From positions 173,474 to 237,473 of the forward strand of contig JAHCBB010000005.1 in the NCBI GenBank assembly GCA_019634635.1: a stretch of 64,000 nt of DNA. The letters are read 5' to 3'. The first letter of the stretch is position 1. Every line of letters begins with the position of its first letter. The notes under the pieces are model-generated. The model saw nothing but the letters and a program-made list of their open reading frames with translations, did not search any database and had not been told where the DNA came from. The translations under genes and the position numbers were made by a program. This DNA is from Verrucomicrobiia bacterium. Lineage in GTDB: Bacteria > Verrucomicrobiota > Verrucomicrobiia > Limisphaerales > UBA9464. This document shows, piece by piece, positions 1 through 64,000 of this stretch.

Positions 1-181
1 GCCGCATGGCCGTGAGGAAGAGGGCGATGCGGGCCTTGTGGGTCCAGACGTGCGTGGATTCCTCCACGACCTCTGCCATCCAGACGGCGTCAAGCGCCGG
101 GTCGAAGCCGTCGAACGCAGCCGATCCTGCGTCCAACTGGTCGCCGAGCACCAGGACCAGCGAACGCGATGGGGAGGTCAT
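1..181 (-). CDS. Cryptochrome/photolyase-family protein (PhrB-like FeS (6-4) photolyase type), N-terminal 60 codons only; the gene continues past the left edge of the window.
   Basis: Minus-strand translation from the ATG at 181..179 gives MTSPSRSLVLVLGDQLDAGSAAFDGFDPALDAVWMAEVVEESTHVWTHKARIALFLTAMR. This closely parallels the Agrobacterium PhrB N-terminus (LVLILGDQL ... VLCEVMAEASYVGHHKKKIAFIFSAMRHF). The frame is open to position 1. Confidence 0.5.
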   Translation of the reverse strand, partial: MTSPSRSLVLVLGDQLDAGSAAFDGFDPALDAVWMAEVVEESTHVWTHKARIALFLTAMR

Positions 182-334
182 GTCGTGGCGACCCGGGATG
201 GGACGTTGCGGAAGCCACCGCCCAGCCGGCATCCACGGCCGCTGCCTGGAGAGTTGCCTCGCTTCGATCGGGTGACAACACGTCGGGACACCATGTCCTG
301 GTTCCGCACCCGCTCCCTGGTTGGGGGGCCCGGG

Positions 335-3300
335 CTATGGAGCCTGGTCGTCCGGGACCCGGGGCCGGATCTGAACTCTGAAGTAGCCCGCTTCGACCAC
401 GATCCGCGTCCACATCCGGCCCTCAAAACCCTGGAGCAACGGGCCGACGTCCTCCCACCCGGCATTCGACCCGCCCACAAGGTGCGGGCGTCGCTGGACC
501 TGATAGGCCACACCTGCATGCGACGGCCATTCAAAAGCTCCCTCCGAATGGGAACCGAGCCTGACTGCCAGGGAGGGGTGCAAGGTGCCCTCCCCCGGAT
601 GCGTGCGGGCGAGGTATTCCTCAAGATCCGTGTAGCCGTCGCCGTCCGCATCGCCGGCACCGTCCCGGCCGAGGGATCCGAAGTGATCCAGTTCCCATCC
701 GTCTGGCAGACCGTCCGCGTCGGTGTCGGGAGCCGCAACCTGCGGCACCGGCGTCAGGACCACGTCGCCGAGGCCGTTGCCGTCGCCCGGAAGGAGATTG
801 CTGGCGAAAGTGGTGAACGCCACCCAGGCGCCGTCCTTGCTGATGTCGGGACGCGAGGAATTCAGCACGCCGCCGAGGCCCTCCGCGGTTTGCGAGAGCC
901 TTCGTGTGGTCCCCGTATAGCGGTCGCGAAGGAACACGTCCGGGACCCCTTCGGTGTCTCCGGCCACTAGGTCCGGGGCATCGCTGCGAAAGACCACGTA
1001 GCGCCCGCCCGCGCTGATCCGCGGATCCCGACTGTCGGCCGACCCGGGTTCGCCCTCCGGGGTCGTGCTGATCAATTCCTCCTGTCCGGTGGCGACCGAG
1101 AGCGTGTAGATCTGCCGCGGGCCATCGAGAGCCGGGTCCGCAGGCCGGGTCCTGCGGACATAGGTGAGCATCGAACCATCGGGCGTCGCCTGGAATTCGC
1201 TGATCTGGGACAACGGACCTTCGAGGAGGCGGCGTTCCGATCCAGACCGGGCTTCCATAACAAACAGGCCCCTGCTGGATTCCGGGAATCCGCTTTGGCT
1301 TACGAAAAGGAACCTGCCGTTGGCGCTCAGCCGGACGAAACTCGCCACGACCTGCAATCCAGGTTGCCACGAGTTTCCGTGGCGGTGGAACACCTGCCAT
1401 CGGTTGCCAGCGAAATCACAAAGCAACGTCGAACCGTCATTGGCCAGTTGCGGCGGCCGAAAGCCGGACCACGAGTCCACCGACCAGGTGTGCCCCGTCT
1501 CGAGCTCCTTCACCTTGACGCTCCTGCGCACCCCAACGGCCTGGAACGGTCCGTCGGGTTCGAGAGGCTCCAACCGAACCTCCGTAAAGTAAAACGCCAC
1601 GTAACGACCGTCGGCGCTGATCACCGGGTGCTCACAGGGCCCCATGATGGGATGGCCGGAGGCGTCCACCTCAGCGATCTCCGTGGTCGTGCCTGCGACG
1701 AGGTCGCGTACATGGACCCGGGGATAACGCTGCCAGATCTCACCGATCGGGCCGGGAGGGGTCTGGAGGAAAACGACGTGGTTCCCCTGACCCGACAGGG
1801 CCGCCTGGTCCACCCGGCCTGTGGCCCAACCATCCGGCCCCTGGGACACCAGTTCGTTGGTCCGTCCATCGCGGTGAAACACGAACAGGTCGGGAAGCCG
1901 ATTGCGGTCGTGGAGAACGACGTCATCGGCGAGGCTGATGAACGCCAACCGGCGGCCGTCATCGCTGATCCCGGGACCGCTGGTGCTGATGCCGGAGGCC
2001 ATGCGGGTCGTCTGACCGTCCCCGGGTATAACCCGCGATACCAGCTCCCGTTCGAAATCTGTGAGGGAAACCATGAGGATGCCCAGTTCCTGTGGGTCGT
2101 CGCCTCCGGCCTCCGGTTTCGTGGTCTCAAAAACCACCCGGGTGCCGTCGGGACTGAAGCGGGGGATGCCAATGCCCGGCGCCTCATCGAGCAACCTTGT
2201 GGCGCCGGTCGCCAGCACCCGGTGATACAGACGCCGCACGCCGGACTCCGTCACCCCGGCCTCCGGGAACGCTTGTTCAGAAACGAATAGCAACCGGGTG
2301 CCGTCGGGGCTCAGAACCGGCTCGGAAGCGACCGGTTCGTTGCCGGAGGGCCCGGATGCCTCCACCAGCTCGCCGAGCGTGAAGAGGCCTGCGCCGTGTT
2401 TCCAAATGTGGCTCCGGAATCTCGGTTCGGCGGCATCGGCCGACTCGAGGCTGAACGCCAGGGAGCGGCCGTCAGCCGAAGACGACAAAGTGCCGCCCAT
2501 CAGGGTCCAGAGGCTGAGTGGCTCGTTCCCGAAAACCCGTAGGAGCTCACCGGACTCGAGGTCCAACCACCAGATGCTGGTCTCGGAATGGTTGTTCTGG
2601 TCCATCATCAGCACCGCGAAGGCCAGCGTTCGACCGTCGTCACCAAGCACCGGGTCCGGGAGGCCGCTCCACCCGAGGACGCGTGTACCGTCAAATTCGG
2701 GCAAGTGGATGGCCTCCGCGATGCCTGTGGCGCGCTGCCAGACACGCAGTCCGGTGTCCAATGGGTGCTGGGTCCGCTCGGTCGCATAGACAACCACGGA
2801 ACCATCGGCACTGATCAGGGGCTGCGCAGCAGGCTCCGGCTGTTCGTCCACCGTCCTGTGGATGCGTACCAGCGTGCCATCCGTCAGGTCCCGCAGGTAA
2901 ACCCGGGATCCCGAATCGGCCGAGGGCTCCGCCTCAAGGTCCGTCGCCGCGGTCTCAAACACCACGTAGCGGCCGTCTGCGGAAATCATCGGATCCTGAG
3001 ACGGCCCGTTGCCCGCGCCTTCACCGTCGTCGCGGACGCTGAGCAGCCGGGTGGTGTCGCTCTCGAGGTCCCGCCAGTAGATATCGGCCACCCCGTTGGT
3101 ATCGCCGAGTGCCGGGTCGCTTCCCGAGCGGGAGAACACGACCCGCCTTCCGTCCGCGGAGACGGCATAACCATACACGGATCCCCGCTCCCCCTCAGGG
3201 CTGCCCGCGATGGAGATGCGCTTCACCGACCCGGTGACAAGGTCCCGGGCAAACAGATTCAGCACCGCCGGGTTTTGGGCCGCATCCGGGTGCGTCAGGT

Positions 3301-3487
3301 CCGTGGCACTGCTGAGGAAGAAGACCGTGCGGCCGCTGTCGGCGAAGACAGGGGACCCGGACGGACCGCTGGCACTGAGGGGAGGGACCCGGTCGGGATG
3401 TCCGACCGAGACCGGAATGAGTTCGGCGCTTTGGAGAACGGCACACCCACCGAGGCAGGCGACCAGCAGGCGGGGGGAGCAGTTCAT
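335..3487 (-). CDS. Secreted PD40 (TolB-like WD40-like beta-propeller) repeat protein with a C-terminal Ca-binding TSP3/dockerin-like DxDxDG segment and a ~70-aa C-terminal domain.
   Basis: The track ORF 335..3778 was trimmed to the internal Met (MNCSPRLLVACLGGCAVLQSAELIP), which gives a signal peptide. The motif 'RYVVF.S.A.DLV.GDTNG..DVFLRDR.TG.T.R.S' recurs many times (PD40 repeat). Near the C-terminus are DTDADGLPDGWELDHFGSLGRDGAGDADGDGYTDLEEY. Confidence 0.7.
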   Translation of the reverse strand: MNCSPRLLVACLGGCAVLQSAELIPVSVGHPDRVPPLSASGPSGSPVFADSGRTVFFLSSATDLTHPDAAQNPAVLNLFARDLVTGSVKRISIAGSPEGERGSVYGYAVSADGRRVVFSRSGSDPALGDTNGVADIYWRDLESDTTRLLSVRDDGEGAGNGPSQDPMISADGRYVVFETAATDLEAEPSADSGSRVYLRDLTDGTLVRIHRTVDEQPEPAAQPLISADGSVVVYATERTQHPLDTGLRVWQRATGIAEAIHLPEFDGTRVLGWSGLPDPVLGDDGRTLAFAVLMMDQNNHSETSIWWLDLESGELLRVFGNEPLSLWTLMGGTLSSSADGRSLAFSLESADAAEPRFRSHIWKHGAGLFTLGELVEASGPSGNEPVASEPVLSPDGTRLLFVSEQAFPEAGVTESGVRRLYHRVLATGATRLLDEAPGIGIPRFSPDGTRVVFETTKPEAGGDDPQELGILMVSLTDFERELVSRVIPGDGQTTRMASGISTSGPGISDDGRRLAFISLADDVVLHDRNRLPDLFVFHRDGRTNELVSQGPDGWATGRVDQAALSGQGNHVVFLQTPPGPIGEIWQRYPRVHVRDLVAGTTTEIAEVDASGHPIMGPCEHPVISADGRYVAFYFTEVRLEPLEPDGPFQAVGVRRSVKVKELETGHTWSVDSWSGFRPPQLANDGSTLLCDFAGNRWQVFHRHGNSWQPGLQVVASFVRLSANGRFLFVSQSGFPESSRGLFVMEARSGSERRLLEGPLSQISEFQATPDGSMLTYVRRTRPADPALDGPRQIYTLSVATGQEELISTTPEGEPGSADSRDPRISAGGRYVVFRSDAPDLVAGDTEGVPDVFLRDRYTGTTRRLSQTAEGLGGVLNSSRPDISKDGAWVAFTTFASNLLPGDGNGLGDVVLTPVPQVAAPDTDADGLPDGWELDHFGSLGRDGAGDADGDGYTDLEEYLARTHPGEGTLHPSLAVRLGSHSEGAFEWPSHAGVAYQVQRRPHLVGGSNAGWEDVGPLLQGFEGRMWTRIVVEAGYFRVQIRPRVPDDQAP

Positions 3488-3519
3488 GGCGGACCACGGG
3501 ATGGATGGACCGCCTTCTC

Positions 3520-3575
3520 TCAAATTCTGAAAAATTGTCAATCGTAAATTTACATTCGAGAACTGACCAGCCGAC
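3520..3575 (-). promoter_or_regulatory. AT-rich promoter-like island with an exact sigma70-type -35 hexamer (TTGACA) upstream of the PD40 gene.
   Basis: This is the only strongly AT-rich stretch in the first 40 kb (plus strand tctcaaattctgaaaaattgtcaatcgtaaatttacattcgag). The minus strand reads ...gattgacaatttttcagaatttgagagaagg... about 50 nt upstream of ATG 3487. No -10 element was assigned with confidence. Confidence 0.3.
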
Positions 3576-3594
3576 GCGGCGGGGGTGTCCTGGA

Positions 3595-4815
3595 TTAGCC
3601 GGTGAGCCCGGCAATGCGGTCGCAGACGTGGGAGGCGAAGGGCAGGGCACAGGTCCAGGCGGGGCTGACCGCATTGAGCACATGCAGCGACCGGGCATCG
3701 CCCTCGATGACGAAGTCCATCTCCAGCTTCCGGGTGCGGATGTCCATGAGTTGGGCGCGAATCCCCGGACGACCCCACTTCGTGTAGTCGGTCACCCGTA
3801 CTCCGGTGGCCAGTTCGGAGGCCAGGGTGACGAGGTGGGACCGCGAATACTTCCGGAGCTCCTCAATCGCAAGGCGGCGGAAATCAAATCCGGCGAAGAG
3901 GAACAGCCCAAGGTCCCGCCAGGCGATCTCCGCGAACTCCAGCGGGTCGAACCGGTCGAGCCCGGTGTACTGCTCGCGCCAGAAGGCCGGAATGGCGGTC
4001 GGTCCGATCTTGGCATGCCCGTCCACGGTGACGGTGAAGTGCACCCCCAGGAACGGGTTTCGCAGGTCGGGCACGGGGTAGAGGTTTGTGCGAAACGCGC
4101 CGGCCGGTTCCGAACTGTACAGGTACAGGCCCTTGAACGGCAGGATCCGGTATCGTTGCGAGAAACCAAAATCGAGCGCGACACGGTCGGCATACAGTCC
4201 CGAACAGTTGACCACGTAGCCGGCGTCCACCGCTCCGGCTGTCGTGATCACCCGGTCCCCGGAGCGCCCGGCATAGGCGGTGCCGGTCCAGAACCGGATG
4301 CCCTCCCGTTCCGCATCCCCGCGCATGGCGGCCATCACCTCCGCCGGGTCCGCCGTCGCGGTGTTCGGCGACCAGATCGCCCGTTCATGGGTCCGGGCCC
4401 GCGGCTCGATCCGTTGCGCCTCGGCGGCACTCACCGGATGCAGCTCCACCCCGTTCCGCGTGCCCCGTCGCAGCAGCTCGTCCAGTTGGGGCAGGTCCGC
4501 CTCCGACCGCGCCACCACCAGCTTGCCGCACGGATTCAGGGCGAGGCCCCGGGACTGGATGTACCCCCGCAACGCCCGGTTGCCATCCCGGCAAAACCGG
4601 GCCTTCAGGGAGTCCGCCGAGTAATAGAATCCCGCGTGCAGCACGCCGCTGTTGCGGCCGGAGGCATGGAGTCCCACCTGCCGCTCCTTCTCCACCAGGA
4701 GCACGCTGCGCCCGGGAAACCGACGCCGCAGTTCGCGTGCGACGCACACGCCGATGATGCCGCCGCCGAGAACGAGATAGTCGGTGGTGATCGGTGAAGC
4801 GCTCACAAAGGGAAG
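3595..4815 (-). CDS. lhgO: L-2-hydroxyglutarate oxidase/dehydrogenase (FAD-dependent, LhgO family).
   Basis: Dinucleotide-binding N-terminus DYLVLGGGIIGVCVAREL. Family-typical blocks GRNSGVLHAGFYY, FCRDGNRA, NCSGLYADRVA, PFKGLYLY, LGVHFT and RSLHVLNAVSPAWTCALP all align with E. coli LhgO. The start was set at GTG 4815 (VSASPITTDY...) so the gene does not run into rfbF; the track ORF extends to 4995. Confidence 0.7.
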   Translation of the reverse strand, partial: LPFVSASPITTDYLVLGGGIIGVCVARELRRRFPGRSVLLVEKERQVGLHASGRNSGVLHAGFYYSADSLKARFCRDGNRALRGYIQSRGLALNPCGKLVVARSEADLPQLDELLRRGTRNGVELHPVSAAEAQRIEPRARTHERAIWSPNTATADPAEVMAAMRGDAEREGIRFWTGTAYAGRSGDRVITTAGAVDAGYVVNCSGLYADRVALDFGFSQRYRILPFKGLYLYSSEPAGAFRTNLYPVPDLRNPFLGVHFTVTVDGHAKIGPTAIPAFWREQYTGLDRFDPLEFAEIAWRDLGLFLFAGFDFRRLAIEELRKYSRSHLVTLASELATGVRVTDYTKWGRPGIRAQLMDIRTRKLEMDFVIEGDARSLHVLNAVSPAWTCALPFASHVCDRIAGLTG

Positions 4816-4831
4816 AAAACGGGCACGGGCG

Positions 4832-5611
4832 TCACCAGCGCTTCCAGGGCGCGGCACCGCGCTGCCAGAGGCCCTCAAGCATCTGCTGCTCCCGGTAGGT
4901 GTCCATGCACTGCCAGAAGCCGTCGTGGGTGAACGCCTTGAGCTGTCCTTCATGCGCCAGCCGTTCGAGCGGGCGCCGCTCGAAGACGCAGGCATCGCCC
5001 CCCTCCAGGTAGTCGCCGATCCGGCGGTTCAGCACCATGAATCCCCCGCTGATGTAGGCGGCCTCCTGCTCGGGCTTCTCCCGGAATGCCGTGATCGTCC
5101 GGCCGTCCATGGCCAGCTCACCGAAACGGCCGGATGGCTTCACGGCCGTGACGGTGGCGATGGCACCGTGGGATTGATGAAAGGCCACCGCGCCGTTCAG
5201 GTCGGCATCGGTCAACCCGTCGCCGTAGGTGAACAGAAAGGTGTCGTCCGTCACATGGGACAGTGCCCGGCGCAGGCGGCCACCTGTCTGGGTCTCCAGG
5301 CCCGTCTCCAGCAGCGTCACGGTCCAGTCCTCCTCGTCGTGCCCGGTGTGATACTGGATTCTGGGATGGCGCCCGAGCGTCAGCGTGACGTCGGAAGTAT
5401 TCCAGAGGTAGTTGCGGAAGTAGTCCTTGATGACTTCGCCCTTGTAGCCAAGGCAGAGGACGAATTCGCGGTGTCCGGCGGCCGCGTACAGCTTCATGAT
5501 GTGCCAGAGGATGGGGCGGCCCCCCACGGGCACCATCGGCTTCGGACGGTACTCGGTCTCCTCGCGCAGGCGCGTGCCAAGTCCGCCGCACAAGATCACG
5601 ACTTTCATCAA
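4832..5611 (-). CDS. rfbF: Glucose-1-phosphate cytidylyltransferase.
   Basis: Colinear with Salmonella RfbF along the whole length: MKVVILCGGLGTRLREETEYRPKPMVPVGGRPILWHIMKLY ... FLFTYGDGLTD ... GFWQCMDT ... EGLWQRGAAPWKRW. Confidence 0.9.
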   Translation of the reverse strand: MMKVVILCGGLGTRLREETEYRPKPMVPVGGRPILWHIMKLYAAAGHREFVLCLGYKGEVIKDYFRNYLWNTSDVTLTLGRHPRIQYHTGHDEEDWTVTLLETGLETQTGGRLRRALSHVTDDTFLFTYGDGLTDADLNGAVAFHQSHGAIATVTAVKPSGRFGELAMDGRTITAFREKPEQEAAYISGGFMVLNRRIGDYLEGGDACVFERRPLERLAHEGQLKAFTHDGFWQCMDTYREQQMLEGLWQRGAAPWKRW

Positions 5612-5698
5612 CGCGGCAACGAGCGGGTCACCCTATCGTGGCCGACGCCCCGGGGCGAAGGATTTCCTGAGGGCCGATCCACCCAGCCACGCCATCGC

Positions 5699-7510
5699 TC
5701 AGTCCACGGTATCGAGCTGCGGTCCGGTGGCGGCCGGGAGGGGGCGGCCGGCGCCGCGACCGCCGCACGGACGGGTCTGCTGCGCCGGATTCGGCCTCAG
5801 CATGCGCTTCTGGCGCTCCCGGTCGCCGGCGTTCCGCACCACCGGGATGGGTTTGCCGGTGTTGATGTCGAGCCCGGTGACGTACATGGCCGCGGACCCG
5901 GTCATCGGCAGCGGGATGAAGTCCTGCACCTGTTGCAGGTTCCATCGCTCCTGTTTGAGGAACTGCTCGACCGCACCCATTTCCTTCTCCGTGCATCCCG
6001 GGAAGCTCGAGATGAAGTAGGGCACGAGATACTGCTCCTTGCCGGCCTCGGCGCTCAGCTCGAAGAACTTCTCCATGAAGGAGGGGAAATCGCCCGCCGG
6101 TTTGCGCATGCGGCGCAGCACCTCCGGATGCATGTGCTCGGGGGCCACCTTCATGTGGCCGGAGACATGGTTCTGGACCAGCTCTCGGGTGTACTCCGGG
6201 GTGCGCAGCGCGACGTCCATCCGGATGCCGGACTGCACAAACACGTGCTTCACCCCCGGCTGCTGCCGCGCCCCGCGCAGGAGGTCGAGCCCGGCCGGTT
6301 CGTTGAGTTCGAGCACCGGACAGATCGAGGGCCAGAGACAACTGGGCCGGTGACAGCTCCGGCATCGTTCGTCGTGGCCGTTGCGCGCGCCGAAGAGATT
6401 GGCCGTCGGGCCGCCGAGGTCCGAGATGGTGCCTCGAAAGCCGTCGGATTCGCTGATGCGCCGGATCTCCTTGAGCACGGAGTCCACGCTCCGGCTCGAG
6501 AGGAACTTGCCCTGGTGAAAGCCCAGGCCGCAGAACGTGCAGCCACCGGGACAACCGCGCGAGACGATGATCGAATCCTTGATGGTTGCGAATCCCGGCA
6601 CCGGTTCCCGGTAGCTGGGATGGGGCATCCGCATAAAGGGCAGCTCGTAGAGCGCGTCCAGGTCGGGCCCGTCCACTGGAAACGCCGGAGGCTCCTGGAG
6701 CAGCACCCGATTGCCGTGCCACTGGACCAGGCGGCGTCCGCTGTACGGGGTCTGTTGGGCCTCCACCACCTTGGTGAGGCGGAGCAGGTGGGTCTTGTCG
6801 GCCTGGAGGTCCTCCCAGGAGGGCAGCACGATGGCATCGGAAAGGTCCGCCGTCGCCGCGGCCCTGGCGCCGAGAAAAACCGCCGTGCCGCGAATGCCCC
6901 CGAAATCCCGGCGTCCCTCCCGGAGGCGCGTGACGATCTCGCGGGCCGCCACCTCGCCCATGCCGTAGACGAGGACATCGGCCTTGGCGTGGGCCAGGAT
7001 GGACGGCTTGAGTTTGTCCTCCCAGTAGTCGTAGTGGGCGACACGACGCATGGAGGCCTCCATGCCGCCCAGGACCACGGGGACCCCGGGAAAGGCGCGC
7101 CGGGACATCTGCGAATAGACCACGGCGGCGTGGTTGGGGCGCAGTCCCGGGACGCCGCCGGCGCTGTAGACGTCCTCCTTCCGCCGGTGCCGGGCGGCGG
7201 TGTAGTTCGACAGCATCGAGTCGAGGTTCCCCGCGGTCACTCCAACGAAGAGCCGCGGCGTGCCCAGGACCTGGATGGACTCGATGCGGGTCCAGTCGGG
7301 CTGTGCGATGATCCCGACGCGCAGGCCCATCGCCTCGAGCACCCGGCCGATCATCGCGGCACCGAAGGACGGGTGATCCACATAGGCATCACCCGTGATC
7401 AGGAGCACATCCACCGCGTCCCAGCCGCGCGCGTCCATCTCCGTCCGGGACATCGGGAGGAATCCGGTGTCGGGAGACCGCGGCTTTAAGGTAATTGGTG
7501 AACTCGCCAT
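5699..7510 (-). CDS. ygiQ: YgiQ-family (UPF0313) radical SAM protein.
   Basis: Colinear with E. coli YgiQ: FLPMSRTEMDARGWDAVDVLLITGDAYVDHPSFGAAMIGRVLEAMGLRVGIIAQPDW, the radical-SAM cluster region RGCPGGCTFCG, ISDLGGPTANLF, and EQYLVPYFISSFPGCTEKEM. The 856-aa track ORF (to 8269) was trimmed to MASSPITLKP... because its 5' third overlaps the DUF502 gene in another frame. Confidence 0.85.
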   Translation of the reverse strand: MASSPITLKPRSPDTGFLPMSRTEMDARGWDAVDVLLITGDAYVDHPSFGAAMIGRVLEAMGLRVGIIAQPDWTRIESIQVLGTPRLFVGVTAGNLDSMLSNYTAARHRRKEDVYSAGGVPGLRPNHAAVVYSQMSRRAFPGVPVVLGGMEASMRRVAHYDYWEDKLKPSILAHAKADVLVYGMGEVAAREIVTRLREGRRDFGGIRGTAVFLGARAAATADLSDAIVLPSWEDLQADKTHLLRLTKVVEAQQTPYSGRRLVQWHGNRVLLQEPPAFPVDGPDLDALYELPFMRMPHPSYREPVPGFATIKDSIIVSRGCPGGCTFCGLGFHQGKFLSSRSVDSVLKEIRRISESDGFRGTISDLGGPTANLFGARNGHDERCRSCHRPSCLWPSICPVLELNEPAGLDLLRGARQQPGVKHVFVQSGIRMDVALRTPEYTRELVQNHVSGHMKVAPEHMHPEVLRRMRKPAGDFPSFMEKFFELSAEAGKEQYLVPYFISSFPGCTEKEMGAVEQFLKQERWNLQQVQDFIPLPMTGSAAMYVTGLDINTGKPIPVVRNAGDRERQKRMLRPNPAQQTRPCGGRGAGRPLPAATGPQLDTVD

Positions 7511-7560
7511 ACGCCGACTCCATAAGACTTCGGGAGCGCCCGGATGGCAACCGGAAGCGG

Positions 7561-8283
7561 TCAGGCCGCGAGGTTCCGGACGTCCTTCGCCTCCGCAGGC
7601 CCGCCGCGCAACCGGGTTCCGACCGGCGCTTGCGCCGGGTCGGGGCGGACGTAGTCGGGCGCCACCGTGCCCAGGCTGATGATGCACTTGATGGCATCGG
7701 ACACCGACATGTCGAGGCGGGTGAACTCCTCCTCCGGAAGGAACAGGAGGAATCCGGTTGTTGGATTGGGCGTGGTGGGGATGAAGACGCTCCAAACCTC
7801 GCGGGGTGTCCGCGCCTGGATCTCGTTCTGCTGGTCCGCCGTGAGGAACCCGAGAGAGTACATGCCCGGTCTCGGGAACTCGACGAGCACCGTCTGCTGG
7901 AACGAGGATTTGTTGCCGGAGAAAGCCTCCTTCACCTGCTTCACCGTGCTGTAGATCTTGTTCAGCAGGGGGACCCGCAGCAGGATGATGTCCCCGGTCT
8001 GGATCAGCTTTTTGCCAAGGTAGTGCCGGGCGAGCGCCCCCAGGAACGTCACCAAGGCCATGGCCAGGGTCAGCGCGGCGAGGCTCCAGTACCAGTGGAT
8101 GTCGCCCCGAACTCCGTTGACGTACTTCCATTCCCTGGGGACGGCGAACAGCAGCGTGTCCGTGATGTTGGAGACGGTGCCAAAAAGCCAGACGAGGACC
8201 GCGATGGAGATGACCGCCGGCAGGACCACGGCCAGTCCGGTGAGGAAGTTCGCCTGCAACTGCGCCCACGGGGTTTGCTTCAT
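7561..8283 (-). CDS. DUF502-family membrane protein.
   Basis: Two N-terminal transmembrane segments followed by the conserved block GKKLIQTGDIILLRVPLLNKIYSTVKQVKEAF and VLVEFPRPGMYSLGFLT, which is typical of PF04367. Confidence 0.7.
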   Translation of the reverse strand: MKQTPWAQLQANFLTGLAVVLPAVISIAVLVWLFGTVSNITDTLLFAVPREWKYVNGVRGDIHWYWSLAALTLAMALVTFLGALARHYLGKKLIQTGDIILLRVPLLNKIYSTVKQVKEAFSGNKSSFQQTVLVEFPRPGMYSLGFLTADQQNEIQARTPREVWSVFIPTTPNPTTGFLLFLPEEEFTRLDMSVSDAIKCIISLGTVAPDYVRPDPAQAPVGTRLRGGPAEAKDVRNLAA

Positions 8284-8341
8284 GGCTGCATCCTAGGAAT
8301 CGCCCGAACGCTCCTCAAGTGACGACGCCGTTTCCGCGCCC

Positions 8342-9412
8342 TCAGTCGGTTCCGGGTCCCGCGGGAGCGGCTGCCTGCGATCCCGGGGGCGGATCGGCCG
8401 GTTCGGCCTCCTCGTAGAGGCGAGCCAGCCTGAGCAGGACGGATTCCAGCGCCTGCGCATGGGCCGCGGGTTCGAGGGAGGCTTTGCGCTCCCGGAGGGC
8501 CTCCAGCTCCCGTTCCAGGGCGTCGCGTTGCATCCGGACCTCCGCCCCAAGGGCCTGTTCCCCGGGGCTGCGCACGAGGACGAGCGTGCGCGCCCATCCG
8601 CCGTCGGTGGATGCGCCCTCCCGCGCCTGCTTGACCGCGCGGACGCCGCGAAACCAGTCGGCGGGCGTGCCCAGACCGTCGCCGGAGTCCTCGAGCAGGG
8701 CGTGTTCGGTGGCGAGGCGGCCGGCCGTCGCATACCACTCGGCGACGCGGCTCGAGGCGGCGATGAAGGCCTCCAGAAGTGACACCTGTCCGTCGTGGTC
8801 AAGGTCGGCCGCCGGATCCGTAAGCGCCTCGGCGAACGGAAGTCCAAACCGGGTGGCATTGACCTCCGCGCCGCTGCGGGTGGCGGTGATGACGACGCGG
8901 TTGGTGCCGGCGAGCGCCTTGAGGAAGGGGGCGCTGGCCGAGGCGGTGTTGATGACTGCAACCGGACGCTCCACCGGCATCAGCCAGCTGGCGAGCTCGG
9001 CCGCCGACACGTCGGGTCCGCGCAGGTTGAACCGGGCGTCGCGCTCATCCCAGGTGCCATGGCCGATCAGCACGAGCCAGAGGGGGCGGGATTCCGTGCC
9101 TGCGGCTGCCACGGCCGCTTGCAGCCGGTCGCGGTCGGGAATCCCCGTGTCCCCGCCGATTCCGATCACCGTCAGCGGTGCCCCCGCCTGCGCCGCAGCC
9201 CGGGTCCAGGCGGCCGCCTGCTGAACGAAGTTCGTCGCGTACTCCGGTTCTCCCGCCGCTCCGATCACCAGCACCAGTGCCGGAATGTCGTTCGGCTCGT
9301 CCGTGGCCGGGGCGGGCAGGGTGGACGAGGCCAGCGCCGGCAGGGCCAGCATCGTCCACAGCAGCCTTGAGGCCCGGATCACGGCAATCCCCTCCAGCGA
9401 CGCAATCCCCAT
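8342..9412 (-). CDS. Secreted hypothetical protein, last gene of the Bat-like operon.
   Basis: Trimmed to MGIASLEGIAVIRASRLLWTMLALPALASS (signal peptide ending in AxA). The region LVLIGHGTWDE ... is only vaguely caspase/C13-like and no catalytic Cys was seen. The 5' end overlaps the upstream gene by about 33 nt. Confidence 0.45.
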   Translation of the reverse strand: MGIASLEGIAVIRASRLLWTMLALPALASSTLPAPATDEPNDIPALVLVIGAAGEPEYATNFVQQAAAWTRAAAQAGAPLTVIGIGGDTGIPDRDRLQAAVAAAGTESRPLWLVLIGHGTWDERDARFNLRGPDVSAAELASWLMPVERPVAVINTASASAPFLKALAGTNRVVITATRSGAEVNATRFGLPFAEALTDPAADLDHDGQVSLLEAFIAASSRVAEWYATAGRLATEHALLEDSGDGLGTPADWFRGVRAVKQAREGASTDGGWARTLVLVRSPGEQALGAEVRMQRDALERELEALRERKASLEPAAHAQALESVLLRLARLYEEAEPADPPPGSQAAAPAGPGTD

Positions 9413-11739
9413 TCCGTGACCAGACAGCCCAGGGCCAGGGCAAACATGGCCGGGGTATGCCACAGCGGGCGGGACCAGGATTCCATCTCCGGCGCCCGAC
9501 GCTCCGGGAGATCGCGCACGAAGGCTTCCAGGCGGCCGGCAGGAATCACCTCGCCCCCGGTCTGACGGGCGATGGACTCCAGCAGCGGCAGATTGGGTTC
9601 CAAAGATCGGAACTCTTCGGCGGCAAGGTCCGTGCTCCAGCCGGCCTCGGCGCGCCCGACCTCGGCGCCAACCGGGTTCATGGCGACGGCCGTGGCCCGG
9701 AACCCGCCGGTGAGCCGGGGCACGTACACCGCCTCGTAAAGGCCGGGTTCGGAGACGGACGCTTCGGCCGGCAGGCGCAGGACGTTGGTGGCGCCGGGCT
9801 CGCTGCTGGCGATCAGCACCGGCTGGATCTCCAAAATGACGTCCGCATTGTCCATCGGCTGGAACTTCGGATCCCGGACCCGCACCTCCAGGCGCATGGC
9901 ACCATTGGGGTCGCCCGGGACGGCCTCGGCGGTCAGTTCCACCGGCCGGGGTACATCGGCCACCAGCCACCGGGCGAGCTGGCGCCACATGCGGTCCATG
10001 TCGGCATGCGAACTCGCGTCACGCATCCCCCAACGCCAGAGATCGCCGATGGTGAGGGCCGCGACGCGTCCGCGTCCGAAGCGTTGCACCACGAGCGCCG
10101 GGACTTCGCCGCCCGCCTCGTCGGCCGCGGTGGCGATGACACTGGCCCCCGGTTTGATGTCGCCGAGGCGGTTGATCACGAGAAACGGCGGCATGGCGTC
10201 CCGCATTTCGCGTTCCCCGCCCTCCGTATCGCGCAGCCGCGCCCAGGCCTGGAGCCAGCCTTCGCGCGCCAGCACGAGGCGGCGGGGAACCGATGGGGCG
10301 GCATCGGCCCGGCGGTCGAGATACACCGGCAGCAGGTCTCCGATCGGCGTGCGGTGATAACCGCCCTGATGGAACGATTCGGCACCGCCCAGCATCAGGA
10401 ACCCACCGCCACGTTCCGACACGAATTTCTGAACCAGCAACTGCTGGTCGGGCTGGAAGAATGCGGCCTCCAGGTCGTCCACGATCACCGCCTGGTACCC
10501 GTAGAGCTCCTCCGGGATTTTTGGAAAACCGCTGCGCAGCTCCAGTTCGTCGCGGGTGTTCAAGCGCACCAGCACCGGCTGATCGTAGCGCTCGACCTCC
10601 TCGGGCGACTGTTCCCCGAATCCGCGGAACAACGGGTTGCTCGTCTCGCCGGCCCGCCCGCGGAACTCAAACTTCGGCTCGCGACGCGCCACCCGGATCA
10701 ACGCGACCAGTTGCACTTGCGGATCCTCCTGAAGCGCGCGGTTGAGGAACTTGAACTCCCAGTTTGGGCGTCCCGTGACGTAAAGGATCCGGTGGGGTCC
10801 CCGTCCGCGGTCCACCGCCACCACCCGGTTGTTGTTGGCGAGGGTGGCCTCGGCCTCCGCTTCGTCCGCCACTCCGGCCACCGCCACGCTGAACCGGTGG
10901 AACACCACCCCCAGCCCCTCGGGTTTCGGCTGGAACCGGAAGGTGAGCGGCGCGGGGTCGTTCGGAACCTGGCGCACCTGTTCACCCACCGTCCGTCCCG
11001 CGGCATCGGTCAGCCGCGCCACCACCTCGCGACCCGCCAATCCGGTGGCCGCCACATCCGCCTCGACCGTGACCGGCGCATCCTCGAACGCGGTCTGGGT
11101 GGCGCGGACGTCCAGGACGCTCACGTCGCGGAGCGCCCCGGGCTCGCCGACCACCACCGGATACACCGGGGGGAGCCCTTCGAGGTCGGGCAGCGCCCCC
11201 TTGAGGTCGGTGGCATTGCCGTCGGTGAACAGCAGGACGCCCGCAAGGGGGCGTCCGCGGTTGCGTTCGACGACCGCCTGCAGGGCTGCGCCGATGGCCG
11301 ACGAGCGGCCGTCGAAGACCAGGTCGGAAAAATCCGGCACCGCCTGCAGCCGGGAATCGAACCGGTAACGTCGCACCTCGAACGTCTGCTCCAGCAGCTC
11401 CGGCCAGGCGCGGCGTCCCGGATCAAGCCACTCGCGCAGGGTTTCCCCGCGGGTTTGCGCGGCTCCGGGGTCGCGGATGCCCAGGCCCTGGCTGTTGTCG
11501 GCGACCACGACGAAGCGGTTGGCTCCTGGACGTGCCCGCTGCCCCGACCACAATGGCTCGAGCAGACAGAAGGCGAGGGCGGCGATGCCGACCGCCTTGA
11601 GGGTCAGGCAGGTCCAGCGGACCCATCCGGGAGGCGTGGCCCGATAACTCCAGGCCAGAAGGAGCGCGGCCACCCCGGCGGCCGTCAGGGCGGGCAGGAG
11701 CCAGGGGCGGTTGGCCAGGATGAGGGAGGCCATCAACAT
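9379..11739 (-). CDS. Large membrane protein of the Bat-like operon (N-terminal transmembrane helices, possible vWA/GATase1-like region, C-terminal transmembrane helix).
   Basis: Starts MLMASLILANRPWLLPALTAAGVAALLLAWSY. Its ATG at 11739 lies 2 nt after the TGA of the upstream gene. Internal YQAVIVDDLEAAFF ... GGGFLMLGG resembles a class-I glutamine-amidotransferase-like fold. The family assignment is tentative. Confidence 0.5.
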   Translation of the reverse strand: MLMASLILANRPWLLPALTAAGVAALLLAWSYRATPPGWVRWTCLTLKAVGIAALAFCLLEPLWSGQRARPGANRFVVVADNSQGLGIRDPGAAQTRGETLREWLDPGRRAWPELLEQTFEVRRYRFDSRLQAVPDFSDLVFDGRSSAIGAALQAVVERNRGRPLAGVLLFTDGNATDLKGALPDLEGLPPVYPVVVGEPGALRDVSVLDVRATQTAFEDAPVTVEADVAATGLAGREVVARLTDAAGRTVGEQVRQVPNDPAPLTFRFQPKPEGLGVVFHRFSVAVAGVADEAEAEATLANNNRVVAVDRGRGPHRILYVTGRPNWEFKFLNRALQEDPQVQLVALIRVARREPKFEFRGRAGETSNPLFRGFGEQSPEEVERYDQPVLVRLNTRDELELRSGFPKIPEELYGYQAVIVDDLEAAFFQPDQQLLVQKFVSERGGGFLMLGGAESFHQGGYHRTPIGDLLPVYLDRRADAAPSVPRRLVLAREGWLQAWARLRDTEGGEREMRDAMPPFLVINRLGDIKPGASVIATAADEAGGEVPALVVQRFGRGRVAALTIGDLWRWGMRDASSHADMDRMWRQLARWLVADVPRPVELTAEAVPGDPNGAMRLEVRVRDPKFQPMDNADVILEIQPVLIASSEPGATNVLRLPAEASVSEPGLYEAVYVPRLTGGFRATAVAMNPVGAEVGRAEAGWSTDLAAEEFRSLEPNLPLLESIARQTGGEVIPAGRLEAFVRDLPERRAPEMESWSRPLWHTPAMFALALGCLVTEWGLRRWRGLP

Positions 11740-11741
11740 CG

Positions 11742-14700
11742 TCAGCGGTCCCTCCCCAGTTCCTCGTAATAGCGCCGGACCAGTTCGGTGTAGCGATGCG
11801 GCACCGGATCCCGGTCCATGGGCACCAGCGCCTCGCGGGAGCTGCGCCGGGCCAGCTCCTCTGCGATCTGCTGCCGCACCTCCACCAACGGCTTGAGGAT
11901 TTCGAGTCTCACGACGGCCCAATCGGGTTTCTTGAGGTCCCGGCGCATCTCCACCCGCATCTGCCGCGCCCGCTCCCGGGCACCGGCCACGCCGGCGCGG
12001 AGTTCCGGCGATTCCACGAGCTCCTCCACCTCGCGGAGCCGGTCGGACCACGGCGCAAAGGTGCCGCCGGTCAACGGGCCGCCCCCACCGGTTCCCCCAT
12101 CGTCTCCGCCCGCCAGCAAGTCGAAGGGGCTGGACCCGCCTTGCGATCCGCGCTGACCCCGCTGGGGCGATGGGGGGCCGGGCGGATTGCCGCCCCCCTG
12201 CCCATCCGCCGGAGAGTCACCCGGACGGGGACCACCGGATTCAGGAGGCGGCGTTGGCCCCTGCGCGAGGGAAGGGGTCCCAGGCCGGGCAGGTTCGCTG
12301 GCGGGCTCACCGGGGCCACCGGCGCCGCGTGCGGATGGTTCCCCGCGCGGGTCCCCGGGCTCCCCTTCCTGTCCGGCCCCGGCCCCGGCCAGCTCACGCT
12401 CCAGCTCCCCGGTCAGCGCATCCAGCTCTCCGGCCGCGCGCCGCAAGGCCTCCGCCTCATCCCCAAGCACACTCTCCGCCGCGCGCTCCACCCCGTCGCG
12501 TAACTGGACGATGCCCTCCCGGGCCCGGGCTTCCACGCGATCCGCCTGCGCGAAGTTGCCGAGGCGCAGCAGCTCGGCAGCCATGTCGAGAATTTGGCCC
12601 GGCTCCCCGGAGGTCTCCTGCAACCGGTCGTACAACCGCTGGCTCAACTGGCCGCGCTCGGCCAGCTCCTGCTGCCACTGCTTCGCCAGGCCGGCGTCGT
12701 CCTGCTGAAACTGGCGCAGGGTCTCCTCGAGCTTCTGGGAGAGCAGGGGTTCCGCCTGCTCGGCCAGTTGCGCCACCTCGGTCGCCTCCCCGACCAGGCG
12801 GGTGGCCCGCTCGCGCTGCTGTTCCAGTTCGCGAGCCAAATCCTGGCGCTCCGGAGTCTCCGACAGAGTCCGGCGTCCGGGCTCGCGGGCCTCCCCCAAC
12901 TGGCGGGCGATGTCCTCCTGGCGTTGCGCCAGTTCGCGCGCCTCCTGACGCAGTTGCCGGACGTCTTCCGAAAACTGGCTGGCGCTTTGCCGGCGAAGGT
13001 CATCCCGCAAGGACTCGAGCTGCCGCTGGGCGCGGGTGCCGGAGGCCACCGCCTGGCGGGTCGCCCCCTCGGCCGCGGCCTCTGCGGCCCGTTGCACTTC
13101 GTCGCGGGTTTCCTCCAGACGCCGGCGCTCATCGGCCAGCCGCGACTGGTTTTCGGGGCGGTCCATGCGTTGCTGCAGTTCGTCCACATCGGCGAGCATC
13201 TCGCGCTGCTCCTCCTGGAGACGTTTCAACTGGCGTCGGGCCTCCTCGCGTTCTTCTTCGGTCCGTGCCTCCTCGAGGGCGGCCTGCAACTCCTTGAGGC
13301 GCTCATTGAGGTCCTCCTGGCGGCGGGCCAGTTCCTGGAGCCGGTTGAGGATCTGCAGTTGCGCGCGCTGCTCGGGGTTCTGCGCCGTGCGCGCCTGGCT
13401 CTGGGTCTCATAGCGATCCTCGGACTGCTTCAAATCCAGCTGGTCCACCTGACGCTGACTTGCGGATTCGCCGCCGCCTCCCCCTCGGTTGCGACCGCGC
13501 GTCACGGTGACCTCCCGGGACTGCATGCGCATCAGGGCCTGATAGGCGGTTTGTTCCGGGGTCAGGGCATTCGCCAGCAATTCGGGGGAATCCAGGGCGG
13601 CCGTCAGACGGGTCACCGCATCCTCCATGGACCGCACCACCAGCGCCCAGTCACCCTCCCGCTCCGGACCCGTGGCGTCCGCCGCCTCCTCCTGGGCCTG
13701 ATCAAGAGCCGTCTGCTGGGAATCCCGAACCACCGTGGCATCGGCGACATAGGCGTCGCGGCTGCCGGGCTCACGCTGCAGCCTCCAGGTGGCGTTGATG
13801 ATTTGCTTCTGAAGCTCCGCAAGCCGGGTTGCCGGAGTCTGGCCACCGCCCTGATCCCCGCCCTCGCCCTCCATGTTCTCACCCTCACGGAAGATTTCGT
13901 CGAACGGCCGGATCTCTCCGAACCGCAAGTCGCTTCGGGTGATTCGCACCGCTCCATCGGGGCCGAGGTCCTCGGCCCAGAGATGCCACGTCACGAGGTC
14001 GCCGGGTGACACCTGGAGATCCTCCAATCGGACCACGTGTTGGAACGAGCGCCGCTCCTTCGATGGCACCGCCGTGCCCAACTCCACGTCCACGCTGCCG
14101 CCGCCGCCCACGGCATAGGCGAGTCCGAACCGAAGGACTCCGAAGTCATCCCACACGGTGCCCTCGAACGGCATCTCCTCGAGCGCCGAGGGACGCTGAT
14201 CACCGCGCGGACGCGTCAGCTTGACCTCCGGAATTCGGTTCGGCAGGGCATCAAACACAAAGGCCACCGGCGCCTTGTTGGTTCGTCCGTCGGCATCCGT
14301 GAGCACCAATTGATAGCGACCGCTGCGCATCAGGGGCCAGGCGACCAGGGTAGCCACGGCGCGGTTCGTGCCAACCTCCAGGGAGAGGGAAGCCGCCGCA
14401 TTGGTCCGCTCCACCAATTGTGCCAAGACGACGGGCTTGTTGAGTTGCAGGGTGAGATCAACTCGCGTGCCCTCCACCGCGCTAATGCGACGGGTGTCCT
14501 CAATGCGACGAGGCTCGAGGCCGGTGTAGTCCGGGAAGTTGAGGTCGGCGTCGGCACGTTCCAGGCGCGGATGCTCAAACACGGTCACGGTGAACTCCCG
14601 AGTCTCCCGGCCGTCATGCACCACGCGGTATCGAAGATCGGTTGAGACATCCGGGATGCTGACGCCGAACACGGGATCCGAAAGACTTCGGATCAGCGGC

Positions 14701-15377
14701 AGGCGCCGCTCCACCTCGCCGGAAGTCTGGACCACGAGCTCAACCTGCCGCGGCGCCTCGCCACCAAAACGCGCCAGCACCACCAGGCTGTCCCCCTTCT
14801 CCAGCGCCACATCGCCCGGGGTGATTTCCAGCCGGCCATCGGCGAGTGCCGCATACGTCGAGCCCCGGGACGCCGCATCGCCAGGAGTCCTCAGAACCCA
14901 CAGCACGACCGCCAGCAACGCCAGACTGGCGATCTGCGCCGCCTGGGCACCGGCCACCTGCCACAGCGGAAAACAACGACGCCACCGCCCCCGGAAGCTT
15001 GCCTCCAGCGCCCCCAGAACCACCTGTTGCTGCAGGAAGTTGAGTCGGCCCGGCGCGTCCTCTTCCTGCTGAACCGCGGTGAGCAACACCCCCTTCAGCT
15101 CCGGATGCCGCCGCTCGATCAAGCCGGCGACATCATTGATGCCGGGACGCGTCCGCCGGAGGTGTCGCACCGTCCAGAAAAACGCGGCCACCGCGAGGAT
15201 CCCGAGGGCCGGCAACGCATACGGCGCTGTCCCGGGCGCCCACCGCTTCAGGGCGAGCAGGCCCAATCCGGCGAGGGCCACCCCTGCCCAGCACCCGGCC
15301 AGACCGGCACCCAGCCGGCGCCAGCGAAGCCGGCGAAGCAACGGTGCCAGACGCGCGTTGAGCAGCGGGTCAATCAT
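11742..15377 (-). CDS. 1211-aa membrane-anchored protein with a ~400-aa coiled-coil (E/R/Q/L-rich) segment and a Gly/Pro-rich low-complexity linker.
   Basis: N-terminal transmembrane helices (LGAGLAGCWAGVALAGLGLLAL, LPALGILAVAAFFW). The long heptad-like run RLKELQAALEEARTEEEREEARRQLKRLQEEQREML... is followed by PGTPSLAQGPTPPPESGGPRPGDSPADGQGGGNPPGPPSP. Operon position between the BatA-like and membrane genes. Confidence 0.55.
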   Translation of the reverse strand: MIDPLLNARLAPLLRRLRWRRLGAGLAGCWAGVALAGLGLLALKRWAPGTAPYALPALGILAVAAFFWTVRHLRRTRPGINDVAGLIERRHPELKGVLLTAVQQEEDAPGRLNFLQQQVVLGALEASFRGRWRRCFPLWQVAGAQAAQIASLALLAVVLWVLRTPGDAASRGSTYAALADGRLEITPGDVALEKGDSLVVLARFGGEAPRQVELVVQTSGEVERRLPLIRSLSDPVFGVSIPDVSTDLRYRVVHDGRETREFTVTVFEHPRLERADADLNFPDYTGLEPRRIEDTRRISAVEGTRVDLTLQLNKPVVLAQLVERTNAAASLSLEVGTNRAVATLVAWPLMRSGRYQLVLTDADGRTNKAPVAFVFDALPNRIPEVKLTRPRGDQRPSALEEMPFEGTVWDDFGVLRFGLAYAVGGGGSVDVELGTAVPSKERRSFQHVVRLEDLQVSPGDLVTWHLWAEDLGPDGAVRITRSDLRFGEIRPFDEIFREGENMEGEGGDQGGGQTPATRLAELQKQIINATWRLQREPGSRDAYVADATVVRDSQQTALDQAQEEAADATGPEREGDWALVVRSMEDAVTRLTAALDSPELLANALTPEQTAYQALMRMQSREVTVTRGRNRGGGGGESASQRQVDQLDLKQSEDRYETQSQARTAQNPEQRAQLQILNRLQELARRQEDLNERLKELQAALEEARTEEEREEARRQLKRLQEEQREMLADVDELQQRMDRPENQSRLADERRRLEETRDEVQRAAEAAAEGATRQAVASGTRAQRQLESLRDDLRRQSASQFSEDVRQLRQEARELAQRQEDIARQLGEAREPGRRTLSETPERQDLARELEQQRERATRLVGEATEVAQLAEQAEPLLSQKLEETLRQFQQDDAGLAKQWQQELAERGQLSQRLYDRLQETSGEPGQILDMAAELLRLGNFAQADRVEARAREGIVQLRDGVERAAESVLGDEAEALRRAAGELDALTGELERELAGAGAGQEGEPGDPRGEPSARGAGGPGEPASEPARPGTPSLAQGPTPPPESGGPRPGDSPADGQGGGNPPGPPSPQRGQRGSQGGSSPFDLLAGGDDGGTGGGGPLTGGTFAPWSDRLREVEELVESPELRAGVAGARERARQMRVEMRRDLKKPDWAVVRLEILKPLVEVRQQIAEELARRSSREALVPMDRDPVPHRYTELVRRYYEELGRDR

Positions 15378-15417
15378 GGGGTTGCCTGGGGGCGTTCATG
15401 ACGATGCGATTCATGGT

Positions 15418-17535
15418 TCACACGGGCGCTGGTGCGGCGCGGCGGGAGAGGAAGCCCGCCACCGCCGTCTCGGCCAGCAGCAGGGCCAACGTGGCTGCCA
15501 GAAACCAGCGCCACAACTTCTGCCGGCCTTCGGCGGTGACGCTGTCCGGACGCTGCGGTGCCGCCGCCGGGGTGGTCCGGACGCCTGCCGCAGAACCGTT
15601 CGCGCCCGCCGGGACCCCAAGGCGTTCGAGCTCGTCGGCCGCCAGCGGTGGAGTCCGACCTTCCGCGGGATCAAGGTTGACCGCCACCACCCGCGCCGGG
15701 CCACCCGAACCCAACGTGTACAGGCCCGGGAGCGCCGTCTCGGTGAAGCCCTGTGCCGTTTCGGGGAAGGGATGGGCGGTGCCGTCCGGTCCGATCACCT
15801 GGGTCCCCCCGGAAATTCCGGAGCCCCAGGCGGAGCGCGGGATGGCATCCCCGACGGTGAAGGAGCCCGACGGCGGCGCGACCACGCCCGCCAACTCCAG
15901 CAGGGAGAAGATCCATGGAACGAATTTGCTGGAGAGCGCGAACTGGCTGTCGCCGGGGTTCCACCCGGAAGTCAGCAGCAGCAGCCGACCCGTTCCCGAG
16001 GCCGCCGGGACTTCCACGAGTGCGGGATCCCCGCGGTCGAATCGTGCCACGACCCGCGCTCCGGGGATCCCGGCGACATCCAACCGCCGGTGCTTCCAGA
16101 AATGCAGCCGCGTGAAGTCGTTGAACCGCGGGTCGGCAAACGGAGCGAACAGCGGATGCCGGAACTCGATCTCCGCAAGCATGGCATAGCCTGCCGGGCT
16201 GGCTTCAGACACGCTCAGTGAGGATTGATTCAGGACCGGGGCCAGCGACGCCAGGGCCGCGGCGGACCTGGGGGCCGCGAGGACCGTCCGCCCGTCCGCC
16301 ACAGCGGCACGCAACGCGTCGGCCACCGCGACATCCACCGTGTCGGTGACGACGATCAACCGGAAGTCCTCCCAGTCGCCCGGGGCCGGAACAGCGGTCG
16401 GCGGTCGGGCGACCACCTCCACGGTCATGCGTGGGGTCGCCGGAAGGGCGCGCTGCAAAAAGTAAAGCGGCTCGCGAACCTCCGATGCCGCCTCCGGCCC
16501 CAGGTAGAGGATCCGGCTCCGGATTGCACCGGGCGGTGCCGTGAACACGGTGTTGTCGAACGGCTCGGCGTCGCCCTGCAGCACCAGGCGGTCCGCCCGC
16601 AGCGCCGGTTCTGGAGACGGCACAGCCACCACACGGCTTTGTCCCGGGGGCACGTACACTTCAATGGCCGGCGTCACAAACTCGCGTCCGTCAGGTCCGG
16701 CCCAGCCGACCTGGAAGCGTTCCTCCCGGGCGTCGGAGGAATTGCCGACACGAACGCGGACCGCACCGTCGTCGGGCCCTGGGCCTCCCGAAGCCTCACC
16801 CACGGGATTCAGGGAGGCATTGCCGGCGCGCTTCGGAAGCACCGCGGACAACACGACTTCGATGCCCTTCGGCCACTCGTAGGCCTGAAGGGTGTCCAGC
16901 CGGCTGCCCTCCTGCAGATCGCTGATCACGATGATCCGGCCCTGCTCGGATACCACCCCGGCATCCCGCTCAACCAGCGCATCGGCGGCCTGGATAAGCG
17001 CAGCGCCCAGTTGCGTGGAGCCCCAGCCTGGACGCACGGTCTCCAAGGCTCGCGCGACCAGGTCGGGCCGCTCTCCCGGGACCGCCGCGGACCATGCATC
17101 GAACCCAACCCGCCGGACCACCGTCCGGTCAAAAGTGAACACGGCCACGGTGTCCATGGGATCCGCCGCACGCACGAGGGCCTCGAGGCGTTCGCGGGCC
17201 GCGTCCCAGGCTCCGTCGCGTTGCATGCTTGCACTGGTGTCGAGCAACACCACCCGGGGGGATCCGGTGGCGGCGGACGCCGGGGCTGCCGTGGCGTCCT
17301 TGAGGAACGGTCTGGCAAACCCAAAGGCCAGGAGGCCGAGCGCGAGGCACCGCAGTGCCAGCAGCAGCAGATCCTCCAGCCGGCTCCGGCGTGTCAGCCG
17401 CGGCGGCGTGGGCTGAAGGAACATCAGCGAGCTGAAACGGGTCCGTTGTCGCGTGGTCCGGCGGATGAGATGAAAGATCACCGGCAGTGCGAGCGCCGCG
17501 CCGCCCAACAGAAACCATGGCGCAAGAAAGCTCAT
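15418..17535 (-). CDS. BatA-like protein: aerotolerance-regulator N-terminal double-transmembrane domain plus a von Willebrand factor A domain.
   Basis: MSFLAPWFLLGGAALALPVIFHLIRRTT..(BatA N-terminal signature)..LLALRCLALGLLAFGFARP, then the MIDAS motif VVLLDTSASM. The ATG overlaps the DUF58 stop (ATGA). Confidence 0.7.
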   Translation of the reverse strand: MSFLAPWFLLGGAALALPVIFHLIRRTTRQRTRFSSLMFLQPTPPRLTRRSRLEDLLLLALRCLALGLLAFGFARPFLKDATAAPASAATGSPRVVLLDTSASMQRDGAWDAARERLEALVRAADPMDTVAVFTFDRTVVRRVGFDAWSAAVPGERPDLVARALETVRPGWGSTQLGAALIQAADALVERDAGVVSEQGRIIVISDLQEGSRLDTLQAYEWPKGIEVVLSAVLPKRAGNASLNPVGEASGGPGPDDGAVRVRVGNSSDAREERFQVGWAGPDGREFVTPAIEVYVPPGQSRVVAVPSPEPALRADRLVLQGDAEPFDNTVFTAPPGAIRSRILYLGPEAASEVREPLYFLQRALPATPRMTVEVVARPPTAVPAPGDWEDFRLIVVTDTVDVAVADALRAAVADGRTVLAAPRSAAALASLAPVLNQSSLSVSEASPAGYAMLAEIEFRHPLFAPFADPRFNDFTRLHFWKHRRLDVAGIPGARVVARFDRGDPALVEVPAASGTGRLLLLTSGWNPGDSQFALSSKFVPWIFSLLELAGVVAPPSGSFTVGDAIPRSAWGSGISGGTQVIGPDGTAHPFPETAQGFTETALPGLYTLGSGGPARVVAVNLDPAEGRTPPLAADELERLGVPAGANGSAAGVRTTPAAAPQRPDSVTAEGRQKLWRWFLAATLALLLAETAVAGFLSRRAAPAPV

Positions 17536-18500
17536 GCAGTCCCTCCGCCTCCCCGCATGGCGGCCCCGCGATGACGGAGCGGACGCCGCCGCACGCGCTC
17601 CTGGAGGAAGGCGTGCAACACCCCCTCCAGGGGTGCGTCCGTGCGGACCCGGTGATGTCCGACGCCGAGCCGCTGGCAGACTTCGCGCAATCCGGCGGCA
17701 TGTGCCTCCCAGCGTTGCCGGTAGGTGGCGCGCGCAGCCACGGGGTCCACGAACAGCGTCCGATCGGTCTCCGCATCCTGAAACACCGATGGCTGATCAA
17801 ACCCAAACTCCAGTTCCGCTGGATCCGACACCGCAAACACCAGCACCTCGTGGCCGAAAGCGGTCAGCGCGCTGAGGCTGCTCTCGAGTCGGTCCAACGG
17901 CGCAAGAAAATCGGACACCAGGACCAGCAGGCCCCGCTTCCGGACGATTTCCGCCAGCCGTTTCAACGGGGCGGACAGGTCGGTGGACCGCCCGCCTGCG
18001 GGTTGCTCCAGGGCGAGCATCAGGTGTCGGAGCTGGCCTGGACGATGCCGTGCCGGCAGGTACTCGCGGATGCGGTCATCGAACGACAGGAGTCCGATGG
18101 CGTCGCCCTGGAGGTGGAGGAAGTAGGCGAGCGTGGCCGCAAGCGTCGCGGCATATTGCGCCTTGGTGTACCCCAAAGTGCCGAAGTCCATGGACCGGCT
18201 CTGGTCCACCGCCAGGTGGCACCGCAGGTTGGTCTCGTCCTCGAACTTCTTCAGGAAATACCGGTCGCTGCGGGCATAGACCCGCCAGTCGAGATGCCGG
18301 AGGTCATCGCCGGAGGTGTACTGGCGGTACTCGGTGAATTCGACCGAGAAGCCGTGGTAGGGACTGCGGTGCAGGCCGCTTCGAAAACCCTCCACCACCG
18401 CGCGGGCGCGAAGCTCGAGGTTCCGGATCCCCATCAGGGCCTCGGCGCTGACGAACGAACCACGGCCCCCGGGGGAACGCTGATGGGCGGCCATCATCAC
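17532..18500 (-). CDS. DUF58 domain protein (MoxR-associated, vWA-like).
   Basis: Characteristic DUF58 core YHGFSVEFTEYRQYTSGDDLRHLDWRVYARSDRYFLKKFEDETNLRCHLAVDQSRSM. Sits directly downstream of moxR with 1 nt spacing. Confidence 0.8.
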   Translation of the reverse strand: MMMAAHQRSPGGRGSFVSAEALMGIRNLELRARAVVEGFRSGLHRSPYHGFSVEFTEYRQYTSGDDLRHLDWRVYARSDRYFLKKFEDETNLRCHLAVDQSRSMDFGTLGYTKAQYAATLAATLAYFLHLQGDAIGLLSFDDRIREYLPARHRPGQLRHLMLALEQPAGGRSTDLSAPLKRLAEIVRKRGLLVLVSDFLAPLDRLESSLSALTAFGHEVLVFAVSDPAELEFGFDQPSVFQDAETDRTLFVDPVAARATYRQRWEAHAAGLREVCQRLGVGHHRVRTDAPLEGVLHAFLQERVRRRPLRHRGAAMRGGGGTA

Positions 18501-18501
18501 C

Positions 18502-19548
<1,047 letters not shown>

Positions 19549-19569
19549 GGAAAAATGGGGACCGGGATC

Positions 19570-20484
19570 TCAGTGGGTCATGACGTAGAACACGATGTTG
19601 ATGCCCAGGGGATAGGCGATCTTCTCCGAAAAGTTGTGGAAGTAGTAGTCGTCCTCGCCCTCGCGCTCCCAGCCGTCGCCATTGTCCGTGTTGTGCGTGG
19701 CCAGGACCATCAGGCGGCCTTTGTCGTCGGTGATCCCCCGGTGGTGCACCTCCCGGGCGTCCGAACGTTCCCACGTCACACCGGTGTACTGGCTCCGGAC
19801 GCCCAGGCCGACATTCGGCACCTGTCCCTTTTCCTGGATCTCAAAGACACAGTGGTACAGCGGATGGTCGAGCGGCAGTTCCGCAAACGACCGGTCCGGG
19901 AACACCCGCTTCATCTTCGCCTCGCAGTTCGCCCACTCGTTCTCGCCCCAGAAGTCATCCAGCATCAGGAAGCCGCCGTTCAACAGATAGTCCCGCAGTG
20001 CCGCGGCTTCGGCCTCGCTGAGATCCAGGCCGCCGGGTTCGACGATGTAGATGAAGGGGTACTGGGCGAGGTCGGGGTCGGTGAGCCGCAGGATTCGCCC
20101 GTCGGGGTCCACCTTCATCGAGGTCATCTGCTGGAGCCGGTAGGACAGGTTCAAGTCGCTGTCCGGAAGGTCGGTGTCCCAGCCCCCGCGTCCGCCCCAG
20201 CCCCGCGAGTCATAAACGATCCGCGCGAAGGTGAAGACGTCGTGCTCGAATCCGGGCGCGTTGGTCCACATCGGGGTGCCCGTGCTGTGCGAGGGCACTT
20301 CGCGTGCGGTCCGCTCGCGCCCGGTCGCGCCCCCCTCCCATCCCCAACCGCGTCCGCCACGCCGCTGCGCCAGCGCCCAGCCCGAGGCCAGCACCAGTCC
20401 CGCAAGCAGGGCGAGTCCCCACGTGCCACGCAACGTCCGTTCGACCGGGCGGCGCCCGCCGGAGGATGGGGACGTGGGGCTCAT
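19570..20484 (-). CDS. Secreted protein, tentatively DUF4159 family (Bat/MoxR-operon associated), paralog 1.
   Basis: Signal peptide (GLALLAGLVLASGWALA). Conserved core TGTPMWTNAPGFEHDVFTFARI ... TDLPDSDLNLSYRLQQMTSMKVDPDGRILRLTDPDL ... GGFLMLDDFWGENEWANCE ... GWEREGEDDYYFHNFSEKIAYPLGINIVFYVMTH. The family name is from memory of Pfam PF13709 and is not certain. Confidence 0.55.
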   Translation of the reverse strand: MSPTSPSSGGRRPVERTLRGTWGLALLAGLVLASGWALAQRRGGRGWGWEGGATGRERTAREVPSHSTGTPMWTNAPGFEHDVFTFARIVYDSRGWGGRGGWDTDLPDSDLNLSYRLQQMTSMKVDPDGRILRLTDPDLAQYPFIYIVEPGGLDLSEAEAAALRDYLLNGGFLMLDDFWGENEWANCEAKMKRVFPDRSFAELPLDHPLYHCVFEIQEKGQVPNVGLGVRSQYTGVTWERSDAREVHHRGITDDKGRLMVLATHNTDNGDGWEREGEDDYYFHNFSEKIAYPLGINIVFYVMTH

Positions 20485-20488
20485 CGCA

Positions 20489-21364
20489 TCAATGGGTCAA
20501 CGTGTAGAACACGATGTTCACTCCGAGAGGGTAGGCGATCTTTTCGGAGAAGGTGTGAAAATAATAGTCGTCCTCGCCCTCGCGCTCCCAGCCGTCGGCG
20601 GTGTCGGTGTTGTGCAGGGCGAGCACCATCAGTCGTCCCCGGTCGTCGGCGATGCCGCGGTGGTGAACCGTGCGTACATCGCCGTCGTGGTTCGTCTCCC
20701 ACGTCACCCCGGTTTCCCGGCTGCGGATGCCGAGGCGCACGTTCGCCACCTGGGCCTTGGACGTGATGGTGAACACGCCGTGATAGACCGGATGATCCAG
20801 CGGCAATTCGAAGAAGCTGCGTTCGGGAAACACCCGCTTCATCATCGTCTCGCAATTGGCCCACTCGCTGTCGCCCCAGAAGTCGTCCATCAACAGAAAC
20901 CCACCGTTCAGCAGATGCCTGCGGAGCGCCTCCGCCTCGGGCGCGGTGAGGTGGAGGGCGCCGGGCGCCGAGACGAACAGGAACGGATGCAGGGCAAGGT
21001 CCGGATCCGTGAGGCGGATGAGGCGCCCGTCGGGATCCACCCGCATCGAGGTCATCTGCTGGATCCGGAACGACAGGTTGAGATCACTGTCCGGCAGGTC
21101 GGTGGTCCAGCCGCCGCCCCCCCATCGGCGCGAGGCCGGGTCCTTGTCGTAACGCACCCGCGCAAACGTGAAGACGTCGTGCTCGAACCCCGGCGCATTG
21201 GTCCACACCGGCGTGCCGGTGCTGCGACTGCCCACGTCGCGCGCGGTCCGGATGGATTCCGGGACGTCAATCTCCCCGCCACCAAGAAACCCGCGCTGCG
21301 CGAGCCCGGTGAAACCCGAGGCCGCCACCATCGCCAGGCCCAGCAGAAGCGTCACGATCCTCAT
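20489..21364 (-). CDS. Secreted protein, tentatively DUF4159 family, paralog 2 (tandem duplicate of 19570..20484).
   Basis: Trimmed to MRIVTLLLGLAMVAASGFTGLAQ (signal peptide). The ATG overlaps the stop of the TPR/peptidase gene (ATGA at 21361-21364). The sequence is colinear and roughly 65-70% identical to paralog 1 (TGTPVWTNAPGFEHDVFTFARV ... GWEREGEDDYYFHTFSEKIAYPLGVNIVFYTLTH). Confidence 0.55.
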   Translation of the reverse strand: MRIVTLLLGLAMVAASGFTGLAQRGFLGGGEIDVPESIRTARDVGSRSTGTPVWTNAPGFEHDVFTFARVRYDKDPASRRWGGGGWTTDLPDSDLNLSFRIQQMTSMRVDPDGRLIRLTDPDLALHPFLFVSAPGALHLTAPEAEALRRHLLNGGFLLMDDFWGDSEWANCETMMKRVFPERSFFELPLDHPVYHGVFTITSKAQVANVRLGIRSRETGVTWETNHDGDVRTVHHRGIADDRGRLMVLALHNTDTADGWEREGEDDYYFHTFSEKIAYPLGVNIVFYTLTH

Positions 21365-23988
21365 GGGTGCACGGGTTCCCCCGACACCGGCGTGCGCTGC
21401 AGGCTCAGCAGCAACCGGAGCGCCTCGCGATTTCGTGGGGCGTCCTCGAGGGACGCCAGCAGCTCCTGACGAGCGCCCGGCTGCCCGGCCGCGTCCAGAG
21501 CCCGTGCCAGGCGGAAGCGGACATCGGCCGGATTGGGCGGATCGAGGTTCAGCAGGGTTCGCAGCGGCGCAATCGCACCGGCCGGCGTTCCCGCCGCCTC
21601 CGCGGCGCGCGCCAGGGTCCGGTAGGGGGCGGGCACCAGGGGCTGCACCGCCAGGAACCGGCGGGCGGCCAGTGCGGCCTGATCCCAGTCGCCGGCCTCC
21701 TCCGCCAGCTCCATCAGGCGAAGGCACTCCTCGGAGGCGGTGGCGTCCTCAAGAATCACGGCCGCCAGCAACGCACGCTCGGCGGCGGTTTCGCCCAGGG
21801 ACCGGTACACCCGGGCGAGCAGCCGCCCCGCACTGCCGGGGCCGGATTGCCCGGGAAAGAGCGCCCGCAGCGTTTGCAACGGCTCGCGGGCCCCGTCCCA
21901 GTCACCGGCGGCGATCCGGGAGGCGGCGCGCTCCGACAAGTCCCAGAAGTTCGTGGGGCCGGACTGGATCCAATCCCGGCGCGCGGCGTCTCCCGCCAGC
22001 GGGTTTCCACCCGGGGGTTTGTCCCACGCCAGTCCCGGAGCCAGTCCCCGTGCCTGTTCGCGGGCGTACGCTTCGAAGGCCGGCTCCAATGCCGCCAGCG
22101 GGGCGACACGGCGTTCAAGGAGGGTGTTGATCTCCCCGCCCCCGCCAAGGTCCTCCAGCAGTTGAACGACCGCTTCGTGCCCGTACCGCTCCACCAGGAA
22201 GTCCACCAGCAGGCCCGCCTCGAAATACGCAAACTGCAGGTGCAGGGGCGACTTCGGCATCAGGAACGCAGCGCTCAGACGGCCCACGGGCGTCAGTTCA
22301 CCGCCGAGGATCATCTCGCGGTATCGCGGCTTCAGCGGCTGGCCCCACGTGGGATCCTCCTGACGCTCCTCATGCACCGACAGCCCCTCGCTGAACCAGC
22401 GGGGCATCCGGTTGCGGGTCTTCTGCAACGTGACCACGTGACAATATTCGTGCCACAGCACCGCCTCCCAGTTGACGGGGTCGGCGGATTGCGTCGCCGG
22501 ACTGTTCGCCGTGATCACCCGGCCAAAGCAGACGCCGAGATACCCCGGATTCTCCGGCATGCCGAACGTGCGCACGCCAAAATCCTTCTGCTGATGGAAG
22601 ATCTCCACCAGGGTGGGTTCCTCGAGCGTGACGTCGTATTTGGGCACCAAAGTGGCGCGGGCGCGCTCCAGGAGTTCCAGCACCCGGGCGCCATACACGG
22701 CCGCCTCCGGCGCATGCATGCGCACGATGAAGTGCTCGTTGGTGAGCGTGGTGAACTGCGACAGCACCTCGTGGAGGGTCACCAGGTTGTAGGCCGCGAC
22801 GTCGTAGGCGTCCCGCCGGTGCACGGCCTCCACCAGCCGCCAGCCTTCCTCCTCCTCGCCCAGCCGCAGAAGGTCGCTGGCCAGCTGGGCACTGGCGGGC
22901 AGATAAGCGGGGTCCATGGACAATGCCCGTCGTTGTAACGCGGCTCCCTCCGCAAACCGGTATTTCTGGGACAGTTTTTTGCCGATCAGGTGGTCCACCC
23001 GGGGATTGTTGGTCCAGTGGCGCAGTCCGGTGGCCCGGGCTTCCTCCTCCGCTGCGCTGTCGTGGCGCAGATGCGCCATCACCGCAAACAGCGCCCAGGC
23101 GTCGGGATGCACCGGATTCACGGCCACCACCTGTCCCAGCAGATTGGAGGTGCCGGCATAGTCTTCCCCGTCGAGCCCGTGCTCGGCCAGCGACAGCAGA
23201 CTGGGCACGTGGCGCGGATTCAGCTTCAGTGCCGTCTCCAGCGCGGTGACCATTTCCGCCCGGTCGCTGCCGGCAAACGCACGGGCACGACCCCAATGGA
23301 GGTCCGGATCCTCCGGCAGCTGCTTCAGCCCCTCATCGAACACGCGACCGGCCAGCGCGAAGTCGCTTTTCTCCAGCGCCAGCTCGCCGCGCGCCAGGTA
23401 GGCGTCGCGCAGCGCGGGGTCCGCCTGCGACGCCGGCAGGTAGATTTTTTCCAGCACCTGCTTGGGATCAATGCCCAAGGCCAGCGCCGAGCGACCGAAG
23501 ATCACCAGGCTCGCCGGGTCCCGATACGAGTACACCCGGGAACCCACCAGTTGCTGGATTTCCTCCAGCATTTCTGCCGCCCGGACCTGATCGCCGTTCG
23601 CCTGGAAGGCCTCACGGGCCATCCAGCGAAGCCGGATGCTCCGGGCATTGGACGGCAGGGCATTCGTGGCAGCCCGCCACGCCTCAGGGGCGCGTCCAAC
23701 GTCCAACAACGTCTGGATCTGGAGCAGTCGCCATTCTTCGCTTCGCTCCCCCGCCGCAATGGCCTGCTCACACGCGCGGATCACCTGGTCGTACTTTCCT
23801 TCGAGGCGCCACTGTCGCGCGTCAGACACCTCAGCCGCTTGTCCGGGGCCGCCGATCACCAGGAAGGCCAGCGCGCACATCCACCGCCAGCAGCGGCGAC
23901 GTTCGCCGCGGCAGTGGTCCGGGCGGTCGAGGGCTTTGGGGAGGGGATTCACCGGAAAATAATGGGCCTCAGCTCCGCGAAATCTCAA
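21361..23988 (-). CDS. TPR-repeat protein with a peptidase-MA-like zinc metalloprotease domain (HExxH); the BatC-like position in the operon.
   Basis: HEXXH motif in VLWHEYCHVVTLQKTRNRMPRWFSEGLSVHEE. TPR-like helical repeats occur at both ends. It is the first gene of the minus-strand operon. A possible signal peptide at the internal Met (MCALAFLVIGGPGQAA) would put the start at 23880. Confidence 0.6.
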   Translation of the reverse strand: MRFRGAEAHYFPVNPLPKALDRPDHCRGERRRCWRWMCALAFLVIGGPGQAAEVSDARQWRLEGKYDQVIRACEQAIAAGERSEEWRLLQIQTLLDVGRAPEAWRAATNALPSNARSIRLRWMAREAFQANGDQVRAAEMLEEIQQLVGSRVYSYRDPASLVIFGRSALALGIDPKQVLEKIYLPASQADPALRDAYLARGELALEKSDFALAGRVFDEGLKQLPEDPDLHWGRARAFAGSDRAEMVTALETALKLNPRHVPSLLSLAEHGLDGEDYAGTSNLLGQVVAVNPVHPDAWALFAVMAHLRHDSAAEEEARATGLRHWTNNPRVDHLIGKKLSQKYRFAEGAALQRRALSMDPAYLPASAQLASDLLRLGEEEEGWRLVEAVHRRDAYDVAAYNLVTLHEVLSQFTTLTNEHFIVRMHAPEAAVYGARVLELLERARATLVPKYDVTLEEPTLVEIFHQQKDFGVRTFGMPENPGYLGVCFGRVITANSPATQSADPVNWEAVLWHEYCHVVTLQKTRNRMPRWFSEGLSVHEERQEDPTWGQPLKPRYREMILGGELTPVGRLSAAFLMPKSPLHLQFAYFEAGLLVDFLVERYGHEAVVQLLEDLGGGGEINTLLERRVAPLAALEPAFEAYAREQARGLAPGLAWDKPPGGNPLAGDAARRDWIQSGPTNFWDLSERAASRIAAGDWDGAREPLQTLRALFPGQSGPGSAGRLLARVYRSLGETAAERALLAAVILEDATASEECLRLMELAEEAGDWDQAALAARRFLAVQPLVPAPYRTLARAAEAAGTPAGAIAPLRTLLNLDPPNPADVRFRLARALDAAGQPGARQELLASLEDAPRNREALRLLLSLQRTPVSGEPVHP

Positions 23989-24204
23989 GGCCCGGGAGAT
24001 GCAACTCCGGAAGCCCGGGCCGCCCCCGGTGCCCGCGGTCTGGGAACGCAGGGGGTGTCCGTCACCGGAGCACCCCCCGCGCTCCCGTCCAACCCGTCAC
24101 GAGCAGGACCAATCGGGCGGTCGCGTTGTGGGGAGCGACCTGCCGGTGGAAAGACTCACCCACCCCGGGGGCCGGTTACAGAAATCCTGCCGTGGCCCCA
24201 AGGA

Positions 24205-24226
24205 TTTGTGCAGCGGCCGGCACAAA
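24205..24226. promoter_or_regulatory. Perfect 7-bp inverted repeat TTTGTGC-N8-GCACAAA in the divergent promoter region.
   Basis: tttgtgcAGCGGCCGgcacaaa at 24205-24226. It lies 54 nt upstream of the TPR/rsmB start (24280) and about 220 nt upstream of the Bat-like operon start, and is followed by ttctggttttcg. Confidence 0.3.
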
Positions 24227-24279
24227 CTTCTGGTTTTCGTGCTCGCCCGCGCGCCGCCAGTCGCCTTCGCTCGGGGTTC

Positions 24280-25167
24280 ATGAGGCGCATCCTGACGCTC
24301 CTTTGCTGGACGGTGGGGGTCGTCGTCGCCAGTGCGGACGACCCCAAGCCGCTGTCCGTGCGCGACCGCGCCATGGCGGCCTGGAGGGCGGGCAACCACA
24401 CCAATGCCATCGCCCTGACCACGGAGGTCCTCACCGCCGAGCCCAAGGACTCGAGGATGTGGCATCTGCGGGGACAGATGCGATCGCTCACGGGCGACCG
24501 GCAGGGCGCCGCGGACGACTTCACCGAGGCGCTGCGGCTGACCCCGGGATCCCCATCGCTGCATCAGGAGCGTGCGATCGTGCGTTTCTTTCTGGGGCAA
24601 CTCACCGGGGCCGTCGCGGACTTTGACCGCGCCAACGAACTGGACCCGGCCGCCGCCCCGCGGAACTGGCAGCGGGGACTGGCGTTGTTTTACGCCAAGC
24701 GCTACGACGACGGCCGGAAACAGTTTGAAATCCATCGCACGGTCAACCCCAATGATGTTGAGAACGCGGTCTGGCACTATGCGTGCGTCGCCCGGACCGA
24801 AGGCCTCGAGGCCGCCCGGGCGCAGTTGATGCCGATCCGCGGAGACAGCCGTATTCCGATGGCGGAGGTCCACGATCTGTTTGCGGGAACCGGGGATGAA
24901 GAGGACGTGCTGGAAGCGGCCCGGGAGGCGTCCGGTGGCGCCCGGGAACGGAGAATGGCCCGGTTCTACGCCCAGCTCTACCTCGGCTTGTACCGGGACC
25001 TTCACGGCAACAAGGATTCCGCATTGGACGCCATGCGCGAGGCCGTCGTCCTCGCCCTGCCCCAGGATTACATGGGGGAGGTTGCCCGGATTCATCTCCG
25101 GGAGCTGGAGCCGCCGAAGGCCAACGCCGAATCCCCGGACCCGTCCGCTCCCAAGATTTCCCCATGA
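24280..25167 (+). CDS. Secreted TPR-repeat protein.
   Basis: Internal start MRRILTLLCWTVGVVVASA (signal peptide) within track ORF 22990..25167. TPR-like helical repeats (AWRAGNHTNAIALTTEVLTAEPKDSRMWHLRGQMRS..., YAQLYLGLYRD). Its stop overlaps the rsmB-like ATG (ATGA). Confidence 0.55.
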   Translation: MRRILTLLCWTVGVVVASADDPKPLSVRDRAMAAWRAGNHTNAIALTTEVLTAEPKDSRMWHLRGQMRSLTGDRQGAADDFTEALRLTPGSPSLHQERAIVRFFLGQLTGAVADFDRANELDPAAAPRNWQRGLALFYAKRYDDGRKQFEIHRTVNPNDVENAVWHYACVARTEGLEAARAQLMPIRGDSRIPMAEVHDLFAGTGDEEDVLEAAREASGGARERRMARFYAQLYLGLYRDLHGNKDSALDAMREAVVLALPQDYMGEVARIHLRELEPPKANAESPDPSAPKISP

Positions 25168-27023
25168 CGTCACCCACCCCCAGCGATCCCGGCGCCCCCG
25201 ATCCCCATGTCCGCAAGACGGGCCAGCCATGGCCCAAGCGATTCACGTTCACCCCGGACGGGAACATGAGCTTCGTCAAGCACGAGGACGCGCGTCGCCG
25301 TCCGACCCGCGGGCCGCGACGCGATGGTCCTCGAGGTTGGGGCGGTGGGGGGGCAGGTCCCGGGACGGGGCCGCGGCCCGCTGGAGGGCGTCCCGAGCGG
25401 GGTCCCTGGAGACCAGAGGGCGCAGTGGGCCCCGGGCGTGCGGACGTTCGTGGACCTGCCGGCAGGGATCCCCGGGACCCATCGCGTGGAAGCGGGCGGG
25501 GGCGCGGACGCGATGAGAGCCCGGCATCGCGCCGGCCAGGGGCGGCTGGAGGCAAGCCGGGTCCATGGACCTCCCCGTCGTCCCAGCGGACCTTTGGTGC
25601 GCCCGGCCGCCCCCAATTTCAGGCCTCCTATCGCCGCCCCTCGACACCCGATCGCCCGGAGCGTGGCGGGGACGACTTCAGGGGTCCGCCGGGCCGGCCG
25701 ACGGACCGATTCCGCAGCCCGCGGACCCAGCGGCCGGAGGAGCGATCGCGTCGGGATTTCGGCCCCGGGCATCACCCCGGACCTTCGGATCCTGCCGCCC
25801 GACCGGACCGGCGCCGTGGACAGGCACCGGTTCGAAGGACGGCGGGAGTGGGGTCCCCAGAGGAGGAGATCCCGGCGCGTCGTGAGGATCTCGCTGCCAG
25901 GATCGTGGAGCGCGCGACGTCGAAAATCGCCGCGGATCTGCTGCTTCGCCAGACCCTCTCGCGCCGTCGTCAGTTAAGTCGTGCCGATGGCGCGTGGATC
26001 AGCCGGGCGGTGTTCAGCACGTTTCGCTGGCAGGGCTGGCTCGATCCCAAGGCCCCGGTCGGGGAGCGGATCACGCAGGCCCTGGCCCTTGCGGACGACT
26101 TTGCCGCCGCACCGGGGCGCTTCGCCGATGACGAGCTGGCGGCGCGCGCGATTCCGTCGTGGGTGGTGGGGGAGTTTCCGGTGACGCCGGAGTGGGTGCG
26201 CTCGCTCCAGAGCGAGCCCGTGCTGTGGCTTCGGGCCCGCGCCGGGATGCGTGAGACGGTGGCTGCTCGGCTCCAGTTCTGCGAGGTGGCTCCGGTTGCC
26301 GCGTTTCCGGACGCGCTCCGATACGACGGCCAGGAGGACCTGTATCGCGAGGAACTGTTCCAATCGGGTGCCTTCGAAATCCAGGACATCGCCTCCCAGG
26401 CGGTGAGCCTCCTCTGCGCGCCGCAGCCGGGGGAAACCTGGTGGGATGCCTGCGCGGGCGAGGGTGGGAAGACCCTGCATCTCTCCGAGCTCATGGGAGG
26501 CAAGGGACTGATCTGGTCGAGCGACCGCGCGGCATGGCGGTTGAACCGGCTGAAGCAGCGCGCTGGCAGGGCTGGATGCTTCAACTATCGCAGCGTTGCC
26601 TGGAATGGCGGGGCGCGACCGCCGACCCGCACGCAGTTCGACGGGGTCCTCCTGGATGCCCCATGCACCGGACTCGGCACGTGGGGGCGCAATCCGCACG
26701 CACGTTGGACGACCGGGCCGGGAGACGTTCGCGAGCTGGCGGTGGTTCAGCAGGACCTCCTGGAACACGTGGCCCCCTCGGTCCGGCCCGGTGGCCGCCT
26801 GATCTACGCCGTCTGCACGCTCACCCCCGAGGAAACCCACGCAATTGCTGCGGCGTTCACCGGGCGGCATCCGGAGTTTGAGGTCCTCCCATTGCCGCAT
26901 CCGTTCGCCCCGGATTCGCCGGCGGCCCCGACACGCACCCTCTGGCCCCAGGAAACCGGCGGCAACGGGATGTTCGTTGCGGCCTGGCGTCGCCTTGCAG
27001 AGCCGGCGCCGGGCGCAGCGTGA
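25164..27023 (+). CDS. RsmB/Sun-family 16S rRNA m5C methyltransferase with an unusual ~230-aa Arg/Gly-rich N-terminal extension.
   Basis: Catalytic motifs WDACAGEGGKTLHLSEL (SAM binding), DAPCTGLGTWGRNPHARW and GGRLIYAVCTLTPEE (catalytic Cys). The N-terminus is GPRRDGPRGWGGGGAGPGTGPRPAGGRPERGPWRPEG...GSGRGRGRDE rather than the usual NusB-like domain. Confidence 0.7.
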   Translation: MTSPTPSDPGAPDPHVRKTGQPWPKRFTFTPDGNMSFVKHEDARRRPTRGPRRDGPRGWGGGGAGPGTGPRPAGGRPERGPWRPEGAVGPGRADVRGPAGRDPRDPSRGSGRGRGRDESPASRRPGAAGGKPGPWTSPSSQRTFGAPGRPQFQASYRRPSTPDRPERGGDDFRGPPGRPTDRFRSPRTQRPEERSRRDFGPGHHPGPSDPAARPDRRRGQAPVRRTAGVGSPEEEIPARREDLAARIVERATSKIAADLLLRQTLSRRRQLSRADGAWISRAVFSTFRWQGWLDPKAPVGERITQALALADDFAAAPGRFADDELAARAIPSWVVGEFPVTPEWVRSLQSEPVLWLRARAGMRETVAARLQFCEVAPVAAFPDALRYDGQEDLYREELFQSGAFEIQDIASQAVSLLCAPQPGETWWDACAGEGGKTLHLSELMGGKGLIWSSDRAAWRLNRLKQRAGRAGCFNYRSVAWNGGARPPTRTQFDGVLLDAPCTGLGTWGRNPHARWTTGPGDVRELAVVQQDLLEHVAPSVRPGGRLIYAVCTLTPEETHAIAAAFTGRHPEFEVLPLPHPFAPDSPAAPTRTLWPQETGGNGMFVAAWRRLAEPAPGAA

Positions 27024-27029
27024 CGACCG

Positions 27030-28058
27030 TCAGGCGTCCGCAAGATCCCACCCGGGAACCGGCTCCGCATCCAGCGGCGTGGGCGGCACGCCCAATTCGA
27101 TCTGGCGCGCGGCCAGCACGCCGACCATGGCGGCGTTGTCGGTGCAGAATTGCGGCTGGGCGATCCGGAGGATGATCCCGTGGCGGGCGCAGCGATCCGC
27201 GAGGGCTTTTCGGAGTCCCGAGTTGCACGACACGCCACCACTGGCCGTGATGCAGCGCCGCCGCTGCCGGCGCGCGGCCCGGACTGTTTTTTCAGCCAGC
27301 ACCTCGACAATCGCCGCCTGGATGGCGGCGCACAGGTTGCGTTGGGATTCCGGATCATCGGCCAGGCCCGGATGACGCTCCAGCAGGTAGCGCACGCTGG
27401 TCTTGAGGCCGCTGAAGCTGAAGTCGTCGTTGTCTTCGGACAGCAGGGGCCGTGGAAAGGCGAACGCCCCGGGATCTCCCACCGCCGCGAGGCGGTCCAC
27501 GAGGGGACCGCCCGGGTAGGGCAAGCCGAGCAGCTTGGCGGTCTTGTCGAAGCATTCGCCCGCGGCGTCATCGAGGGTGCCGCCCAGCACCCGGTGTGTG
27601 CGGTCGGACGCCACCTCGACGAGCAGGGTGTGTCCGCCACTGACGATGAGGGACACGTTGGGTTCCAACGCCTCCCATTCGGCCCGCGGCGGGGAGCCGG
27701 TGATCCAGGGGGAGTAGAGGTGGGCCTGGTGGTGATGGATGCCGAACAAGGGACGGTTCAGGGCGAACGCCAGGGCCGCGGCGGTGGTGAACCCGGCCCG
27801 CAACGCCGCGGGCAATCCCGGCCCGCGGGTCGCCGCGACCGCGCTCACCTGGTCCATGGCAGCCCCGGCCTGGTCGAGGGCGGCGCGGCAGACCGGAAGG
27901 AGGTGCTTCAGATGCTCCCGGGTCGCCAGTTCGGGAACCACCCCGCCGTATTCGGCGTGCAGGTGCACCTGGGAGGACACCACCGTGGACAACACCCGGC
28001 CCGACGCGACCACGGCGGCACTGGTCTCGTCGCAGGAGGTCTCGATCGCCAGGACCAT
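27030..28058 (-). CDS. tsaD: tRNA N6-adenosine threonylcarbamoyltransferase.
   Basis: MVLAIETSCDETSAAVV ... GIHHHQAHLYSP ... HTLLVEV ... Kae1/Gcp family throughout. Confidence 0.85.
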   Translation of the reverse strand: MVLAIETSCDETSAAVVASGRVLSTVVSSQVHLHAEYGGVVPELATREHLKHLLPVCRAALDQAGAAMDQVSAVAATRGPGLPAALRAGFTTAAALAFALNRPLFGIHHHQAHLYSPWITGSPPRAEWEALEPNVSLIVSGGHTLLVEVASDRTHRVLGGTLDDAAGECFDKTAKLLGLPYPGGPLVDRLAAVGDPGAFAFPRPLLSEDNDDFSFSGLKTSVRYLLERHPGLADDPESQRNLCAAIQAAIVEVLAEKTVRAARRQRRRCITASGGVSCNSGLRKALADRCARHGIILRIAQPQFCTDNAAMVGVLAARQIELGVPPTPLDAEPVPGWDLADA

Positions 28059-28068
28059 CCGCGGTGGT

Positions 28069-29442
28069 TCAGCGCACTTCCCCGGGCAGACCCGCCTCCG
28101 CGCCCTCCCCGGACACGGGCCCGGTGCGGCGTCCGTAAAGGGTCAGGCCCTTGAGCAGGTCGCGGGCCCGTTCCCGCTGGGCGTCGCGCCGTTCGGCCAC
28201 GAGGGCGTGCAACCGCTCCTGCCGTTCGGCAGGGAACGCCTTCAGCGCCAGTTCCAGATTGGCCTCGCCCCCGGGGAGCCGGGCCAGCTGGATGGCGATC
28301 TCCTCGTCCTCGGACAGCGGGACGATCACGTCGGGGGTGATCCCCTGGCCGTGGATCACCTTCAGGCTCGGGGTGTAGTACTTCGCGGTGGTCAGGCGCA
28401 GCGCGGAACCGTCGGGGAGCGGCATCACGCTTTGCACCGAACCCTTGCCAAAACTTTGCTCGCCGACCACGACGGCCCGCTTCAGGTCCTGGAGGGCTCC
28501 CGACACGATCTCCGACGCGCTGGCGCTGCCTCCGTTGATCAGGATGGCCATGGGCAGCTTTTCGCTGATGCGCTTGCGTCCGCCCCCGGACGCCCGCCGT
28601 TCCACGTCGTTCGCCGGGTTGCGCCCGCGGGTGGAGACAATGGGCTTGCCCTTCTCGACAAACTTCTCGCTGACGGCCACCGCCTGGTCGAGCAATCCCC
28701 CGGGATTGCCCCGAAGGTCCAGGATCAGCGCCTTCATTCCCTGGCGCTCGAGCTTCTGAAGGGCCTCCTCCAATTCCTCGGCCGTCCGCTCGCCGAACTG
28801 GGTCAGGCGGATATAGCCCACCTTGGAGTCGTCGAGGGGAAATTCCCGCCGGTTGTTGATGTCCTTGGCCGTGTGGACCTGGATCCGCTGACGGGTCAGG
28901 GGGAAATCAAGGAGTTGCTCCGTCCCAGGCCGTTCCACCGATACCGTGACCTTGGTCCGGGGCACGCCGCGCAACAACTTGACGGCATCGCCGACGGTCA
29001 TGCCGTCGGTGGACTTCCCGTCAATTTTCGCAATCCGGTCCCCGGCCATGATGCCGGCCTCGAAGGCGGGGGTGTCCTCCATCGGGGCCACGACGAACAA
29101 CTGGTCGTCCCGCTGGGAGACCTGCATGCCGACCCCGCTGAACTGGCCTTCGGTGTCCTCCTTCAGCTCGTCAAAGGCGACCGGCTCCATGAACTCACTG
29201 TGCGGGTCCAGCGAGTTCAGCATGCCCCGCAGGGCGCCGTGGACGAGTTCCTCGTACGTCAGCTTGTCGCCGTCGGCATAGTCGCGTCGGACGCGCTCCA
29301 GCACCCGCGAAAACAGCTCCAGCTGCTCGTAGGCGTCGTCCGCCTTGTCCTTGGCGGCGCTGGCCTCGAAGACCTGGGAGCCGATGAAGACATAACCTCC
29401 GAGGCAGGCGACAAAGGCGGCGTAGAGCAGGCGTTGCTTCAT
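28069..29442 (-). CDS. ctpA: C-terminal processing (tail-specific) peptidase, family S41, with a PDZ domain.
   Basis: Signal/transmembrane N-terminus MKQRLLYAAFVACLGGYVFI. PDZ region GDRIAKIDGKSTDGMTVGDAVKLLRG. S41 catalytic block KALILDLRGNPGGLLDQAVAVSEKFV and AILINGGSASASEIVSGALQD. Confidence 0.8.
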   Translation of the reverse strand: MKQRLLYAAFVACLGGYVFIGSQVFEASAAKDKADDAYEQLELFSRVLERVRRDYADGDKLTYEELVHGALRGMLNSLDPHSEFMEPVAFDELKEDTEGQFSGVGMQVSQRDDQLFVVAPMEDTPAFEAGIMAGDRIAKIDGKSTDGMTVGDAVKLLRGVPRTKVTVSVERPGTEQLLDFPLTRQRIQVHTAKDINNRREFPLDDSKVGYIRLTQFGERTAEELEEALQKLERQGMKALILDLRGNPGGLLDQAVAVSEKFVEKGKPIVSTRGRNPANDVERRASGGGRKRISEKLPMAILINGGSASASEIVSGALQDLKRAVVVGEQSFGKGSVQSVMPLPDGSALRLTTAKYYTPSLKVIHGQGITPDVIVPLSEDEEIAIQLARLPGGEANLELALKAFPAERQERLHALVAERRDAQRERARDLLKGLTLYGRRTGPVSGEGAEAGLPGEVR

Positions 29443-29539
29443 GAGAGGCTGCCCGTGGCAGCGGGGAAAGCCTATCCGGGAAGGACCCGGCCTGCAACCC
29501 GCCCACGGGCCCGCCCGCCAGCGGTTTGCCGGTGGGAAT

Positions 29540-30319
29540 TCACCACCAGAGGTAGTTGGGGTCCACCGGACGCGACATCCAGCTGGGGTCGTAGTTCAAG
29601 GGAAACATGAACAGGGCCACGTGGCCGTCGCCGTACATCATGTTCCATCCCCGCTTGCCACGATTGTTGTGCCAGACGCTCTTGGCCCTGGACTGGGCGT
29701 TGACGCGGCCATCGCCGGCATCCCGGGACCCGTGCCAGGGCCAGTCGCCCTGGATGATCTTGTTGACCGGGCTGCGCGCGATCTCACTCGTTTTGATCGG
29801 CTGCCCCTCCCGGCTGGTGCGCGGCGCCTTGGAATCGCCGGTGACATGTTTGACCCCGAACCAGTCGAGCGCCCACATGGGCAGGTAGCTGTTGCCCCAG
29901 GCGGCAAAGCAGTTGGGCCGGGATTCATTGGGCCAGTAGCTGTCGCCCTTGTCCGACGGGCAGTGGAAGGCCTGGACCGCCGGCACGTACCGGTTGAGGG
30001 GCCGGTTCGTCTCGCCGACGCTGTCGTGGACAATGGCACGGCCGTTGGTCCGGATCATGCCGCCGACCGTCGCCCAGTCCCCATGAACGGGATAAAGATC
30101 GGCGTTGTCATCGGCGTACATGTGGTAGCCGAGATATTGCTGCTTCTGATTGCTCACGCAGCGGATCGCCTGGGCCTTCACCTTGGACCGGGCCAGCGCG
30201 GGCAGCAGCATCCCGGCCAGGATCGCGATGATGGCGATGACCACGAGCAGTTCAATCAGCGTGAAGCCGGGGCGGCCAGGGGAGGCACCCGGGAGCGCCT
30301 GGAGGGGAGTCGTCTTCAT
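29540..30319 (-). CDS. Prepilin-type N-terminal cleavage/methylation protein (DUF1559 / H-X9-DG family, type II pseudopilin-like).
   Basis: [29 protein letters not shown] immediately after the leader. C-terminal region typical of the PVC DUF1559 expansion (HGDWATVGG ..., [19 protein letters not shown]). Confidence 0.75.
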
Positions 30320-30599
30320 GAGCCTGAGGGAATTCTCGAACGGAGATAACAGCTCCCCCGGCGTCCGGCAATCCCGATCGCCCCGCCTCGCGATCGGACG
30401 GTCAGGATTGGGGAACAGCTCCCGGGGTTGCGGGGACAGCGCCCCGACGCATCCGGTCCGCGGTTCAGTTGGCGGCGCTGCTTCAGCCGGTGCCTTGACA
30501 ATGAGATCGCGCGCGGGAAGGGGTTGGCATCACCTGCGGCCGGTCCCGCCTGAACCCGGGGGCAACTGGAGCACCGGCTGCTGGTTCACACTGCATCAC

Positions 30600-32354
30600 A
30601 TGAAAGTCCCCCTGGCCGTTCTCCTGGCATCCCTCGTTGCATCCCTGGCCCCGGCATTGGGTCACGGGTCCATGTCCCGGCCGGTGAGCCGGGTGTACCA
30701 GATCTATCTGGAAGACCCGCAAAGTCCCGACCACCCCTCCAGCCGAGCCGCCATCGCCGTGGCGGGCACGCAGGCATTCTACGACTGGCATGAGGTGAAT
30801 CGCCTGGTGCCCGACTACAACTATCGGGCGTTGATTCCCGACGGCCAGCTGGCCAGTGCGGGGCGGGCAAAATATGCCGGCCTGGACCTGCTGCGATCGG
30901 ACTGGCCCAAGACCCGGGTCCACCGCGGCGCGTATCACATGATCTTCAACGCCCATGTGCCGCACGACCCGAGCTTCTTCCAGGCCTTCATTTCCAGGCC
31001 CGGCTGGAGCCCGCTTCAGCCCCTGCGCTGGTCGGATCTTGAGCCGCTGCCCGGTGCGGAGTTCTTCCGCCGCCAGGGAAACCTCTACACCTTCGACACC
31101 GAGCTTCCGGCCCGCACCGGACACCACGTCATCTACGTGATCTGGCAGCGCATTGATCCGGCAGGCGAGGCCTTCTTCTCGATCAGCGACGTGGATTTTG
31201 GTGACGGGTCCGGTTACGGCAACCCGTACGACGGGGACACCGTCCTGCCGCCCGACTCCACCGATCACAGCGGCCACGCCGCCGTCACGGCATTCTTTCG
31301 GGTTCAGAGCGAGTGGAGCACCGGATTCAGTGGAGAAGTCACGATCACCAACACCACGCCGTATCTGTGGAATGGTTGGAGCGTGTCCTTCGATCTCAAC
31401 GGGACCCTTCAGAATCTTTGGAGCTCACGCCTCGTCTCCAGGAGCGGCAGCCGGTACACGGTCACCAACGACCCGTGGAACGCTGCGATCCAGCCGGGAC
31501 AGAGGCTGGTCTTCGGGTTCAACGCCTCCCCAGCGTATGCCCAGGTCGGAGCGCCCTACGGCTTCCTCCTGAACGGGGCGTCCGCGCTGCCGGGCACGGG
31601 CACCGGAACGGGCAGTAGTTCCGGTTCTGGAGCGGGTTCTGGAACCGGAACCGGTGGCTCGGGCGGTACCGTCGCCACTCCACCGCCGGCCGCGATCACC
31701 GTCACCAACGGCGGGGCGGCCCTCACCTTCACCGAGGACCATCGCTGGTCCACCGGCTTCACCGGGACCGTGCGGATCCGGAACCGGGGCACCACTCCCA
31801 TCAGCGCATGGACGCTCGCATTTCAGCTCAACGGTACCGTCACCGACCAGTGGAACGTGGTTCGCAAGAGCGTGTCCGGCTCCACCTATACATTCGGCAA
31901 CGCCTCATGGAACGGATCCATCCCGCCGGGCGCCACAGTGAGCTTCGGATTCAACGCCGCCGCCGCCGCCGGGGTCCGGCCTTCGTCCTTCGTGTTCAAG
32001 GGCGCGACGACCAGTTCCACCGGGTCCATTGGAAGCACGCCGACCAGCGGCGGCAAGGTCCAGGGACGTTTGGACCTCCGGGTCCCCGACAATTGGGGCA
32101 GCGGCTTTACGGGCGCGGCGACGGTGTCGCATGTCTCGGGTCCAAACCTCAACGGCTGGACCCTCTCCTTCGACTTTCCCCACCGGATCACCACGGTGTG
32201 GGACGCCGTCCTCGTCTCCAAAGTGGGCAACCGCTACACCCTCCGCAACGCGTCGTGGAACGGCATGCTCAAGGCGGGAGGCCGGGTGGCCTTTGGGTTC
32301 AACGCCGATCCCGGCGGCCGGATCACGCCGCCATCGAACGTCACGCTCAAGTAG
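30600..32354 (+). CDS. Lytic polysaccharide monooxygenase (auxiliary activity family AA10) with three C-terminal CBM2 carbohydrate-binding modules.
   Basis: Signal peptide MKVPLAVLLASLVASLAPALG is cleaved to leave His1 (HGSMSRPVSRVYQIY). A second His sits in the conserved HHVIYVIWQRIDPAGEAFFSISDVDF block (AA10 H...W...EAF[FY]...DV pattern). Three CBM2-type modules follow (W.TGF.G.V.I.N.....W.GW...F.....L...W......G..Y........I..G....FGFNA), separated by Gly/Ser/Thr linkers. Confidence 0.7.
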   Translation: MKVPLAVLLASLVASLAPALGHGSMSRPVSRVYQIYLEDPQSPDHPSSRAAIAVAGTQAFYDWHEVNRLVPDYNYRALIPDGQLASAGRAKYAGLDLLRSDWPKTRVHRGAYHMIFNAHVPHDPSFFQAFISRPGWSPLQPLRWSDLEPLPGAEFFRRQGNLYTFDTELPARTGHHVIYVIWQRIDPAGEAFFSISDVDFGDGSGYGNPYDGDTVLPPDSTDHSGHAAVTAFFRVQSEWSTGFSGEVTITNTTPYLWNGWSVSFDLNGTLQNLWSSRLVSRSGSRYTVTNDPWNAAIQPGQRLVFGFNASPAYAQVGAPYGFLLNGASALPGTGTGTGSSSGSGAGSGTGTGGSGGTVATPPPAAITVTNGGAALTFTEDHRWSTGFTGTVRIRNRGTTPISAWTLAFQLNGTVTDQWNVVRKSVSGSTYTFGNASWNGSIPPGATVSFGFNAAAAAGVRPSSFVFKGATTSSTGSIGSTPTSGGKVQGRLDLRVPDNWGSGFTGAATVSHVSGPNLNGWTLSFDFPHRITTVWDAVLVSKVGNRYTLRNASWNGMLKAGGRVAFGFNADPGGRITPPSNVTLK

Positions 32355-32372
32355 CGCGTGCTGGAGGTCTGT

Positions 32373-32404
32373 CGAACGGCCGCCGGGGTCACCCGGCGGC
32401 CGTT
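32373..32404. terminator. GC-rich hairpin between the convergent LPMO (+) and 159-aa (-) genes; candidate bidirectional intrinsic terminator.
   Basis: cggccgccgggg-tca-cccggcggccg followed by tttcc. It lies 19 nt after the LPMO stop and 14 nt after the stop of the minus-strand gene. Confidence 0.35.
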
Positions 32405-32417
32405 TCCCGGAGAGGGA

Positions 32418-32897
32418 TCACCGCCAGAACCGTTCGCGCTGCTCGCGGGTCAGCTGCTTGTAGAGGGCCGTGTCCCTCGCGAGGCCGTCCAGGTAGCCCA
32501 GTGCGAGCTCCCAGGACATGTTGTCCCGCTCCTTGTCGGTAATGACGTTTCGGATGTTCCGGGCGTACCAGCCAAACATGTAAACTTGGGTATGCCGCGG
32601 CACCGCCTCGTTGTTGGCCAGCAGGGCCAGCCGTTCGACCTCAAGCAGCATCAGATGAAACTTCGCCTCCATCGCGGTGTCGCCGTGGTCCCGGGTCAGC
32701 GCCTCGGACTCGATGGCGGTGAGATTGCTGGCGATGTAGCCGTCCGTGGCAAAAAGCCTCCGGTGGGATTCAATGAAGCGCGAGATGTTCTCGACCCGCC
32801 GGTTCCGCACCAGCAGGAGCGAATTTACGAGGAAAACCAGCAGTGCGACGAGCGCTGCAACCACCGTCGCCCAGTTACGAAGTTCGTCGCTGCTCAT
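32418..32897 (-). CDS. Hypothetical membrane-anchored protein (159 aa).
   Basis: N-terminal transmembrane helix WATVVAALVALLVFLVNSLLLV. No family recognised. GC3-rich ORF in the gap between the LPMO and the sulfatase. Confidence 0.4.
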   Translation of the reverse strand: MSSDELRNWATVVAALVALLVFLVNSLLLVRNRRVENISRFIESHRRLFATDGYIASNLTAIESEALTRDHGDTAMEAKFHLMLLEVERLALLANNEAVPRHTQVYMFGWYARNIRNVITDKERDNMSWELALGYLDGLARDTALYKQLTREQRERFWR

Positions 32898-33018
32898 ACG
32901 GCGTGTCCCAACGCGGGGCGGGAGGAGGGTCCCACGGTCCTTTCGCCCGGGTCACGACAAAGTTCGCCTCGCAACACATGCGGTCGGCGCGCATACACTC
33001 CGGTCCGCCGTTGCCCCC

Positions 33019-34497
33019 ATGTTGCCTCAGATCCGCCGAATCGCCCGCCTCGCCATCTGGATTCTTGGTATCGCCACGGTCTCCGCCCGGGCGGCCCGGC
33101 CGATGAATGTCGTGGTGTTCCTGGCCGATGATCTGGGGCAACGCGACCTCGGTTGTTATGGAAGCTCCTTTTACGAAACCCCGCATCTCGACCGATTGGC
33201 GCGGGAGGGGGCGCGGTTCACGGACGCGTATGCGGCCTGTCCGGTCTGTTCACCCACGCGGGCCAGCCTGCTCACCGGCCAGTGGCCGCAGCGCCTGGGG
33301 ATCACGGACTACATCGGCGCGCCGATGCGGCCGGAGGCCTGGTGGCGCAACACCCGGTCGCTGCCCGCGCCCTACACGGACCGGCTGGCGCTGGAAACGC
33401 CGAACCTTGCCAGATCCCTGAAGTCGGCGGGATTCGCCACCTTCTTTGCCGGCAAGTGGCATCTCGGGCCCGAGGGATGGTGGCCGGAGGACCAGGGGTT
33501 TGACGTGAATCGCGGTGGCATTGACCGGGGAGGTCCGTATGGCGGCAGCCAGTACTTCTCCCCGTACGGCAATCCCCGCCTCGAAGACGGGCCGCCGGGA
33601 GAGCACCTCCCCGACCGGCTGGCGGCGGAGACCGGACGCTTCATCGCCGGTCGGAAAGACGGTCCGTTTCTGGCCTATTTCGCGTTTTACGATGTCCACA
33701 CGCCGTTGATGGCCCGCGAGGATCTGCGTCAGAAGTATGCCGCCAGACGGGAGCGGCTCGGACTTGCGGAACGTTGGGGACGCGAGGAGCCCCGGGACGT
33801 GAGGCTCTCCCAGGATCACGTGGTGTATGCGGCGATTGTCGAGGCAATGGACGCCGCCGTCGGGCGCGTGCTCGCCGCACTCGATGCCCACGGGCTCCGG
33901 GAGTCCACGGTGGTGTTGTTCACCAGCGACAACGGCGGGCTGTCCACTAGCGAGGGCTGGCCGACGTCGAATGCCCCCTGGCGCGGGGGCAAGGGATGGG
34001 TGTACGAGGGCGGGATCCGCGTGCCGCTCCTGGTCCGGTGGCCCGGGGTGACCGTGCCCGGGAGCGTGGTCCGGACACCGGTGAGCAGTCCGGATCTTCT
34101 GCCCACGGTGCTTGAGGCCGCCGGCGCATCACCGGCATCAGGGCAGGTTCTGGACGGGCGCAGTCTGTTGCCGCTGCTGAAGGGTGAATCCGCTCCGGAA
34201 AGGCCGATCTTCTGGCACTACCCGCACTATGGCAACCAGGGCGGCGCCCCGGCGGCGGCGATTCGTCGCGGCGACTGGAAGCTGATCGAGTGGCTGGAGG
34301 ACGGCCGGTTGGAGTTATTCCACCTGGCGGATGATCCCTCGGAGCAGACGAGCCGCGTCGCGGAGATGCCGGCCCGCGCGCAGCGTCTGCACCAGGAGCT
34401 GAACGCCTGGCAGCGGGATGTTGGTGCCCGGTTCCCGACCGCAAATCCCAGGTACGATCCGACGCAACCGGATGGACGTGAATCGAAGCGTCCGTGA
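33019..34497 (+). CDS. Sulfatase (formylglycine-dependent arylsulfatase family).
   Basis: Signal peptide MLPQIRRIARLAIWILGIATVSARA. Sulfatase signature VVFLADDLGQRDLGCYG ... CPVCSPTRASLLTGQWP (C-x-P-x-R) and GKWHLG. The internal start lies within track ORF 32746..34497. Confidence 0.8.
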   Translation: MLPQIRRIARLAIWILGIATVSARAARPMNVVVFLADDLGQRDLGCYGSSFYETPHLDRLAREGARFTDAYAACPVCSPTRASLLTGQWPQRLGITDYIGAPMRPEAWWRNTRSLPAPYTDRLALETPNLARSLKSAGFATFFAGKWHLGPEGWWPEDQGFDVNRGGIDRGGPYGGSQYFSPYGNPRLEDGPPGEHLPDRLAAETGRFIAGRKDGPFLAYFAFYDVHTPLMAREDLRQKYAARRERLGLAERWGREEPRDVRLSQDHVVYAAIVEAMDAAVGRVLAALDAHGLRESTVVLFTSDNGGLSTSEGWPTSNAPWRGGKGWVYEGGIRVPLLVRWPGVTVPGSVVRTPVSSPDLLPTVLEAAGASPASGQVLDGRSLLPLLKGESAPERPIFWHYPHYGNQGGAPAAAIRRGDWKLIEWLEDGRLELFHLADDPSEQTSRVAEMPARAQRLHQELNAWQRDVGARFPTANPRYDPTQPDGRESKRP

Positions 34498-34598
34498 CTT
34501 CGAAGGCTCAGGTGAGGGAGGAATGCGTTCGCGGTCCGGGGCGTGCGCGCCAGGGCCCCGGCGGGCAGATCGGTGGCGATTGGATCCGGCCCCCGGGG

Positions 34599-36131
34599 CT
34601 AGCGCCCGCGGTTGCGCAGCAGGAGCAACGACGGACCGCGTTCCGCCCAGGCGGCACGCAGGGCGGTCGGGGCGTCAAAGGCTCCGCGGTTCGCGGCGCC
34701 GAGAACGATGTCGGCATGACCGTCGCCATCCACATCCCCGACATCCATCACCAACCAACGTCCGGACATCCCGGCGTCCAGGGACTCCGGACGGAAGTTC
34801 AGTCCACCCTCATTCCACAACACGACGAACGAGCCCTCCCGGCGGCCGTCGAAATCGGGAAAGTAGGCAATCGCCACGATGTCGAGGTCGCCATCGCCAT
34901 CAAGATCGGCGGCCCGGACGTCGTAGGCGCCGGCCAATGGATAAAACCATGCTTCCTCGAATCGTGGCGCCGCTCCGGTTTCACGAGTCCCGAGATTTCG
35001 GTAGAGCCGGATCCCGTGATAGGGCCTGGGCGAGGACAAGTATTCGCCGCTGTCTCCGTTGGTCACCAGCAGGTCCAGGTCGCCGTCGGCATCCCAGTCC
35101 ACCAGCCGGAATCCGGATCCGCCCCAGACCGGTGGAAACTCGGCAATGGCGTGCATGGCAAACATCGAGGCTCCCCGGTTCTCGAACCAATAGAGCCCCT
35201 CCTGCGCCTGGGCCGTTTGCACGACCACGTCCGTGCGACCGTCGTGGTTGAGATCCGCAACCTCGACCCGGGTGGCCCCTGGACGCGCCAGCAGTTCGTA
35301 AGGGGCCGCCGTCGGATTTCCCCGCGACCACCACGCGACGAGGCCGTCCACATGGCCGAACCCGCTGACGACCCAGTCCGCGATGCCGTCGTCGTCGAGA
35401 TCCCCGAACGCCACGCTGGTTGGCCTCGGCAGTCCGCTCAGGGCGCTTTCGGCGCGGATCCAGGTGTCCCCATCGCGTTGCACCCGGAGCAACCGTCCCC
35501 GCCGCGTCGTGTGCGGTGCCAGATCCCAGATCAGCGGCACATACCAGCCGTCGGGCCGCTCGTGGATGTCCACAGGCGGACTTTCCACCAGCAAGGACGA
35601 CAGGAGGGTGCCTGAGGCGTCCAGCAGGTCCAGGGTCCGGGTCATGGCGTTGCCGACGAGGAGTTGTCGGCGTCCGGAATCCACCCGCAGCAGGGACACC
35701 ATTTGATGCTGCGGCCGGTACGGCAGGAACACCGGGTCGAAGCGTGAAAGCGTCAATGGAATCCTCGGCGGAGGGGGCCCGGGAAAGGTTCCCGGCGCCT
35801 CGGCGAAATACCAGTCCCAGATGCGTCGCCAAGTCTCCAGCCGCTCACGGTCGCCGGACAACTCCGGGTCCAGCGTGTCGAGACCAAGCAACCGGCGCAT
35901 CAGGGGTTCGGTCCCGCCGTGCCAGGTTCTGCGCTCGAGGAGGGCCGGCTCGGGGAAAAGATGGCAGGCGCTGCAATGAGTCCGGGCCAGCTGGGCCGCC
36001 TCAGTCCGTTCCGCCGGGGTGAGCGGTGTCTCGCGAAGCGGCAGCGGACCGGGACTGAACAGGGGCGCCGCGGTGAGGGATCCGAGCCATGCGACGGCGG
36101 CCCAAGCCTGCCGCCGGCGCCGGGACAGCAT
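34599..36131 (-). CDS. FG-GAP/VCBS-repeat protein with an N-terminal CxxCH heme-binding motif.
   Basis: Signal peptide from the internal Met (MLSRRRRQAWAAVAWLGSLTAAPLF). AQLARTHCSACHLFPEP (CxxCH). Repeated FGDLDDDGIADWVV / ADLNHDGRTDVVV / VDWDADGDLDLLV / ADLDGDGDLDIV / GDVDGDGHADIVL (FG-GAP calcium-binding loops). Confidence 0.6.
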   Translation of the reverse strand: MLSRRRRQAWAAVAWLGSLTAAPLFSPGPLPLRETPLTPAERTEAAQLARTHCSACHLFPEPALLERRTWHGGTEPLMRRLLGLDTLDPELSGDRERLETWRRIWDWYFAEAPGTFPGPPPPRIPLTLSRFDPVFLPYRPQHQMVSLLRVDSGRRQLLVGNAMTRTLDLLDASGTLLSSLLVESPPVDIHERPDGWYVPLIWDLAPHTTRRGRLLRVQRDGDTWIRAESALSGLPRPTSVAFGDLDDDGIADWVVSGFGHVDGLVAWWSRGNPTAAPYELLARPGATRVEVADLNHDGRTDVVVQTAQAQEGLYWFENRGASMFAMHAIAEFPPVWGGSGFRLVDWDADGDLDLLVTNGDSGEYLSSPRPYHGIRLYRNLGTRETGAAPRFEEAWFYPLAGAYDVRAADLDGDGDLDIVAIAYFPDFDGRREGSFVVLWNEGGLNFRPESLDAGMSGRWLVMDVGDVDGDGHADIVLGAANRGAFDAPTALRAAWAERGPSLLLLRNRGR

Positions 36132-36200
36132 CCACGATCCGCGGTGCGATTGGGGCGTGGGCATCGGTGCTGCCGGTGGGCCGGCCAATCCCGGCGCGGC

Positions 36201-37631
36201 TCACGCCCGAATCGAGTCCACCGGCCGGAATGCGCGGGACGCAGGGCCGAGCCGGCGTTTGGCACCCATGGCGTCGAGCATCGTGTTGTACAGGTCGAGG
36301 CCCTCCGCTCCGACGTCCAGGATCTGCCCGGTCTTGAAGCGTCCGTCGGCTCCCGTGATGGCGTGGAAGACGCCGCTCAACTCCCGCTTCGAGTCGCTGT
36401 GGCGTCCGTCGCCGGATTCGGTGGAGATGGTGATCAACGAGTTTTCGAGGAGGGTCCGGCCGTTGGCCTCGCGGGTCTCCGGGGAATCCAGCCGGGCGAG
36501 GAAGTAGGCCAGTTCCCGCATCTTCATGTGCGCATGGGCCCGCAGCGCCTCGTTGGGCTTCGCCTCATCAAATTTGTGCCACCACTCGTGGCTGCATCCG
36601 GCCGAGCCCGAGGCGTTGTGCTGCGCGGCGTCGTCGAAGTGGAACACGCTGCGCCCGTTGTAGGCATAGTCACCCTTAAGCCGGATCCGCTCGCCGGCGG
36701 CGAGGAAGGTCAGCGAGCCGATGCGGACGCGGTCCATCTGGATGGCGGTCGCGTAGAGGTCGGCCATGAGGCGCCAGCCCTCAACGAGTTCATCGAGGGT
36801 GATGTCAATGCCCTCACCCCCCGGATCGGCCTCGCCCCCGTGGATCAGTTTGGATCGGGGCGGCACCTGCGGTCCGTTCGGATCGCGAGCCTCCGCGGCC
36901 TGGGCCCGCTGCTCGAATTCCCGGATGCGGTCGAGGTGATCCGCCACGCGGGCCCTGGAGGCCGCACCAAGCGGCGAGTTGGCTCCGGTGTAGTAGCGGT
37001 ACTGTTCCATTACGGAGTCGAGCACGCTGCGCCGGAAGCGCTGGCGCTGGACATCCGGTGCCGCTCCTTCCAGTCCGGAGGAGCCAAATACCCGGTCAAA
37101 CAAATCGCGGGGCTTTTCCTGCATGCCGGCGGCGGGGGTCCCGTCGTCGTTGAAGCTCTGCACGTAGCGGCTGAGCCGGTCGTTGCGGCGGAAGAACGTG
37201 CCGGCCAGCAGCGTCGGCACCACGCCCGGTGGGAAGCCGTCCGCGTAGTGCGTCCGGCGGATCACCTGGTCAATGGAGGGGCCGCCGGCACGGGCGGTCC
37301 CGTTGGGGGGTTCGGCGGTGAACGCACCCGACGAGCCGTCATAGTGGGCATTGATGCCGGGTTCGTCGCAGCGCACCTGGTCCACACCCCGGAGCAGCAG
37401 CAGCCTGCCGGCCAGCGGCTTCAAGGGCTCCAGCACGCCATCGTAGCCTTCCGTCTGCAGCGGCGCCGGAATCCCGAGGCCGAAGAAGAGGTTGAAGGCC
37501 CGCACCGGCACGCCGCCCGCCGGCGCGGCGAGCGCCCGGCCCGGGAGCATCTCCTCCAGGAACGGCAGCCCGATGGCGATGGTGCCGGCGCCCTTGAGGA
37601 GCGTGCGGCGGCTGATGCGTGGATGTTTCAT
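36201..37631 (-). CDS. DUF1501 protein (Tat-secreted, sulfatase-like fold); partner of the PSCyt protein.
   Basis: Twin-arginine leader MKHPRISRRTLLKGAGTIAIGLPF. DUF1501 body with the C-terminal HWHK-like WWHKF region. It sits directly downstream of the DUF1549/DUF1553 gene, as is usual. Confidence 0.8.
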   Translation of the reverse strand: MKHPRISRRTLLKGAGTIAIGLPFLEEMLPGRALAAPAGGVPVRAFNLFFGLGIPAPLQTEGYDGVLEPLKPLAGRLLLLRGVDQVRCDEPGINAHYDGSSGAFTAEPPNGTARAGGPSIDQVIRRTHYADGFPPGVVPTLLAGTFFRRNDRLSRYVQSFNDDGTPAAGMQEKPRDLFDRVFGSSGLEGAAPDVQRQRFRRSVLDSVMEQYRYYTGANSPLGAASRARVADHLDRIREFEQRAQAAEARDPNGPQVPPRSKLIHGGEADPGGEGIDITLDELVEGWRLMADLYATAIQMDRVRIGSLTFLAAGERIRLKGDYAYNGRSVFHFDDAAQHNASGSAGCSHEWWHKFDEAKPNEALRAHAHMKMRELAYFLARLDSPETREANGRTLLENSLITISTESGDGRHSDSKRELSGVFHAITGADGRFKTGQILDVGAEGLDLYNTMLDAMGAKRRLGPASRAFRPVDSIRA

Positions 37632-37646
37632 CTATGGATCGCCGGT

Positions 37647-40292
37647 TCAGGGGGCTTCGGTGTCGGAGGTCAGCACCAGATCGCTCAGGACGATGGCGCG
37701 CAACAGCTCCGGGTACGTGCCGCCCGCCGCCGCGGCACGCCGGTGGATCTGCGTCACGACCGGGGCATCAGCGGCGGTGAGCGGCCGGCCGATGGCAAAC
37801 TGGATGACCTTGCGCGCCAGGTTTTCGCGGACGCGGTCGTGCGCAGCCAGAAGATCCATGAGCGCGTCGGCAGACGGGTAGGCGACGGGGCGGGCCTCGC
37901 CGGGAAAAAGCACTTCGCCGTCTTCGCGCAGCGGATTTCCGTGCTCGTCTCGCTGGTGGTGCACTCCGAGACCGTCGTATTTTTCGAGGGCGAAGGCGAG
38001 TGTTTCGAAGCGCCGATGGCAGGCGCCACAGGCGGGGTTCTGCACGCGTTGTTCGGCCGCGCCGCGCTTGGAAAGGCCGGGCCGCGCCGGCACCGGGCGG
38101 GTGTCCAGTCCGGGGGGAGGATTGTTCACGGCGCCGCGCAGGATGTCGTTCAGCACAAAAAGACCCCGGGTCACCATGGACGCTTCGTCGCCCCCCACGG
38201 TGAGCACGCTGCCCTGGGTCAGCAACCCGCCGCGTCCGGGGATTGCCGAGAGATCGTACCGGGCAAGGGCCACGCTGTCGCTTTCCGGCAGGCCGTAGAA
38301 CTTCGCCAGACGCGGCGTGGCGTAGGTCACCTGGGCATTCAACAGGTCCGCCAGGGGGCGCCGCTGTTGCCACACGACCTCCTCGAAGAATGCGAGGGTC
38401 TCGGCACGCATGTCGGCGGCCAGTTCGGGATCCCACTGTGGAAACTTCGCGGGATTGGGCCGCAGGTTGGCCAGCCGGTCGAGGTCCAGCCATTCGGTGA
38501 CGAACTGCAGTGAGCGCTTCCGGACACGCGGGTCGCCGAGCATCCGCCCGACCTGGGCCTCGACCTGGCGCCGGTCGTACAAGGCGCCGGTCCCGGCCGC
38601 GTGCATCAACTCGCGATCCGGCGGTGCTCCCCAGAGGGTGTAGCTGAGCCGCGACGCCAGTTCGAAATCCCCCACCGGCCAGGCCGTGCCATCACCGCGC
38701 TGGTTCTCCATACGATAAAGGAAGCGTGGCGACTGCAGCATCGTCTCGATCACCAGCGCCATGGCTGTGTCGAAATCGCCGTCCTGCGCCGTGACGGCGG
38801 TCGCGACGCCCAGGAAGGCACTGATCTCATGGTCCTCCAGCGGACCGCGCAGGAGCCAGTGGCCCACCCGGGCAACCGCCTGACGCAGCGCGTCGGGGGA
38901 GGTGTCCGGGTCCGGCGCAAACTCCTTGAGAAACGCCGGCACGTCCAGGCGGTCCACCACGAGCCCGGCCATCTGGGAATAAGCCTCCACGTGGCTGAGA
39001 TCCACGCCCAGGTTGTAGGCGGTGTTGTTGAAGCCGTCGGCGCGCAGATCCCGGGGCAGGATCTCAATGGCCTCCCGCCCGATCTCGACACCGACGGCGG
39101 CGCGGACGGTTTCGATGTATTCCGGCACCGTCAGCCGGCGCAGCGATGCCTGGCGGGTCTGACGGCTCAGCCGGTGCGCGGCGGGATCAATCATCTCCAC
39201 CGGCCACGCTGCGCCCCCTTCGATCCACTCGCGGAGCAGCGCCTTCTCCCGTGCCGGCAGCGGCGGGCGGTCCTCCGGCATCTCGTCCGACTCGACGAGG
39301 GTCCACAGCGCGCTCTTCGCCGCGTCTCCCGGTGCAATCACCGGCCCGCTGCTCCCCCCGGCGAAGGCGGCATGCCGTCGCGAGAGGTCCAGCCTTCCCT
39401 TGTGAATTGCCGCGTCGTGACACTCGAGACAGTACCGCGAAAGCAGCGGCGCGATCTCCGCCTCAAAGAGTCGTGCATTGGACGGCTCCAGCACGGCCGC
39501 GAGCTCGGAGGACTGAAGGGCGACTTTCGGGTCGGGACCCATCCGAAAATGCGCCTCGACCTCGTGGGGCAGCAGGTCGCGGTTGTAGAGGGCCACCAGG
39601 TGATATGTGCCGCGCCAGGGCCGGTCGCCGGACAGTTCGTTCGCGAGTGCCAGCGGATAGGACCCGTCCCAGTTGACCGTGGTGCCCTCGAGGGTTCGCT
39701 CAACGCTCAACTGGCCGTCCAGATACAGGCGCGTGCGTCCGTTTCGATCCCGGGTGAACACCACATGGGTGCGGTTGGTGGTCAGGCTGTGGTCAGGAGA
39801 ACTCGTTGAGGGAATTCCATTGTCGGTCGTCTGCGTCGTCCGCATCCGAACGTCGAACCGGGTGCCGTCCTGACCGAGCGTGAAATTCCGCACGCTGCCG
39901 CCCGATGAAATCGTGACGATCCGCGCGGGGCCATCCTGGTGGGTCGCCGCCGGCCGCACCCAGGCCTCCACGGTGAATTTGCCCGACACCCGCACGGCGT
40001 CCGAGAGGCGTGTGGCGGAACGTTCCGAACGGATCAACGTCCTGCCGGTCACCTCCAGTCCTCCTTCCGACCAGCGGACGGCATTGGTGTCGCTGATGCG
40101 CAGGTTCACCGGGGTGCCCGCACCGGAGACGTCCTTGACGAGAGCGCCCCCGGGCTCGTCGAACCGGTAGAGCGCCAGCAGACCGCTGCGGGAACGTCCG
40201 TCAGCATTGAGCGAAGGAACGAACTGGGCCGCGAGGGCCACGAGAGCCAGTGCGGTCAGCGGCCGGAGGGATGGGGGCGGTCGCCGCATCAT
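37647..40292 (-). CDS. PSCyt/PSD protein: N-terminal LamG-like domain, then planctomycete cytochrome c (CxxCH), DUF1549 and DUF1553.
   Basis: CLECHDAAIHKGRLDLS (heme-binding CxxCH) and a second CGACHRRFE. Domain order and length (881 aa) are typical of the PVC-specific family. Signal peptide MMRRPPPSLRPLTALALVALAAQ. Confidence 0.8.
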   Translation of the reverse strand: MMRRPPPSLRPLTALALVALAAQFVPSLNADGRSRSGLLALYRFDEPGGALVKDVSGAGTPVNLRISDTNAVRWSEGGLEVTGRTLIRSERSATRLSDAVRVSGKFTVEAWVRPAATHQDGPARIVTISSGGSVRNFTLGQDGTRFDVRMRTTQTTDNGIPSTSSPDHSLTTNRTHVVFTRDRNGRTRLYLDGQLSVERTLEGTTVNWDGSYPLALANELSGDRPWRGTYHLVALYNRDLLPHEVEAHFRMGPDPKVALQSSELAAVLEPSNARLFEAEIAPLLSRYCLECHDAAIHKGRLDLSRRHAAFAGGSSGPVIAPGDAAKSALWTLVESDEMPEDRPPLPAREKALLREWIEGGAAWPVEMIDPAAHRLSRQTRQASLRRLTVPEYIETVRAAVGVEIGREAIEILPRDLRADGFNNTAYNLGVDLSHVEAYSQMAGLVVDRLDVPAFLKEFAPDPDTSPDALRQAVARVGHWLLRGPLEDHEISAFLGVATAVTAQDGDFDTAMALVIETMLQSPRFLYRMENQRGDGTAWPVGDFELASRLSYTLWGAPPDRELMHAAGTGALYDRRQVEAQVGRMLGDPRVRKRSLQFVTEWLDLDRLANLRPNPAKFPQWDPELAADMRAETLAFFEEVVWQQRRPLADLLNAQVTYATPRLAKFYGLPESDSVALARYDLSAIPGRGGLLTQGSVLTVGGDEASMVTRGLFVLNDILRGAVNNPPPGLDTRPVPARPGLSKRGAAEQRVQNPACGACHRRFETLAFALEKYDGLGVHHQRDEHGNPLREDGEVLFPGEARPVAYPSADALMDLLAAHDRVRENLARKVIQFAIGRPLTAADAPVVTQIHRRAAAAGGTYPELLRAIVLSDLVLTSDTEAP

Positions 40293-40474
40293 TCTCCAAG
40301 GGACTCAGGCAGGATGGGCAGGGTGGTCCACGGGAAGTCCGACGCAACGACTCCGCGCCCTGTTCACCAACTTCACCCGCCTGCCAATTGTGGACCGCAC
40401 CGCTGCGCGAGGCGATCCATGCCCCGGGTGCCTCACCGGATCCGGCCGGCCGGCGCGTCACCGGCAGAACCGAA

Positions 40475-43400
40475 TCAATCGAGGACCGGCAGCAGACGGT
40501 AGTAGCGCCCATTCAGCGTCCCGGAATCCACATCCACATAGGCCTGCGGGGATTCGGCCAGCGTGAACTGCAGCAGCCGGGTCCACGACTTCAGGTCGTC
40601 CGCAGCCTCCAGGAGGTACCGCCGGCCCGTGTCACCGAACATGTCAATGCGGATCAAGCCGCTGACCCGGCTGGCCGTCAGGGTCGGCCCGTCGCCGGCG
40701 ACGGTGAGGGTGAATGCCGTGGTGGCATCCAGCGGTGGGACCCCGTCGTCCACCACCCGCACTGTGACCGGATGCACCCCCGCCTGATCCTGCCCGGGAG
40801 TCCAGAGCAGCCGTCCGGTGGAGGCATCAATGACCATGCCGGCGGGTGCTTCCTCCAGGCTGTACGTCAGGACGTTCGAGGGAAGGTCCGGATCCGATGC
40901 CAGTGCCTGAAGGGAAAACGCGAATCCGAAGGGAATGCTGGCGTCGGCGATCCCGCCGAGGGCCGGAGGCAGATTCACCTCACGAACCCTCACCGTGAAG
41001 GTCCGGGTGTCGGTCAGCCGGGGTGCCGATATCGCGTCGGGATTGCTGTCGGTGACGACGACCGTGATCGGGACGTTGGTGGGCCCCTGCGCTTCCGTCG
41101 GCGTCCACCGGATCGCGCCGGTCTCGGGATGGATGGTCATCCCGGCGGGCGGGTCCACGAGGCTGAAGGTCAGCGGATTGGGAGGCAGGTCGGCATCCGT
41201 GGCCGTCGCGGTGACGCTCAAGAGGGTCTCTTCGTCAATCGTCGCGTCGTCCGGCACCACCAGCACCGGGGCCTGGTTGACCTCGCGCACGGTGACGGTG
41301 AAGGACCGGACATCGCTGAGCTGGCTTTCGTTGACCGCCTCGGGACTGCTGTCGGTGACCCGCACCGTCACCGTTGCGTTGGTCGGCCCCTGGGCTTCGG
41401 TGGGCGTCCAGGTGATGACGCCGGTCTCCGGGTGGATGGTCATCCCGTCGGGCGGATCCACGAGATTGAAGGTCAGCGCGTTGGGCGGCAGGTCGGCGTC
41501 CGTGGCGGTCGCCGTGACGCTCAGCAGGGTCCCCTCGTCAATCGCCTGCGGCTCCGGCACCACCAGGACCGGGGCCTGGTTGACCTCGCGCACGGTGACG
41601 ATGAAGGACCGGACATCGCTGAGCCGGCTTTCGTTGACCGCGTCGGGGCTGCTGTCGGTGACCCGCACCGTCACCGTTGCATTGGTCGGCCCCTGGACTT
41701 CGGTGGGTGTCCAGGTGATGACGCCGGTCTCCGGGTGGATCGTCATCCCGTCGGGCGGATCCACGAGACTGAACGTCAGCGCGTTGGGCGGCAGGTCGGC
41801 GTCCGTGGCGGTCGCCGAGAGAACGAGGGACGTCCGCTCATCAATGGTCTGATTGGCCGGAACGGTGAGGACGGGGGCGGTGTTCACCTCGCGCACCGTC
41901 ACCGTGAAGGAAGCGGTGTCGCTGAGCTGCGTCTCGTTGACGGCATCGGGGTTATTGTCCGTGACGCGCACGCTGATCTGGTAGGTCTGCGGCCCCTGGG
42001 CCTCCGTGGGCGTCCAGGAAATCGCGCCGGAGGCCGGATGGATGGTCATTCCTGCCGGTGGGTCGTTGACGAGGCTGAAGGTGAGCGCGTTGGGTGGCAG
42101 GTCGGCGTCTGTGGCGGTTGCAGATACGTTGAGGGTTTCCAGTTCTGCAAGGGTCTGCGCGGCGGGGACAACCAGCCGGGGCGCCACGTTGACTTCCTGG
42201 ACCACCACCGTGAACCGCTGCCGGTCCACAGGAGTGAGCCAGTTGTCGGGCTGGGTCACCCACACCGTGATGTCCTCGAACCGCCCCGGCCCCTGCGTTT
42301 CGGACGGTGTCCAGGTCAACTCGGGAATCTCCGGCCCGACCGCGGCGCCGTCAGGTCCGTTTTCCCCGAAGCGGAACTGCAGGTTGTTGCCCCGCGCCAC
42401 CAGGGGAATGGTGAACGGCGCTCCCTCGGGAATCACCGCGTCGGCGATGGGATCAAGCGTGTCACTGAGGATCTCAAAATCGTCAACGTACCAGCCCGCG
42501 CGCGTGGTGCTGGTGGTGCTGACAAACCGGAAGGCCAGCCGGACCCGTTGCCCGGCATGCGCACCCAGCGGCAGGAGGACCCGGTTCCAGTTGGTGTCGG
42601 TGCCGCTGTACACCGGGGAGAGATCCGTCCAGTTGCTGCCGTCCGTGCTGATCTGCACCCGCCCGTTGTGCGTGGCGAACGGGGTGTTTATCCAGTGGCG
42701 GAAGCTCAACTGTGGATTCGCCGTGATCACCGGGACCACGAACTCCGGGGTCACCAGCCGCGCCTCCGCATTGTTGAAATAATCGCCGGCCAGCACCGTC
42801 CCGGCGACGCTGGCCCCCGCAAAGGGCTGTGGACCGCCGGGGGCGGTGGGTACCCCAATCTGCCAGAGGCCGCCCTGGGAGGACCAGTCGCCAAAGCCGT
42901 TCTCAAACCCGTCGGGATTGGACAGCACCATCGGTCCGGTCTCCAGTGCCGCGTCGTCCACGTACCAGCCCGGACGCACCGTGCTGGTGGTCGAGACGAA
43001 CCGGAAACCGATCTGCACGGGCTGTCCGGTGAAGGGGCGAAGGTCAATGATCCGCTGGCTCCAGCCCAGACTTTGAGACTGGACCCGTTCGGCCGGCACG
43101 TCCTGCCACGCGCCGCCGCGGGTCCGGATCTGCACCTGGCCGAAGTGCGTGTTGAAGGCGGTGTCGTGCCACTGCCAGAAGCGGAATCGTGGATGCTCGC
43201 CGGCCGGCGGCACGGTGAACTCCGGGCTCACGAGGCGCGCATCCACACTGTTGGGATAATTTCCCGCCAGAATGGTTCCGGCAACCTGCGTCCCGGAGCG
43301 TGGGGCGGGGCCACCCGTGGCCGTGGGCTCGCCCACCTGCCACACGCCGCCCTCCGCCGACCACTCGCCAAATCCGCCCTCGAAGCCGGGGACCTCGTCC

Positions 43401-44503
43401 AACGCCCATGGTCCCGTCTCCAGGGACATATCGTCCACGTACCATCCCAGGCTCACCGTGCTGGTGGTGGTGACCAGCCGGAATCCCAGCTGCACGGGCT
43501 GGCCGGCAAACGGGCGCAAATCCACGATGCGCTGCGCCCAGCGGCCCCCGGTGGTGAAGACCCGCTCGCCGACCACGTCCTGCCAGGCGCCGCCGCTGGT
43601 GCGGATCTGCAACTGCCCGTAGTGGCTCGTGAACGCGGTCTGATACCAGTACCAGTACTTGAAGCGCGGATGGTCCCCGGCGGGCGGCACGATGAATTCC
43701 GGGCTCGTCAGGCGGGCGTCGGCGCTGTTGGGATAATTCCCGGAGAGGACGGTGCCGACCACCCGCGATCCGGAATGCGCAGCGGGCCCTGCCGATGCCG
43801 TGGGTTCCCCCAGTTGCCAGACGCCATTCTCGACCGACCAGTCGCCGAGGCCGTTTTCAAAATCCTCGGGCGAGTCGAACGCCATGGGGCCGGTCTCCAG
43901 CGACACGTCGTCCACGTACCAGCCCGCCGCGACCGTGCTGGTGGTTGAAACAAACCGGAATCCGATCTGGACGTTCAGCCCCGCGAACGCCCGCAAATCC
44001 ACGATGCGCTGGCTCCACGCACCGGTCCCGCTGCGGTCGCTGATCCGTTCGTCCAGATCCTGCCAGGCCCCGCCGGCCACCCGCAGCTGGAGCCGGCCGA
44101 AATGGGAGTTGAACGCCGTGTCGTACCAGTACCAGTACCGCAGCCGCGGTTGATCGGCCGCCGCGGGCACGGTGAACGTTGGGCTGACCAGGCGCGTATC
44201 GGCCCCGTTCGGGTAGTTCCCCGCGAGGCGGGTGGCGGCGACGTTCGCACCGCTGCGCGCCGCGCCCGGACCGGTGGTTGGGGCGCCCAGTTCCCAGACG
44301 CCAGCCGTGCCGTCCGTCGTCCACTCCGCGGCGCCGCCTTCAAAACCCTCCTGCCAGAGGACCGCGGCCGACAGCGTCGAAATGCCCGCCAGCATCAATC
44401 CCAGGGTGAGGACCCGGAGCCACGGGCCCGGACGACGAAAGTCCCTGGTGTCCCCGGAGGACCGGTGGCAGGAGCCGGTGGAGGATGAGAAATGAGGCAG
44501 CAT
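40475..44503 (-). CDS. Giant secreted surface/adhesin-like protein. It has five ~150-aa beta-sandwich modules, then six tandem ~95-aa Ig-like (putative cadherin-like) repeats, then a ~75-aa C-terminal domain.
   Basis: N-terminal modules repeat the pattern GVW.LG.PT..GP....G..V.GT.L.GNYPN...ARL.SPEF.VP......RF..W.W..TAF..H.G..QIR..GGAWQD........W.QRI.DLRPF.GQ.VQ.GFR.V.TTSTV..GWYVDD. Ig-like repeats: VNQAPVLVVP....IDE.T.LSVTATATDADLPPN.LTF.LVDPP.GMTIHPETG.I.WTPTE.QGP.....TV.VTD..P. The start was set at MLPHF (track ORF extends to 44623); the leader is unusually long, so the true start is uncertain. Confidence 0.65.
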   Translation of the reverse strand: MLPHFSSSTGSCHRSSGDTRDFRRPGPWLRVLTLGLMLAGISTLSAAVLWQEGFEGGAAEWTTDGTAGVWELGAPTTGPGAARSGANVAATRLAGNYPNGADTRLVSPTFTVPAAADQPRLRYWYWYDTAFNSHFGRLQLRVAGGAWQDLDERISDRSGTGAWSQRIVDLRAFAGLNVQIGFRFVSTTSTVAAGWYVDDVSLETGPMAFDSPEDFENGLGDWSVENGVWQLGEPTASAGPAAHSGSRVVGTVLSGNYPNSADARLTSPEFIVPPAGDHPRFKYWYWYQTAFTSHYGQLQIRTSGGAWQDVVGERVFTTGGRWAQRIVDLRPFAGQPVQLGFRLVTTTSTVSLGWYVDDMSLETGPWALDEVPGFEGGFGEWSAEGGVWQVGEPTATGGPAPRSGTQVAGTILAGNYPNSVDARLVSPEFTVPPAGEHPRFRFWQWHDTAFNTHFGQVQIRTRGGAWQDVPAERVQSQSLGWSQRIIDLRPFTGQPVQIGFRFVSTTSTVRPGWYVDDAALETGPMVLSNPDGFENGFGDWSSQGGLWQIGVPTAPGGPQPFAGASVAGTVLAGDYFNNAEARLVTPEFVVPVITANPQLSFRHWINTPFATHNGRVQISTDGSNWTDLSPVYSGTDTNWNRVLLPLGAHAGQRVRLAFRFVSTTSTTRAGWYVDDFEILSDTLDPIADAVIPEGAPFTIPLVARGNNLQFRFGENGPDGAAVGPEIPELTWTPSETQGPGRFEDITVWVTQPDNWLTPVDRQRFTVVVQEVNVAPRLVVPAAQTLAELETLNVSATATDADLPPNALTFSLVNDPPAGMTIHPASGAISWTPTEAQGPQTYQISVRVTDNNPDAVNETQLSDTASFTVTVREVNTAPVLTVPANQTIDERTSLVLSATATDADLPPNALTFSLVDPPDGMTIHPETGVITWTPTEVQGPTNATVTVRVTDSSPDAVNESRLSDVRSFIVTVREVNQAPVLVVPEPQAIDEGTLLSVTATATDADLPPNALTFNLVDPPDGMTIHPETGVITWTPTEAQGPTNATVTVRVTDSSPEAVNESQLSDVRSFTVTVREVNQAPVLVVPDDATIDEETLLSVTATATDADLPPNPLTFSLVDPPAGMTIHPETGAIRWTPTEAQGPTNVPITVVVTDSNPDAISAPRLTDTRTFTVRVREVNLPPALGGIADASIPFGFAFSLQALASDPDLPSNVLTYSLEEAPAGMVIDASTGRLLWTPGQDQAGVHPVTVRVVDDGVPPLDATTAFTLTVAGDGPTLTASRVSGLIRIDMFGDTGRRYLLEAADDLKSWTRLLQFTLAESPQAYVDVDSGTLNGRYYRLLPVLD
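40756..42376. repeat. Tandem ~285-288-bp in-frame repeats (about 6 copies) inside the adhesin gene, several copies nearly identical at nucleotide level.
   Basis: For example 41330-41617 versus 41618-41905 differ at only a few positions. The repeat also shows up as repeated peptide text in the overlapping shadow ORF 40935..41852. Confidence 0.6.
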
Positions 44504-44815
44504 GTGAACGAAGACTTTCACGGGTGGCAACCTGGCCTCGCCAATCGAGGTTGAATCGGCGGGAAGGTGTCTGCTGACACTGTCAGTTCCCCGCAGGGCC
44601 ACCAAGTCATTTCCCCGGTCCATCGGAGTTTCGTGCCCACGGATCCCGGATTACCGATCGCCAGAACCCGCGCCCACCGTCGTGCGAATTCCCGGTCGCC
44701 GAAGGATTCGATTTCAGGCGTCGGAAGCTCCGGAGGCACCGGCCGGAGGGCGTGCGATGGGCGCCAGGACGCCGCACCCGGGGGGATCCGGCCACCGTTC
44801 GGGCTTCAGAAGTTC

Positions 44816-45025
44816 TCATTTTGAGGGAGTGGCCTGAGGGGGGCGAGCGCGCATCGCCTTCTGGTGGGCCAGAAAGGAAGGCGACTGGGTGAAGAAGACG
44901 GCGAAGGCGCTCAGGCCGAAGTCCTCCATGGCGTAGGAGGTGTTGGCGCCCCGACGCCGGTCCGGCAGTTGGGCCAGTTCCTCGCGCAGGGAGTCGAGGC
45001 ACCGATTGAGGAACGTTCGGCTCAT
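44816..45025 (-). mobile_element. Truncated IS4-like transposase gene (first ~69 codons only).
   Basis: MSRTFLNRCLDSLREELAQLPDRRRGANTSYAMEDFGLSAFAVFFTQSPSFLAHQKAM..., then a stop. It resembles the N-terminus of IS4-superfamily transposases that pair with DUF4338 genes. Its ATG overlaps the stop of the upstream DUF4338 fragment (ATGA). The family assignment is from memory. Confidence 0.3.
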
Positions 45026-45688
45026 GAGCAAAGACGCTGGCGCCACTGCCGGCCCAGCGGACGCACGAAGACGTCCTTGGCGCGGGTCGAGGCTCGGGCG
45101 GGAGGACCGTTGCGCCCCCGGCCGGTGGTGCGGCCGACCGGCAGCCAGCCGGCGGCCTGGTAGCAGGTGCCGCCAAAGCGCCCGGGCTCGACGAAGGTCT
45201 CCACCAACTCGCTGCCGTGTCCGTGGCGTTGGTGCCAATCCCGGTTCAGACGGCCCAGAACCCGGGCCAGAACCTGGCTGGCCAGGTGGGGCACGCGCAC
45301 CCACGGGGGATGAGGACGCGGGTGTTGTTGATCAGTCGTGAGCGATGACGCTGGCACTGCGGCGTGGAGGCAGACGAATCCAGCCGCGCGCCTCCAACTT
45401 GGGGAGCAGGCTGCGGCAGGCCATGTCCTTCGGGCGGCCCGTCCCGGTGCGCCAATCCCAACACGGGCACCGCTCTCGCGAAACCCGGGTTCGATGCCAG
45501 TTGGGATGGGCGGCCAGCAGCGCGCCGATCTGGCCCAGTTCCCCGGGCGTCAGCCGCCGCCCCTGAATGACTTCCTCGACCCTCACCGGCCTTGGCTTTA
45601 CCGGGAGCAGGGGAGTGAGTCCCGCACACGATAAAAAAATCTTCGGGAAGCCCGGCACTCCACAGATCCTCCCCCTCCCTCCGGCCAA
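45022..45688 (-). pseudogene. DUF4338-family gene (transposon-associated), disrupted: the N-terminal part (45332..45688) and C-terminal part (45022..45357) are in different frames and the middle is shortened.
   Basis: N-terminal fragment ...VSRERCPCWDWRTGTGRPKDMACRSLLPKLEARGWIRLPPRR. C-terminal fragment ...SELVETFVEPGRFGGTCYQAAGWLPVGRTTGRGRNGPPARASTRAKDVFVRPLGRQWRQRL. Both fit the conserved termini of DUF4338 proteins as I recall them. Confidence 0.4.
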
Positions 45689-45900
45689 ACCCCGCCAACC
45701 CCACTAACGATCCTCCGTTATATCCATTTCCTCCCCTGCAAAATACTGAGATGCGCACGGACTGCCGATCCTGCCGCCATCCTGCTTGCGCGAGGGATCG
45801 GATTCGGGGAAACTCCGATTCCTAAGACAAGGTCCAGATTCCCGAGGCCGCCCGAAACCGGTATCTCGGGGGTCCTTGGAAAGGCACCGGGACCGCCAAA

Positions 45901-46779
45901 ATGAAGTCACCTTGCCGATTCCGACGCCGCATCGCCCTGACGGCGGCCGGTACACTGCTGGCACCCGCAGGAGCTCTTGCCAGCGGACTCACGTTGTATG
46001 AGATCGCCACGCCCGAAATGGACCTGGCGTCCGCCGGTTGGGCGGCGCGGCCGCAGGACGCCTCGACGCTCTTCAAGAACCCGGCCGGCATGAACCAGCT
46101 CGAGGGCCCGAACCTGCAGACGGGCCTCCAGCTGACCTATGGCGACATCGAGTTCTCGCCGAATGCCGACACCTCGGCGCGCCTCGGCACCGGCGGCGGC
46201 GGGAACGCCGTGGGGGCGCTGCCGGCAATGAGCTTCTTCTACGTCCAGTCGCTCGGGGAGAAATGGCGCGTGGGCCTGGCCACCCTCTCGTATTTCGGCC
46301 TCGCCGAGAAGTACGACCCGGACTGGGTCGGACGCTGCTACGTGCAGGAGAGCACCCTGATTGGCGTGAGCCTGGTCCCCACCGCCAGCTACCCGATCAA
46401 CGACTGGCTGTCGGCCGGAGCCGGGCTCAATGCGATGTACGGCTATCTGGAGACCGAAGTCGCCGTGAACAACCTCAGCCCGCGGCTCGCCGATGGCCAA
46501 CTGGCCGTCAACGACCGCACCTGGGGTTTCGGCGCCAACGCCGGGGTGCTGATCCGGGCGGGGGAAAACATCCGCGTGGGCGTGAACTACCTGTCACCCG
46601 TCAAACTGGATATCGAAGCCACCCCGGCATTGTGCCTCGGCGCCGCCTGCACCCTCCTGTGGGCGGGCGACATGACCGTGGACCAGGGGTCGGAGGCCAG
46701 CCTGCGGGGCCGGGTGGCTGGGGCGTACGAAGATGCCAGCTTCACCTTCGCAACCCTCAGTCAGAACTGGAAACTTTGA
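45901..46779 (+). CDS. Outer-membrane transport protein of the OMPP1/FadL/TodX family; possibly C-terminally truncated (292 aa, family norm ~400+).
   Basis: Signal peptide RRRIALTAAGTLLAPAGALA. Hatch region with NPAGM (FadL NPA motif). The strand motif DRTWGFGANAGVLIRAGENIRVGVNYLSPVKLDIEA aligns with FadL [36 protein letters not shown]. Only ~60 aa follow where FadL has ~170. Confidence 0.55.
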   Translation: MKSPCRFRRRIALTAAGTLLAPAGALASGLTLYEIATPEMDLASAGWAARPQDASTLFKNPAGMNQLEGPNLQTGLQLTYGDIEFSPNADTSARLGTGGGGNAVGALPAMSFFYVQSLGEKWRVGLATLSYFGLAEKYDPDWVGRCYVQESTLIGVSLVPTASYPINDWLSAGAGLNAMYGYLETEVAVNNLSPRLADGQLAVNDRTWGFGANAGVLIRAGENIRVGVNYLSPVKLDIEATPALCLGAACTLLWAGDMTVDQGSEASLRGRVAGAYEDASFTFATLSQNWKL

Positions 46780-46783
46780 ACCC

Positions 46784-47461
46784 ATGAACAAGCTCCTGCT
46801 CCTCCCGATCCTCGTGACACTCGCCGGGCTGCAAGCCGCGGCCCAGGTCCCCAATGCCGGTCTCTCGCTGGCCATCACCCAGGCCCGCCAGCAGAATGCC
46901 ACGCTGATGCAGCAGTACTCGTGGAATTGCCGCACCGAACTGACGGAATACGGGACGGTCAAGGACACGCGGATCGACACCGTCACCTGGGGCCCCAACA
47001 ACCAGCCCCAGTACACAATCCTCAACGACATCCAGAACCCCCTGCCCCGCGGCTTCTTCAGGCGGCGCATCGCGGAGAACGAACGTCAACAGACGGAACA
47101 GTTCATCACCGGCCTGCGGACGTTCCTCCACCAATACACCCTGCCCTCTGCGGGACAGATGCTCAACTTCATCAGCAGCGCCGCCATTCCACCGCCGGAC
47201 GCCAACGGGGTCCTGCAACTCACCGGCGGCAGTGTCGTGGTCCCCGATGACAGCGTGTCCCTGTGGATCAGTGCCCCGACCAAGGCGACCCGCCGCATGA
47301 CAATCATGACCAGCTATCAGGGCCATTCGGTGAGCGTCACCGCCACGTGGAAGATGCTCGCCAACGGTCTGAACTACATGGCCTACGCCCAGATCAACGT
47401 GCCCGATGAAGGCATGATCCTCACGGTGCAGAATTACGACTACATCAACCAGGACCTCTGA
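46784..47461 (+). CDS. Secreted hypothetical protein (225 aa).
   Basis: Signal peptide MNKLLLLPILVTLAGLQAAAQ. It starts 5 nt after the FadL-like stop. No family recognised. Confidence 0.5.
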   Translation: MNKLLLLPILVTLAGLQAAAQVPNAGLSLAITQARQQNATLMQQYSWNCRTELTEYGTVKDTRIDTVTWGPNNQPQYTILNDIQNPLPRGFFRRRIAENERQQTEQFITGLRTFLHQYTLPSAGQMLNFISSAAIPPPDANGVLQLTGGSVVVPDDSVSLWISAPTKATRRMTIMTSYQGHSVSVTATWKMLANGLNYMAYAQINVPDEGMILTVQNYDYINQDL

Positions 47462-47517
47462 GGGCGGTCGGATCCGCGCCGGCCGTCAAACTCCGGTCAC
47501 TTCCACGGACGCATTTC

Positions 47518-50016
47518 ATGAAGCCTCTCCATCCTCTCGCGATCGTCCTTGTGTTGCTCCTCGGCCCGCTGTCCGCCCGCGGACAGGACGGCCAGACCGG
47601 TCAGCCGCTGGACCCGTTGTCGCTCGGCTGGCCGCGCACGTTTGCCTCGCAGGGCTACGAGTTTGCGGCGTACCAGCCGCAGATCACCCGGTGGCCGGGC
47701 AACCAGATTGAGGGGCGCTTCGCAGTGGCGGTCTGGCCCACCGGTACCACCAACGAAACCTATGGGGTGGCTTTTTTCCAGGCGCGGACCGAAATCGACA
47801 AGGTCAACCGCCTGGTGACGCTGGAGGACTTCCGGGTGACGAAAGTCAACTTCCCCACCCAACGAAACCACCAGGCGACGTATCAGGTCCTCCTGCAGGC
47901 CGAACTGCCCCCGGCCGCAAAGACCATTCCGCTGGACCACCTCGAATCGGTGTTCGTGGTGTCCGGCGAGATGGCGAAGGCCCGAATCGTCGCCGTGGAT
48001 AACACGCCACCGCGGATCATCTACACCACGCAACCGTCCCTGCTGGTCCTGGTGGACGGCCCGCCGCAGGTGGGTCCGCTGACCTCCGGCTTCGAACGGG
48101 TGCTCAACACGCGGTCCATCCTCCTCCAGAGCACCAACACGTTCACGCAGGGCTACTACCTGTACGCCGCGGACAACTGGTACACCGCGCCCTCCCTCGA
48201 CGGCCCGTGGTTGGTGACCCCGTTCCCGACACCCGACATGTCCGCGGCCCTTCAAACCGCGCTGGCCACGGGCCAGGTGGATCCCGCCACGCCCAAGACC
48301 CCCCTGCCGTCCCCGCTGACGGTCTACGTCTCCACCACCCCGGCGGAACTCCTCCAGAGCAGCGGCATGGCCAACCTGCAGTCACTCCCGGGCACGGACC
48401 TCCTCTATGTCGCCAACTCCGACCAGGCCATTTTCTACGACTTGGATGACGCGAACTACTACGTGCTGATCTCCGGGCGCTGGTTCAAGTCACCGGGCCT
48501 CTACGGCCCCTGGGCGTTCGTGCCGCCCGGGTCGCTCCCGAACCAGTTCCGGCAGATCCCGCCGGATGGCGCCAAGGCCAACGTGCTGGCTTCGGTTCCG
48601 GGAACTCCGATGGCGCAGGAGGCGCTGATCGCGAACACCATTCCCCAGACGGCCACCGTGCGCCGCGACCAGGCCACGCTCGCGGTGACGTACGTGGGCG
48701 CCCCCGCGTTCGCCCCCATCCAGGGCACCACGCTCTCCTACGCCACCAACACCGTGACTCCGGTCATCCAGGTCACTCCCGTATCCTACTACGCCTGCCA
48801 GAGCGGCATCTGGTTCCAGGCGCCAGGTCCCAACGGTCCGTGGGCGGTGGCCACCGCCGTTCCCGGTGCGATCTATGGCATTCCGGCAACCTGCCCGATT
48901 CACTATGTCACGTATGTGTACGTCTACGGCGCAACTCCCGGCGTGGTGTACGTCGGCTACACTCCGGGGTACGCGGGAACCGTGGTCGCCCCGGGCGGCG
49001 TCGTGGTTTACGGGACGGGATATGTCTATCCGCCGGTCGTGGTCGGGACCACCTATGTCAGTTATCCACCCACCTACGGATACGGAGCGGGGCTTGCCGT
49101 GGGCGCCGCGGCGGGATTCGCCTTTGGATATGCGGCGGGCGCCAGCTACGGCTGTTGGTACGAGCCCCATTGGGGCTGTTACAGCTACGCCTACCCGTAC
49201 GGATACAGCTACAGTCACGTGAATTGCAACGGGACCAGCTTCTACACGCACAGGGGAACTGCGGTCACCACCTCGGGGGCGTACGGATACAATCCCTACA
49301 CCGGCACTTCCTGGGGCGCACAGCATGCCTCCACCTTCAACCCCTACACCGGAACCTCCGGCGACTTGAACCGGGGCGCCGCCTACAATCCCTACACCGG
49401 CCAGGGCGCCGCGGGACGCAGCGGGTCGTGGTACAACCCGTACACCGGAGCCAGCGCGGCGGCGCGCGGCGGCGTGACCGGCAATGCCGCCACCGGCAAC
49501 TACGCCGCTGGACGCCAGGCCGCCGGATACAACCCGACCACCGGCACCTACGGCGCCGCCAGCAGGGGGGTCTCCGGCAACGCGTACACGGGCAGCGCCT
49601 CGGGCTACGACCGCGGGATCGTGGGCAACACCCAAACAGGAAACGCCGTGGGTTGGAATAACGGCAATCTCTACACGGACAAGAATGGCAACGTGAACCG
49701 GTACAGCGCGCCGACCGCGTCCTCCCAGGGCGGATGGAACCGGTACGGCAGCAGCGGTTGGAGTGACACGTATCGCCCATCAACTTCGTCCTGGTCGGAC
49801 AGCGGCTGGAACAGCTCCAATTGGAACCAATCGCGAGACGCATCTTCAGGACTGGACCGGGAGAGCTGGGGTCAGGCCACCGGCGGAGATCGCTGGGACT
49901 CTTGGAACCGGTCCGGCGGAGGTGGCTGGGGCGGATCTCACGGCTCTGATGGCTGGGGGGGCGGAGGCGGAGGCGGGGGCGGTTGGGGTGGGGGCGGATT
50001 TCGCGGACGACGGTGA
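47518..50016 (+). CDS. Secreted 832-aa protein with a C-terminal low-complexity region of [YF]NPYTG repeats and a Gly/Trp/Ser/Asn-rich tail ending in poly-Gly.
   Basis: Signal peptide MKPLHPLAIVLVLLLGPLSARG. C-terminal third: YNPYTGTSWGA, FNPYTGTSGD, YNPYTGQGAAG, YNPYTGASAAA, YNPTTGTYGAA, then ...SGWNSSNWNQS...GGGWGGSHGSDGWGGGGGGGGGWGGGGFRGRR. Also a Tyr/Gly/Val-rich segment VYVYGATPGVVYVGYTPGYAGTVVAPGGVVVYGTGYVYPPVVVGTTYVSY. Confidence 0.6.
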   Translation: MKPLHPLAIVLVLLLGPLSARGQDGQTGQPLDPLSLGWPRTFASQGYEFAAYQPQITRWPGNQIEGRFAVAVWPTGTTNETYGVAFFQARTEIDKVNRLVTLEDFRVTKVNFPTQRNHQATYQVLLQAELPPAAKTIPLDHLESVFVVSGEMAKARIVAVDNTPPRIIYTTQPSLLVLVDGPPQVGPLTSGFERVLNTRSILLQSTNTFTQGYYLYAADNWYTAPSLDGPWLVTPFPTPDMSAALQTALATGQVDPATPKTPLPSPLTVYVSTTPAELLQSSGMANLQSLPGTDLLYVANSDQAIFYDLDDANYYVLISGRWFKSPGLYGPWAFVPPGSLPNQFRQIPPDGAKANVLASVPGTPMAQEALIANTIPQTATVRRDQATLAVTYVGAPAFAPIQGTTLSYATNTVTPVIQVTPVSYYACQSGIWFQAPGPNGPWAVATAVPGAIYGIPATCPIHYVTYVYVYGATPGVVYVGYTPGYAGTVVAPGGVVVYGTGYVYPPVVVGTTYVSYPPTYGYGAGLAVGAAAGFAFGYAAGASYGCWYEPHWGCYSYAYPYGYSYSHVNCNGTSFYTHRGTAVTTSGAYGYNPYTGTSWGAQHASTFNPYTGTSGDLNRGAAYNPYTGQGAAGRSGSWYNPYTGASAAARGGVTGNAATGNYAAGRQAAGYNPTTGTYGAASRGVSGNAYTGSASGYDRGIVGNTQTGNAVGWNNGNLYTDKNGNVNRYSAPTASSQGGWNRYGSSGWSDTYRPSTSSWSDSGWNSSNWNQSRDASSGLDRESWGQATGGDRWDSWNRSGGGGWGGSHGSDGWGGGGGGGGGWGGGGFRGRR

Positions 50017-51602
50017 ACGGACGACGTCCACCGTGGGGAGACCGGAATCATCAATCCCGGGCCGCGGGCGATCTCCCATCACGGGCTCTTGCGGGGACGT
50101 CCCTGTCCTGCCGGATCCTGACCCTGGCAACATTGACCGCCATGGCCGGTTGGGGCGCCGAGGCGGGGGACCCCGCCCCCCTGAGACCATCCGGACCGTC
50201 GGAACACCCGGGCGAATTGCTCCAGTACGACTCATTGGGACGGCTGGTGGCGACTCCGACCAACGCCATCCCGCCGCCCCTCCTGCCGCCCCACTCGATG
50301 GGCATCCAGTCCCAGATCCCCAACCCGCCGCGCGGGTTGGGCCACGCGGATGCCACGATCCGACGGCGGATTGACGAGGTGCCGAGAGTCGGGTGGGAAT
50401 GGTTTCCCGCCGCCCCGCCTCCCCTGATGCCCTACCTCGCGGGCAACGACCGGCTCGGCAACACCTCCCTGCGCCCCGGCAGCCTCTTCGAGGTCACCCC
50501 CTGGGAGGGCGCCATTCAGGGGGCGAAATACGCGGCATCCACTTTCGGACTCAACTACTCCCTGGCTCAGACGTTGTCGGTCGTCGGCATGGGAAGCCCA
50601 CTTCAAGGCGACCGCTGGCTCGGCGCCTACGGGCTCGACTTCTTCGCGAAATGGACGGTGTTCAGCAGCCACGGCGGCGCCGCAGCGGGGTGGATCAGCA
50701 CGCAGATCGAGGCCCAGGAAGGGCTCGGAAGCGCCAGCCGGACGGAAACGCCGCAGTCCAATCTTGGCACCTTCACCAACCCCTCCGGGGCGTGGTCCTC
50801 GCGCCAGGGTTTCCGTATCCCGGAACTCGCCTGGCAGCAGTCCCTCGACCACGGACGCTTCGTGGCGCTGGCCGGAGTGGTCAGCCAGGGAAACTATCTG
50901 GACGCCAACACCTATGCCAACTCGGCACGCGGACAGTTCCTCAACTCCGCCCTGATCAACAGCATGGTGCTGCCGCTGCCCGACTACAACCTCGGCGCCA
51001 GCCTCCAATATCAGCCGCAGGACTCCTGGTTCGTTCAGGTCGGCGGCAGCGTCGGCAACACCCCCGCCGGCGCCGCGCCCTGGGTGGACTTCAGCCGGGA
51101 AACCTGGTCGGCGGTCGGCGAACTCGGCTTCACGACGCAGAATGTGGCCGGCTTGGGACCGGGCGCGTATCGCATCCAGCCGTTCATTGCCAGTGCCGGA
51201 GGACCGACGCAGGGCGGACTCGCCTTCAACCTTCAGCAGAGGCTCGGAGAGCAGGTGCCGGTCGGATGGTTCGGACGCTTCGGCGTCGGCGGTTCAGCGG
51301 TCACCCAGGCATCGGCACAGATCGGTACCGGATTCGTCGTCCAGGCGCCCCTGAGGCACCTTGGATTGATCCGTTCCCAACCCAATGACGGCTTCGGTGT
51401 GGGCGTCGTGTGGAGCCGGCCCTCACCGCAAGGGGACGGTCTCACGCCCTCCGACGAGACCGTGCTCGAACTGGGGTACGTCCTCCAGCTCACGCCCATG
51501 CTGCGCGTGCAGCCGGATCTGCAGATCGTATGGAATCCCGCCCAGAATCCCGACACGGACCGGGCGCTCGTCGTGCAACTTCAGCTCGACGCTTCCTGGT
51601 AG
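49983..51602 (+). CDS. Carbohydrate-selective porin, OprB family (outer-membrane beta-barrel). The start codon is uncertain.
   Basis: C-terminal signature LQLTPMLRVQPDLQIVWNPAQNPDTDRALVVQLQLDASW (compare OprB ...LQPDLQYIINPGG..., ending in an aromatic residue). The track ORF's ATG (49983) overlaps the upstream gene by 34 nt and leaves ~60 aa before the probable signal-peptide cleavage (LTLATLTAMAGWGAEA|GD), so a non-ATG internal start is likely. Confidence 0.55.
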   Translation: MGWGRISRTTVNGRRPPWGDRNHQSRAAGDLPSRALAGTSLSCRILTLATLTAMAGWGAEAGDPAPLRPSGPSEHPGELLQYDSLGRLVATPTNAIPPPLLPPHSMGIQSQIPNPPRGLGHADATIRRRIDEVPRVGWEWFPAAPPPLMPYLAGNDRLGNTSLRPGSLFEVTPWEGAIQGAKYAASTFGLNYSLAQTLSVVGMGSPLQGDRWLGAYGLDFFAKWTVFSSHGGAAAGWISTQIEAQEGLGSASRTETPQSNLGTFTNPSGAWSSRQGFRIPELAWQQSLDHGRFVALAGVVSQGNYLDANTYANSARGQFLNSALINSMVLPLPDYNLGASLQYQPQDSWFVQVGGSVGNTPAGAAPWVDFSRETWSAVGELGFTTQNVAGLGPGAYRIQPFIASAGGPTQGGLAFNLQQRLGEQVPVGWFGRFGVGGSAVTQASAQIGTGFVVQAPLRHLGLIRSQPNDGFGVGVVWSRPSPQGDGLTPSDETVLELGYVLQLTPMLRVQPDLQIVWNPAQNPDTDRALVVQLQLDASW

Positions 51603-51615
51603 GTGGCCGGCTACG

Positions 51616-52195
51616 GTTCGGGAAGCGCTCAGGACACCACGATGAGACTCTGAGCGGCTGGCTCCACGCCGCCCCGCGGAATGATTGGCCGCCCGGGGTC
51701 TCGGATCCTGGAGCTCATGCACATCCCGCGGCCCGCTTCCGGGTGCTGGGAGAATGGAGCAATGGATTCAGCGGCGAGGGGACCATCACCAACATCACGC
51801 CCTGCCTGTGGAGCGGCTGGACCGCGTCCTTTAATCTCAACGGAACTCTTCAAAGCGTCTGGAGCGCGCACCGCGCCGCCCGAAACGGCAATCGGTACAC
51901 CGTGACCAACGAGGCGTGGAACGTGGCGGTTCAACCGGGGCAGCGGCTCGTCCTTGGCTTCAATGCCTCTCCATCGTTCGCGCAAGCCGGCGCGCCTTGT
52001 CACTTCATGCTCCACGGCATCGTCACCGGTCAGTGGAACGTCATTCGTCAGGGCCGTTCCGGCACGACTTGCACGTTCGGCAATGCCTCCTGGAACGGTT
52101 CCCTCAAGGCCGGCGGCCACATGACCTTTGGGTTCAATGCCGATCCCGGCGGGACGATCATCCCGCCTTCGAACATCACGATCCGATGGGGCCTG
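51616..52195 (+). pseudogene. Decayed partial paralog of the AA10 LPMO gene, with CBM2 modules only (one CBM2 fused to the C-terminal half of another); no start, no catalytic domain.
   Basis: In-frame peptide ...AHAHPAARFRVLGEWSNGFSGEGTITNITPCLWSGWTASFNLNGTLQSVWSAHRAARNGNRYTVTNEAWNVAVQPGQRLVLGFNASPSFAQAGAPCHFMLHGIVTGQWNVIRQGRSGTTCTFGNASWNGSLKAGGHMTFGFNADPGGTIIPPSNITIRW. This is colinear with LPMO residues ~230-330 joined directly to its last ~60 residues. Nucleotide similarity to 31230-31560 and 32170-32350 is visible. Similarity starts just after the porin stop (51602). Confidence 0.55.
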
Positions 52196-52560
52196 CGGAT
52201 GATTTCCGCGCGGCCGGCAGGCCCGGCCCGCGATTGCCCGGGACGCTCGAAGGGCAGCCGCCTTCGGAGTCTCGTCTCAAGGGTCCCTCCACCCGCCCGG
52301 CTGTCGTGCGCCGACCGGACGGCCCCCGAACCTGCTGCGGTGCCGCATCGGGAACCCGGACCCCGGCGGACGACGGGTGTTCTCGCGAGTTTACAAATCG
52401 CTCCGGGAACCTTATCAGCGCTCGTAGCTCCGCTTGATCGCTCGATCCCGCATCCTGAACCGCCGGTGGTCTGCCACCCGCTCCTCCCCGGGGGCAACCC
52501 CCTGATCGAGGAGCCGGACACGCGCCGGAACCATTCTCCAGTCCCGAACCTGCATCCCCC

Positions 52561-54726
52561 ATGTCCGCCCTCATCGAAGTGGTCCTCACCGGATTCGCCC
52601 TCATCGTCCTTGCCGGTCTGCTCGCCTTCTTCCTGCTCTGCATCCGCAAGATCCAGCCCGGCCGCGCCGGCATCAAGACGGGCGCGGGCGGATTGAAGGT
52701 CGCCTTCGACTGGATGGTCCGGGTGCCGCTCGTCCAGACCTACCACATCATGGACATCTCCGTGAAGAAGCTGGAGATCGCCCGGAAGGGGAAGGATGGC
52801 CTCGTCTGCAAGGACAACATCCGCGCCGACATCACCGTGGCCTTCTACATCCGCGTGGAGGCCACGGAGGAGAGCGTCCGCAAGGTCGCCCAGATGCTCA
52901 CTCCCGAGCGGGTGTCCGATGTGAACCAGCTTCGCGAGCTGTTTGAGGCGAAGTTTTCCGAAGCCCTCAAGACCGCCGGCAAACAGATGGAGTTCCATGA
53001 GCTGTTCACCGAACGCATCAAGTTCCGCGACCAGATCCAGAACACCATCGGCAAGGATCTCGACGGTTTCCTGCTTCAGGACGTGGCCATTGACTACCTG
53101 GAGCAGACGCCGCTGGAGCAGCACGATCCCAGCAACGTCCTCGATGCCGAGGGCATCAAGAAGATCACCGAGATCACCCAGCGCGAGCGCGTTCTGGCCA
53201 ACGAATTCTCGCAGCGCACCCAGGTGCAGGTGGAAAAGGAGAATGCCGACGCCGACATTGCCAAGCGCGAGCAGCGGCGGCGCAACGAGGAGGATACCGC
53301 CCGGCAAAACCGCGCCATCACCGAGGTGCAGGCAAACGAGGAGGCGGAATCCCGGAAGGTGATCGAGTCCCGTCGCATGGAGGTCGAGTCCCGGCGGCTC
53401 GAGACCGAGGAGGCGATCCGTCTGCGCCAGGAGGATCTCAACCGCGCCGTCCAGGAGCGCGAGTACACGGTCCGCAAGGAGCGGGAGCGCCTTGAGCAGG
53501 AGGCCGTGCAGGAGGGTGAGGAGGCCCGCGTCCGTCGTGAGCGGACCGTGTCGCTCGCCGAGATGGACAAGGAGGTGAAGGTCGCCGACGCCGCCGTCGA
53601 GGTGGAACGGAAGCGCGCCACCGTGGTTGCCGAGCAGAAGGCCGTGACTCGTCAGGAGGAGGAGAAGCGCAACATCGAGGCCCGCATGACGGCCGAGCGG
53701 GTCCGCGAGGTCACGCTCATCGAGGCCGAGATGAACGCGAAAAAGGACCAGACCGAAAAGGTGGTGGCCTCCGAGGCCCAGAAGGAGTCCGGACGCAACC
53801 TGGCCGAGGCGGAGAAGATCCGGATCGTCACCGCCGCCGAAGCCGGCCGCGAGGCCGCCCTGCGCGAGGCGGAGCGGCTCCAGACGCTCGCCGATGCCGA
53901 GGCCAAGGTCGCCGACAAACGCCGCCACGCCGCCGAGCAGGAGGCCGAGGGCACTGCCGCCCGGGAGGCCGCCCGCGGGCTTGCCGAGGCCAGGGTCGCC
54001 ATCGCCATGGCCGAAGCCCGGAAGATCGAGGCCGGCGCCCTCAAGGACGTCGGCTTCGCCGAGGCCGCGGTGACCAAGGCCAAGGGCGACGTGCAGGCCG
54101 AGGTCACCGAAAGCCAGGCCCAGGCCGAGGCCGAGGGCACCAAGGACAAGGAACTCGCCGCCGCCGCCGGCATCGAGGCCCGGGGACTGGCCGAGGCGAG
54201 GGCCATCGAGGAGAAGGCGAAGTCCATGAAGCTCCTCCACGAGTCCGGACAGCAGCACGAGGAGTTTCGCCTCCGCCTGTCCAAGGACCGCGACGTCGAA
54301 CTGGCCGCCATCAACGTCCAGAAGGACATCGCCACGGCCGGCGCCCAGGTCGTTTCCGAGGCGCTCCGCCATGCCCGGATAGACATCGTCGGGGGCGAGA
54401 ATGATTTCTTCGAGAAGATCGTCCGCAGCATTGGTACCGGGAAGGCGGTGGACCGCGCGGTGCACAACAGCGCCACCCTCACGGATCTCAAGGACACCTT
54501 CTTCAATGGAGACCCCGGAGATTTCAAAGCCCGGCTCGCACAATGGGTGCAGGACTTTGGCATTCCCTCCGAGGACCTGAAGAACCTGACCCTGGCGGCG
54601 CTGCTGGCCCGGTTCCTCGCCGCCACCGACGATGCCGACCTGAAGTCCGCGATCCGCGCCGCGCTGGCGCAGGTGAAGGAGAAGGGGATGGGGGAGGCAA
54701 GCGCCCAGCAGGTGCTGCAGGCGTGA
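52561..54726 (+). CDS. Flotillin-like SPFH/band-7 protein (YqiK/FloT-like), 721 aa.
   Basis: N-terminal transmembrane helix (VVLTGFALIVLAGLLAFFLLCI). SPFH domain GIKTGAGGLKVAFDWMVRVPLVQTYHIMDISVKKLEIARKGKDGLVCKDNIRADITVAFYIRV. This is followed by a long Glu/Ala/Arg-rich flotillin-type coiled-coil and a C-terminal globular region. Confidence 0.75.
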   Translation: MSALIEVVLTGFALIVLAGLLAFFLLCIRKIQPGRAGIKTGAGGLKVAFDWMVRVPLVQTYHIMDISVKKLEIARKGKDGLVCKDNIRADITVAFYIRVEATEESVRKVAQMLTPERVSDVNQLRELFEAKFSEALKTAGKQMEFHELFTERIKFRDQIQNTIGKDLDGFLLQDVAIDYLEQTPLEQHDPSNVLDAEGIKKITEITQRERVLANEFSQRTQVQVEKENADADIAKREQRRRNEEDTARQNRAITEVQANEEAESRKVIESRRMEVESRRLETEEAIRLRQEDLNRAVQEREYTVRKERERLEQEAVQEGEEARVRRERTVSLAEMDKEVKVADAAVEVERKRATVVAEQKAVTRQEEEKRNIEARMTAERVREVTLIEAEMNAKKDQTEKVVASEAQKESGRNLAEAEKIRIVTAAEAGREAALREAERLQTLADAEAKVADKRRHAAEQEAEGTAAREAARGLAEARVAIAMAEARKIEAGALKDVGFAEAAVTKAKGDVQAEVTESQAQAEAEGTKDKELAAAAGIEARGLAEARAIEEKAKSMKLLHESGQQHEEFRLRLSKDRDVELAAINVQKDIATAGAQVVSEALRHARIDIVGGENDFFEKIVRSIGTGKAVDRAVHNSATLTDLKDTFFNGDPGDFKARLAQWVQDFGIPSEDLKNLTLAALLARFLAATDDADLKSAIRAALAQVKEKGMGEASAQQVLQA

Positions 54727-54732
54727 AGCGCG

Positions 54733-57700
54733 TTGATGATTGGACGGCCATGTCCCGCCCCAACCGCCAACATGGCTGAAACCGGCCCATCGGCCTCCGC
54801 CTCCGCCTCCGGCGCCTCGCCGGACACGGCCGCATCGGCCGCGTCCGCGTTGGGCAGCGCCACCTACGAGGTCATCCGCCAGCGGTTACGGACGCATGCG
54901 GAACAGCTCCGCGAACGGATGGGGCAGCTCGACGCGCGGCGGCGCGAGGTGTTCGGGAGCATCGAGTCGAAACTTCTCCAGGCCGACCGCATTACCACGG
55001 CCCACAACTGCATCCCCCAGGATCTGACGCAGCTCGACCACGGCCGGTTCCTCTTCGGGTTCAACGTCCAGTTTGGACTCAAAAGGGCGGTGGAGCTGGG
55101 CGACGTGTTTGCCGTCTTCGCCCGGGACGACGAGGTCGGCACCTTCAAGGAGGGCGGGCTGGATCCCCTGATGGACCCGCGGTTCCTGACCGACTTCAAG
55201 CGCCTCTATCACGTTTATGAGCGCACGGTGTTCTCGAAGTTTGCCCTGGGCGACGGCCACCTGTTCATGGTGTTCCGGACCGGCGCGGGTCCGGGGGACC
55301 TCGCGGTGTTCAAATGGGCCTTCGACGGCGACGGACTGCGGTATGTGGACGGGCGCGCGGAGGCGGAATACCGCAGGAACGGGTTCCCACCCGCACACGA
55401 GTTTCGCTGGCAGGTGCCGGACCGGGAGTCCTACCGGTATGGCGATCATCCCCACATCTCCATTCAGGACCGCGTGTTCGTGGAATGCATCGGTGGCGAC
55501 CTGACGATCAAGGTCGAGGACAACACCGCCACGGGCGAGGGCGTCTATTCCGAGCCGGTGGACGACCGCCATCAGAAGGTGGACGACGCCGAGATCGCCT
55601 ATGCGCTCCTCGGGCACCTGATTCTGCTGAAGATCCGGCCCTACAAGGAGGCTGCGGCGCGCTTCTTCATCTTCAACGAGAAGCTCCAGAGCGCCGTTCG
55701 CGTGGATTCGCTCGGGCAGTCCTGCGCGCTGCTGCCGGAGGATCACGGGCTGATTTTTCCGGACGGTTACTATCTCGCGACGGGCGGGCTGAAGCGGTTC
55801 GAGAACCGGGAGCGCCTGATGGTGTTGGAGCGCGTGATTCACGCACCGAACGGCGAGGATTCGCTGTATGTGTTTTTCGCGCCGGATTCCGGTTTGTACG
55901 CGTTGCTGCATTACCGGTTGATCGCGCAGCGGGTGGACGAACGGATCACCTGCCACGGCTTCTCGCTCTTTCCCAACGGCCATCTCGTCCTGTCCCGGGC
56001 CGACCCGGCCCCGCAAAAGCACCACACGATCCAGCTCCGGCAGACCCCGTTCCACCGCGCCGGTTTCGAGCCGCCCGGCCGGCGCGACGCCTTCCTTCAC
56101 CGCGTGGGCAACAAGGAGGTCGTCCGCTGCCTTGCCGAGGCCAACGAGGTGCTCACGCTCGCGCTCCGGGACGATCCCTACGCCGAGCTCTATGTGGATC
56201 TGGTGCGCCGTTGCGACGCCCTGCTTGACGCCCATCCGTGGCTTGCGGAGCCGGACGGCTTCCGCGTGGACGACGCGCTGCGCCAGGTGCGTGCGGTGGC
56301 GGACCAGGCGGTGGACGAGTTCGACAGGGTGCGCCGGCTCCAGCAGGATGCCGTGCGACAGCTGGTGGAGGCCCGCAGGCACTGCGAGGAGCGCGCCGAC
56401 CTCGTCCGCCGTGCCGGCCGCGACACGCTGGAGGACTTCGTGCACCACCTGGCCGCGCTGCGACAGCTGCGTGGCGAGCTGATCACCCTCCGGGAGGTGC
56501 GCTACGCGGACGTGCCGCAGGTCACCGCGCTGGAGGAATCGGTGGCCGCGCAGACGGAGGCGTTTGCCGCGGAGTGCGTGACGTTTCTCCTGAAGCCCGA
56601 GGCGCTGGAGCCCTACCGCAAGACGGCGGCGGCCCATCTCGCTGCGGTGGAGCAGGTGACGAGGGCCGCCGAGGGGAGGCGGATCGAGCAGGCCGTGGGC
56701 GAAGCCGGCGGCGCGCTGGAGATGCTCATCGAGATCGTCAACAGCCTCAAGATCGAGGATGCCACCGAGACCACGCGCATCATTGATGGCATCACGGCGG
56801 TGTATGCCACGCTCAACCAGGTCCGGGCGGCGTTGAAGAACCGGCTTTCGTCGCTGATGGCCGCGGAAGGTGCGGCCCAGTTCCACGCGCAGCTCAAGCT
56901 CCTCGGCCAGTCCGCCGCCAGTTACCTCGACCTCTGCGATTCCCCCGGCAAATGTGACGAGTACCTCAACCGGCTTGCGGTGCAGATCGAGGAACTGGAG
57001 GGGGCGTTTGCGGGCTTCGAGGACTACACCGTTCAGCTCGCCGAACGACGCACCGAACTCTACGAGGCGTTCGAGCAGCGCAAGCTGGCGCTGGTCGGCC
57101 AGCGCAATCAGCGCGCCAGCGCGCTGATGACCGCCGTCGAGCGCATCCTCAAGGTCGTCCAGAACCGCCTGGCCTCCTTCAAGACCGTCGAGGAGATCCA
57201 CGCCTACATGGCGTCGGATCTCATGACGGCGAAGATCCGCGAGACGATCGGGCAGTTGCTGGAGCTCGGCGACGCGGTCAAGGCCGACGATCTTCAGGGC
57301 CGCATCAAGGCCGTGCAGCAGGAGGCCGTGCGGCAGCTCAAGGACCGGCAGGATTTGTTTGCGGGCGGGACGGACGTCATCCAGCTCGGCCGGCACCGGT
57401 TCAACGTCAACACCCAGCCGCTGGACCTCACGGTGGTCCAGCGGGATGGCGTGCAGCATCTGCACCTGACGGGCACGAAGTACTTCGAGCCGATCACCGA
57501 TGAAGCGTTCCTGGCCACGCGCGCCGTATGGGATCAGGAGAGCCTCTCGGAGAATCCCACGGTGTATCGTGCCGAGTACCTTGCCTGGCAGCTGCTCAAG
57601 TCGCTGGAGGCCGGGCCATCAATCGGTTCCGGCGGGAGCGAGCCCACATCGGGGACGGCCCGCGTGGAGGCGTTTCTTGGCATGTCGGCGGAGGAGCGCC

Positions 57701-60354
57701 TCGGGTATGTGCAGGCGTTCATGGGGCCGCGGTATTCGGAGGCCTACACGCGGGGTGTCCACGACCTCGACGCCGCACAAATCGCCCTGGCGCTGGCCTC
57801 GACGCATATCGCGTTGCAACTGGCGCGCTTTCATCCCACGGCCCGCGCCGCCGCCGTCGTGTTCTGGACGGGCTTCTGTCCCGCGGACCTCCACGCCCTC
57901 TGGACCCACAAGCTGAAGGGCTTCGCCGGTCGCAACCGCCTGTTCCCCGGCGACCCGGCGCAGCGCGGGTACATCCGGGGGCTGGGTGAACTCATCGCCG
58001 GATTCCTGCGGGCGACGTCGCTGTATCCGGAGGCTCATGCCGAAGAGGCAGGGGAGTATCTCTTCCACGAGCTGGTTCAAGGCGAGGCGTTCGTCGTCAG
58101 CCGCGAGGCGGACCGCCTGGCTGCGGCGTTTCAGCAGCATCTCGTGGCGAAGGGTGCCGACGAAGCATTCCGCGCCGCACGCGAGCCGCTGGTTCCGCAT
58201 CCGGCGAGCGAGCTGGAGCTGGTCCGCGACTGGGTGCGCGGCGGCCTGCTCCTGCATCCCGGGTCCGAACCGCACCTGGAGGAGGTCACGGCCATCGTTT
58301 TCTGCGGCGACCGGATGCCACGCACGCCGGTGAACGCCGGGCTGCGGCAGGAACTCGGGGACCTGCGGGGGGCGCATCCGTTGATCTCGGGCGCCAGGTA
58401 CGTCTTTGATTACCTCGATTTCACGACGCGGCTGCGTCGCTTCGAGCGGGAGGTCCAACCGTGCTTCGAGACGTTTCACCGGCTGAAGCAGCGTCTGATG
58501 GATCAGGAACGCGCGCGCCTTCGCCTCGACGAATTCCGTCCGCGCGTGCTGTCGTCGTTCGTCCGCAACGAGCTCATTGACCGCGCCTACCTGCCGATGG
58601 TCGGCGACAACCTCGCCAAGCAGATCGGCGCGGCGGGTGCGGCGCGGCGCACCGACCTTATGGGACTGCTGCTGCTCATCTCGCCGCCCGGGTACGGCAA
58701 GACCACGCTCCTTGAATATATCGCAAGCCGTCTCGGGCTGGTCTTCGTCAAGATCAACGGCCCGGCCCTCGGGCATCAGGTTGTCTCGCTCGATCCCGAG
58801 GAGGCCGGCAACGCGGCCGCCCGGGAGGAGATCCACAGGCTGAACCTCGCGCTGGAGATGGGGGACAACACGATGATCTGCGTGGACGACATCCAGCACT
58901 GCAGCCCGGAGTTCCTCCAGAAATTCATCTCCCTCTGCGACGGCCAGCGAAAGATCGAGGGGGTCTGGCGCGGCCGGCCCAGGACCTATGACCTGCGCGG
59001 GCGCAAGGTGGTCGTCGTCATGGCGGGCAACCCCTACACCGAGAGCGGGCAGAAGTTCAAAATCCCCGACATGCTCGCGAACCGCGCCGACACGTACAAT
59101 CTCGGCGACATCGTCGGGAACAATGGCGAGTGGTTCAAGGCGAGCTACCTCGAGAACTGCGTCACCTCCAACGCCGTGCTCGCACCGCTGGCCAGTCGTA
59201 GTCCGCAGGACGTTCGCACCTTCATCCGGATGGCGGAATCGGGCGACCGGACGAATGCCACCGCCCTGGAGGGCGGCTATTCGGCGCAGGATGTGGAGGA
59301 GATCCTCAAGGTCATGCGCCGGCTGGTGGCGCTGCGTGAGATCGTGCTCAAGGTGAACCTCGCCTACATTGATTCCGCCGCGCAGGCCGACGAATTCCGC
59401 ACCGAGCCGCCGTTCCGGCTTCAGGGGTCCTACCGCAACATGAACCGGCTCGCCGAAAAGGTTGTGCCGGTTATGAATGACGAGGAGATCCGCACGCTCA
59501 TCCTTGACCACTACAAGGGGGAATCCCAGACGCTCACCACCGGTGCGGAGGCGAATCTGCTCAAATTCAAGGAGCTGTTCGGCGTCATCGCCCCGGACGA
59601 AGCGGCACGGTGGGCGGAGATCAAAAAGACCTTCCAGCGCAACCAGATCACGCGCGGCAACGGGCAGGACGATCCGGTCAGCCGCGTGGTGGGCCAGCTG
59701 GCGGCCTTTCAGAGCGGACTGGATTCCATTGGTCAGACCCTCCGGTCCGGTCTGTCGCGTGAGCCCGCGCCGCTCCATCTGGACCTCGCCGCCGTCGAGC
59801 GGAGTCTGGGGGCGATCGAATCGGCGTTGAGACAACGAGCCGATCCACCGGCAACCGCGCCGGCCTCCGTGGTCATGGATCTCGCGCCGGTGCGCCAGTC
59901 CTTGGAGGCGTTGCGTGAGACGTTGGCGGCGCAATGGCGCTCCGCCGTTCCAGCCCCCGTCGAGGCCGGACAGGACGGCGGGCTGAGCCAGCAGGTGACC
60001 GATGGATTGCGGGGACTGCGCGAGGACCTCAGTCGCGCGATCACGGCCGTGCATTCCGGCACGATGGCGGAAGCGATGAAGCGCATGGAGCACGAGATGG
60101 AGATGGTCCATAGCACGCTGGCGACGTTGAAGGACATCGCAGTCCGCCAGCGGGATCACGTCCGCAACGCCGAGGAACTGCTGGCCACCCGCGCCCGCCA
60201 GGGCACGGTTGAGATCGAGCTGACCCAGGAAATGCTGAGCAACGAACGCGCCTTCCTGGAGAAATTTCATCAGGTCCTGGAGGGCGCGCAGCCGCAGCGT
60301 GCGGGAAATGCCGGCCAGGAGCCGCCGAAGCGGCCGCAACCGCCGGCGGACTGA
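54733..60354 (+). CDS. 1873-aa protein of unknown function with a single MoxR/dynein-type (AAA_5-like) P-loop ATPase domain near residues ~1290-1460.
   Basis: Walker A LLLISPPGYGKTTLLEYIASRLG. Walker B MICVDDIQHC. Sensor 1 KVVVVMAGNPYTESG. KIPDMLANRADTYNLG lies in the Arg-finger region. The first ~1250 residues have a beta-rich section (residues ~100-480) then a long helical region, with no family recognised. The C-terminal ~350 residues are helical. It starts 6 nt after the flotillin stop; an alternative start at Met14 (54772). Confidence 0.65.
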   Translation: MMIGRPCPAPTANMAETGPSASASASGASPDTAASAASALGSATYEVIRQRLRTHAEQLRERMGQLDARRREVFGSIESKLLQADRITTAHNCIPQDLTQLDHGRFLFGFNVQFGLKRAVELGDVFAVFARDDEVGTFKEGGLDPLMDPRFLTDFKRLYHVYERTVFSKFALGDGHLFMVFRTGAGPGDLAVFKWAFDGDGLRYVDGRAEAEYRRNGFPPAHEFRWQVPDRESYRYGDHPHISIQDRVFVECIGGDLTIKVEDNTATGEGVYSEPVDDRHQKVDDAEIAYALLGHLILLKIRPYKEAAARFFIFNEKLQSAVRVDSLGQSCALLPEDHGLIFPDGYYLATGGLKRFENRERLMVLERVIHAPNGEDSLYVFFAPDSGLYALLHYRLIAQRVDERITCHGFSLFPNGHLVLSRADPAPQKHHTIQLRQTPFHRAGFEPPGRRDAFLHRVGNKEVVRCLAEANEVLTLALRDDPYAELYVDLVRRCDALLDAHPWLAEPDGFRVDDALRQVRAVADQAVDEFDRVRRLQQDAVRQLVEARRHCEERADLVRRAGRDTLEDFVHHLAALRQLRGELITLREVRYADVPQVTALEESVAAQTEAFAAECVTFLLKPEALEPYRKTAAAHLAAVEQVTRAAEGRRIEQAVGEAGGALEMLIEIVNSLKIEDATETTRIIDGITAVYATLNQVRAALKNRLSSLMAAEGAAQFHAQLKLLGQSAASYLDLCDSPGKCDEYLNRLAVQIEELEGAFAGFEDYTVQLAERRTELYEAFEQRKLALVGQRNQRASALMTAVERILKVVQNRLASFKTVEEIHAYMASDLMTAKIRETIGQLLELGDAVKADDLQGRIKAVQQEAVRQLKDRQDLFAGGTDVIQLGRHRFNVNTQPLDLTVVQRDGVQHLHLTGTKYFEPITDEAFLATRAVWDQESLSENPTVYRAEYLAWQLLKSLEAGPSIGSGGSEPTSGTARVEAFLGMSAEERLGYVQAFMGPRYSEAYTRGVHDLDAAQIALALASTHIALQLARFHPTARAAAVVFWTGFCPADLHALWTHKLKGFAGRNRLFPGDPAQRGYIRGLGELIAGFLRATSLYPEAHAEEAGEYLFHELVQGEAFVVSREADRLAAAFQQHLVAKGADEAFRAAREPLVPHPASELELVRDWVRGGLLLHPGSEPHLEEVTAIVFCGDRMPRTPVNAGLRQELGDLRGAHPLISGARYVFDYLDFTTRLRRFEREVQPCFETFHRLKQRLMDQERARLRLDEFRPRVLSSFVRNELIDRAYLPMVGDNLAKQIGAAGAARRTDLMGLLLLISPPGYGKTTLLEYIASRLGLVFVKINGPALGHQVVSLDPEEAGNAAAREEIHRLNLALEMGDNTMICVDDIQHCSPEFLQKFISLCDGQRKIEGVWRGRPRTYDLRGRKVVVVMAGNPYTESGQKFKIPDMLANRADTYNLGDIVGNNGEWFKASYLENCVTSNAVLAPLASRSPQDVRTFIRMAESGDRTNATALEGGYSAQDVEEILKVMRRLVALREIVLKVNLAYIDSAAQADEFRTEPPFRLQGSYRNMNRLAEKVVPVMNDEEIRTLILDHYKGESQTLTTGAEANLLKFKELFGVIAPDEAARWAEIKKTFQRNQITRGNGQDDPVSRVVGQLAAFQSGLDSIGQTLRSGLSREPAPLHLDLAAVERSLGAIESALRQRADPPATAPASVVMDLAPVRQSLEALRETLAAQWRSAVPAPVEAGQDGGLSQQVTDGLRGLREDLSRAITAVHSGTMAEAMKRMEHEMEMVHSTLATLKDIAVRQRDHVRNAEELLATRARQGTVEIELTQEMLSNERAFLEKFHQVLEGAQPQRAGNAGQEPPKRPQPPAD

Positions 60355-60522
60355 CCCGGAGATGAGCGCCATGATAACCCGGTGCAGGGCGACGGCCGCC
60401 GGCAGCCCGCGTAGGGATCACCGGAAGTCCAGGGTGCGTCGCCAAAGCGGCTCCGCGGTTCACCCGGTCCCCCGGTCCCGCGATCTCAACCGTCGCCAAC
60501 GAACCGTTTCCCCGAAGTCCCC

Positions 60523-61386
60523 ATGAACAAGATCCAGGCCCGCCTCGAATCCCTCCGTCGCAAGGCGGACCAGTGGAAACAGGTCATCGAAAGTGCACCA
60601 GCGCAGGCTGAGCGCCTGCGCGTGGCCGTGAACACGGCTGCCGGCCAGTTCCAACAGTTGCGCTCCGAAGTCCAGGGGGCTGTCGCCGGGTTGCGGATGC
60701 ATGATGACCGCCATCTTGCCGCAGCCCTGTTGGAGATTCATGAGCATCAGGCCGCCTTCCTCCGCGCCGGCTATGAGCTCGCCGGCCTGGATCTTGAGCC
60801 GGGAATTGCGCCGCGATTGATGGTGCATCTTGAAAGGCTGGACGATGTCGGGACGTCCACACGGCGCGCCGTTCTCGAAGAGACCCGACAGATGCCGACC
60901 GTCCATGCCCTTGTCTCCGCCATTCTCAAGGCGGAGGAGGTGGCTGCCGGGGTTCGGCTGACCGGCCTGGCGTACTGCAAGTTGATCGTCCAGGTGGGTC
61001 CCAGTCCGACCGTTCGTATTGGCTGGAGGCGTGAGGATTTTGAGGAGTCAGCGTCCAGGCCTGGATCCGCACCCGCGCCCGCCGCCACGGCCCCGCCTCC
61101 AGTCCGGAACGAACAGCCCACCTCGGGCTTCTTCGAGCGGTCCGAACCCGCGGCCTCTCCGGGCTCGTCATCACCTTCAGCCACAGCTTCGTCCGAGGCG
61201 GCATCCGTGCCCGTCCCGTTCCGTCCCGCGCCCCAGCCCGCGCGCAGCCTGAGTCCGCTCCGTGTCGCCCCGATTGCGTTGAGCACACCGTTGCGACCGC
61301 GGCCGGAGGGCGATTCCGGCGGCGGGGAGGCGCGCGATTCGTTGGAGCGATTCAAGCGCATGCCCGACCTGACCGGCCGCGGTTGA
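60523..61386 (+). CDS. Hypothetical protein (287 aa): N-terminal helical/coiled-coil half and a Pro/Ser/Ala-rich disordered C-terminal half.
   Basis: MNKIQARLESLRRKADQWKQVIESAPAQAERLRVAVNTAAGQFQQLRSEVQ... then ...SASRPGSAPAPAATAPPPVRNEQPTSGFFERSEPAASPGSSSPSATASSEAASVPVPFRPAPQP.... Same strand, 168 nt downstream of the giant ATPase gene. Confidence 0.5.
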   Translation: MNKIQARLESLRRKADQWKQVIESAPAQAERLRVAVNTAAGQFQQLRSEVQGAVAGLRMHDDRHLAAALLEIHEHQAAFLRAGYELAGLDLEPGIAPRLMVHLERLDDVGTSTRRAVLEETRQMPTVHALVSAILKAEEVAAGVRLTGLAYCKLIVQVGPSPTVRIGWRREDFEESASRPGSAPAPAATAPPPVRNEQPTSGFFERSEPAASPGSSSPSATASSEAASVPVPFRPAPQPARSLSPLRVAPIALSTPLRPRPEGDSGGGEARDSLERFKRMPDLTGRG

Positions 61387-61805
61387 GCGGCGGCGTTGCA
61401 CGGCGGGCGAAACTCCCGGTCCACCCGTCCGGCAGGGCGTCGCTGCAGGTGAATCTGATCTACCAGTCCCGCGCCTTCTCGAACCGGCCGCTCTCCGCCG
61501 GCTGGAGCGTTAGCCCGATTGTCAACGGCCTCCGCACGGACGTCGTCCTCGGCGCCGTGGATATCGGGGCGGGATTTGCCTACGAGGTGGATCTGGGGAT
61601 CGGAGTGGCCGTGGACGAAATCCTCATCTTCCCCCGCCAGGACGGCCGCGGTATGGGCCGGTTCACCAACCTCCGAGTTGAGCTCCTCGAAGACGAGGAC
61701 TGCCAGGCGGGCAAGAGAAACGGGTCTGTCGATCTGTTCACGGATGGATCCAACTCAGGTTCCGGGAGAGACCTTGGCGTACCAACGGAATCCGCGGATC
61801 GCGCC

Positions 61806-62633
61806 TCAAGGTCCGAGGCAGCGTCGGGAAACCGGCCCGGGCCGGATTTCTGCAAGGAGCAGGGTATCCGCGGCGACACCGTAGGGCCCCTCGGCAACCG
61901 GGTTGCCGGAGGAATCCATCAGCAGCGAGCCGCCGATGCAGTGGCGTCCCGCCCAGGGGCCTCCGGTGAGGACCCCGACGTTGCTGACACCTGCGAACCA
62001 GAGGCCGAACTCGCGGGCCACCGGACCGTAGCAGTCACGCCAGAGGCGTCCGTAGGGTTCGCGAACCGGATCGTGGTCGGCGGGAACGGCCCAGGCGCAT
62101 GGCGACAGAATCAACTGGGCGCCCAGCAGACCCAGGGTCCGGCTGATGGGATGTCCGGGCACAAAGGCGTCTGCACAAATCAGGATTCCGATCCTTCCAA
62201 ATGGGGTATCGGCGACCGCGACCCGATCGCCCCGTGCGTAGAGCGCGTGGGCGAACTCCAGTTCGTTGATTTTGCGATGGTGCAGCACCACCGCACCGGT
62301 GTCCGCAATCAGGACGGCGGCGTTGAACACGCGGGCCCCGTCACGCTCCGTGATACCGGCGCAGACCCAGATCCGGTGGGCCTGGGCGGCATGCCTCAGC
62401 GCCTGACATGCGGCTCCGTCGGGAATCGGGCTGGCGCGATTGGCAGCCGAAGGATCCGTCCAACCGAGGTCCATCGCCTCGGGCAGGAGAACGATCCGGG
62501 CACCCCGGGCCGCCGCCTCGGCAATGCCTTGTCGGGCGCGATCTAGGTTGCCGGAAAGGTCGCCGCCCGTGACCAGCATTTGAGCCATCGCGAGGGGGAA
62601 GGGGAAGGGGGATGGGGAGAGATCGCTGGTCAT
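61806..62633 (-). CDS. Carbon-nitrogen hydrolase (nitrilase superfamily).
   Basis: MAQMLVTGGDLSGNLDRARQGIAEAAARGARIVLLPEAMDLGW (catalytic Glu region). GAVVLHHRKINELEF (Lys). GILICADAF (catalytic Cys in ICAD). Start taken at MTSDLSPSP; the alternative MAQMLV is 15 codons downstream. Confidence 0.7.
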   Translation of the reverse strand: MTSDLSPSPFPFPLAMAQMLVTGGDLSGNLDRARQGIAEAAARGARIVLLPEAMDLGWTDPSAANRASPIPDGAACQALRHAAQAHRIWVCAGITERDGARVFNAAVLIADTGAVVLHHRKINELEFAHALYARGDRVAVADTPFGRIGILICADAFVPGHPISRTLGLLGAQLILSPCAWAVPADHDPVREPYGRLWRDCYGPVAREFGLWFAGVSNVGVLTGGPWAGRHCIGGSLLMDSSGNPVAEGPYGVAADTLLLAEIRPGPVSRRCLGP

Positions 62634-62690
62634 GGGGCCGATGATTGGGGCGTCCGGGGCGATTTGTTTCGATTGTTGGTGCCTGCTGCA
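62168..62690. repeat. Direct repeat copy A (~520 bp, ~90% identical to 63448..63960). It covers the upstream region plus the first ~155 codons of the CN-hydrolase gene.
   Basis: Alignable by eye: ...gcacaaatcaggattccgatccttccaaa(t/c)gggg... through ...ggggcgatttgtttcgat(t/c)gttggtgcc. Confidence 0.6.
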
Positions 62691-62748
62691 ATGACCTGTC
62701 CCTCCGTTCCCACCTCGCTGGGTCGCGCTGCGCCGCGCCTCCTCCAGT

Positions 62749-63168
62749 TCAGCCACGGTTGATTGCCCAGAGCAGGGGCACTCCGCCCCATTGCCGTATC
62801 CGCGTGTCGTCGCTGACCAACCGCAACCCGTGCACCAGCGCGGTCGCCACGATGAGTTGGTCGGCGGGATCCTCGTGAAACCCTGCGGCCTGCAGGGTGG
62901 TTACCCTCTCCGCAATGGCGGGCGTGATGGGGAGCACGGTGAGCTCCGGGGTGACGGCCAGGCGGAAGAACTCCGTAAGCGGCACCGCGAGCTCCAGTCG
63001 TCCCAACTCGACCAGCTTTGCGGCCTCCCAGAGTGAAATGTCTGCGAGGGCCAGGGAACCGGCGTGCGAGGTCAAGGTTCGGTCCACCAGCGGCGGCAGG
63101 CGGTCGCCACACGCCCGTTGAATCCAGGTATGGGTGTCGAGGAGATGAGTCACGGGGAGGCCTCCCAC
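62749..63168 (-). CDS. vapC: PIN-domain toxin (VapC-like, type II toxin-antitoxin).
   Basis: THLLDTHTWIW (N-terminal acidic Asp), LSLADISLWE and DPADQLIVATALVHGLRLVSDD (PIN acidic quartet). Overlaps the upstream antitoxin gene by 19 nt. Confidence 0.75.
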   Translation of the reverse strand: MGGLPVTHLLDTHTWIQRACGDRLPPLVDRTLTSHAGSLALADISLWEAAKLVELGRLELAVPLTEFFRLAVTPELTVLPITPAIAERVTTLQAAGFHEDPADQLIVATALVHGLRLVSDDTRIRQWGGVPLLWAINRG

Positions 63169-63380
63169 GCGAGTCCCGTGCTGTGAATATCCCCGGTGAT
63201 CCTGATCTTGCCTTTAAGCGCGCCCTGCCAGGTCTTCGGCTGGACCCGCTGGAACACAAATTCCCGGCCTCCCGACGTTACAAAAACGGGTTCCCCGGCG
63301 GCGGCGACTTTCCGAATGCGGGCGAAGTCTCGTTGGAATTCGCGCGAGGATACCTTCATGGCTGACAATTTGTCTGACAC
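63150..63380 (-). CDS. Type II antitoxin (Phd/YefM-like, prevent-host-death family).
   Basis: MKVSSREFQRDFARIRKVAAAGEPVFVTSGGREFVFQRV. Small (69-76 aa). Translationally coupled to the PIN gene. Confidence 0.6.
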   Translation of the reverse strand: MSDKLSAMKVSSREFQRDFARIRKVAAAGEPVFVTSGGREFVFQRVQPKTWQGALKGKIRITGDIHSTGLAWEASP

Positions 63381-63392
63381 GAACGCTGAATG

Positions 63393-63908
63393 TCAAGACG
63401 ACGCCCACGGTCCGGACGGAGGGACAGGTCCTTGGTGGCCCTCATAGGCATCCGCACAAATCAGGATTCCGATCCTTCCAAACGGGGTGACCGCGACCGC
63501 GACCTGATCACCCGGTGCGTAGAGCGCGTGAGCGAACTTCAGTTCGTTGAATTTGCGATGGTGCAGCACCACCGCTCCGGCGTCCGAGATTAGCACGGCG
63601 GCGTTGAACACCCGGTTCCCGTCGCGCCCGGTGATCCCGGCGCAGATCCATATCCGGTGGGCTTTGGCGGCACGCCTCAGTGCCTGACATGCGGTTCCGT
63701 CGGGAATTGGGCTGGCGTGATCGGCTGTCCACGGATCCGTCCAGCCGAGGTCCATCGCCTCGGGAAGGAGAACGATCCGGGCACCCCGGGCCGCCGCCTC
63801 GGCGATGCGTTGCCGGGCGCGATCGAGGTTGCCGGAAAGGTCGCCGCCCGTGACAAGCATTTGAGCCATCGCGAGGGGGAACGGGACGGGGGAGGGAGCG
63901 GTGGTCAT
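63393..63908 (-). pseudogene. Truncated duplicate of the CN-hydrolase gene (first ~158 codons, then an unrelated 13-codon tail).
   Basis: MTTAPSPVPFPLAMAQMLVTGGDLSGNLDRARQRIAEAAARGARIVLLPEAMDLGWTDP...GILICADA is nearly identical to 61806..62633 up to ICADA, then YEGHQGPVPPSGPWASS and a stop. Confidence 0.55.
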
Positions 63909-63960
63909 GGGGCCGATGGTTGAGGCGTCCGGGGCGATTTGTTTCGATCGTTGGTGCCCG
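63448..63960. repeat. Direct repeat copy B (partner of 62168..62690).
   Basis: See copy A. The intervening 62691..63447 carries the vapBC-like pair. Confidence 0.6.
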
Positions 63961-64000
63961 CGGCCGCGAGTCCTGCCGTTTATTGCAGGCGTATTGCAGT

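Follow-up and report, generated by a model that had tools for sequence, protein, structure and literature searches.

The 64-kb window (the whole stretch of DNA that was analyzed) contains an open reading frame that is open in frame from 30150 on the forward strand. Its biologically sensible start is the ATG at 30600, and its stop lies at 32352-32354; earlier in-frame starts 5′ of this ATG would add residues that are not kept in the homologues P0002-P0009. The 584-aa product consists of a 21-aa signal peptide, an AA10 domain starting from His22 and three CBM2 modules, connected by Gly/Ser/Thr/Pro linkers, and contains no Cys and four Met. An exact-sequence look-up of this 584-aa protein matched no record. 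The evidence given below strongly supports that the gene encodes a secreted AA10 lytic polysaccharide monooxygenase (LPMO), with a predicted, cleavage-exposed His1 followed by three CBM2 modules, in a genome of the PVC type. The features identified are as follows.

30600..32354, forward strand: complete LPMO gene, 584 codons followed by a TAG stop.
30600..30662, forward strand: signal peptide (MKVPLAVLLASLVASLAPALG), spanning residues 1-21 and predicted to be cleaved ahead of His22, from reading of the sequence.
30663..31205, forward strand: AA10 (LPMO_10) catalytic domain, residues 22-202, from Pfam PF03067, PDB sequence matches, AF2 and Foldseek.
30663..30665, forward strand: His22 (mature His1), predicted N-terminal ligand of the histidine brace, invariant in 42 aligned sequences and aligned with residue 1 of mature LPMOs.
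30780..30800, forward strand: L2 surface motif Y61-D-W-H-E-V-N67, from the site table and the motif definitions of PMC9344471.
30954..30965, forward strand: ‘TAxH’ motif H119-V-P-H122 (in FNAHVPHDPSFF), aligned to S101-A-P-H104 of CbpD.
31143..31178, forward strand: W182-Q-R184-I-D-P-A-G-E190-A-F192-F193, the second-sphere ‘REF’ with axial Phe192; W, R, E and F invariant in 98 homologues.
31206..31277, forward strand: linker 1, residues 203-226, with the C-terminal end D222-H-S-G-H226 (nt 31263-31277); AF2 pLDDT <50.
31278..31577, forward strand: CBM2 module 1, residues 227-326, from Pfam CBM_2 and 1EXG; pLDDT ~85-93.
31578..31715, forward strand: linker 2, Gly/Ser/Thr/Pro-rich, residues 327-372, from reading of the sequence; pLDDT <50.
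31716..32003, forward strand: CBM2 module 2, residues 373-468; the top-scoring Pfam CBM_2 stretch covers residues 375-469.
32004..32060, forward strand: linker 3, Ser/Thr/Gly, residues 469-487, from reading of the sequence and AF2 pLDDT.
32061..32351, forward strand: CBM2 module 3, C-terminal, residues 488-584, from 1EXG and 2RTT; positionally orthologous in relatives.
32375..32404, no strand assigned: GC-rich hairpin with a perfect 13-bp stem, a GTCA loop and no T-run, between the convergent LPMO gene and a 159-aa gene.

The N-terminal domain was placed in AA10 by Pfam, with LPMO_10 (PF03067) matching residues 22-198 over its entire profile (1-183/183; E = 1.4e-39; 137.1 bits, cut-off 23), and CBM_2 matched three stretches (E = 1.7e-63; 211.7 bits in total, cut-off 24). 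Both scores are far above chance and assign the protein to both families, as the initial annotation had proposed from the sequence; the 1EXG matches of the three modules (1e-13 to 1e-15) agree with it. Sequence matches in the PDB begin exactly at His22, with CbpD (5e-46), Tma12 (1.7e-45), ScLPMO10D (3.5e-43) and CjLPMO10A (2.7e-30) being the closest, while the two enzymes initially suggested for comparison, the cellulose-active ScLPMO10C (1.6e-20) and CBP21 (7e-8), both scored below CbpD, Tma12 and ScLPMO10D. The AF2 model (mean pLDDT 84.9) has four folded domains, of which the AA10 domain reaches ~90-98, and shows the immunoglobulin-like β-sandwich with an L2 subdomain that Foldseek matched to four solved AA10s. 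The best structural match was ScLPMO10D (7zjb; target TM 0.93, rmsd 1.5 Å, 43% identity), followed by Tma12 (0.91), CbpD (0.91), CjLPMO10A (0.90) and ScLPMO10C (0.83).

As read from the sequence, MKVPLAVLLASLVASLAPALG has the form of a Sec-type signal peptide, with Lys in the n-region, a hydrophobic core and an A-x-G end (Ala at −3, Gly at −1). A hydrophobic leader followed by His was found in 92 of the 98 homologues with an aligned AA10 domain, the −1 residue being nearly always G, A or S, and relatives have a similar leader directly before HGS. In addition, five mature LPMO structures align their own residue 1 with residue 22. The initially proposed cleavage between ALG and H22 thus appears sound, and the mature enzyme would probably be extracellular rather than periplasmic.

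The histidine brace of CbpD, a protein with three disulfides, is formed by His1 and His104, and that of ScLPMO10D by His34 and His134 (PMC10067821). Alignment to these enzymes located the second copper ligand at the invariant His122 (mature His101) in FNAHVPHDPSFF, ~100 residues past His1, which aligns with CbpD His104 and ScLPMO10D His134. The initial annotation had assigned this ligand to ‘HHVIYVIWQ...’ (GHHVIY), whose His176 is an invariant core residue and a non-ligand. In mature numbering, H1, H101, W161, R163, E169 and F171 are invariant over 98 homologues, which makes it most improbable that the protein is a catalytically dead, binding-only ‘CBM33-like’ lectin lacking disulfides and having altered second-shell residues. 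Such a reading could draw on the complete lack of Cys, compared with three disulfides in CbpD, and on the unusual His64/His119 pair described below; however, the Cys-free state is common to the whole PVC clade, including members fused to glycoside hydrolases (GH), and the absence of disulfides does not keep AF2 from a confident model.

Arg184, Glu190 and Phe192 constitute the REF motif as defined previously (PMC12703677, PMC10067821). The Phe, in place of Tyr, had initially been taken as a hint of a chitin-type active site, but strict C1 cellulose-active AA10s also have the Arg-Glu-Phe second sphere (PMC12703677). Because REF is common to the chitin-active subclade A2 and the cellulose-active subclade A1, the axial Phe is not diagnostic; it rules out only the C1/C4 ‘HQY’ subclade and occurs in chitin-active and C1 cellulose-active enzymes alike. 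Accordingly, the His-Gln-Tyr of subclade B (C1/C4 on cellulose plus chitin, ScLPMO10B-like) is replaced here by Arg, Glu and Phe.

In the Gln-Thr pair, His64 stands in place of ‘Gln’ and His119 in place of ‘Thr’; Asn67 pairs with Glu190 in gating. The specificity pair is therefore a polar His/His where chitin-active enzymes have Gln/Thr, and Phe/Trp is the usual pair of cellulose-active AA10s (PMC9344471). Searches for a characterised precedent of the His/His pair found none, and the sister subgroups carry His/Trp, half-way toward the cellulose-type Phe/Trp. As a discriminator between GH18-fused and GH9-fused relatives the pair failed, both groups carrying His/Pro. The MMH copper motif in CBM2, which is exclusive to subclade A1 and present in ~40% of its CBM2-bearing members (PMC12703677), is absent. 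Thus, of the features of A1 (strict C1 cellulose, ScLPMO10C-like), REF is present but neither Phe/Trp nor MMH is, and the sequence and structure scores against A1 are clearly below those against A2-like enzymes. The C1 chitin-active A2/CbpD-like enzymes, with which the protein can be grouped tentatively, are the best neighbours in both sequence and structure; they share REF and a similar L2 motif (YDWHEVN here vs YDWNGVN in CbpD and YEWNEVN in Tma12), and their pair is also polar, but Asn/Thr or Asn/Ser instead of His/His.

All three CBM2 modules retain three surface Trp. The best PDB match of module 1 was Cex CBM2a (1EXG, 1.4e-13), with its Trp aligned to W17, W54 and W72, the surface Trp of Cex; modules 2 and 3, each with all three Trp kept, matched 1EXG (5.2e-15 and 1.1e-15) and the ChiC CBM2 2RTT (1.8e-13 and 3e-14). 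One of these three Trp is missing in the xylan-binding CBM2b type, whereas CBM2a binds both cellulose and chitin. CBM2b was ruled out, and xylan, an option raised initially, seems an unlikely ligand because each module keeps the three Trp of the CBM2a type. MMH-type copper-binding CBM2 was likewise ruled out, as the whole LPMO has only four Met. A disulfide between Cys near the module ends is typical of CBM2, though not strictly defining; none of the three modules contains Cys, and neither do nearly all CBM2 modules of PVC relatives (Cys in 2/48 examined).

No glycoside hydrolase was found by Pfam scans of ~30 ORFs of the 64-kb window, and tblastn with GH18 and GH9 domains gave no match there, so that the co-localised GH genes considered initially are absent from it; nor did it contain any chitinase, cellulase or GlcNAc-utilisation gene. 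Planctomycete-type PSD/PSCyt/DUF1552 genes are present in the window, the closest LPMO homologues are named Verrucomicrobiota and the names of the closest TsaD homologues begin with ‘Ver...’, all agreeing with the PVC-type genome inferred initially. When 12 window neighbours were compared by tblastn with 80 related loci, no synteny was found; the gene context is common only to the contig of a 96%-identical strain (L083), and even an 84%-identical orthologue of the LPMO gene lies in other surroundings. The adjoining prepilin-type gene is probably unrelated, since the neighbourhood is not conserved. A PADLOC scan of a large DUF3686/AAA gene and its neighbours gave a marginal match only. Downstream of the LPMO gene, the hairpin at 32375..32404, spotted by eye after the stop, folds with −38.9 kcal/mol (z −3.5; 0/200 shuffles as good) and is likely a bidirectional terminator; consensus scans for promoters and terminators reported neither this hairpin nor any other element.

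An orphan gene could suggest a surface factor, a colonisation factor or an LPMO that remodels the cell wall, in the manner of the virulence and adhesion proteins CbpD and GbpA or of the wall-anchored ScLPMO10D type, and the closest solved relatives include CbpD, a virulence factor, and ScLPMO10D, which is anchored in the cell wall. However, orphan status is normal, because ~80% of planctomycetal AA10 genes were reported outside CAZyme clusters in a 2024 survey. Moreover, the protein has no sortase signal, LAETG, GbpA2 or CBM73 modules, the intact planar Trp platforms of its three CBM2a modules point to a crystalline polysaccharide, and its relatives include fusions to chitinase and cellulase catalytic domains and belong to free-living Verrucomicrobiota of freshwater, marine and soil habitats. 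We therefore regard a colonisation or wall-remodelling role as very unlikely.

A scan of GTDB species genomes identified 142 relatives, nearly all from Verrucomicrobiota or Phycisphaerales, and the best 80 loci of these were used for fusion counts and neighbourhood comparison. The AA10-CBM2x3 layout occurred in 12 of these 80 loci, five of the 12 carrying an appended glycoside hydrolase. Three tandem CBM2 modules, initially noted as unusual, are thus so among characterised LPMOs only and recur in Verrucomicrobiota, and the accompanying claims of rarity were overstated. This LPMO is a real, fairly ordinary and expected member of a known enzyme family. A GH18 chitinase was fused to the AA10-CBM2 unit in 12/80 best loci as well as in many metagenomic proteins, and GH9 alone in 18/80; the two fusions are of comparable frequency in the family, and some relatives carry both, such as the Cerasicoccus protein L021.

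Taken together, the protein is very probably a functional AA10 LPMO, anchored by its CBM2a modules and acting on a crystalline β-1,4 polysaccharide. Regarding the substrate, we lean modestly toward chitin as the most likely one, because ScLPMO10D, CbpD and CjLPMO10A, the nearest enzymes with demonstrated oxidative activity, cut chitin at C1, because the AA10-CBM2 unit is fused to GH18 in many relatives, and because the L2 motif resembles that of CbpD and Tma12, the pair is polar rather than Phe/Trp and MMH is absent. Several observations count against this preference: the GH9-only fusions and the GH9-fused near relatives, REF being common to C1 cellulose-active AA10s, the dual binding of CBM2a, the His/His pair having no characterised precedent, and the lack of a hydrolase in the window.

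A cellulose-active C1 or dual cellulose/chitin LPMO is a serious contender, if a somewhat less probable one. It would differ in substrate only, with the same LPMO mechanism; the three CBM2a modules would target crystalline cellulose, and the enzyme would work alongside GH9-type cellulases from other parts of the genome. In its favour, Arg184/Glu190/Phe192 equal the REF of C1 cellulose-active AA10s, and the cellulose-binding Cex CBM2a is the best match of the CBM2 modules. By AA10 identity (66-69%), and with a neighbour-joining tree whose topology was taken without bootstrap support values, L006, L009 and L010, all AA10-CBM2x3-GH9 proteins, rank among the nearest relatives outside the subgroup of this protein; the GH9 domain of fused relatives is close to the T. 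fusca E4 cellulase (E = 1e-165), and the His/Trp pair of the sister subgroups is intermediate. On the other hand, ScLPMO10D, CbpD and CjLPMO10A are chitin-active, the first two also with Arg and Glu at these positions, the His/His pair and the missing MMH-type CBM2 do not fit A1, and GH18 fusions roughly equal GH9 fusions in the family.

In the mechanism that we propose for the LPMO, the protein would be exported by Sec and cut by signal peptidase so that His22 becomes its N-terminus, and one copper ion would be held by the amino group and imidazole of His22 together with His122. Phe192 would lie beneath the copper, with Arg184 and Glu190 in the second sphere and Asn67 gating Glu190. The Cu(I) form, with H2O2 or O2, would then hydroxylate C1 at a β-1,4 bond on a flat crystal face, and the resulting chain nick may open the crystal for hydrolases. 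With three coplanar Trp apiece, the three flexibly linked CBM2a-type modules would keep the enzyme on the crystal surface, and this retention may also shield the copper site from self-inactivation.

The linker motif DH[SG][GS]H is kept in P0001-P0006, L001-L003 and L005, and other subgroups have His- or Cys-rich motifs (GGCGTGCTC in relatives) at equal spacing, ~20-25 residues past the catalytic domain. A speculative and rather unlikely extension is that the PVC AA10s form a distinct disulfide-free, ‘crystal-opening’ subclade for chitin plus cellulose, in which the DHSGH/GGCGTGCTC linker is a candidate second copper site capping or buffering the active-site copper; the His64/His119 pair could take part in it. 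A dual role would explain why AA10-CBM2 is fused to GH18, GH9 or both. A linker copper site, if true, would be a new answer to the problem that ScLPMO10C-like enzymes solve with an MMH-type CBM2 and EcLPMO with its DUF-B His pair.

Almost all bacterial LPMO biochemistry comes from enzymes of Actinobacteria, Proteobacteria and Firmicutes. Our literature searches found no characterised verrucomicrobial LPMO, and according to the 2024 survey no planctomycetal LPMO has been analysed so far. The gene described here is a clean, full-length, Cys-free representative of a clade with members in 142 or more genomes of PVC species, and easy expression is expected because it has no disulfides to form. The substrate range of the clade, be it chitin, cellulose or both, bears on the part of freshwater, marine and soil Verrucomicrobia in polysaccharide turnover, and the protein also bears on whether multiple CBM2s alter LPMO stability or processivity and whether linker His/Cys motifs bind copper.

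Compared with known systems, ScLPMO10D of Streptomyces coelicolor (7ZJB; A2, C1 chitin-active) shares the Arg/Glu second sphere, the axial Phe and a polar pair by the brace, but it has an LAETG cell-wall anchor and no CBM instead of three CBM2 modules, its pair is Asn/Thr rather than His/His, and four Cys occur in the AA10 domain of its close actinobacterial homologues (P0107-P0110), where our protein has none. CbpD of Pseudomonas aeruginosa (8C5N/7SQX) and Tma12 of the fern Tectaria (6IF7), the top sequence matches, share the L2 YDW[N/H]xVN, the swapped gating pair, with Asn on L2 and Glu preceding the axial Phe, and the Arg under the brace; the R...E loop differs by a one-residue insertion (RIDPAGE vs RSDSPE). 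CbpD is an AA10-GbpA2-CBM73 virulence factor with three disulfides and Tma12 a single-domain plant protein, in contrast to the multi-domain, Cys-free CBM2x3 protein. ScLPMO10C (CelS2; A1, C1 cellulose-active) likewise joins its AA10 domain through a flexible linker to a CBM2a, with REF in common, but is much more distant (E = 1.6e-20, target TM 0.83), and its single CBM2 contains a disulfide as well as the MMH copper motif, whereas the three CBM2 modules here have neither MMH nor Cys. Finally, Jd1381 (JdLPMO10A) of Jonesia denitrificans, the only characterised bicatalytic LPMO-chitinase, belongs to another AA10 clade and has CBM5 and a hydrolase domain where our protein has CBM2 and no hydrolase domain, but its AA10-CBM5-GH18 architecture is analogous to that of the AA10-CBM2(n)-GH18 relatives.

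An open reading frame on the + strand extends over 30150-32354 and encloses the LPMO gene. ATG 30600, the start chosen in the initial annotation, proved exact: it is the sole start giving a sensible protein, of 584 residues with the N-terminus MKVPLAVLLASLVASLAPALG/HGSMSRP (slash, predicted signal peptide cleavage), and is preferred because the in-frame starts upstream add residues missing in all homologues. The Pfam search assigned residues 22-198 to the AA10 family (LPMO_10, PF03067) over the full profile (1-183/183, E 1.4e-39) and matched CBM_2 (PF00553) three times (combined E 1.7e-63). The AA10 domain with three CBM2 modules proposed at 30600-32354, including the HMM placement of its N-terminal domain, was thereby confirmed; the observation is real, with matches well outside what chance would give. 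The gene does not differ in GC content from the rest of the window. Gly, Ser, Thr and Pro are abundant in the linkers, and the module boundaries were set as follows.

Residues 227-326, + strand: CBM2 module 1
Residues 373-468, + strand: CBM2 module 2
Residues 488-584, + strand: CBM2 module 3

Mature LPMO chains in the PDB sequence search aligned their own residue 1 with query residue 22, in agreement with the earlier proposal that the mature protein would begin with His1 right after the leader. Public gene calls of several orthologues (P0001, P0005, P0059 and P0101) begin at the Met after HGS (MSRPVS... or MERPIS...), a late start that removes the leader together with the catalytic His1; on the contig of a strain 96% identical to the query (L083, 9929-10030), the upstream DNA encodes ...LAPALGHGSM. 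The gene encodes an AA10 LPMO that is intact and carries three CBM2a modules, in a verrucomicrobial genome. The AA10 LPMO family is already known, and what is new is one more member, from a large PVC (Planctomycetes/Verrucomicrobia) clade without biochemistry.

The mature protein was modelled with AlphaFold2 using a 42-sequence alignment as input, which gave four well-folded domains with disordered linkers between them (mean pLDDT 84.9) and, at a pTM of 0.45, no confident inter-domain packing. Foldseek searches of the PDB matched the CBM2 domains to Cex CBM2a with target TM values of 0.82-0.84, and the first domain to the LPMOs found by sequence.

PDB neighbours of the catalytic domain: E-value against the query (PDB sequence search) and target TM against the first domain of the model (Foldseek, PDB)
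CbpD (8C5N / 7SQX): E 5e-46; TM 0.91
Tma12 (6IF7): E 1.7e-45; TM 0.91
ScLPMO10D (7ZJB): E 3.5e-43; TM 0.93, rmsd 1.5 A
CjLPMO10A (5FJQ): E 2.7e-30; TM 0.90
ScLPMO10C, cellulose-active (4OY7): E 1.6e-20; TM 0.83
CBP21 (2BEM): E 7e-8

Invariant columns of the 42-sequence alignment include mature H1, H101, H155, W161, Q162, R163, E169 and F171 (counted from His22 as His1), and the same invariance was found in a 98-sequence alignment of AA10 domains, with H155 in one distant sequence as the sole departure. The published copper braces are His1 and His104 in CbpD and, in precursor numbering, His34 and His134 in ScLPMO10D (PMC10067821). Since HMMER aligned query H119-V-P-H122 under CbpD S101-A-P-H104, the second copper ligand is predicted to be His122, in FNAHVPHDPSFF. 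It had initially been sought in GHHVIY (His176), a position that the alignment to CbpD His104 does not support, and His176 is instead a conserved core residue and no ligand. Phe192 is the axial residue and, with Arg184 and Glu190, makes the Arg-Glu-Phe (REF) second sphere, a mark of strict C1 oxidisers, His-Gln-Tyr being that of C1/C4 enzymes (Forsberg et al. 2025, PMC12703677); according to Votvik et al. 2023 (PMC10067821), this Arg and this Glu are also present in chitin-active ScLPMO10D. The Phe in place of Tyr, previously taken as a hint of chitin and over-read in that respect, accordingly rules out the C1/C4 subclade and no more.

The L2 surface motif of the query, Y61-D-W-H-E-V-N67, is close to YDWNGVN of CbpD and YEWNEVN of Tma12 and differs from the Y(W)EPQSVE of the CBP21 type. 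The two specificity-linked residues beside the copper brace are His64/His119, compared with Gln/Thr in the CBP21 type, Asn/Thr in ScLPMO10D, Asn/Ser in CbpD and Phe/Trp in cellulose-active AA10s; the pairs counted among 98 homologues included His/Trp (28), Asn/Thr (24), His/Pro (13) and His/His (9). No characterised precedent was found for the His/His pair, whose polar character fits the chitin pattern. Together with the CbpD-like L2 motif, and with CbpD, ScLPMO10D and CjLPMO10A, the nearest oxidatively proven neighbours in sequence and structure, being C1 chitin-active, this pair makes chitin the substrate that we somewhat favour. Activity on cellulose only, for which the REF second sphere and the His/Trp pair of sister subgroups would speak, is judged unlikely.

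All CBM2 modules had Cellulomonas fimi Cex CBM2a (1EXG) as their best PDB match (1e-13 to 1e-15), followed by the CBM2s of Streptomyces chitinase ChiC (2RTT) and B. thuringiensis ChiA74, and each has Trp aligned with Cex W17, W54 and W72. The modules are accordingly classed as platforms of the CBM2a type, whose ligand is crystalline cellulose or chitin; because all three Trp are kept in each module, the xylan-binding CBM2b type was rejected, which leaves cellulose and chitin of the ligands first listed and removes xylan. Identity between the modules is merely 34-49% and their positional orthology (1-2-3) is kept in relatives (L001, L004, L009, L011/P0013, P0008 and P0010), so that the triplet is old, and a recent tandem duplication was rejected. 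The MMH copper motif, exclusive to CBM2s of the cellulose-active subclade A1 (PMC12703677), is absent from all three modules in a protein holding four Met, which again argues for chitin. That CBM2a binds both substrates counts on the cellulose side.

The mechanism assigned here is established for the family: as in AA10 LPMOs generally, the His-brace copper would first be reduced to Cu(I), and this form would then hydroxylate C1 on the surface of the crystal, a reaction that depends on H2O2 or O2. The CBMs would supply affinity and shield against self-inactivation, the roles described for them in AA10 LPMOs (review PMC10154629).

Full-length homologues of the same architecture, at 46-96% identity, were retrieved from the protein database together with many AA10-CBM2 proteins; the few named ones are from Verrucomicrobiota, Terrimicrobiaceae or Phycisphaerales. 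Scanning GTDB with one genome per species gave 142 stretches encoding relatives, of which the best 80 loci were kept; these came from Verrucomicrobiales, Opitutia/Puniceicoccaceae, Chthoniobacterales/Terrimicrobiaceae, Roseibacillus, Akkermansiaceae, the cultured Cerasicoccus maritimus, and Phycisphaerales and other Planctomycetota. The scarcity of LPMOs in PVC bacteria, remarked on earlier, thus holds for the literature (according to a 2024 Planctomycetota survey, none of the planctomycetal LPMOs had been analysed, and about 80% fall outside CAZyme clusters) and not for genomes, and the rarity ascribed to the triple-CBM2 layout was overstated, as it stands alone at seven loci and recurs in GH9-fused forms.

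Architectures at the 80 kept loci (ORF parsing)
AA10-CBM2x3 alone: 7/80
AA10-CBM2(2-3)-GH9: 18/80, 7 of these with a Calx-beta domain
AA10-CBM2(1-2)-GH18: 11/80
AA10-CBM2(3-4)-GH18-GH9: 1/80, a single 1600-aa protein, C. maritimus
AA10 with a single CBM2, or cut by a contig end: remainder

NJ trees of the AA10 domain, read for topology without support values, grouped the query's subgroup with other CBM2x3 proteins; nearest to these were the marine proteins with a single CBM2 and the CBM2x3-GH9 proteins of Opitutia, followed by the C. maritimus protein and after it by a GH18-fused group. GH18 fusions within the family favour chitin, and the GH9 fusions of the nearest outgroup, whose GH9 domain is close kin of the T. 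fusca E4/Cel9A cellulase (E 1e-165), favour cellulose. In C. maritimus NBRC 105382 (L021, 10001-14803), one ORF runs from AA10 through three to four CBM2s to a GH18 chitinase and a GH9 cellulase of the E4 type, predicting a tri-catalytic enzyme of a cultured verrucomicrobium. With GH18 and GH9 behind a single AA10, this protein suggests that the PVC clade may serve both substrates; dual activity of the query itself is possible though doubtful, and chitin remains the preferred reading.

The surroundings of the LPMO gene are as follows.

One side: TsaD, S41 peptidase and a prepilin-type N-methyl protein (divergent)
32418-32897, - strand: 159-aa ORF, convergent with the LPMO gene
Beyond it: sulfatase, FG-GAP protein, DUF1552 protein and PSD/PSCyt protein

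No glycoside hydrolase was found among the annotated ORFs of the 64-kb window, nor GH18 or GH9 by tblastn. The neighbourhood is kept on a 30.6-kb ENA contig of a 96-98% identical strain, differs around an 84%-identical orthologue, and is shared by none of the 80 GTDB loci. The gene is an orphan outside any operon. The 159-aa ORF, with no match in Pfam or PADLOC, adjoins the LPMO in the 96%-identical strain and not the 84%-identical orthologue. Between the convergent genes, 20 nt past the LPMO stop, lies a hairpin (32375-32404) with a perfect 13-bp GC stem and GTCA loop (-38.9 kcal/mol, z -3.5), which the consensus terminator scan missed because it has no T-run.

Elsewhere in the window, the PSD/PSCyt protein (36201-40304, - strand; DUF1585, 1587, 1588, 1592, 1595, planctomycete cytochrome c, Laminin_G_3) and the DUF1552 protein together form a pair of genes characteristic of Planctomycetes and Verrucomicrobia. 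A 1391-aa protein of He_PIG, Rib-long, Big_9, cadherin-like and MAM-like repeats (40475-44650, - strand) suggests a large surface adhesin. At 52459-60354 (+ strand) lies an ORF of 755 aa for which Pfam gave no match; the protein encoded after it, of 1875 aa, combines DUF3686 ('ATPase involved in DNA repair', E 7.5e-155) with DUF7902 and an AAA domain. The sole PADLOC match there was a marginal one to mad8 (E 1.4e-4), and the pair may form a defence or repair module of an uncharacterised kind. In the very GC-rich stretch 9379-15401 (about 0.70), both strands carry long ORFs (946, 1218 and 502 aa) that overlap; there was a single weak Pfam match, GATase1_like, and the coding strand and gene boundaries are ambiguous.

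Linker 1 ends in D222-H-S-G-H226 (window 31263-31277), and relatives carry a His- or Cys-rich motif at about the same spacing, roughly 20-25 residues past the AA10 domain. His-rich forms (for example DHDHDHG, EHDHEHP or GHNHG) were found in 29/171 family proteins and Cys-rich forms (for example GGCGTGCTC or GPCGxxxxECxC) in about 28/171, one GTDB locus (L008) having both. Recent work describes a copper-binding CBM2 that protects ScLPMO10C and a domain-borne His pair that, by prediction, caps the EcLPMO copper, which makes a linker-borne copper site a testable idea; by analogy, the linker-1 motif could be a candidate second metal (copper) site. The composite picture of a dual-substrate, disulfide-free PVC clade with a putative linker copper site is rather improbable. 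Within the PVC clade, AA10 domains contain 0-1 Cys, compared with 4 in those of actinobacterial relatives; of the clade's CBM2 modules that were examined, nearly all are Cys-free, without the usual Cys pair. Whereas CbpD of P. aeruginosa has three disulfides, the 584-residue query has zero cysteine.

Follow-up and report, generated by a model that had tools for sequence, protein, structure and literature searches.

How bacteria build and turn over flotillin scaffolds, and how they link them to function, is a standing question, and the known partner of these scaffolds, NfeD, brings no energy source. In the YqiJ-YqiK operon of Escherichia coli and the NfeD-FloA/FloT operons of Firmicutes, as in the locus analyzed here, the SPFH protein is anchored at its N-terminus and carries a long E/A-rich region. 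Those operons contain no ATPase, whereas our locus contains one but lacks an NfeD/YqiJ gene.

SPFH proteins form domed oligomers, and the HflK/C complex works with the AAA+ protease FtsH (PMC12624060, PMC12048511). The latter case sets a precedent for functional coupling between an SPFH scaffold and an AAA+ machine in the inner membrane (PMC12048511). FtsH is a membrane-embedded protease of the classic clade, and the HflK/C assembly is described as reaching into the periplasm (PMC12048511). In contrast, the ATPase described below is soluble and MoxR-like, with no detected protease domain, and the body of its flotillin is predicted to be cytoplasmic; the two systems share no homology beyond the SPFH and AAA+ folds.

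The flotillin/AAA+ operon described in silico by Ravi et al. (2024, mSystems; PMC11237479), with Dokdonia donghaensis as the example, was proposed to act in membrane dynamics or as a chaperone, and we found no experimental study of any member of this ATPase family in the literature. The association of flotillin with the ATPase was already known from that paper and is not a discovery of the present work. That paper gives no Pfam name, AAA+ clade assignment or linkage statistics. To this published description we add a quantitative account of flotillin-ATPase linkage, the finding that the AAA+ module belongs to the MoxR/dynein group yet lacks a VWA partner, a C-terminal flotillin region peculiar to the ATPase-linked subfamily, and a variant from Verrucomicrobia in which a new, third component is present.

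Organization of the locus

The window, a 64,000-nt stretch of Verrucomicrobiia DNA, contains three co-directional ORFs, and ORF calling confirmed the predicted spacing of 6 nt and 168 nt between them (they and all of their features given below lie on the + strand). They encode a flotillin-type SPFH protein of the ATPase-linked subfamily (52561-54726; 721 aa, ATG start), a giant soluble ATPase composed of DUF3686, DUF7902 and a MoxR-like AAA+ module (54733-60354; 1873 aa, TTG start), and a lineage-specific soluble protein (60523-61386; 287 aa, ATG start). Use of alternative ATPase starts, at ATG codon 2 or at codon 14, would widen the first gap to 9 or 45 nt; homologues can be aligned only from approximately residue 40 onward.

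The flotillin and ATPase agree in architecture, order and orientation with those described by Ravi et al., and the published context recurs gene by gene in a Hymenobacter locus (L001) that shares 48.6% ATPase identity with the window. The window differs from the full form described there in lacking the CesT/Tir-PspA dyad and a YqiJ/YuaF gene, and from the abbreviated form, which retains YqiJ; tblastn searches with three YqiJ-like queries produced no match to a YqiJ/NfeD-like gene in the window. The 287-aa gene, confined to Verrucomicrobia, is not mentioned in the passages of PMC11237479 consulted. In its identity and conserved linkage, the locus is almost certainly an abbreviated Verrucomicrobial copy of a widespread flotillin/ATPase pair.

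The flotillin and its C-terminal region

When residues 1-216 of the first protein were scanned alone, Pfam identified a Band_7 domain (PF01145; E 7e-12, 46.2 bits versus a cut-off of 23.6) at residues 30-171 (52648-53073), which bears out its identification as a flotillin. The whole 721-aa protein gave no Pfam match, probably because of the long E/A/K/R/Q-rich region at residues ~200-550 (53158-54210), a presumed coiled coil judging by its composition (E+K+R+Q+A fraction of 0.57-0.66 per 100-residue block over residues 201-600).

The only hydrophobic segment (Kyte-Doolittle, 19-residue windows of at least 1.6) is a putative membrane anchor at residues ~1-30 (52561-52650), followed by basic residues (IRK...R), and the positive-inside rule therefore predicts that the rest of the protein faces the cytoplasm.

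The C-terminal region (residues 551-721; 54211-54726) is conserved, at the tblastn sensitivity used, only in ATPase-linked flotillins. A search of 72,556 plasmid records gave 11 matches to it, all 11 in records that also carry the ATPase, whereas the SPFH domain matched 314 plasmid records. In the eight plus-strand cases, 100-650 nt separate the end of the match from the ATPase match downstream; the three on the minus strand occupy the equivalent position, at most about 3.5 kb away. The region was also present in 76 of 87 sequences (86 fetched loci plus the window).

Identity to the SPFH protein encoded upstream of the pQBR103 ATPase is 35% over residues 22-631. A YqiK-type flotillin from an E. 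coli plasmid, encoded behind a DUF1449 (YqiJ) gene, is shorter (564 aa) and 30% identical, and aligns only over residues 9-454.

Domain architecture of the giant ATPase

The original prediction described the first 1200 or more residues of the ATPase as a region of no recognisable family, which is contradicted by matches to PF12458 (DUF3686; residues 59-501, E 7.5e-155) and PF25472 (DUF7902; residues 623-705, nt 56599-56847, E 3.4e-25). Together with a C-terminal AAA module (Pfam E 3.5e-6), these matches identify the protein, at the sequence level, as a full-length member of the Pfam DUF3686-DUF7902-AAA family, named 'DNA repair ATPase' by NCBI, whose members are ~1600-1900 aa long. Homologues number 2153 at E 1e-10 or better, and the relatives form 1288 clusters at 50% identity; among the 120 homologues listed, all have PF12458 and PF25472 and nearly all have an AAA-type domain. 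Plasmid-borne members align end to end at 37-49% identity. No hydrophobic segment was found in the ATPase by Kyte-Doolittle analysis.

An AlphaFold2 (AF2) model of the N-terminal part (mean pLDDT 88.1) predicts a long helix at residues ~40-75 (54850-54957; model residues 2-35), an all-beta propeller at residues ~80-437 that forms the core of DUF3686 (54970-56043; model residues 41-398), and helical bundles, including DUF7902, at residues ~454-720 (56092-56892; model residues 415-680). The Foldseek matches to this model are propellers, at E 1e-7 to 1e-5: Sec12, IFT-A, Elp1, prolyl oligopeptidase and the clathrin N-terminal domain. Their TM scores are low because the model is multi-domain. The central region (residues 721-1224; 56893-58404) contains conserved blocks in alignments and has no Pfam or PDB sequence match; it may harbour an activity that would alter the mechanism considered below.

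The predicted ~350-aa helical tail turned out, in alignments and the AF2 model, to consist of two parts. The first, a lid followed by a conserved helical domain (residues ~1461-1660; 59113-59712), includes a near-invariant RTEPPFKLQGSYRNMN block and is 47-62% identical even where the first 1200 residues of a relative share no more than 25-46% identity with the window protein. The second (residues ~1661-1873; 59713-60354) is variable and poorly conserved outside close relatives: matches from other phyla stop near residues 1650-1750, beyond which the alignment consensus is mostly 'x'.

The AAA+ module

The motifs on which the prediction of a MoxR/dynein-clade module relied (LLLISPPGYGKTTLLEYIASRLG, ICVDDIQ and VVVMAGNPY) are all present in the ATPase translation. 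The alpha/beta core (residues ~1300-1460; 58630-59112) contains Walker A SPPGYGKTT (1317-1325), Walker B ICVDD (1382-1386), a pre-sensor-1 beta-hairpin (1407-1420) and sensor-1 (N1433). Residues K1323 (GYGKT), D1385/D1386 (VDD), N1433 and R1451 do not vary among 27 diverse homologues, and R1451 is, by its position, a candidate arginine finger.

For the AF2 model of this part (pLDDT 83.5), the nearest solved structures were the MoxR ATPases CbbQ and NorQ, followed by midasin and dynein; the assignment to the MoxR/dynein group therefore holds. The pre-sensor-1 hairpin is seen at model residues 183-196, and the segment corresponding in position to a helix-2 insert (model residues 119-136) comes out as a loop that bears short helices rather than as a hairpin. 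Neither of the canonical MoxR models, AAA_3 and bpMoxR, matches the giant ATPase, though both match the MoxR protein of a Bat-like operon in the window. From its fold, the ATPase is assumed to form hexamers.

MoxR ATPases are remodellers that normally act with a VWA partner (PMC13036017). In the CbbQ-CbbO, NorQ-NorD and RavA-ViaA systems the MoxR protein is ~250-500 aa long and has such a partner (PMC13036017, PMC9976466), whereas here the module lies within a propeller-bearing protein of 1873 aa with no conserved VWA partner nearby. Pfam detected no VWA domain in the ATPase itself, and no VWA gene was found in the conserved neighbourhood of the pair in the loci examined. Since modules of the MoxR type ordinarily depend on a VWA/MIDAS partner, this observation counts against the mechanism considered below.

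The Bat-like operon, ~35 kb from the flotillin/ATPase locus, has its own canonical MoxR gene (AAA_3; 18502-19548). A BatA-VWA gene (15418-17535, - strand) is present there as predicted, but it does not encode the sole VWA-bearing protein of the window, because the same operon encodes a DUF58 protein with a VWA_2 domain (17532-18500).

Taken at face value, the family name would make the protein a RuvB-related ATPase of DNA repair, with flotillin as an unrelated neighbour. The Pfam text for DUF3686 reads 'ATPase involved in DNA repair', weak RuvB_N and RuvB matches surround the Walker A motif, RuvB gave the best Foldseek E-value for the AAA+ model, and a LexA-family regulator lies divergently upstream of the Hymenobacter locus. 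Nevertheless, the protein does not show the combination of a full-length RuvB equivalog match, DNA-binding domains and repair-gene context expected of a RuvB-type repair helicase. The name lacks support and is likely to mislead, and a repair function is hardly credible.

Conservation of the flotillin/ATPase linkage

Relatives of the ATPase occur in at least 588 species genomes. A co-directional flotillin gene lies just upstream of it in 68 of the 71 loci (96%) whose upstream DNA extends for 2.5 kb or more, drawn from at least seven phyla; the 80 loci of the genome scan cover Verrucomicrobiota, Planctomycetota, Bacteroidota, Desulfobacterota, Clostridia, Kiritimatiellota and Omnitrophota. An SPFH/flotillin gene also directly precedes the ATPase gene in Hymenobacter, on Pseudomonas pQBR103 and on Streptomyces and Deinococcus plasmids. 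The linkage is not a matter of local chance. In the other three loci there is no flotillin gene within 7.7-10 kb upstream of the ATPase, which is therefore not strictly dependent on an adjacent flotillin. Had the giant protein belonged to a characterised family with orthologues unlinked to flotillin, the original prediction would have failed; it survived, because the family has no characterised function and the orthologues are linked.

In most lineages a YqiJ/NfeD-like membrane protein gene precedes the pair (YqiJ-like genes were found upstream in 53 of 66 loci), and in some lineages a CesT/Tir-like gene and PspA come before that (PspA in 17 loci, CesT in 15). The proposal that the giant protein stands in place of NfeD fits this lineage, in which YqiJ is absent, but most relatives keep both the YqiJ/NfeD-like gene and the ATPase.

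These neighbours suggest another substrate: the ATPase might be a Vps4-like factor for the disassembly or regulation of a PspA/ESCRT-III-like polymer, with PspA encoded elsewhere in the genome and flotillin serving only as the membrane platform. The CesT/Tir-like gene, PspA and YqiJ precede the pair in Hymenobacter and ~15 Bacteroidota loci, a PspA-yjf operon lies just upstream of it on pQBR103, and bacteria are described in a review as having no Vps4-like ATPase for PspA (PMC7619361). We consider this explanation improbable.

The same neighbourhoods bear on whether the pair could be a conflict or anti-phage module of the abortive-infection type, in which a large NTPase with a beta-propeller sensor affects the membrane via flotillin. 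The phylum distribution of the pair is patchy, copies of the ATPase occur on megaplasmids (pQBR103, Hymenobacter, Streptomyces, Deinococcus), the NTPase-plus-propeller layout is reminiscent of conflict systems, and four loci have a phospholipase-D (HKD-motif) gene in their vicinity, which in L012 and L014 follows the ATPase. However, the conserved partners YqiJ, PspA and CesT are envelope-stress genes, and the AAA+ core and following domain are highly conserved (47-62% identity across representatives sampled at 50% identity). Nor do the flanks of the window locus (OprB porin and CBM2 protein genes upstream, a probable hydrolase and a probable PIN gene) constitute a defence island. A search of PADLOC-DB 2.0 gave no significant match for the ATPase (best mad8, E 1.4e-4, then IetA, E 0.014, both to the P-loop region only) and no match for the flotillin or the third protein. 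A defence role is, on balance, very improbable.

Putative mechanism

The ATPase lies beside a flotillin of a dedicated subfamily in 96% of the loci sampled and has relatives in hundreds of species, which makes it an obvious candidate for an energy-dependent regulator of flotillin. We infer that its most likely function is that of a flotillin-anchored AAA+ remodeller in membrane maintenance or stress. Taken as a whole, identity and mechanism together, this explanation has a probability of roughly 0.55. The mechanistic part by itself, recruitment of the ATPase to flotillin as an ATP-driven remodeller, is tentative, with the odds somewhat against it.

According to this proposal, flotillin would oligomerise at the inner membrane, on its cytoplasmic side, and recruit the ATPase, which has no membrane segment of its own; contact would probably involve the propeller or helical arms of the ATPase and the flotillin C-terminus peculiar to this subfamily. 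Acting as a MoxR-type remodeller that forms rings, the ATPase could then drive the ATP-dependent assembly, disassembly or turnover of the flotillin scaffold, or of clients held by it, in the service of membrane maintenance or an envelope-stress response.

The notion of a flotillin-scaffolded ATP-driven machine of unknown function is retained as regards the conserved flotillin linkage and the MoxR-type AAA+ module; its novelty is reduced, in that the protein belongs to known Pfam families, the operon had been published and most relatives keep NfeD/YqiJ. A bolder version is speculative and doubtful: the DUF3686 ATPase and flotillin would together make up a self-contained, ATP-driven membrane machine, with a flotillin dome replacing the VWA/MIDAS partner of a MoxR-type ring and the Verrucomicrobial 287-aa protein replacing the YqiJ/NfeD accessory subunit. 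If so, no earlier case would be known of a factor dedicated to the energy-dependent assembly or disassembly of a flotillin scaffold in bacteria.

The third gene

In the 287-aa protein, a ~175-aa N-terminal domain is followed by a P/S/A/G-rich linker, in which an FFER motif occurs, and by a C-terminal RFKxMPxL motif; the protein has no hydrophobic segment (Kyte-Doolittle) and belongs to no Pfam, NCBIfam or PADLOC family. An HMM of the N-terminal domain detected the gene in nine Verrucomicrobial sources only. It lies downstream of the ATPase gene on the same strand in the window and in loci L005-L008, L010 and L011, and downstream but convergent in L012 and L014; its product is 38-40% identical to those encoded at the same position in L005 and L006.

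The gene may lie outside the system, as an unrelated lineage-specific gene placed there by chance. Its lack outside Verrucomicrobia would fit this explanation, as would its absence from L009 (where the ATPase is 66% identical), the 168-nt gap, its variable orientation and its GC3 of 0.74, below the 0.86-0.89 of the other two genes. Yet it adjoins the 3′-end of the ATPase gene in nine sources, despite ATPase identities to the window protein of only 50-78% and even where its direction is reversed, and this is the pattern expected for functional linkage. Moreover, neither intergenic gap of the locus, including the one before the third gene, contains a terminator-like site. We therefore regard chance placement as unlikely, although a serious contender, and the 287-aa protein may be a lineage-specific adaptor or regulator of the flotillin/ATPase pair. 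A database protein 100% identical to it is annotated as 'hypothetical protein KF791_05550, Verrucomicrobiae bacterium'.

Organization of the locus and properties of the flotillin

The three genes were recovered as co-directional open reading frames at positions 52561–54726 (flotillin, 721 aa), 54733–60354 (giant AAA+ ATPase, 1873 aa, counted from a TTG as the earliest in-frame start) and 60523–61386 (287 aa), and these coordinates bear out the gaps of 6 nt and 168 nt reported in the original prediction. The ATPase reading frame also contains ATG triplets at codons 2 and 14, and alignment with its homologues begins only at about residue 40; the start of this gene is therefore uncertain, and the first gap may be as long as 45 nt. 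The GC3 values (0.89, 0.86 and 0.74 for genes 1, 2 and 3, respectively, in surrounding sequence of 67% GC) are compatible with three real genes. Scanning of both intergenic gaps for promoters and terminators gave nothing informative. The genes preceding the flotillin on the plus strand, encoding an OprB-family carbohydrate porin (49983–51602; E 1.4e-20) and, just 5′ of the flotillin, a small cellulose-binding (CBM_2) protein (51680–52300; E 5.7e-22), lie outside the flotillin/ATPase system.

The complete flotillin gave no match in Pfam, and NCBIfam and PADLOC contained no family for it; residues 1–216 submitted alone matched Band_7 (46.2 bits; cut-off 23.6). The protein carries a single hydrophobic anchor, which is N-terminal, and its SPFH domain is followed by a stretch of approx. 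350 residues rich in E, A, K and R. It shares 30% identity with an E. coli plasmid flotillin encoded behind a DUF1449 (YqiJ) gene, in an alignment confined to residues 9–454, and 35% (residues 22–631) with the SPFH protein encoded 5′ of the pQBR103 ATPase. When 72,556 plasmid records were searched, the SPFH domain matched 314 and the last 170 residues only 11, all of which (11/11) carry the giant ATPase, in each case in a gene adjoining that of the flotillin. The restriction of this C-terminus to ATPase-bearing records indicates that the ATPase-linked flotillins form a recognizable subfamily with a C-terminus of their own, part of which may be a diverged form of the generic flotillin C-terminal segment.

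Conservation of the flotillin–ATPase pair

Comparison with other genomes revealed an obligate or near-obligate pairing of this flotillin subfamily with a MoxR-like AAA+ protein that is soluble and bears a propeller. In annotated records of plasmids (Bacteroidota, Pseudomonadota, Actinomycetota and Deinococcota), a gene for a flotillin/SPFH protein of 640–720 aa lies directly 5′ of the ATPase gene. When a single genome of each species was scanned, ATPase relatives were detected in at least 588 species, and 80 loci were kept (from Verrucomicrobiota, Planctomycetota, Bacteroidota, Desulfobacterota, Clostridia, Kiritimatiellota and Omnitrophota). Upstream sequence of 2.5 kb or more was available for 71 loci, and in 68 of these it contains a co-directional flotillin gene. 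The spacing of 6 nt is peculiar to the window, the spacer in relatives reaching approx. 0.9 kb.

The three remaining loci (L023, L024 and L066, from Cytophagaceae, Desulfobacteraceae and Bacteroidia) encode a full-length ATPase with no flotillin within 7.7–10 kb upstream, as confirmed by iterative profile search.

The pair is often linked to YqiJ/NfeD and PspA envelope-stress genes: of the 66 loci for which 4.5 kb or more of upstream sequence is available, 53 also have a YqiJ/NfeD-like gene preceding the flotillin, and PspA occurs in 17 loci and a CesT/Tir-like gene in 15. PspA might be the real substrate of the system, a reading that we consider rather unlikely. YqiJ, PspA and CesT are all absent from the locus in the window and in its nearest relatives, which instead have a gene for a protein of approx. 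280 aa located 3′ of the ATPase. This arrangement is what distinguishes the window. The proposal that its flotillin has no NfeD partner holds for this locus and does not extend to the relatives in general.

The association of flotillin and ATPase is already known. Operons joining CesT/Tir-PspA with three other genes, among them that of a YqiJ/YuaF membrane protein, were described by Ravi et al. 2024 (PMC11237479), who report that shortened versions lacking PspA are widespread and propose a chaperone-like role or one in membrane dynamics. An entry for Dokdonia donghaensis in their supplement has the gene order that we observed in the Hymenobacter locus, including a divergent LexA-like regulator. 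That study was the only work returned by literature searches for flotillin, YqiJ and AAA+; those for DUF3686, PF12458 or "DNA repair ATPase" with flotillin returned no papers, and the ATPase goes unmentioned in a survey of the SPFH proteins of Pseudomonas aeruginosa published in 2026. The system is real and strongly conserved, and our searches found no experimental paper on it.

Four loci contain a gene with a phospholipase-D-type HKD motif near the ATPase: L012 (16646–17350, plus strand; motif HHKFAIFD, read by eye), L014 (9259–10113, plus strand), L032 (3247–3942, minus strand) and L034 (15504–15980, minus strand). This agrees with the statement by Ravi et al. 2024 (PMC11237479) that a phospholipase D hydrolase forms part of some operons, and gives a hint that the function may be lipid-directed.

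In a 78%-identical relative (L005) the region between flotillin and ATPase contains a gene for a 189-aa protein without Pfam match (7140–7709, plus strand), which is absent from the window. In L007 (9014–9796) it is occupied by several tandem copies of an element of approx. 180 nt, which translates as "...PTAHAVGYRLPVLRTS...GPEGRKTVAHGVSRGWTW...PQPQRGDRSQTPRNLAPLRGW". A similar motif lies 3′ of the ATPase in L009 (7096–7399). These Verrucomicrobia thus probably have a repetitive element of extragenic type.

The giant ATPase

The N-terminal region of the ATPase had been described as lacking any recognizable family, which proved incorrect: PF12458 (DUF3686, "ATPase involved in DNA repair") matched residues 59–501 (E 7.5e-155) and PF25472 (DUF7902) residues 623–705. 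Around residues 1300–1440 Pfam gave weak matches to AAA, AAA_5 and RuvB_N. More than 2000 homologues were found in a big protein database at E 1e-10 or better, the architecture being common to all 120 among the matches listed. In their sources these homologues go by "DNA repair ATPase", "AAA family ATPase" and "MoxR-like ATPase", among other names; a genuine role in DNA repair, as the first of these and the PF12458 description would imply, is very improbable. Representatives of clusters formed at 50% identity were searched exhaustively, which yielded 1288 clusters (E ≤1e-3).

The Walker A, Walker B and sensor-1 motifs are present in the translation, with key residues that do not vary among 27 diverse homologues. 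Conservation within the protein is highest in the AAA+ module and the domain following it (47–62% identity), and the N-terminal 1200 residues of the same relatives are as little as 25–46% identical to those of the window protein.

Neither the protein itself nor a profile built from 27 sequences detected, in the PDB, a solved structure related beyond the P-loop. The matches (RuvB, p97) span approx. 35–90 residues around Walker A, and the AAA+ module therefore cannot be classified from such searches. The AlphaFold2 model of residues 1225–1700 (pLDDT 83.5) contains an AAA+ core with a pre-sensor-1 β-hairpin and a long helical C-terminal domain, and this predicted structure supports the proposed placement in the MoxR/dynein clade. 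The model of residues 40–720 (pLDDT 88.1) comprises a long helix, an all-β domain, identified by Foldseek as a β-propeller, and helical bundles. A likeness to propeller-plus-solenoid coat proteins (IFT-A, clathrin) was rejected, the Foldseek matches being generic and too weak (TM ≤0.2).

Two propeller motifs, LPExHGxIFPxGYYL (residues 334–348) and SPNGED (residues 372–376), are invariant or nearly so, and are kept across relatives whose N-terminal regions are down to 23% identical to that of the window. A site of binding or catalysis may lie there.

The third protein

The ATPase is followed by a related gene in the nearest relatives, in which the N-terminal domain (approx. 175 residues) and the C-terminal motifs FFER and RFKxMPxL are conserved at 38–40% identity. 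An HMM of the N-terminal domain matched nine Verrucomicrobial sources and nothing else among the fetched loci, and a word-indexed homologue search with the protein returned two proteins only. One database protein, 100% identical, assigns the window to a Verrucomicrobiae MAG. In L012 and L014 the homologue is convergent to the ATPase, yet still adjacent. The protein has no hydrophobic segment and no family in any library searched (Pfam, NCBIfam and PADLOC).

A relationship to PspA was considered and rejected (weak HMM match to PspA reading frames, E 7e-4; profile-profile probability 0.7%). No similarity to CesT or YqiJ was found.

Possible mode of action

Because basic residues come after the anchor, the body of the flotillin would lie on the cytoplasmic side of the membrane, where it may assemble into the usual SPFH oligomer (PMC12624060). 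The ATPase, in which no hydrophobic segment was found, would be recruited to this oligomer, could form a ring as its structural neighbours do, and might spend ATP on remodelling the scaffold or its clients. HflK/C-FtsH offers a precedent for SPFH–AAA+ cooperation (PMC12048511), although its parts share no homology with the flotillin and ATPase beyond their folds. That the locus represents a conflict or anti-phage system seems improbable.

A VWA protein is the normal partner through which ATPases of the MoxR type act (PMC13036017). No conserved VWA partner occurs at the flotillin/ATPase loci; either its role would be taken by the propeller and flotillin, or an equivalent may be hidden in residues 721–1224 of the ATPase.

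Other features of the window

The VWA genes of the window belong to a self-contained Bat-like MoxR-VWA system, unrelated to the flotillin and ATPase. This operon (11742–20484, minus strand) consists of five reading frames, encoding a DUF4159 protein (19570–20484), a canonical MoxR with AAA_3 (18502–19548), a DUF58 protein with a VWA_2 domain (17532–18500), BatA with VWA (15418–17535) and a 1211-aa protein without Pfam match (11742–15377).

Downstream of the third gene, on the minus strand, two paralogous reading frames flank another one (61806–62756, 62749–63168 and 63393–63908). The paralogues, which by eye look like carbon-nitrogen hydrolases, have in common a near-identical N-terminal stretch (PFPLAMAQMLVTGGDLSGNLDRARQ...), the second copy being truncated, and the flanked frame looks, again by eye, like a PIN-domain (VapC-like) gene. 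This group may have arisen by local duplication or insertion.
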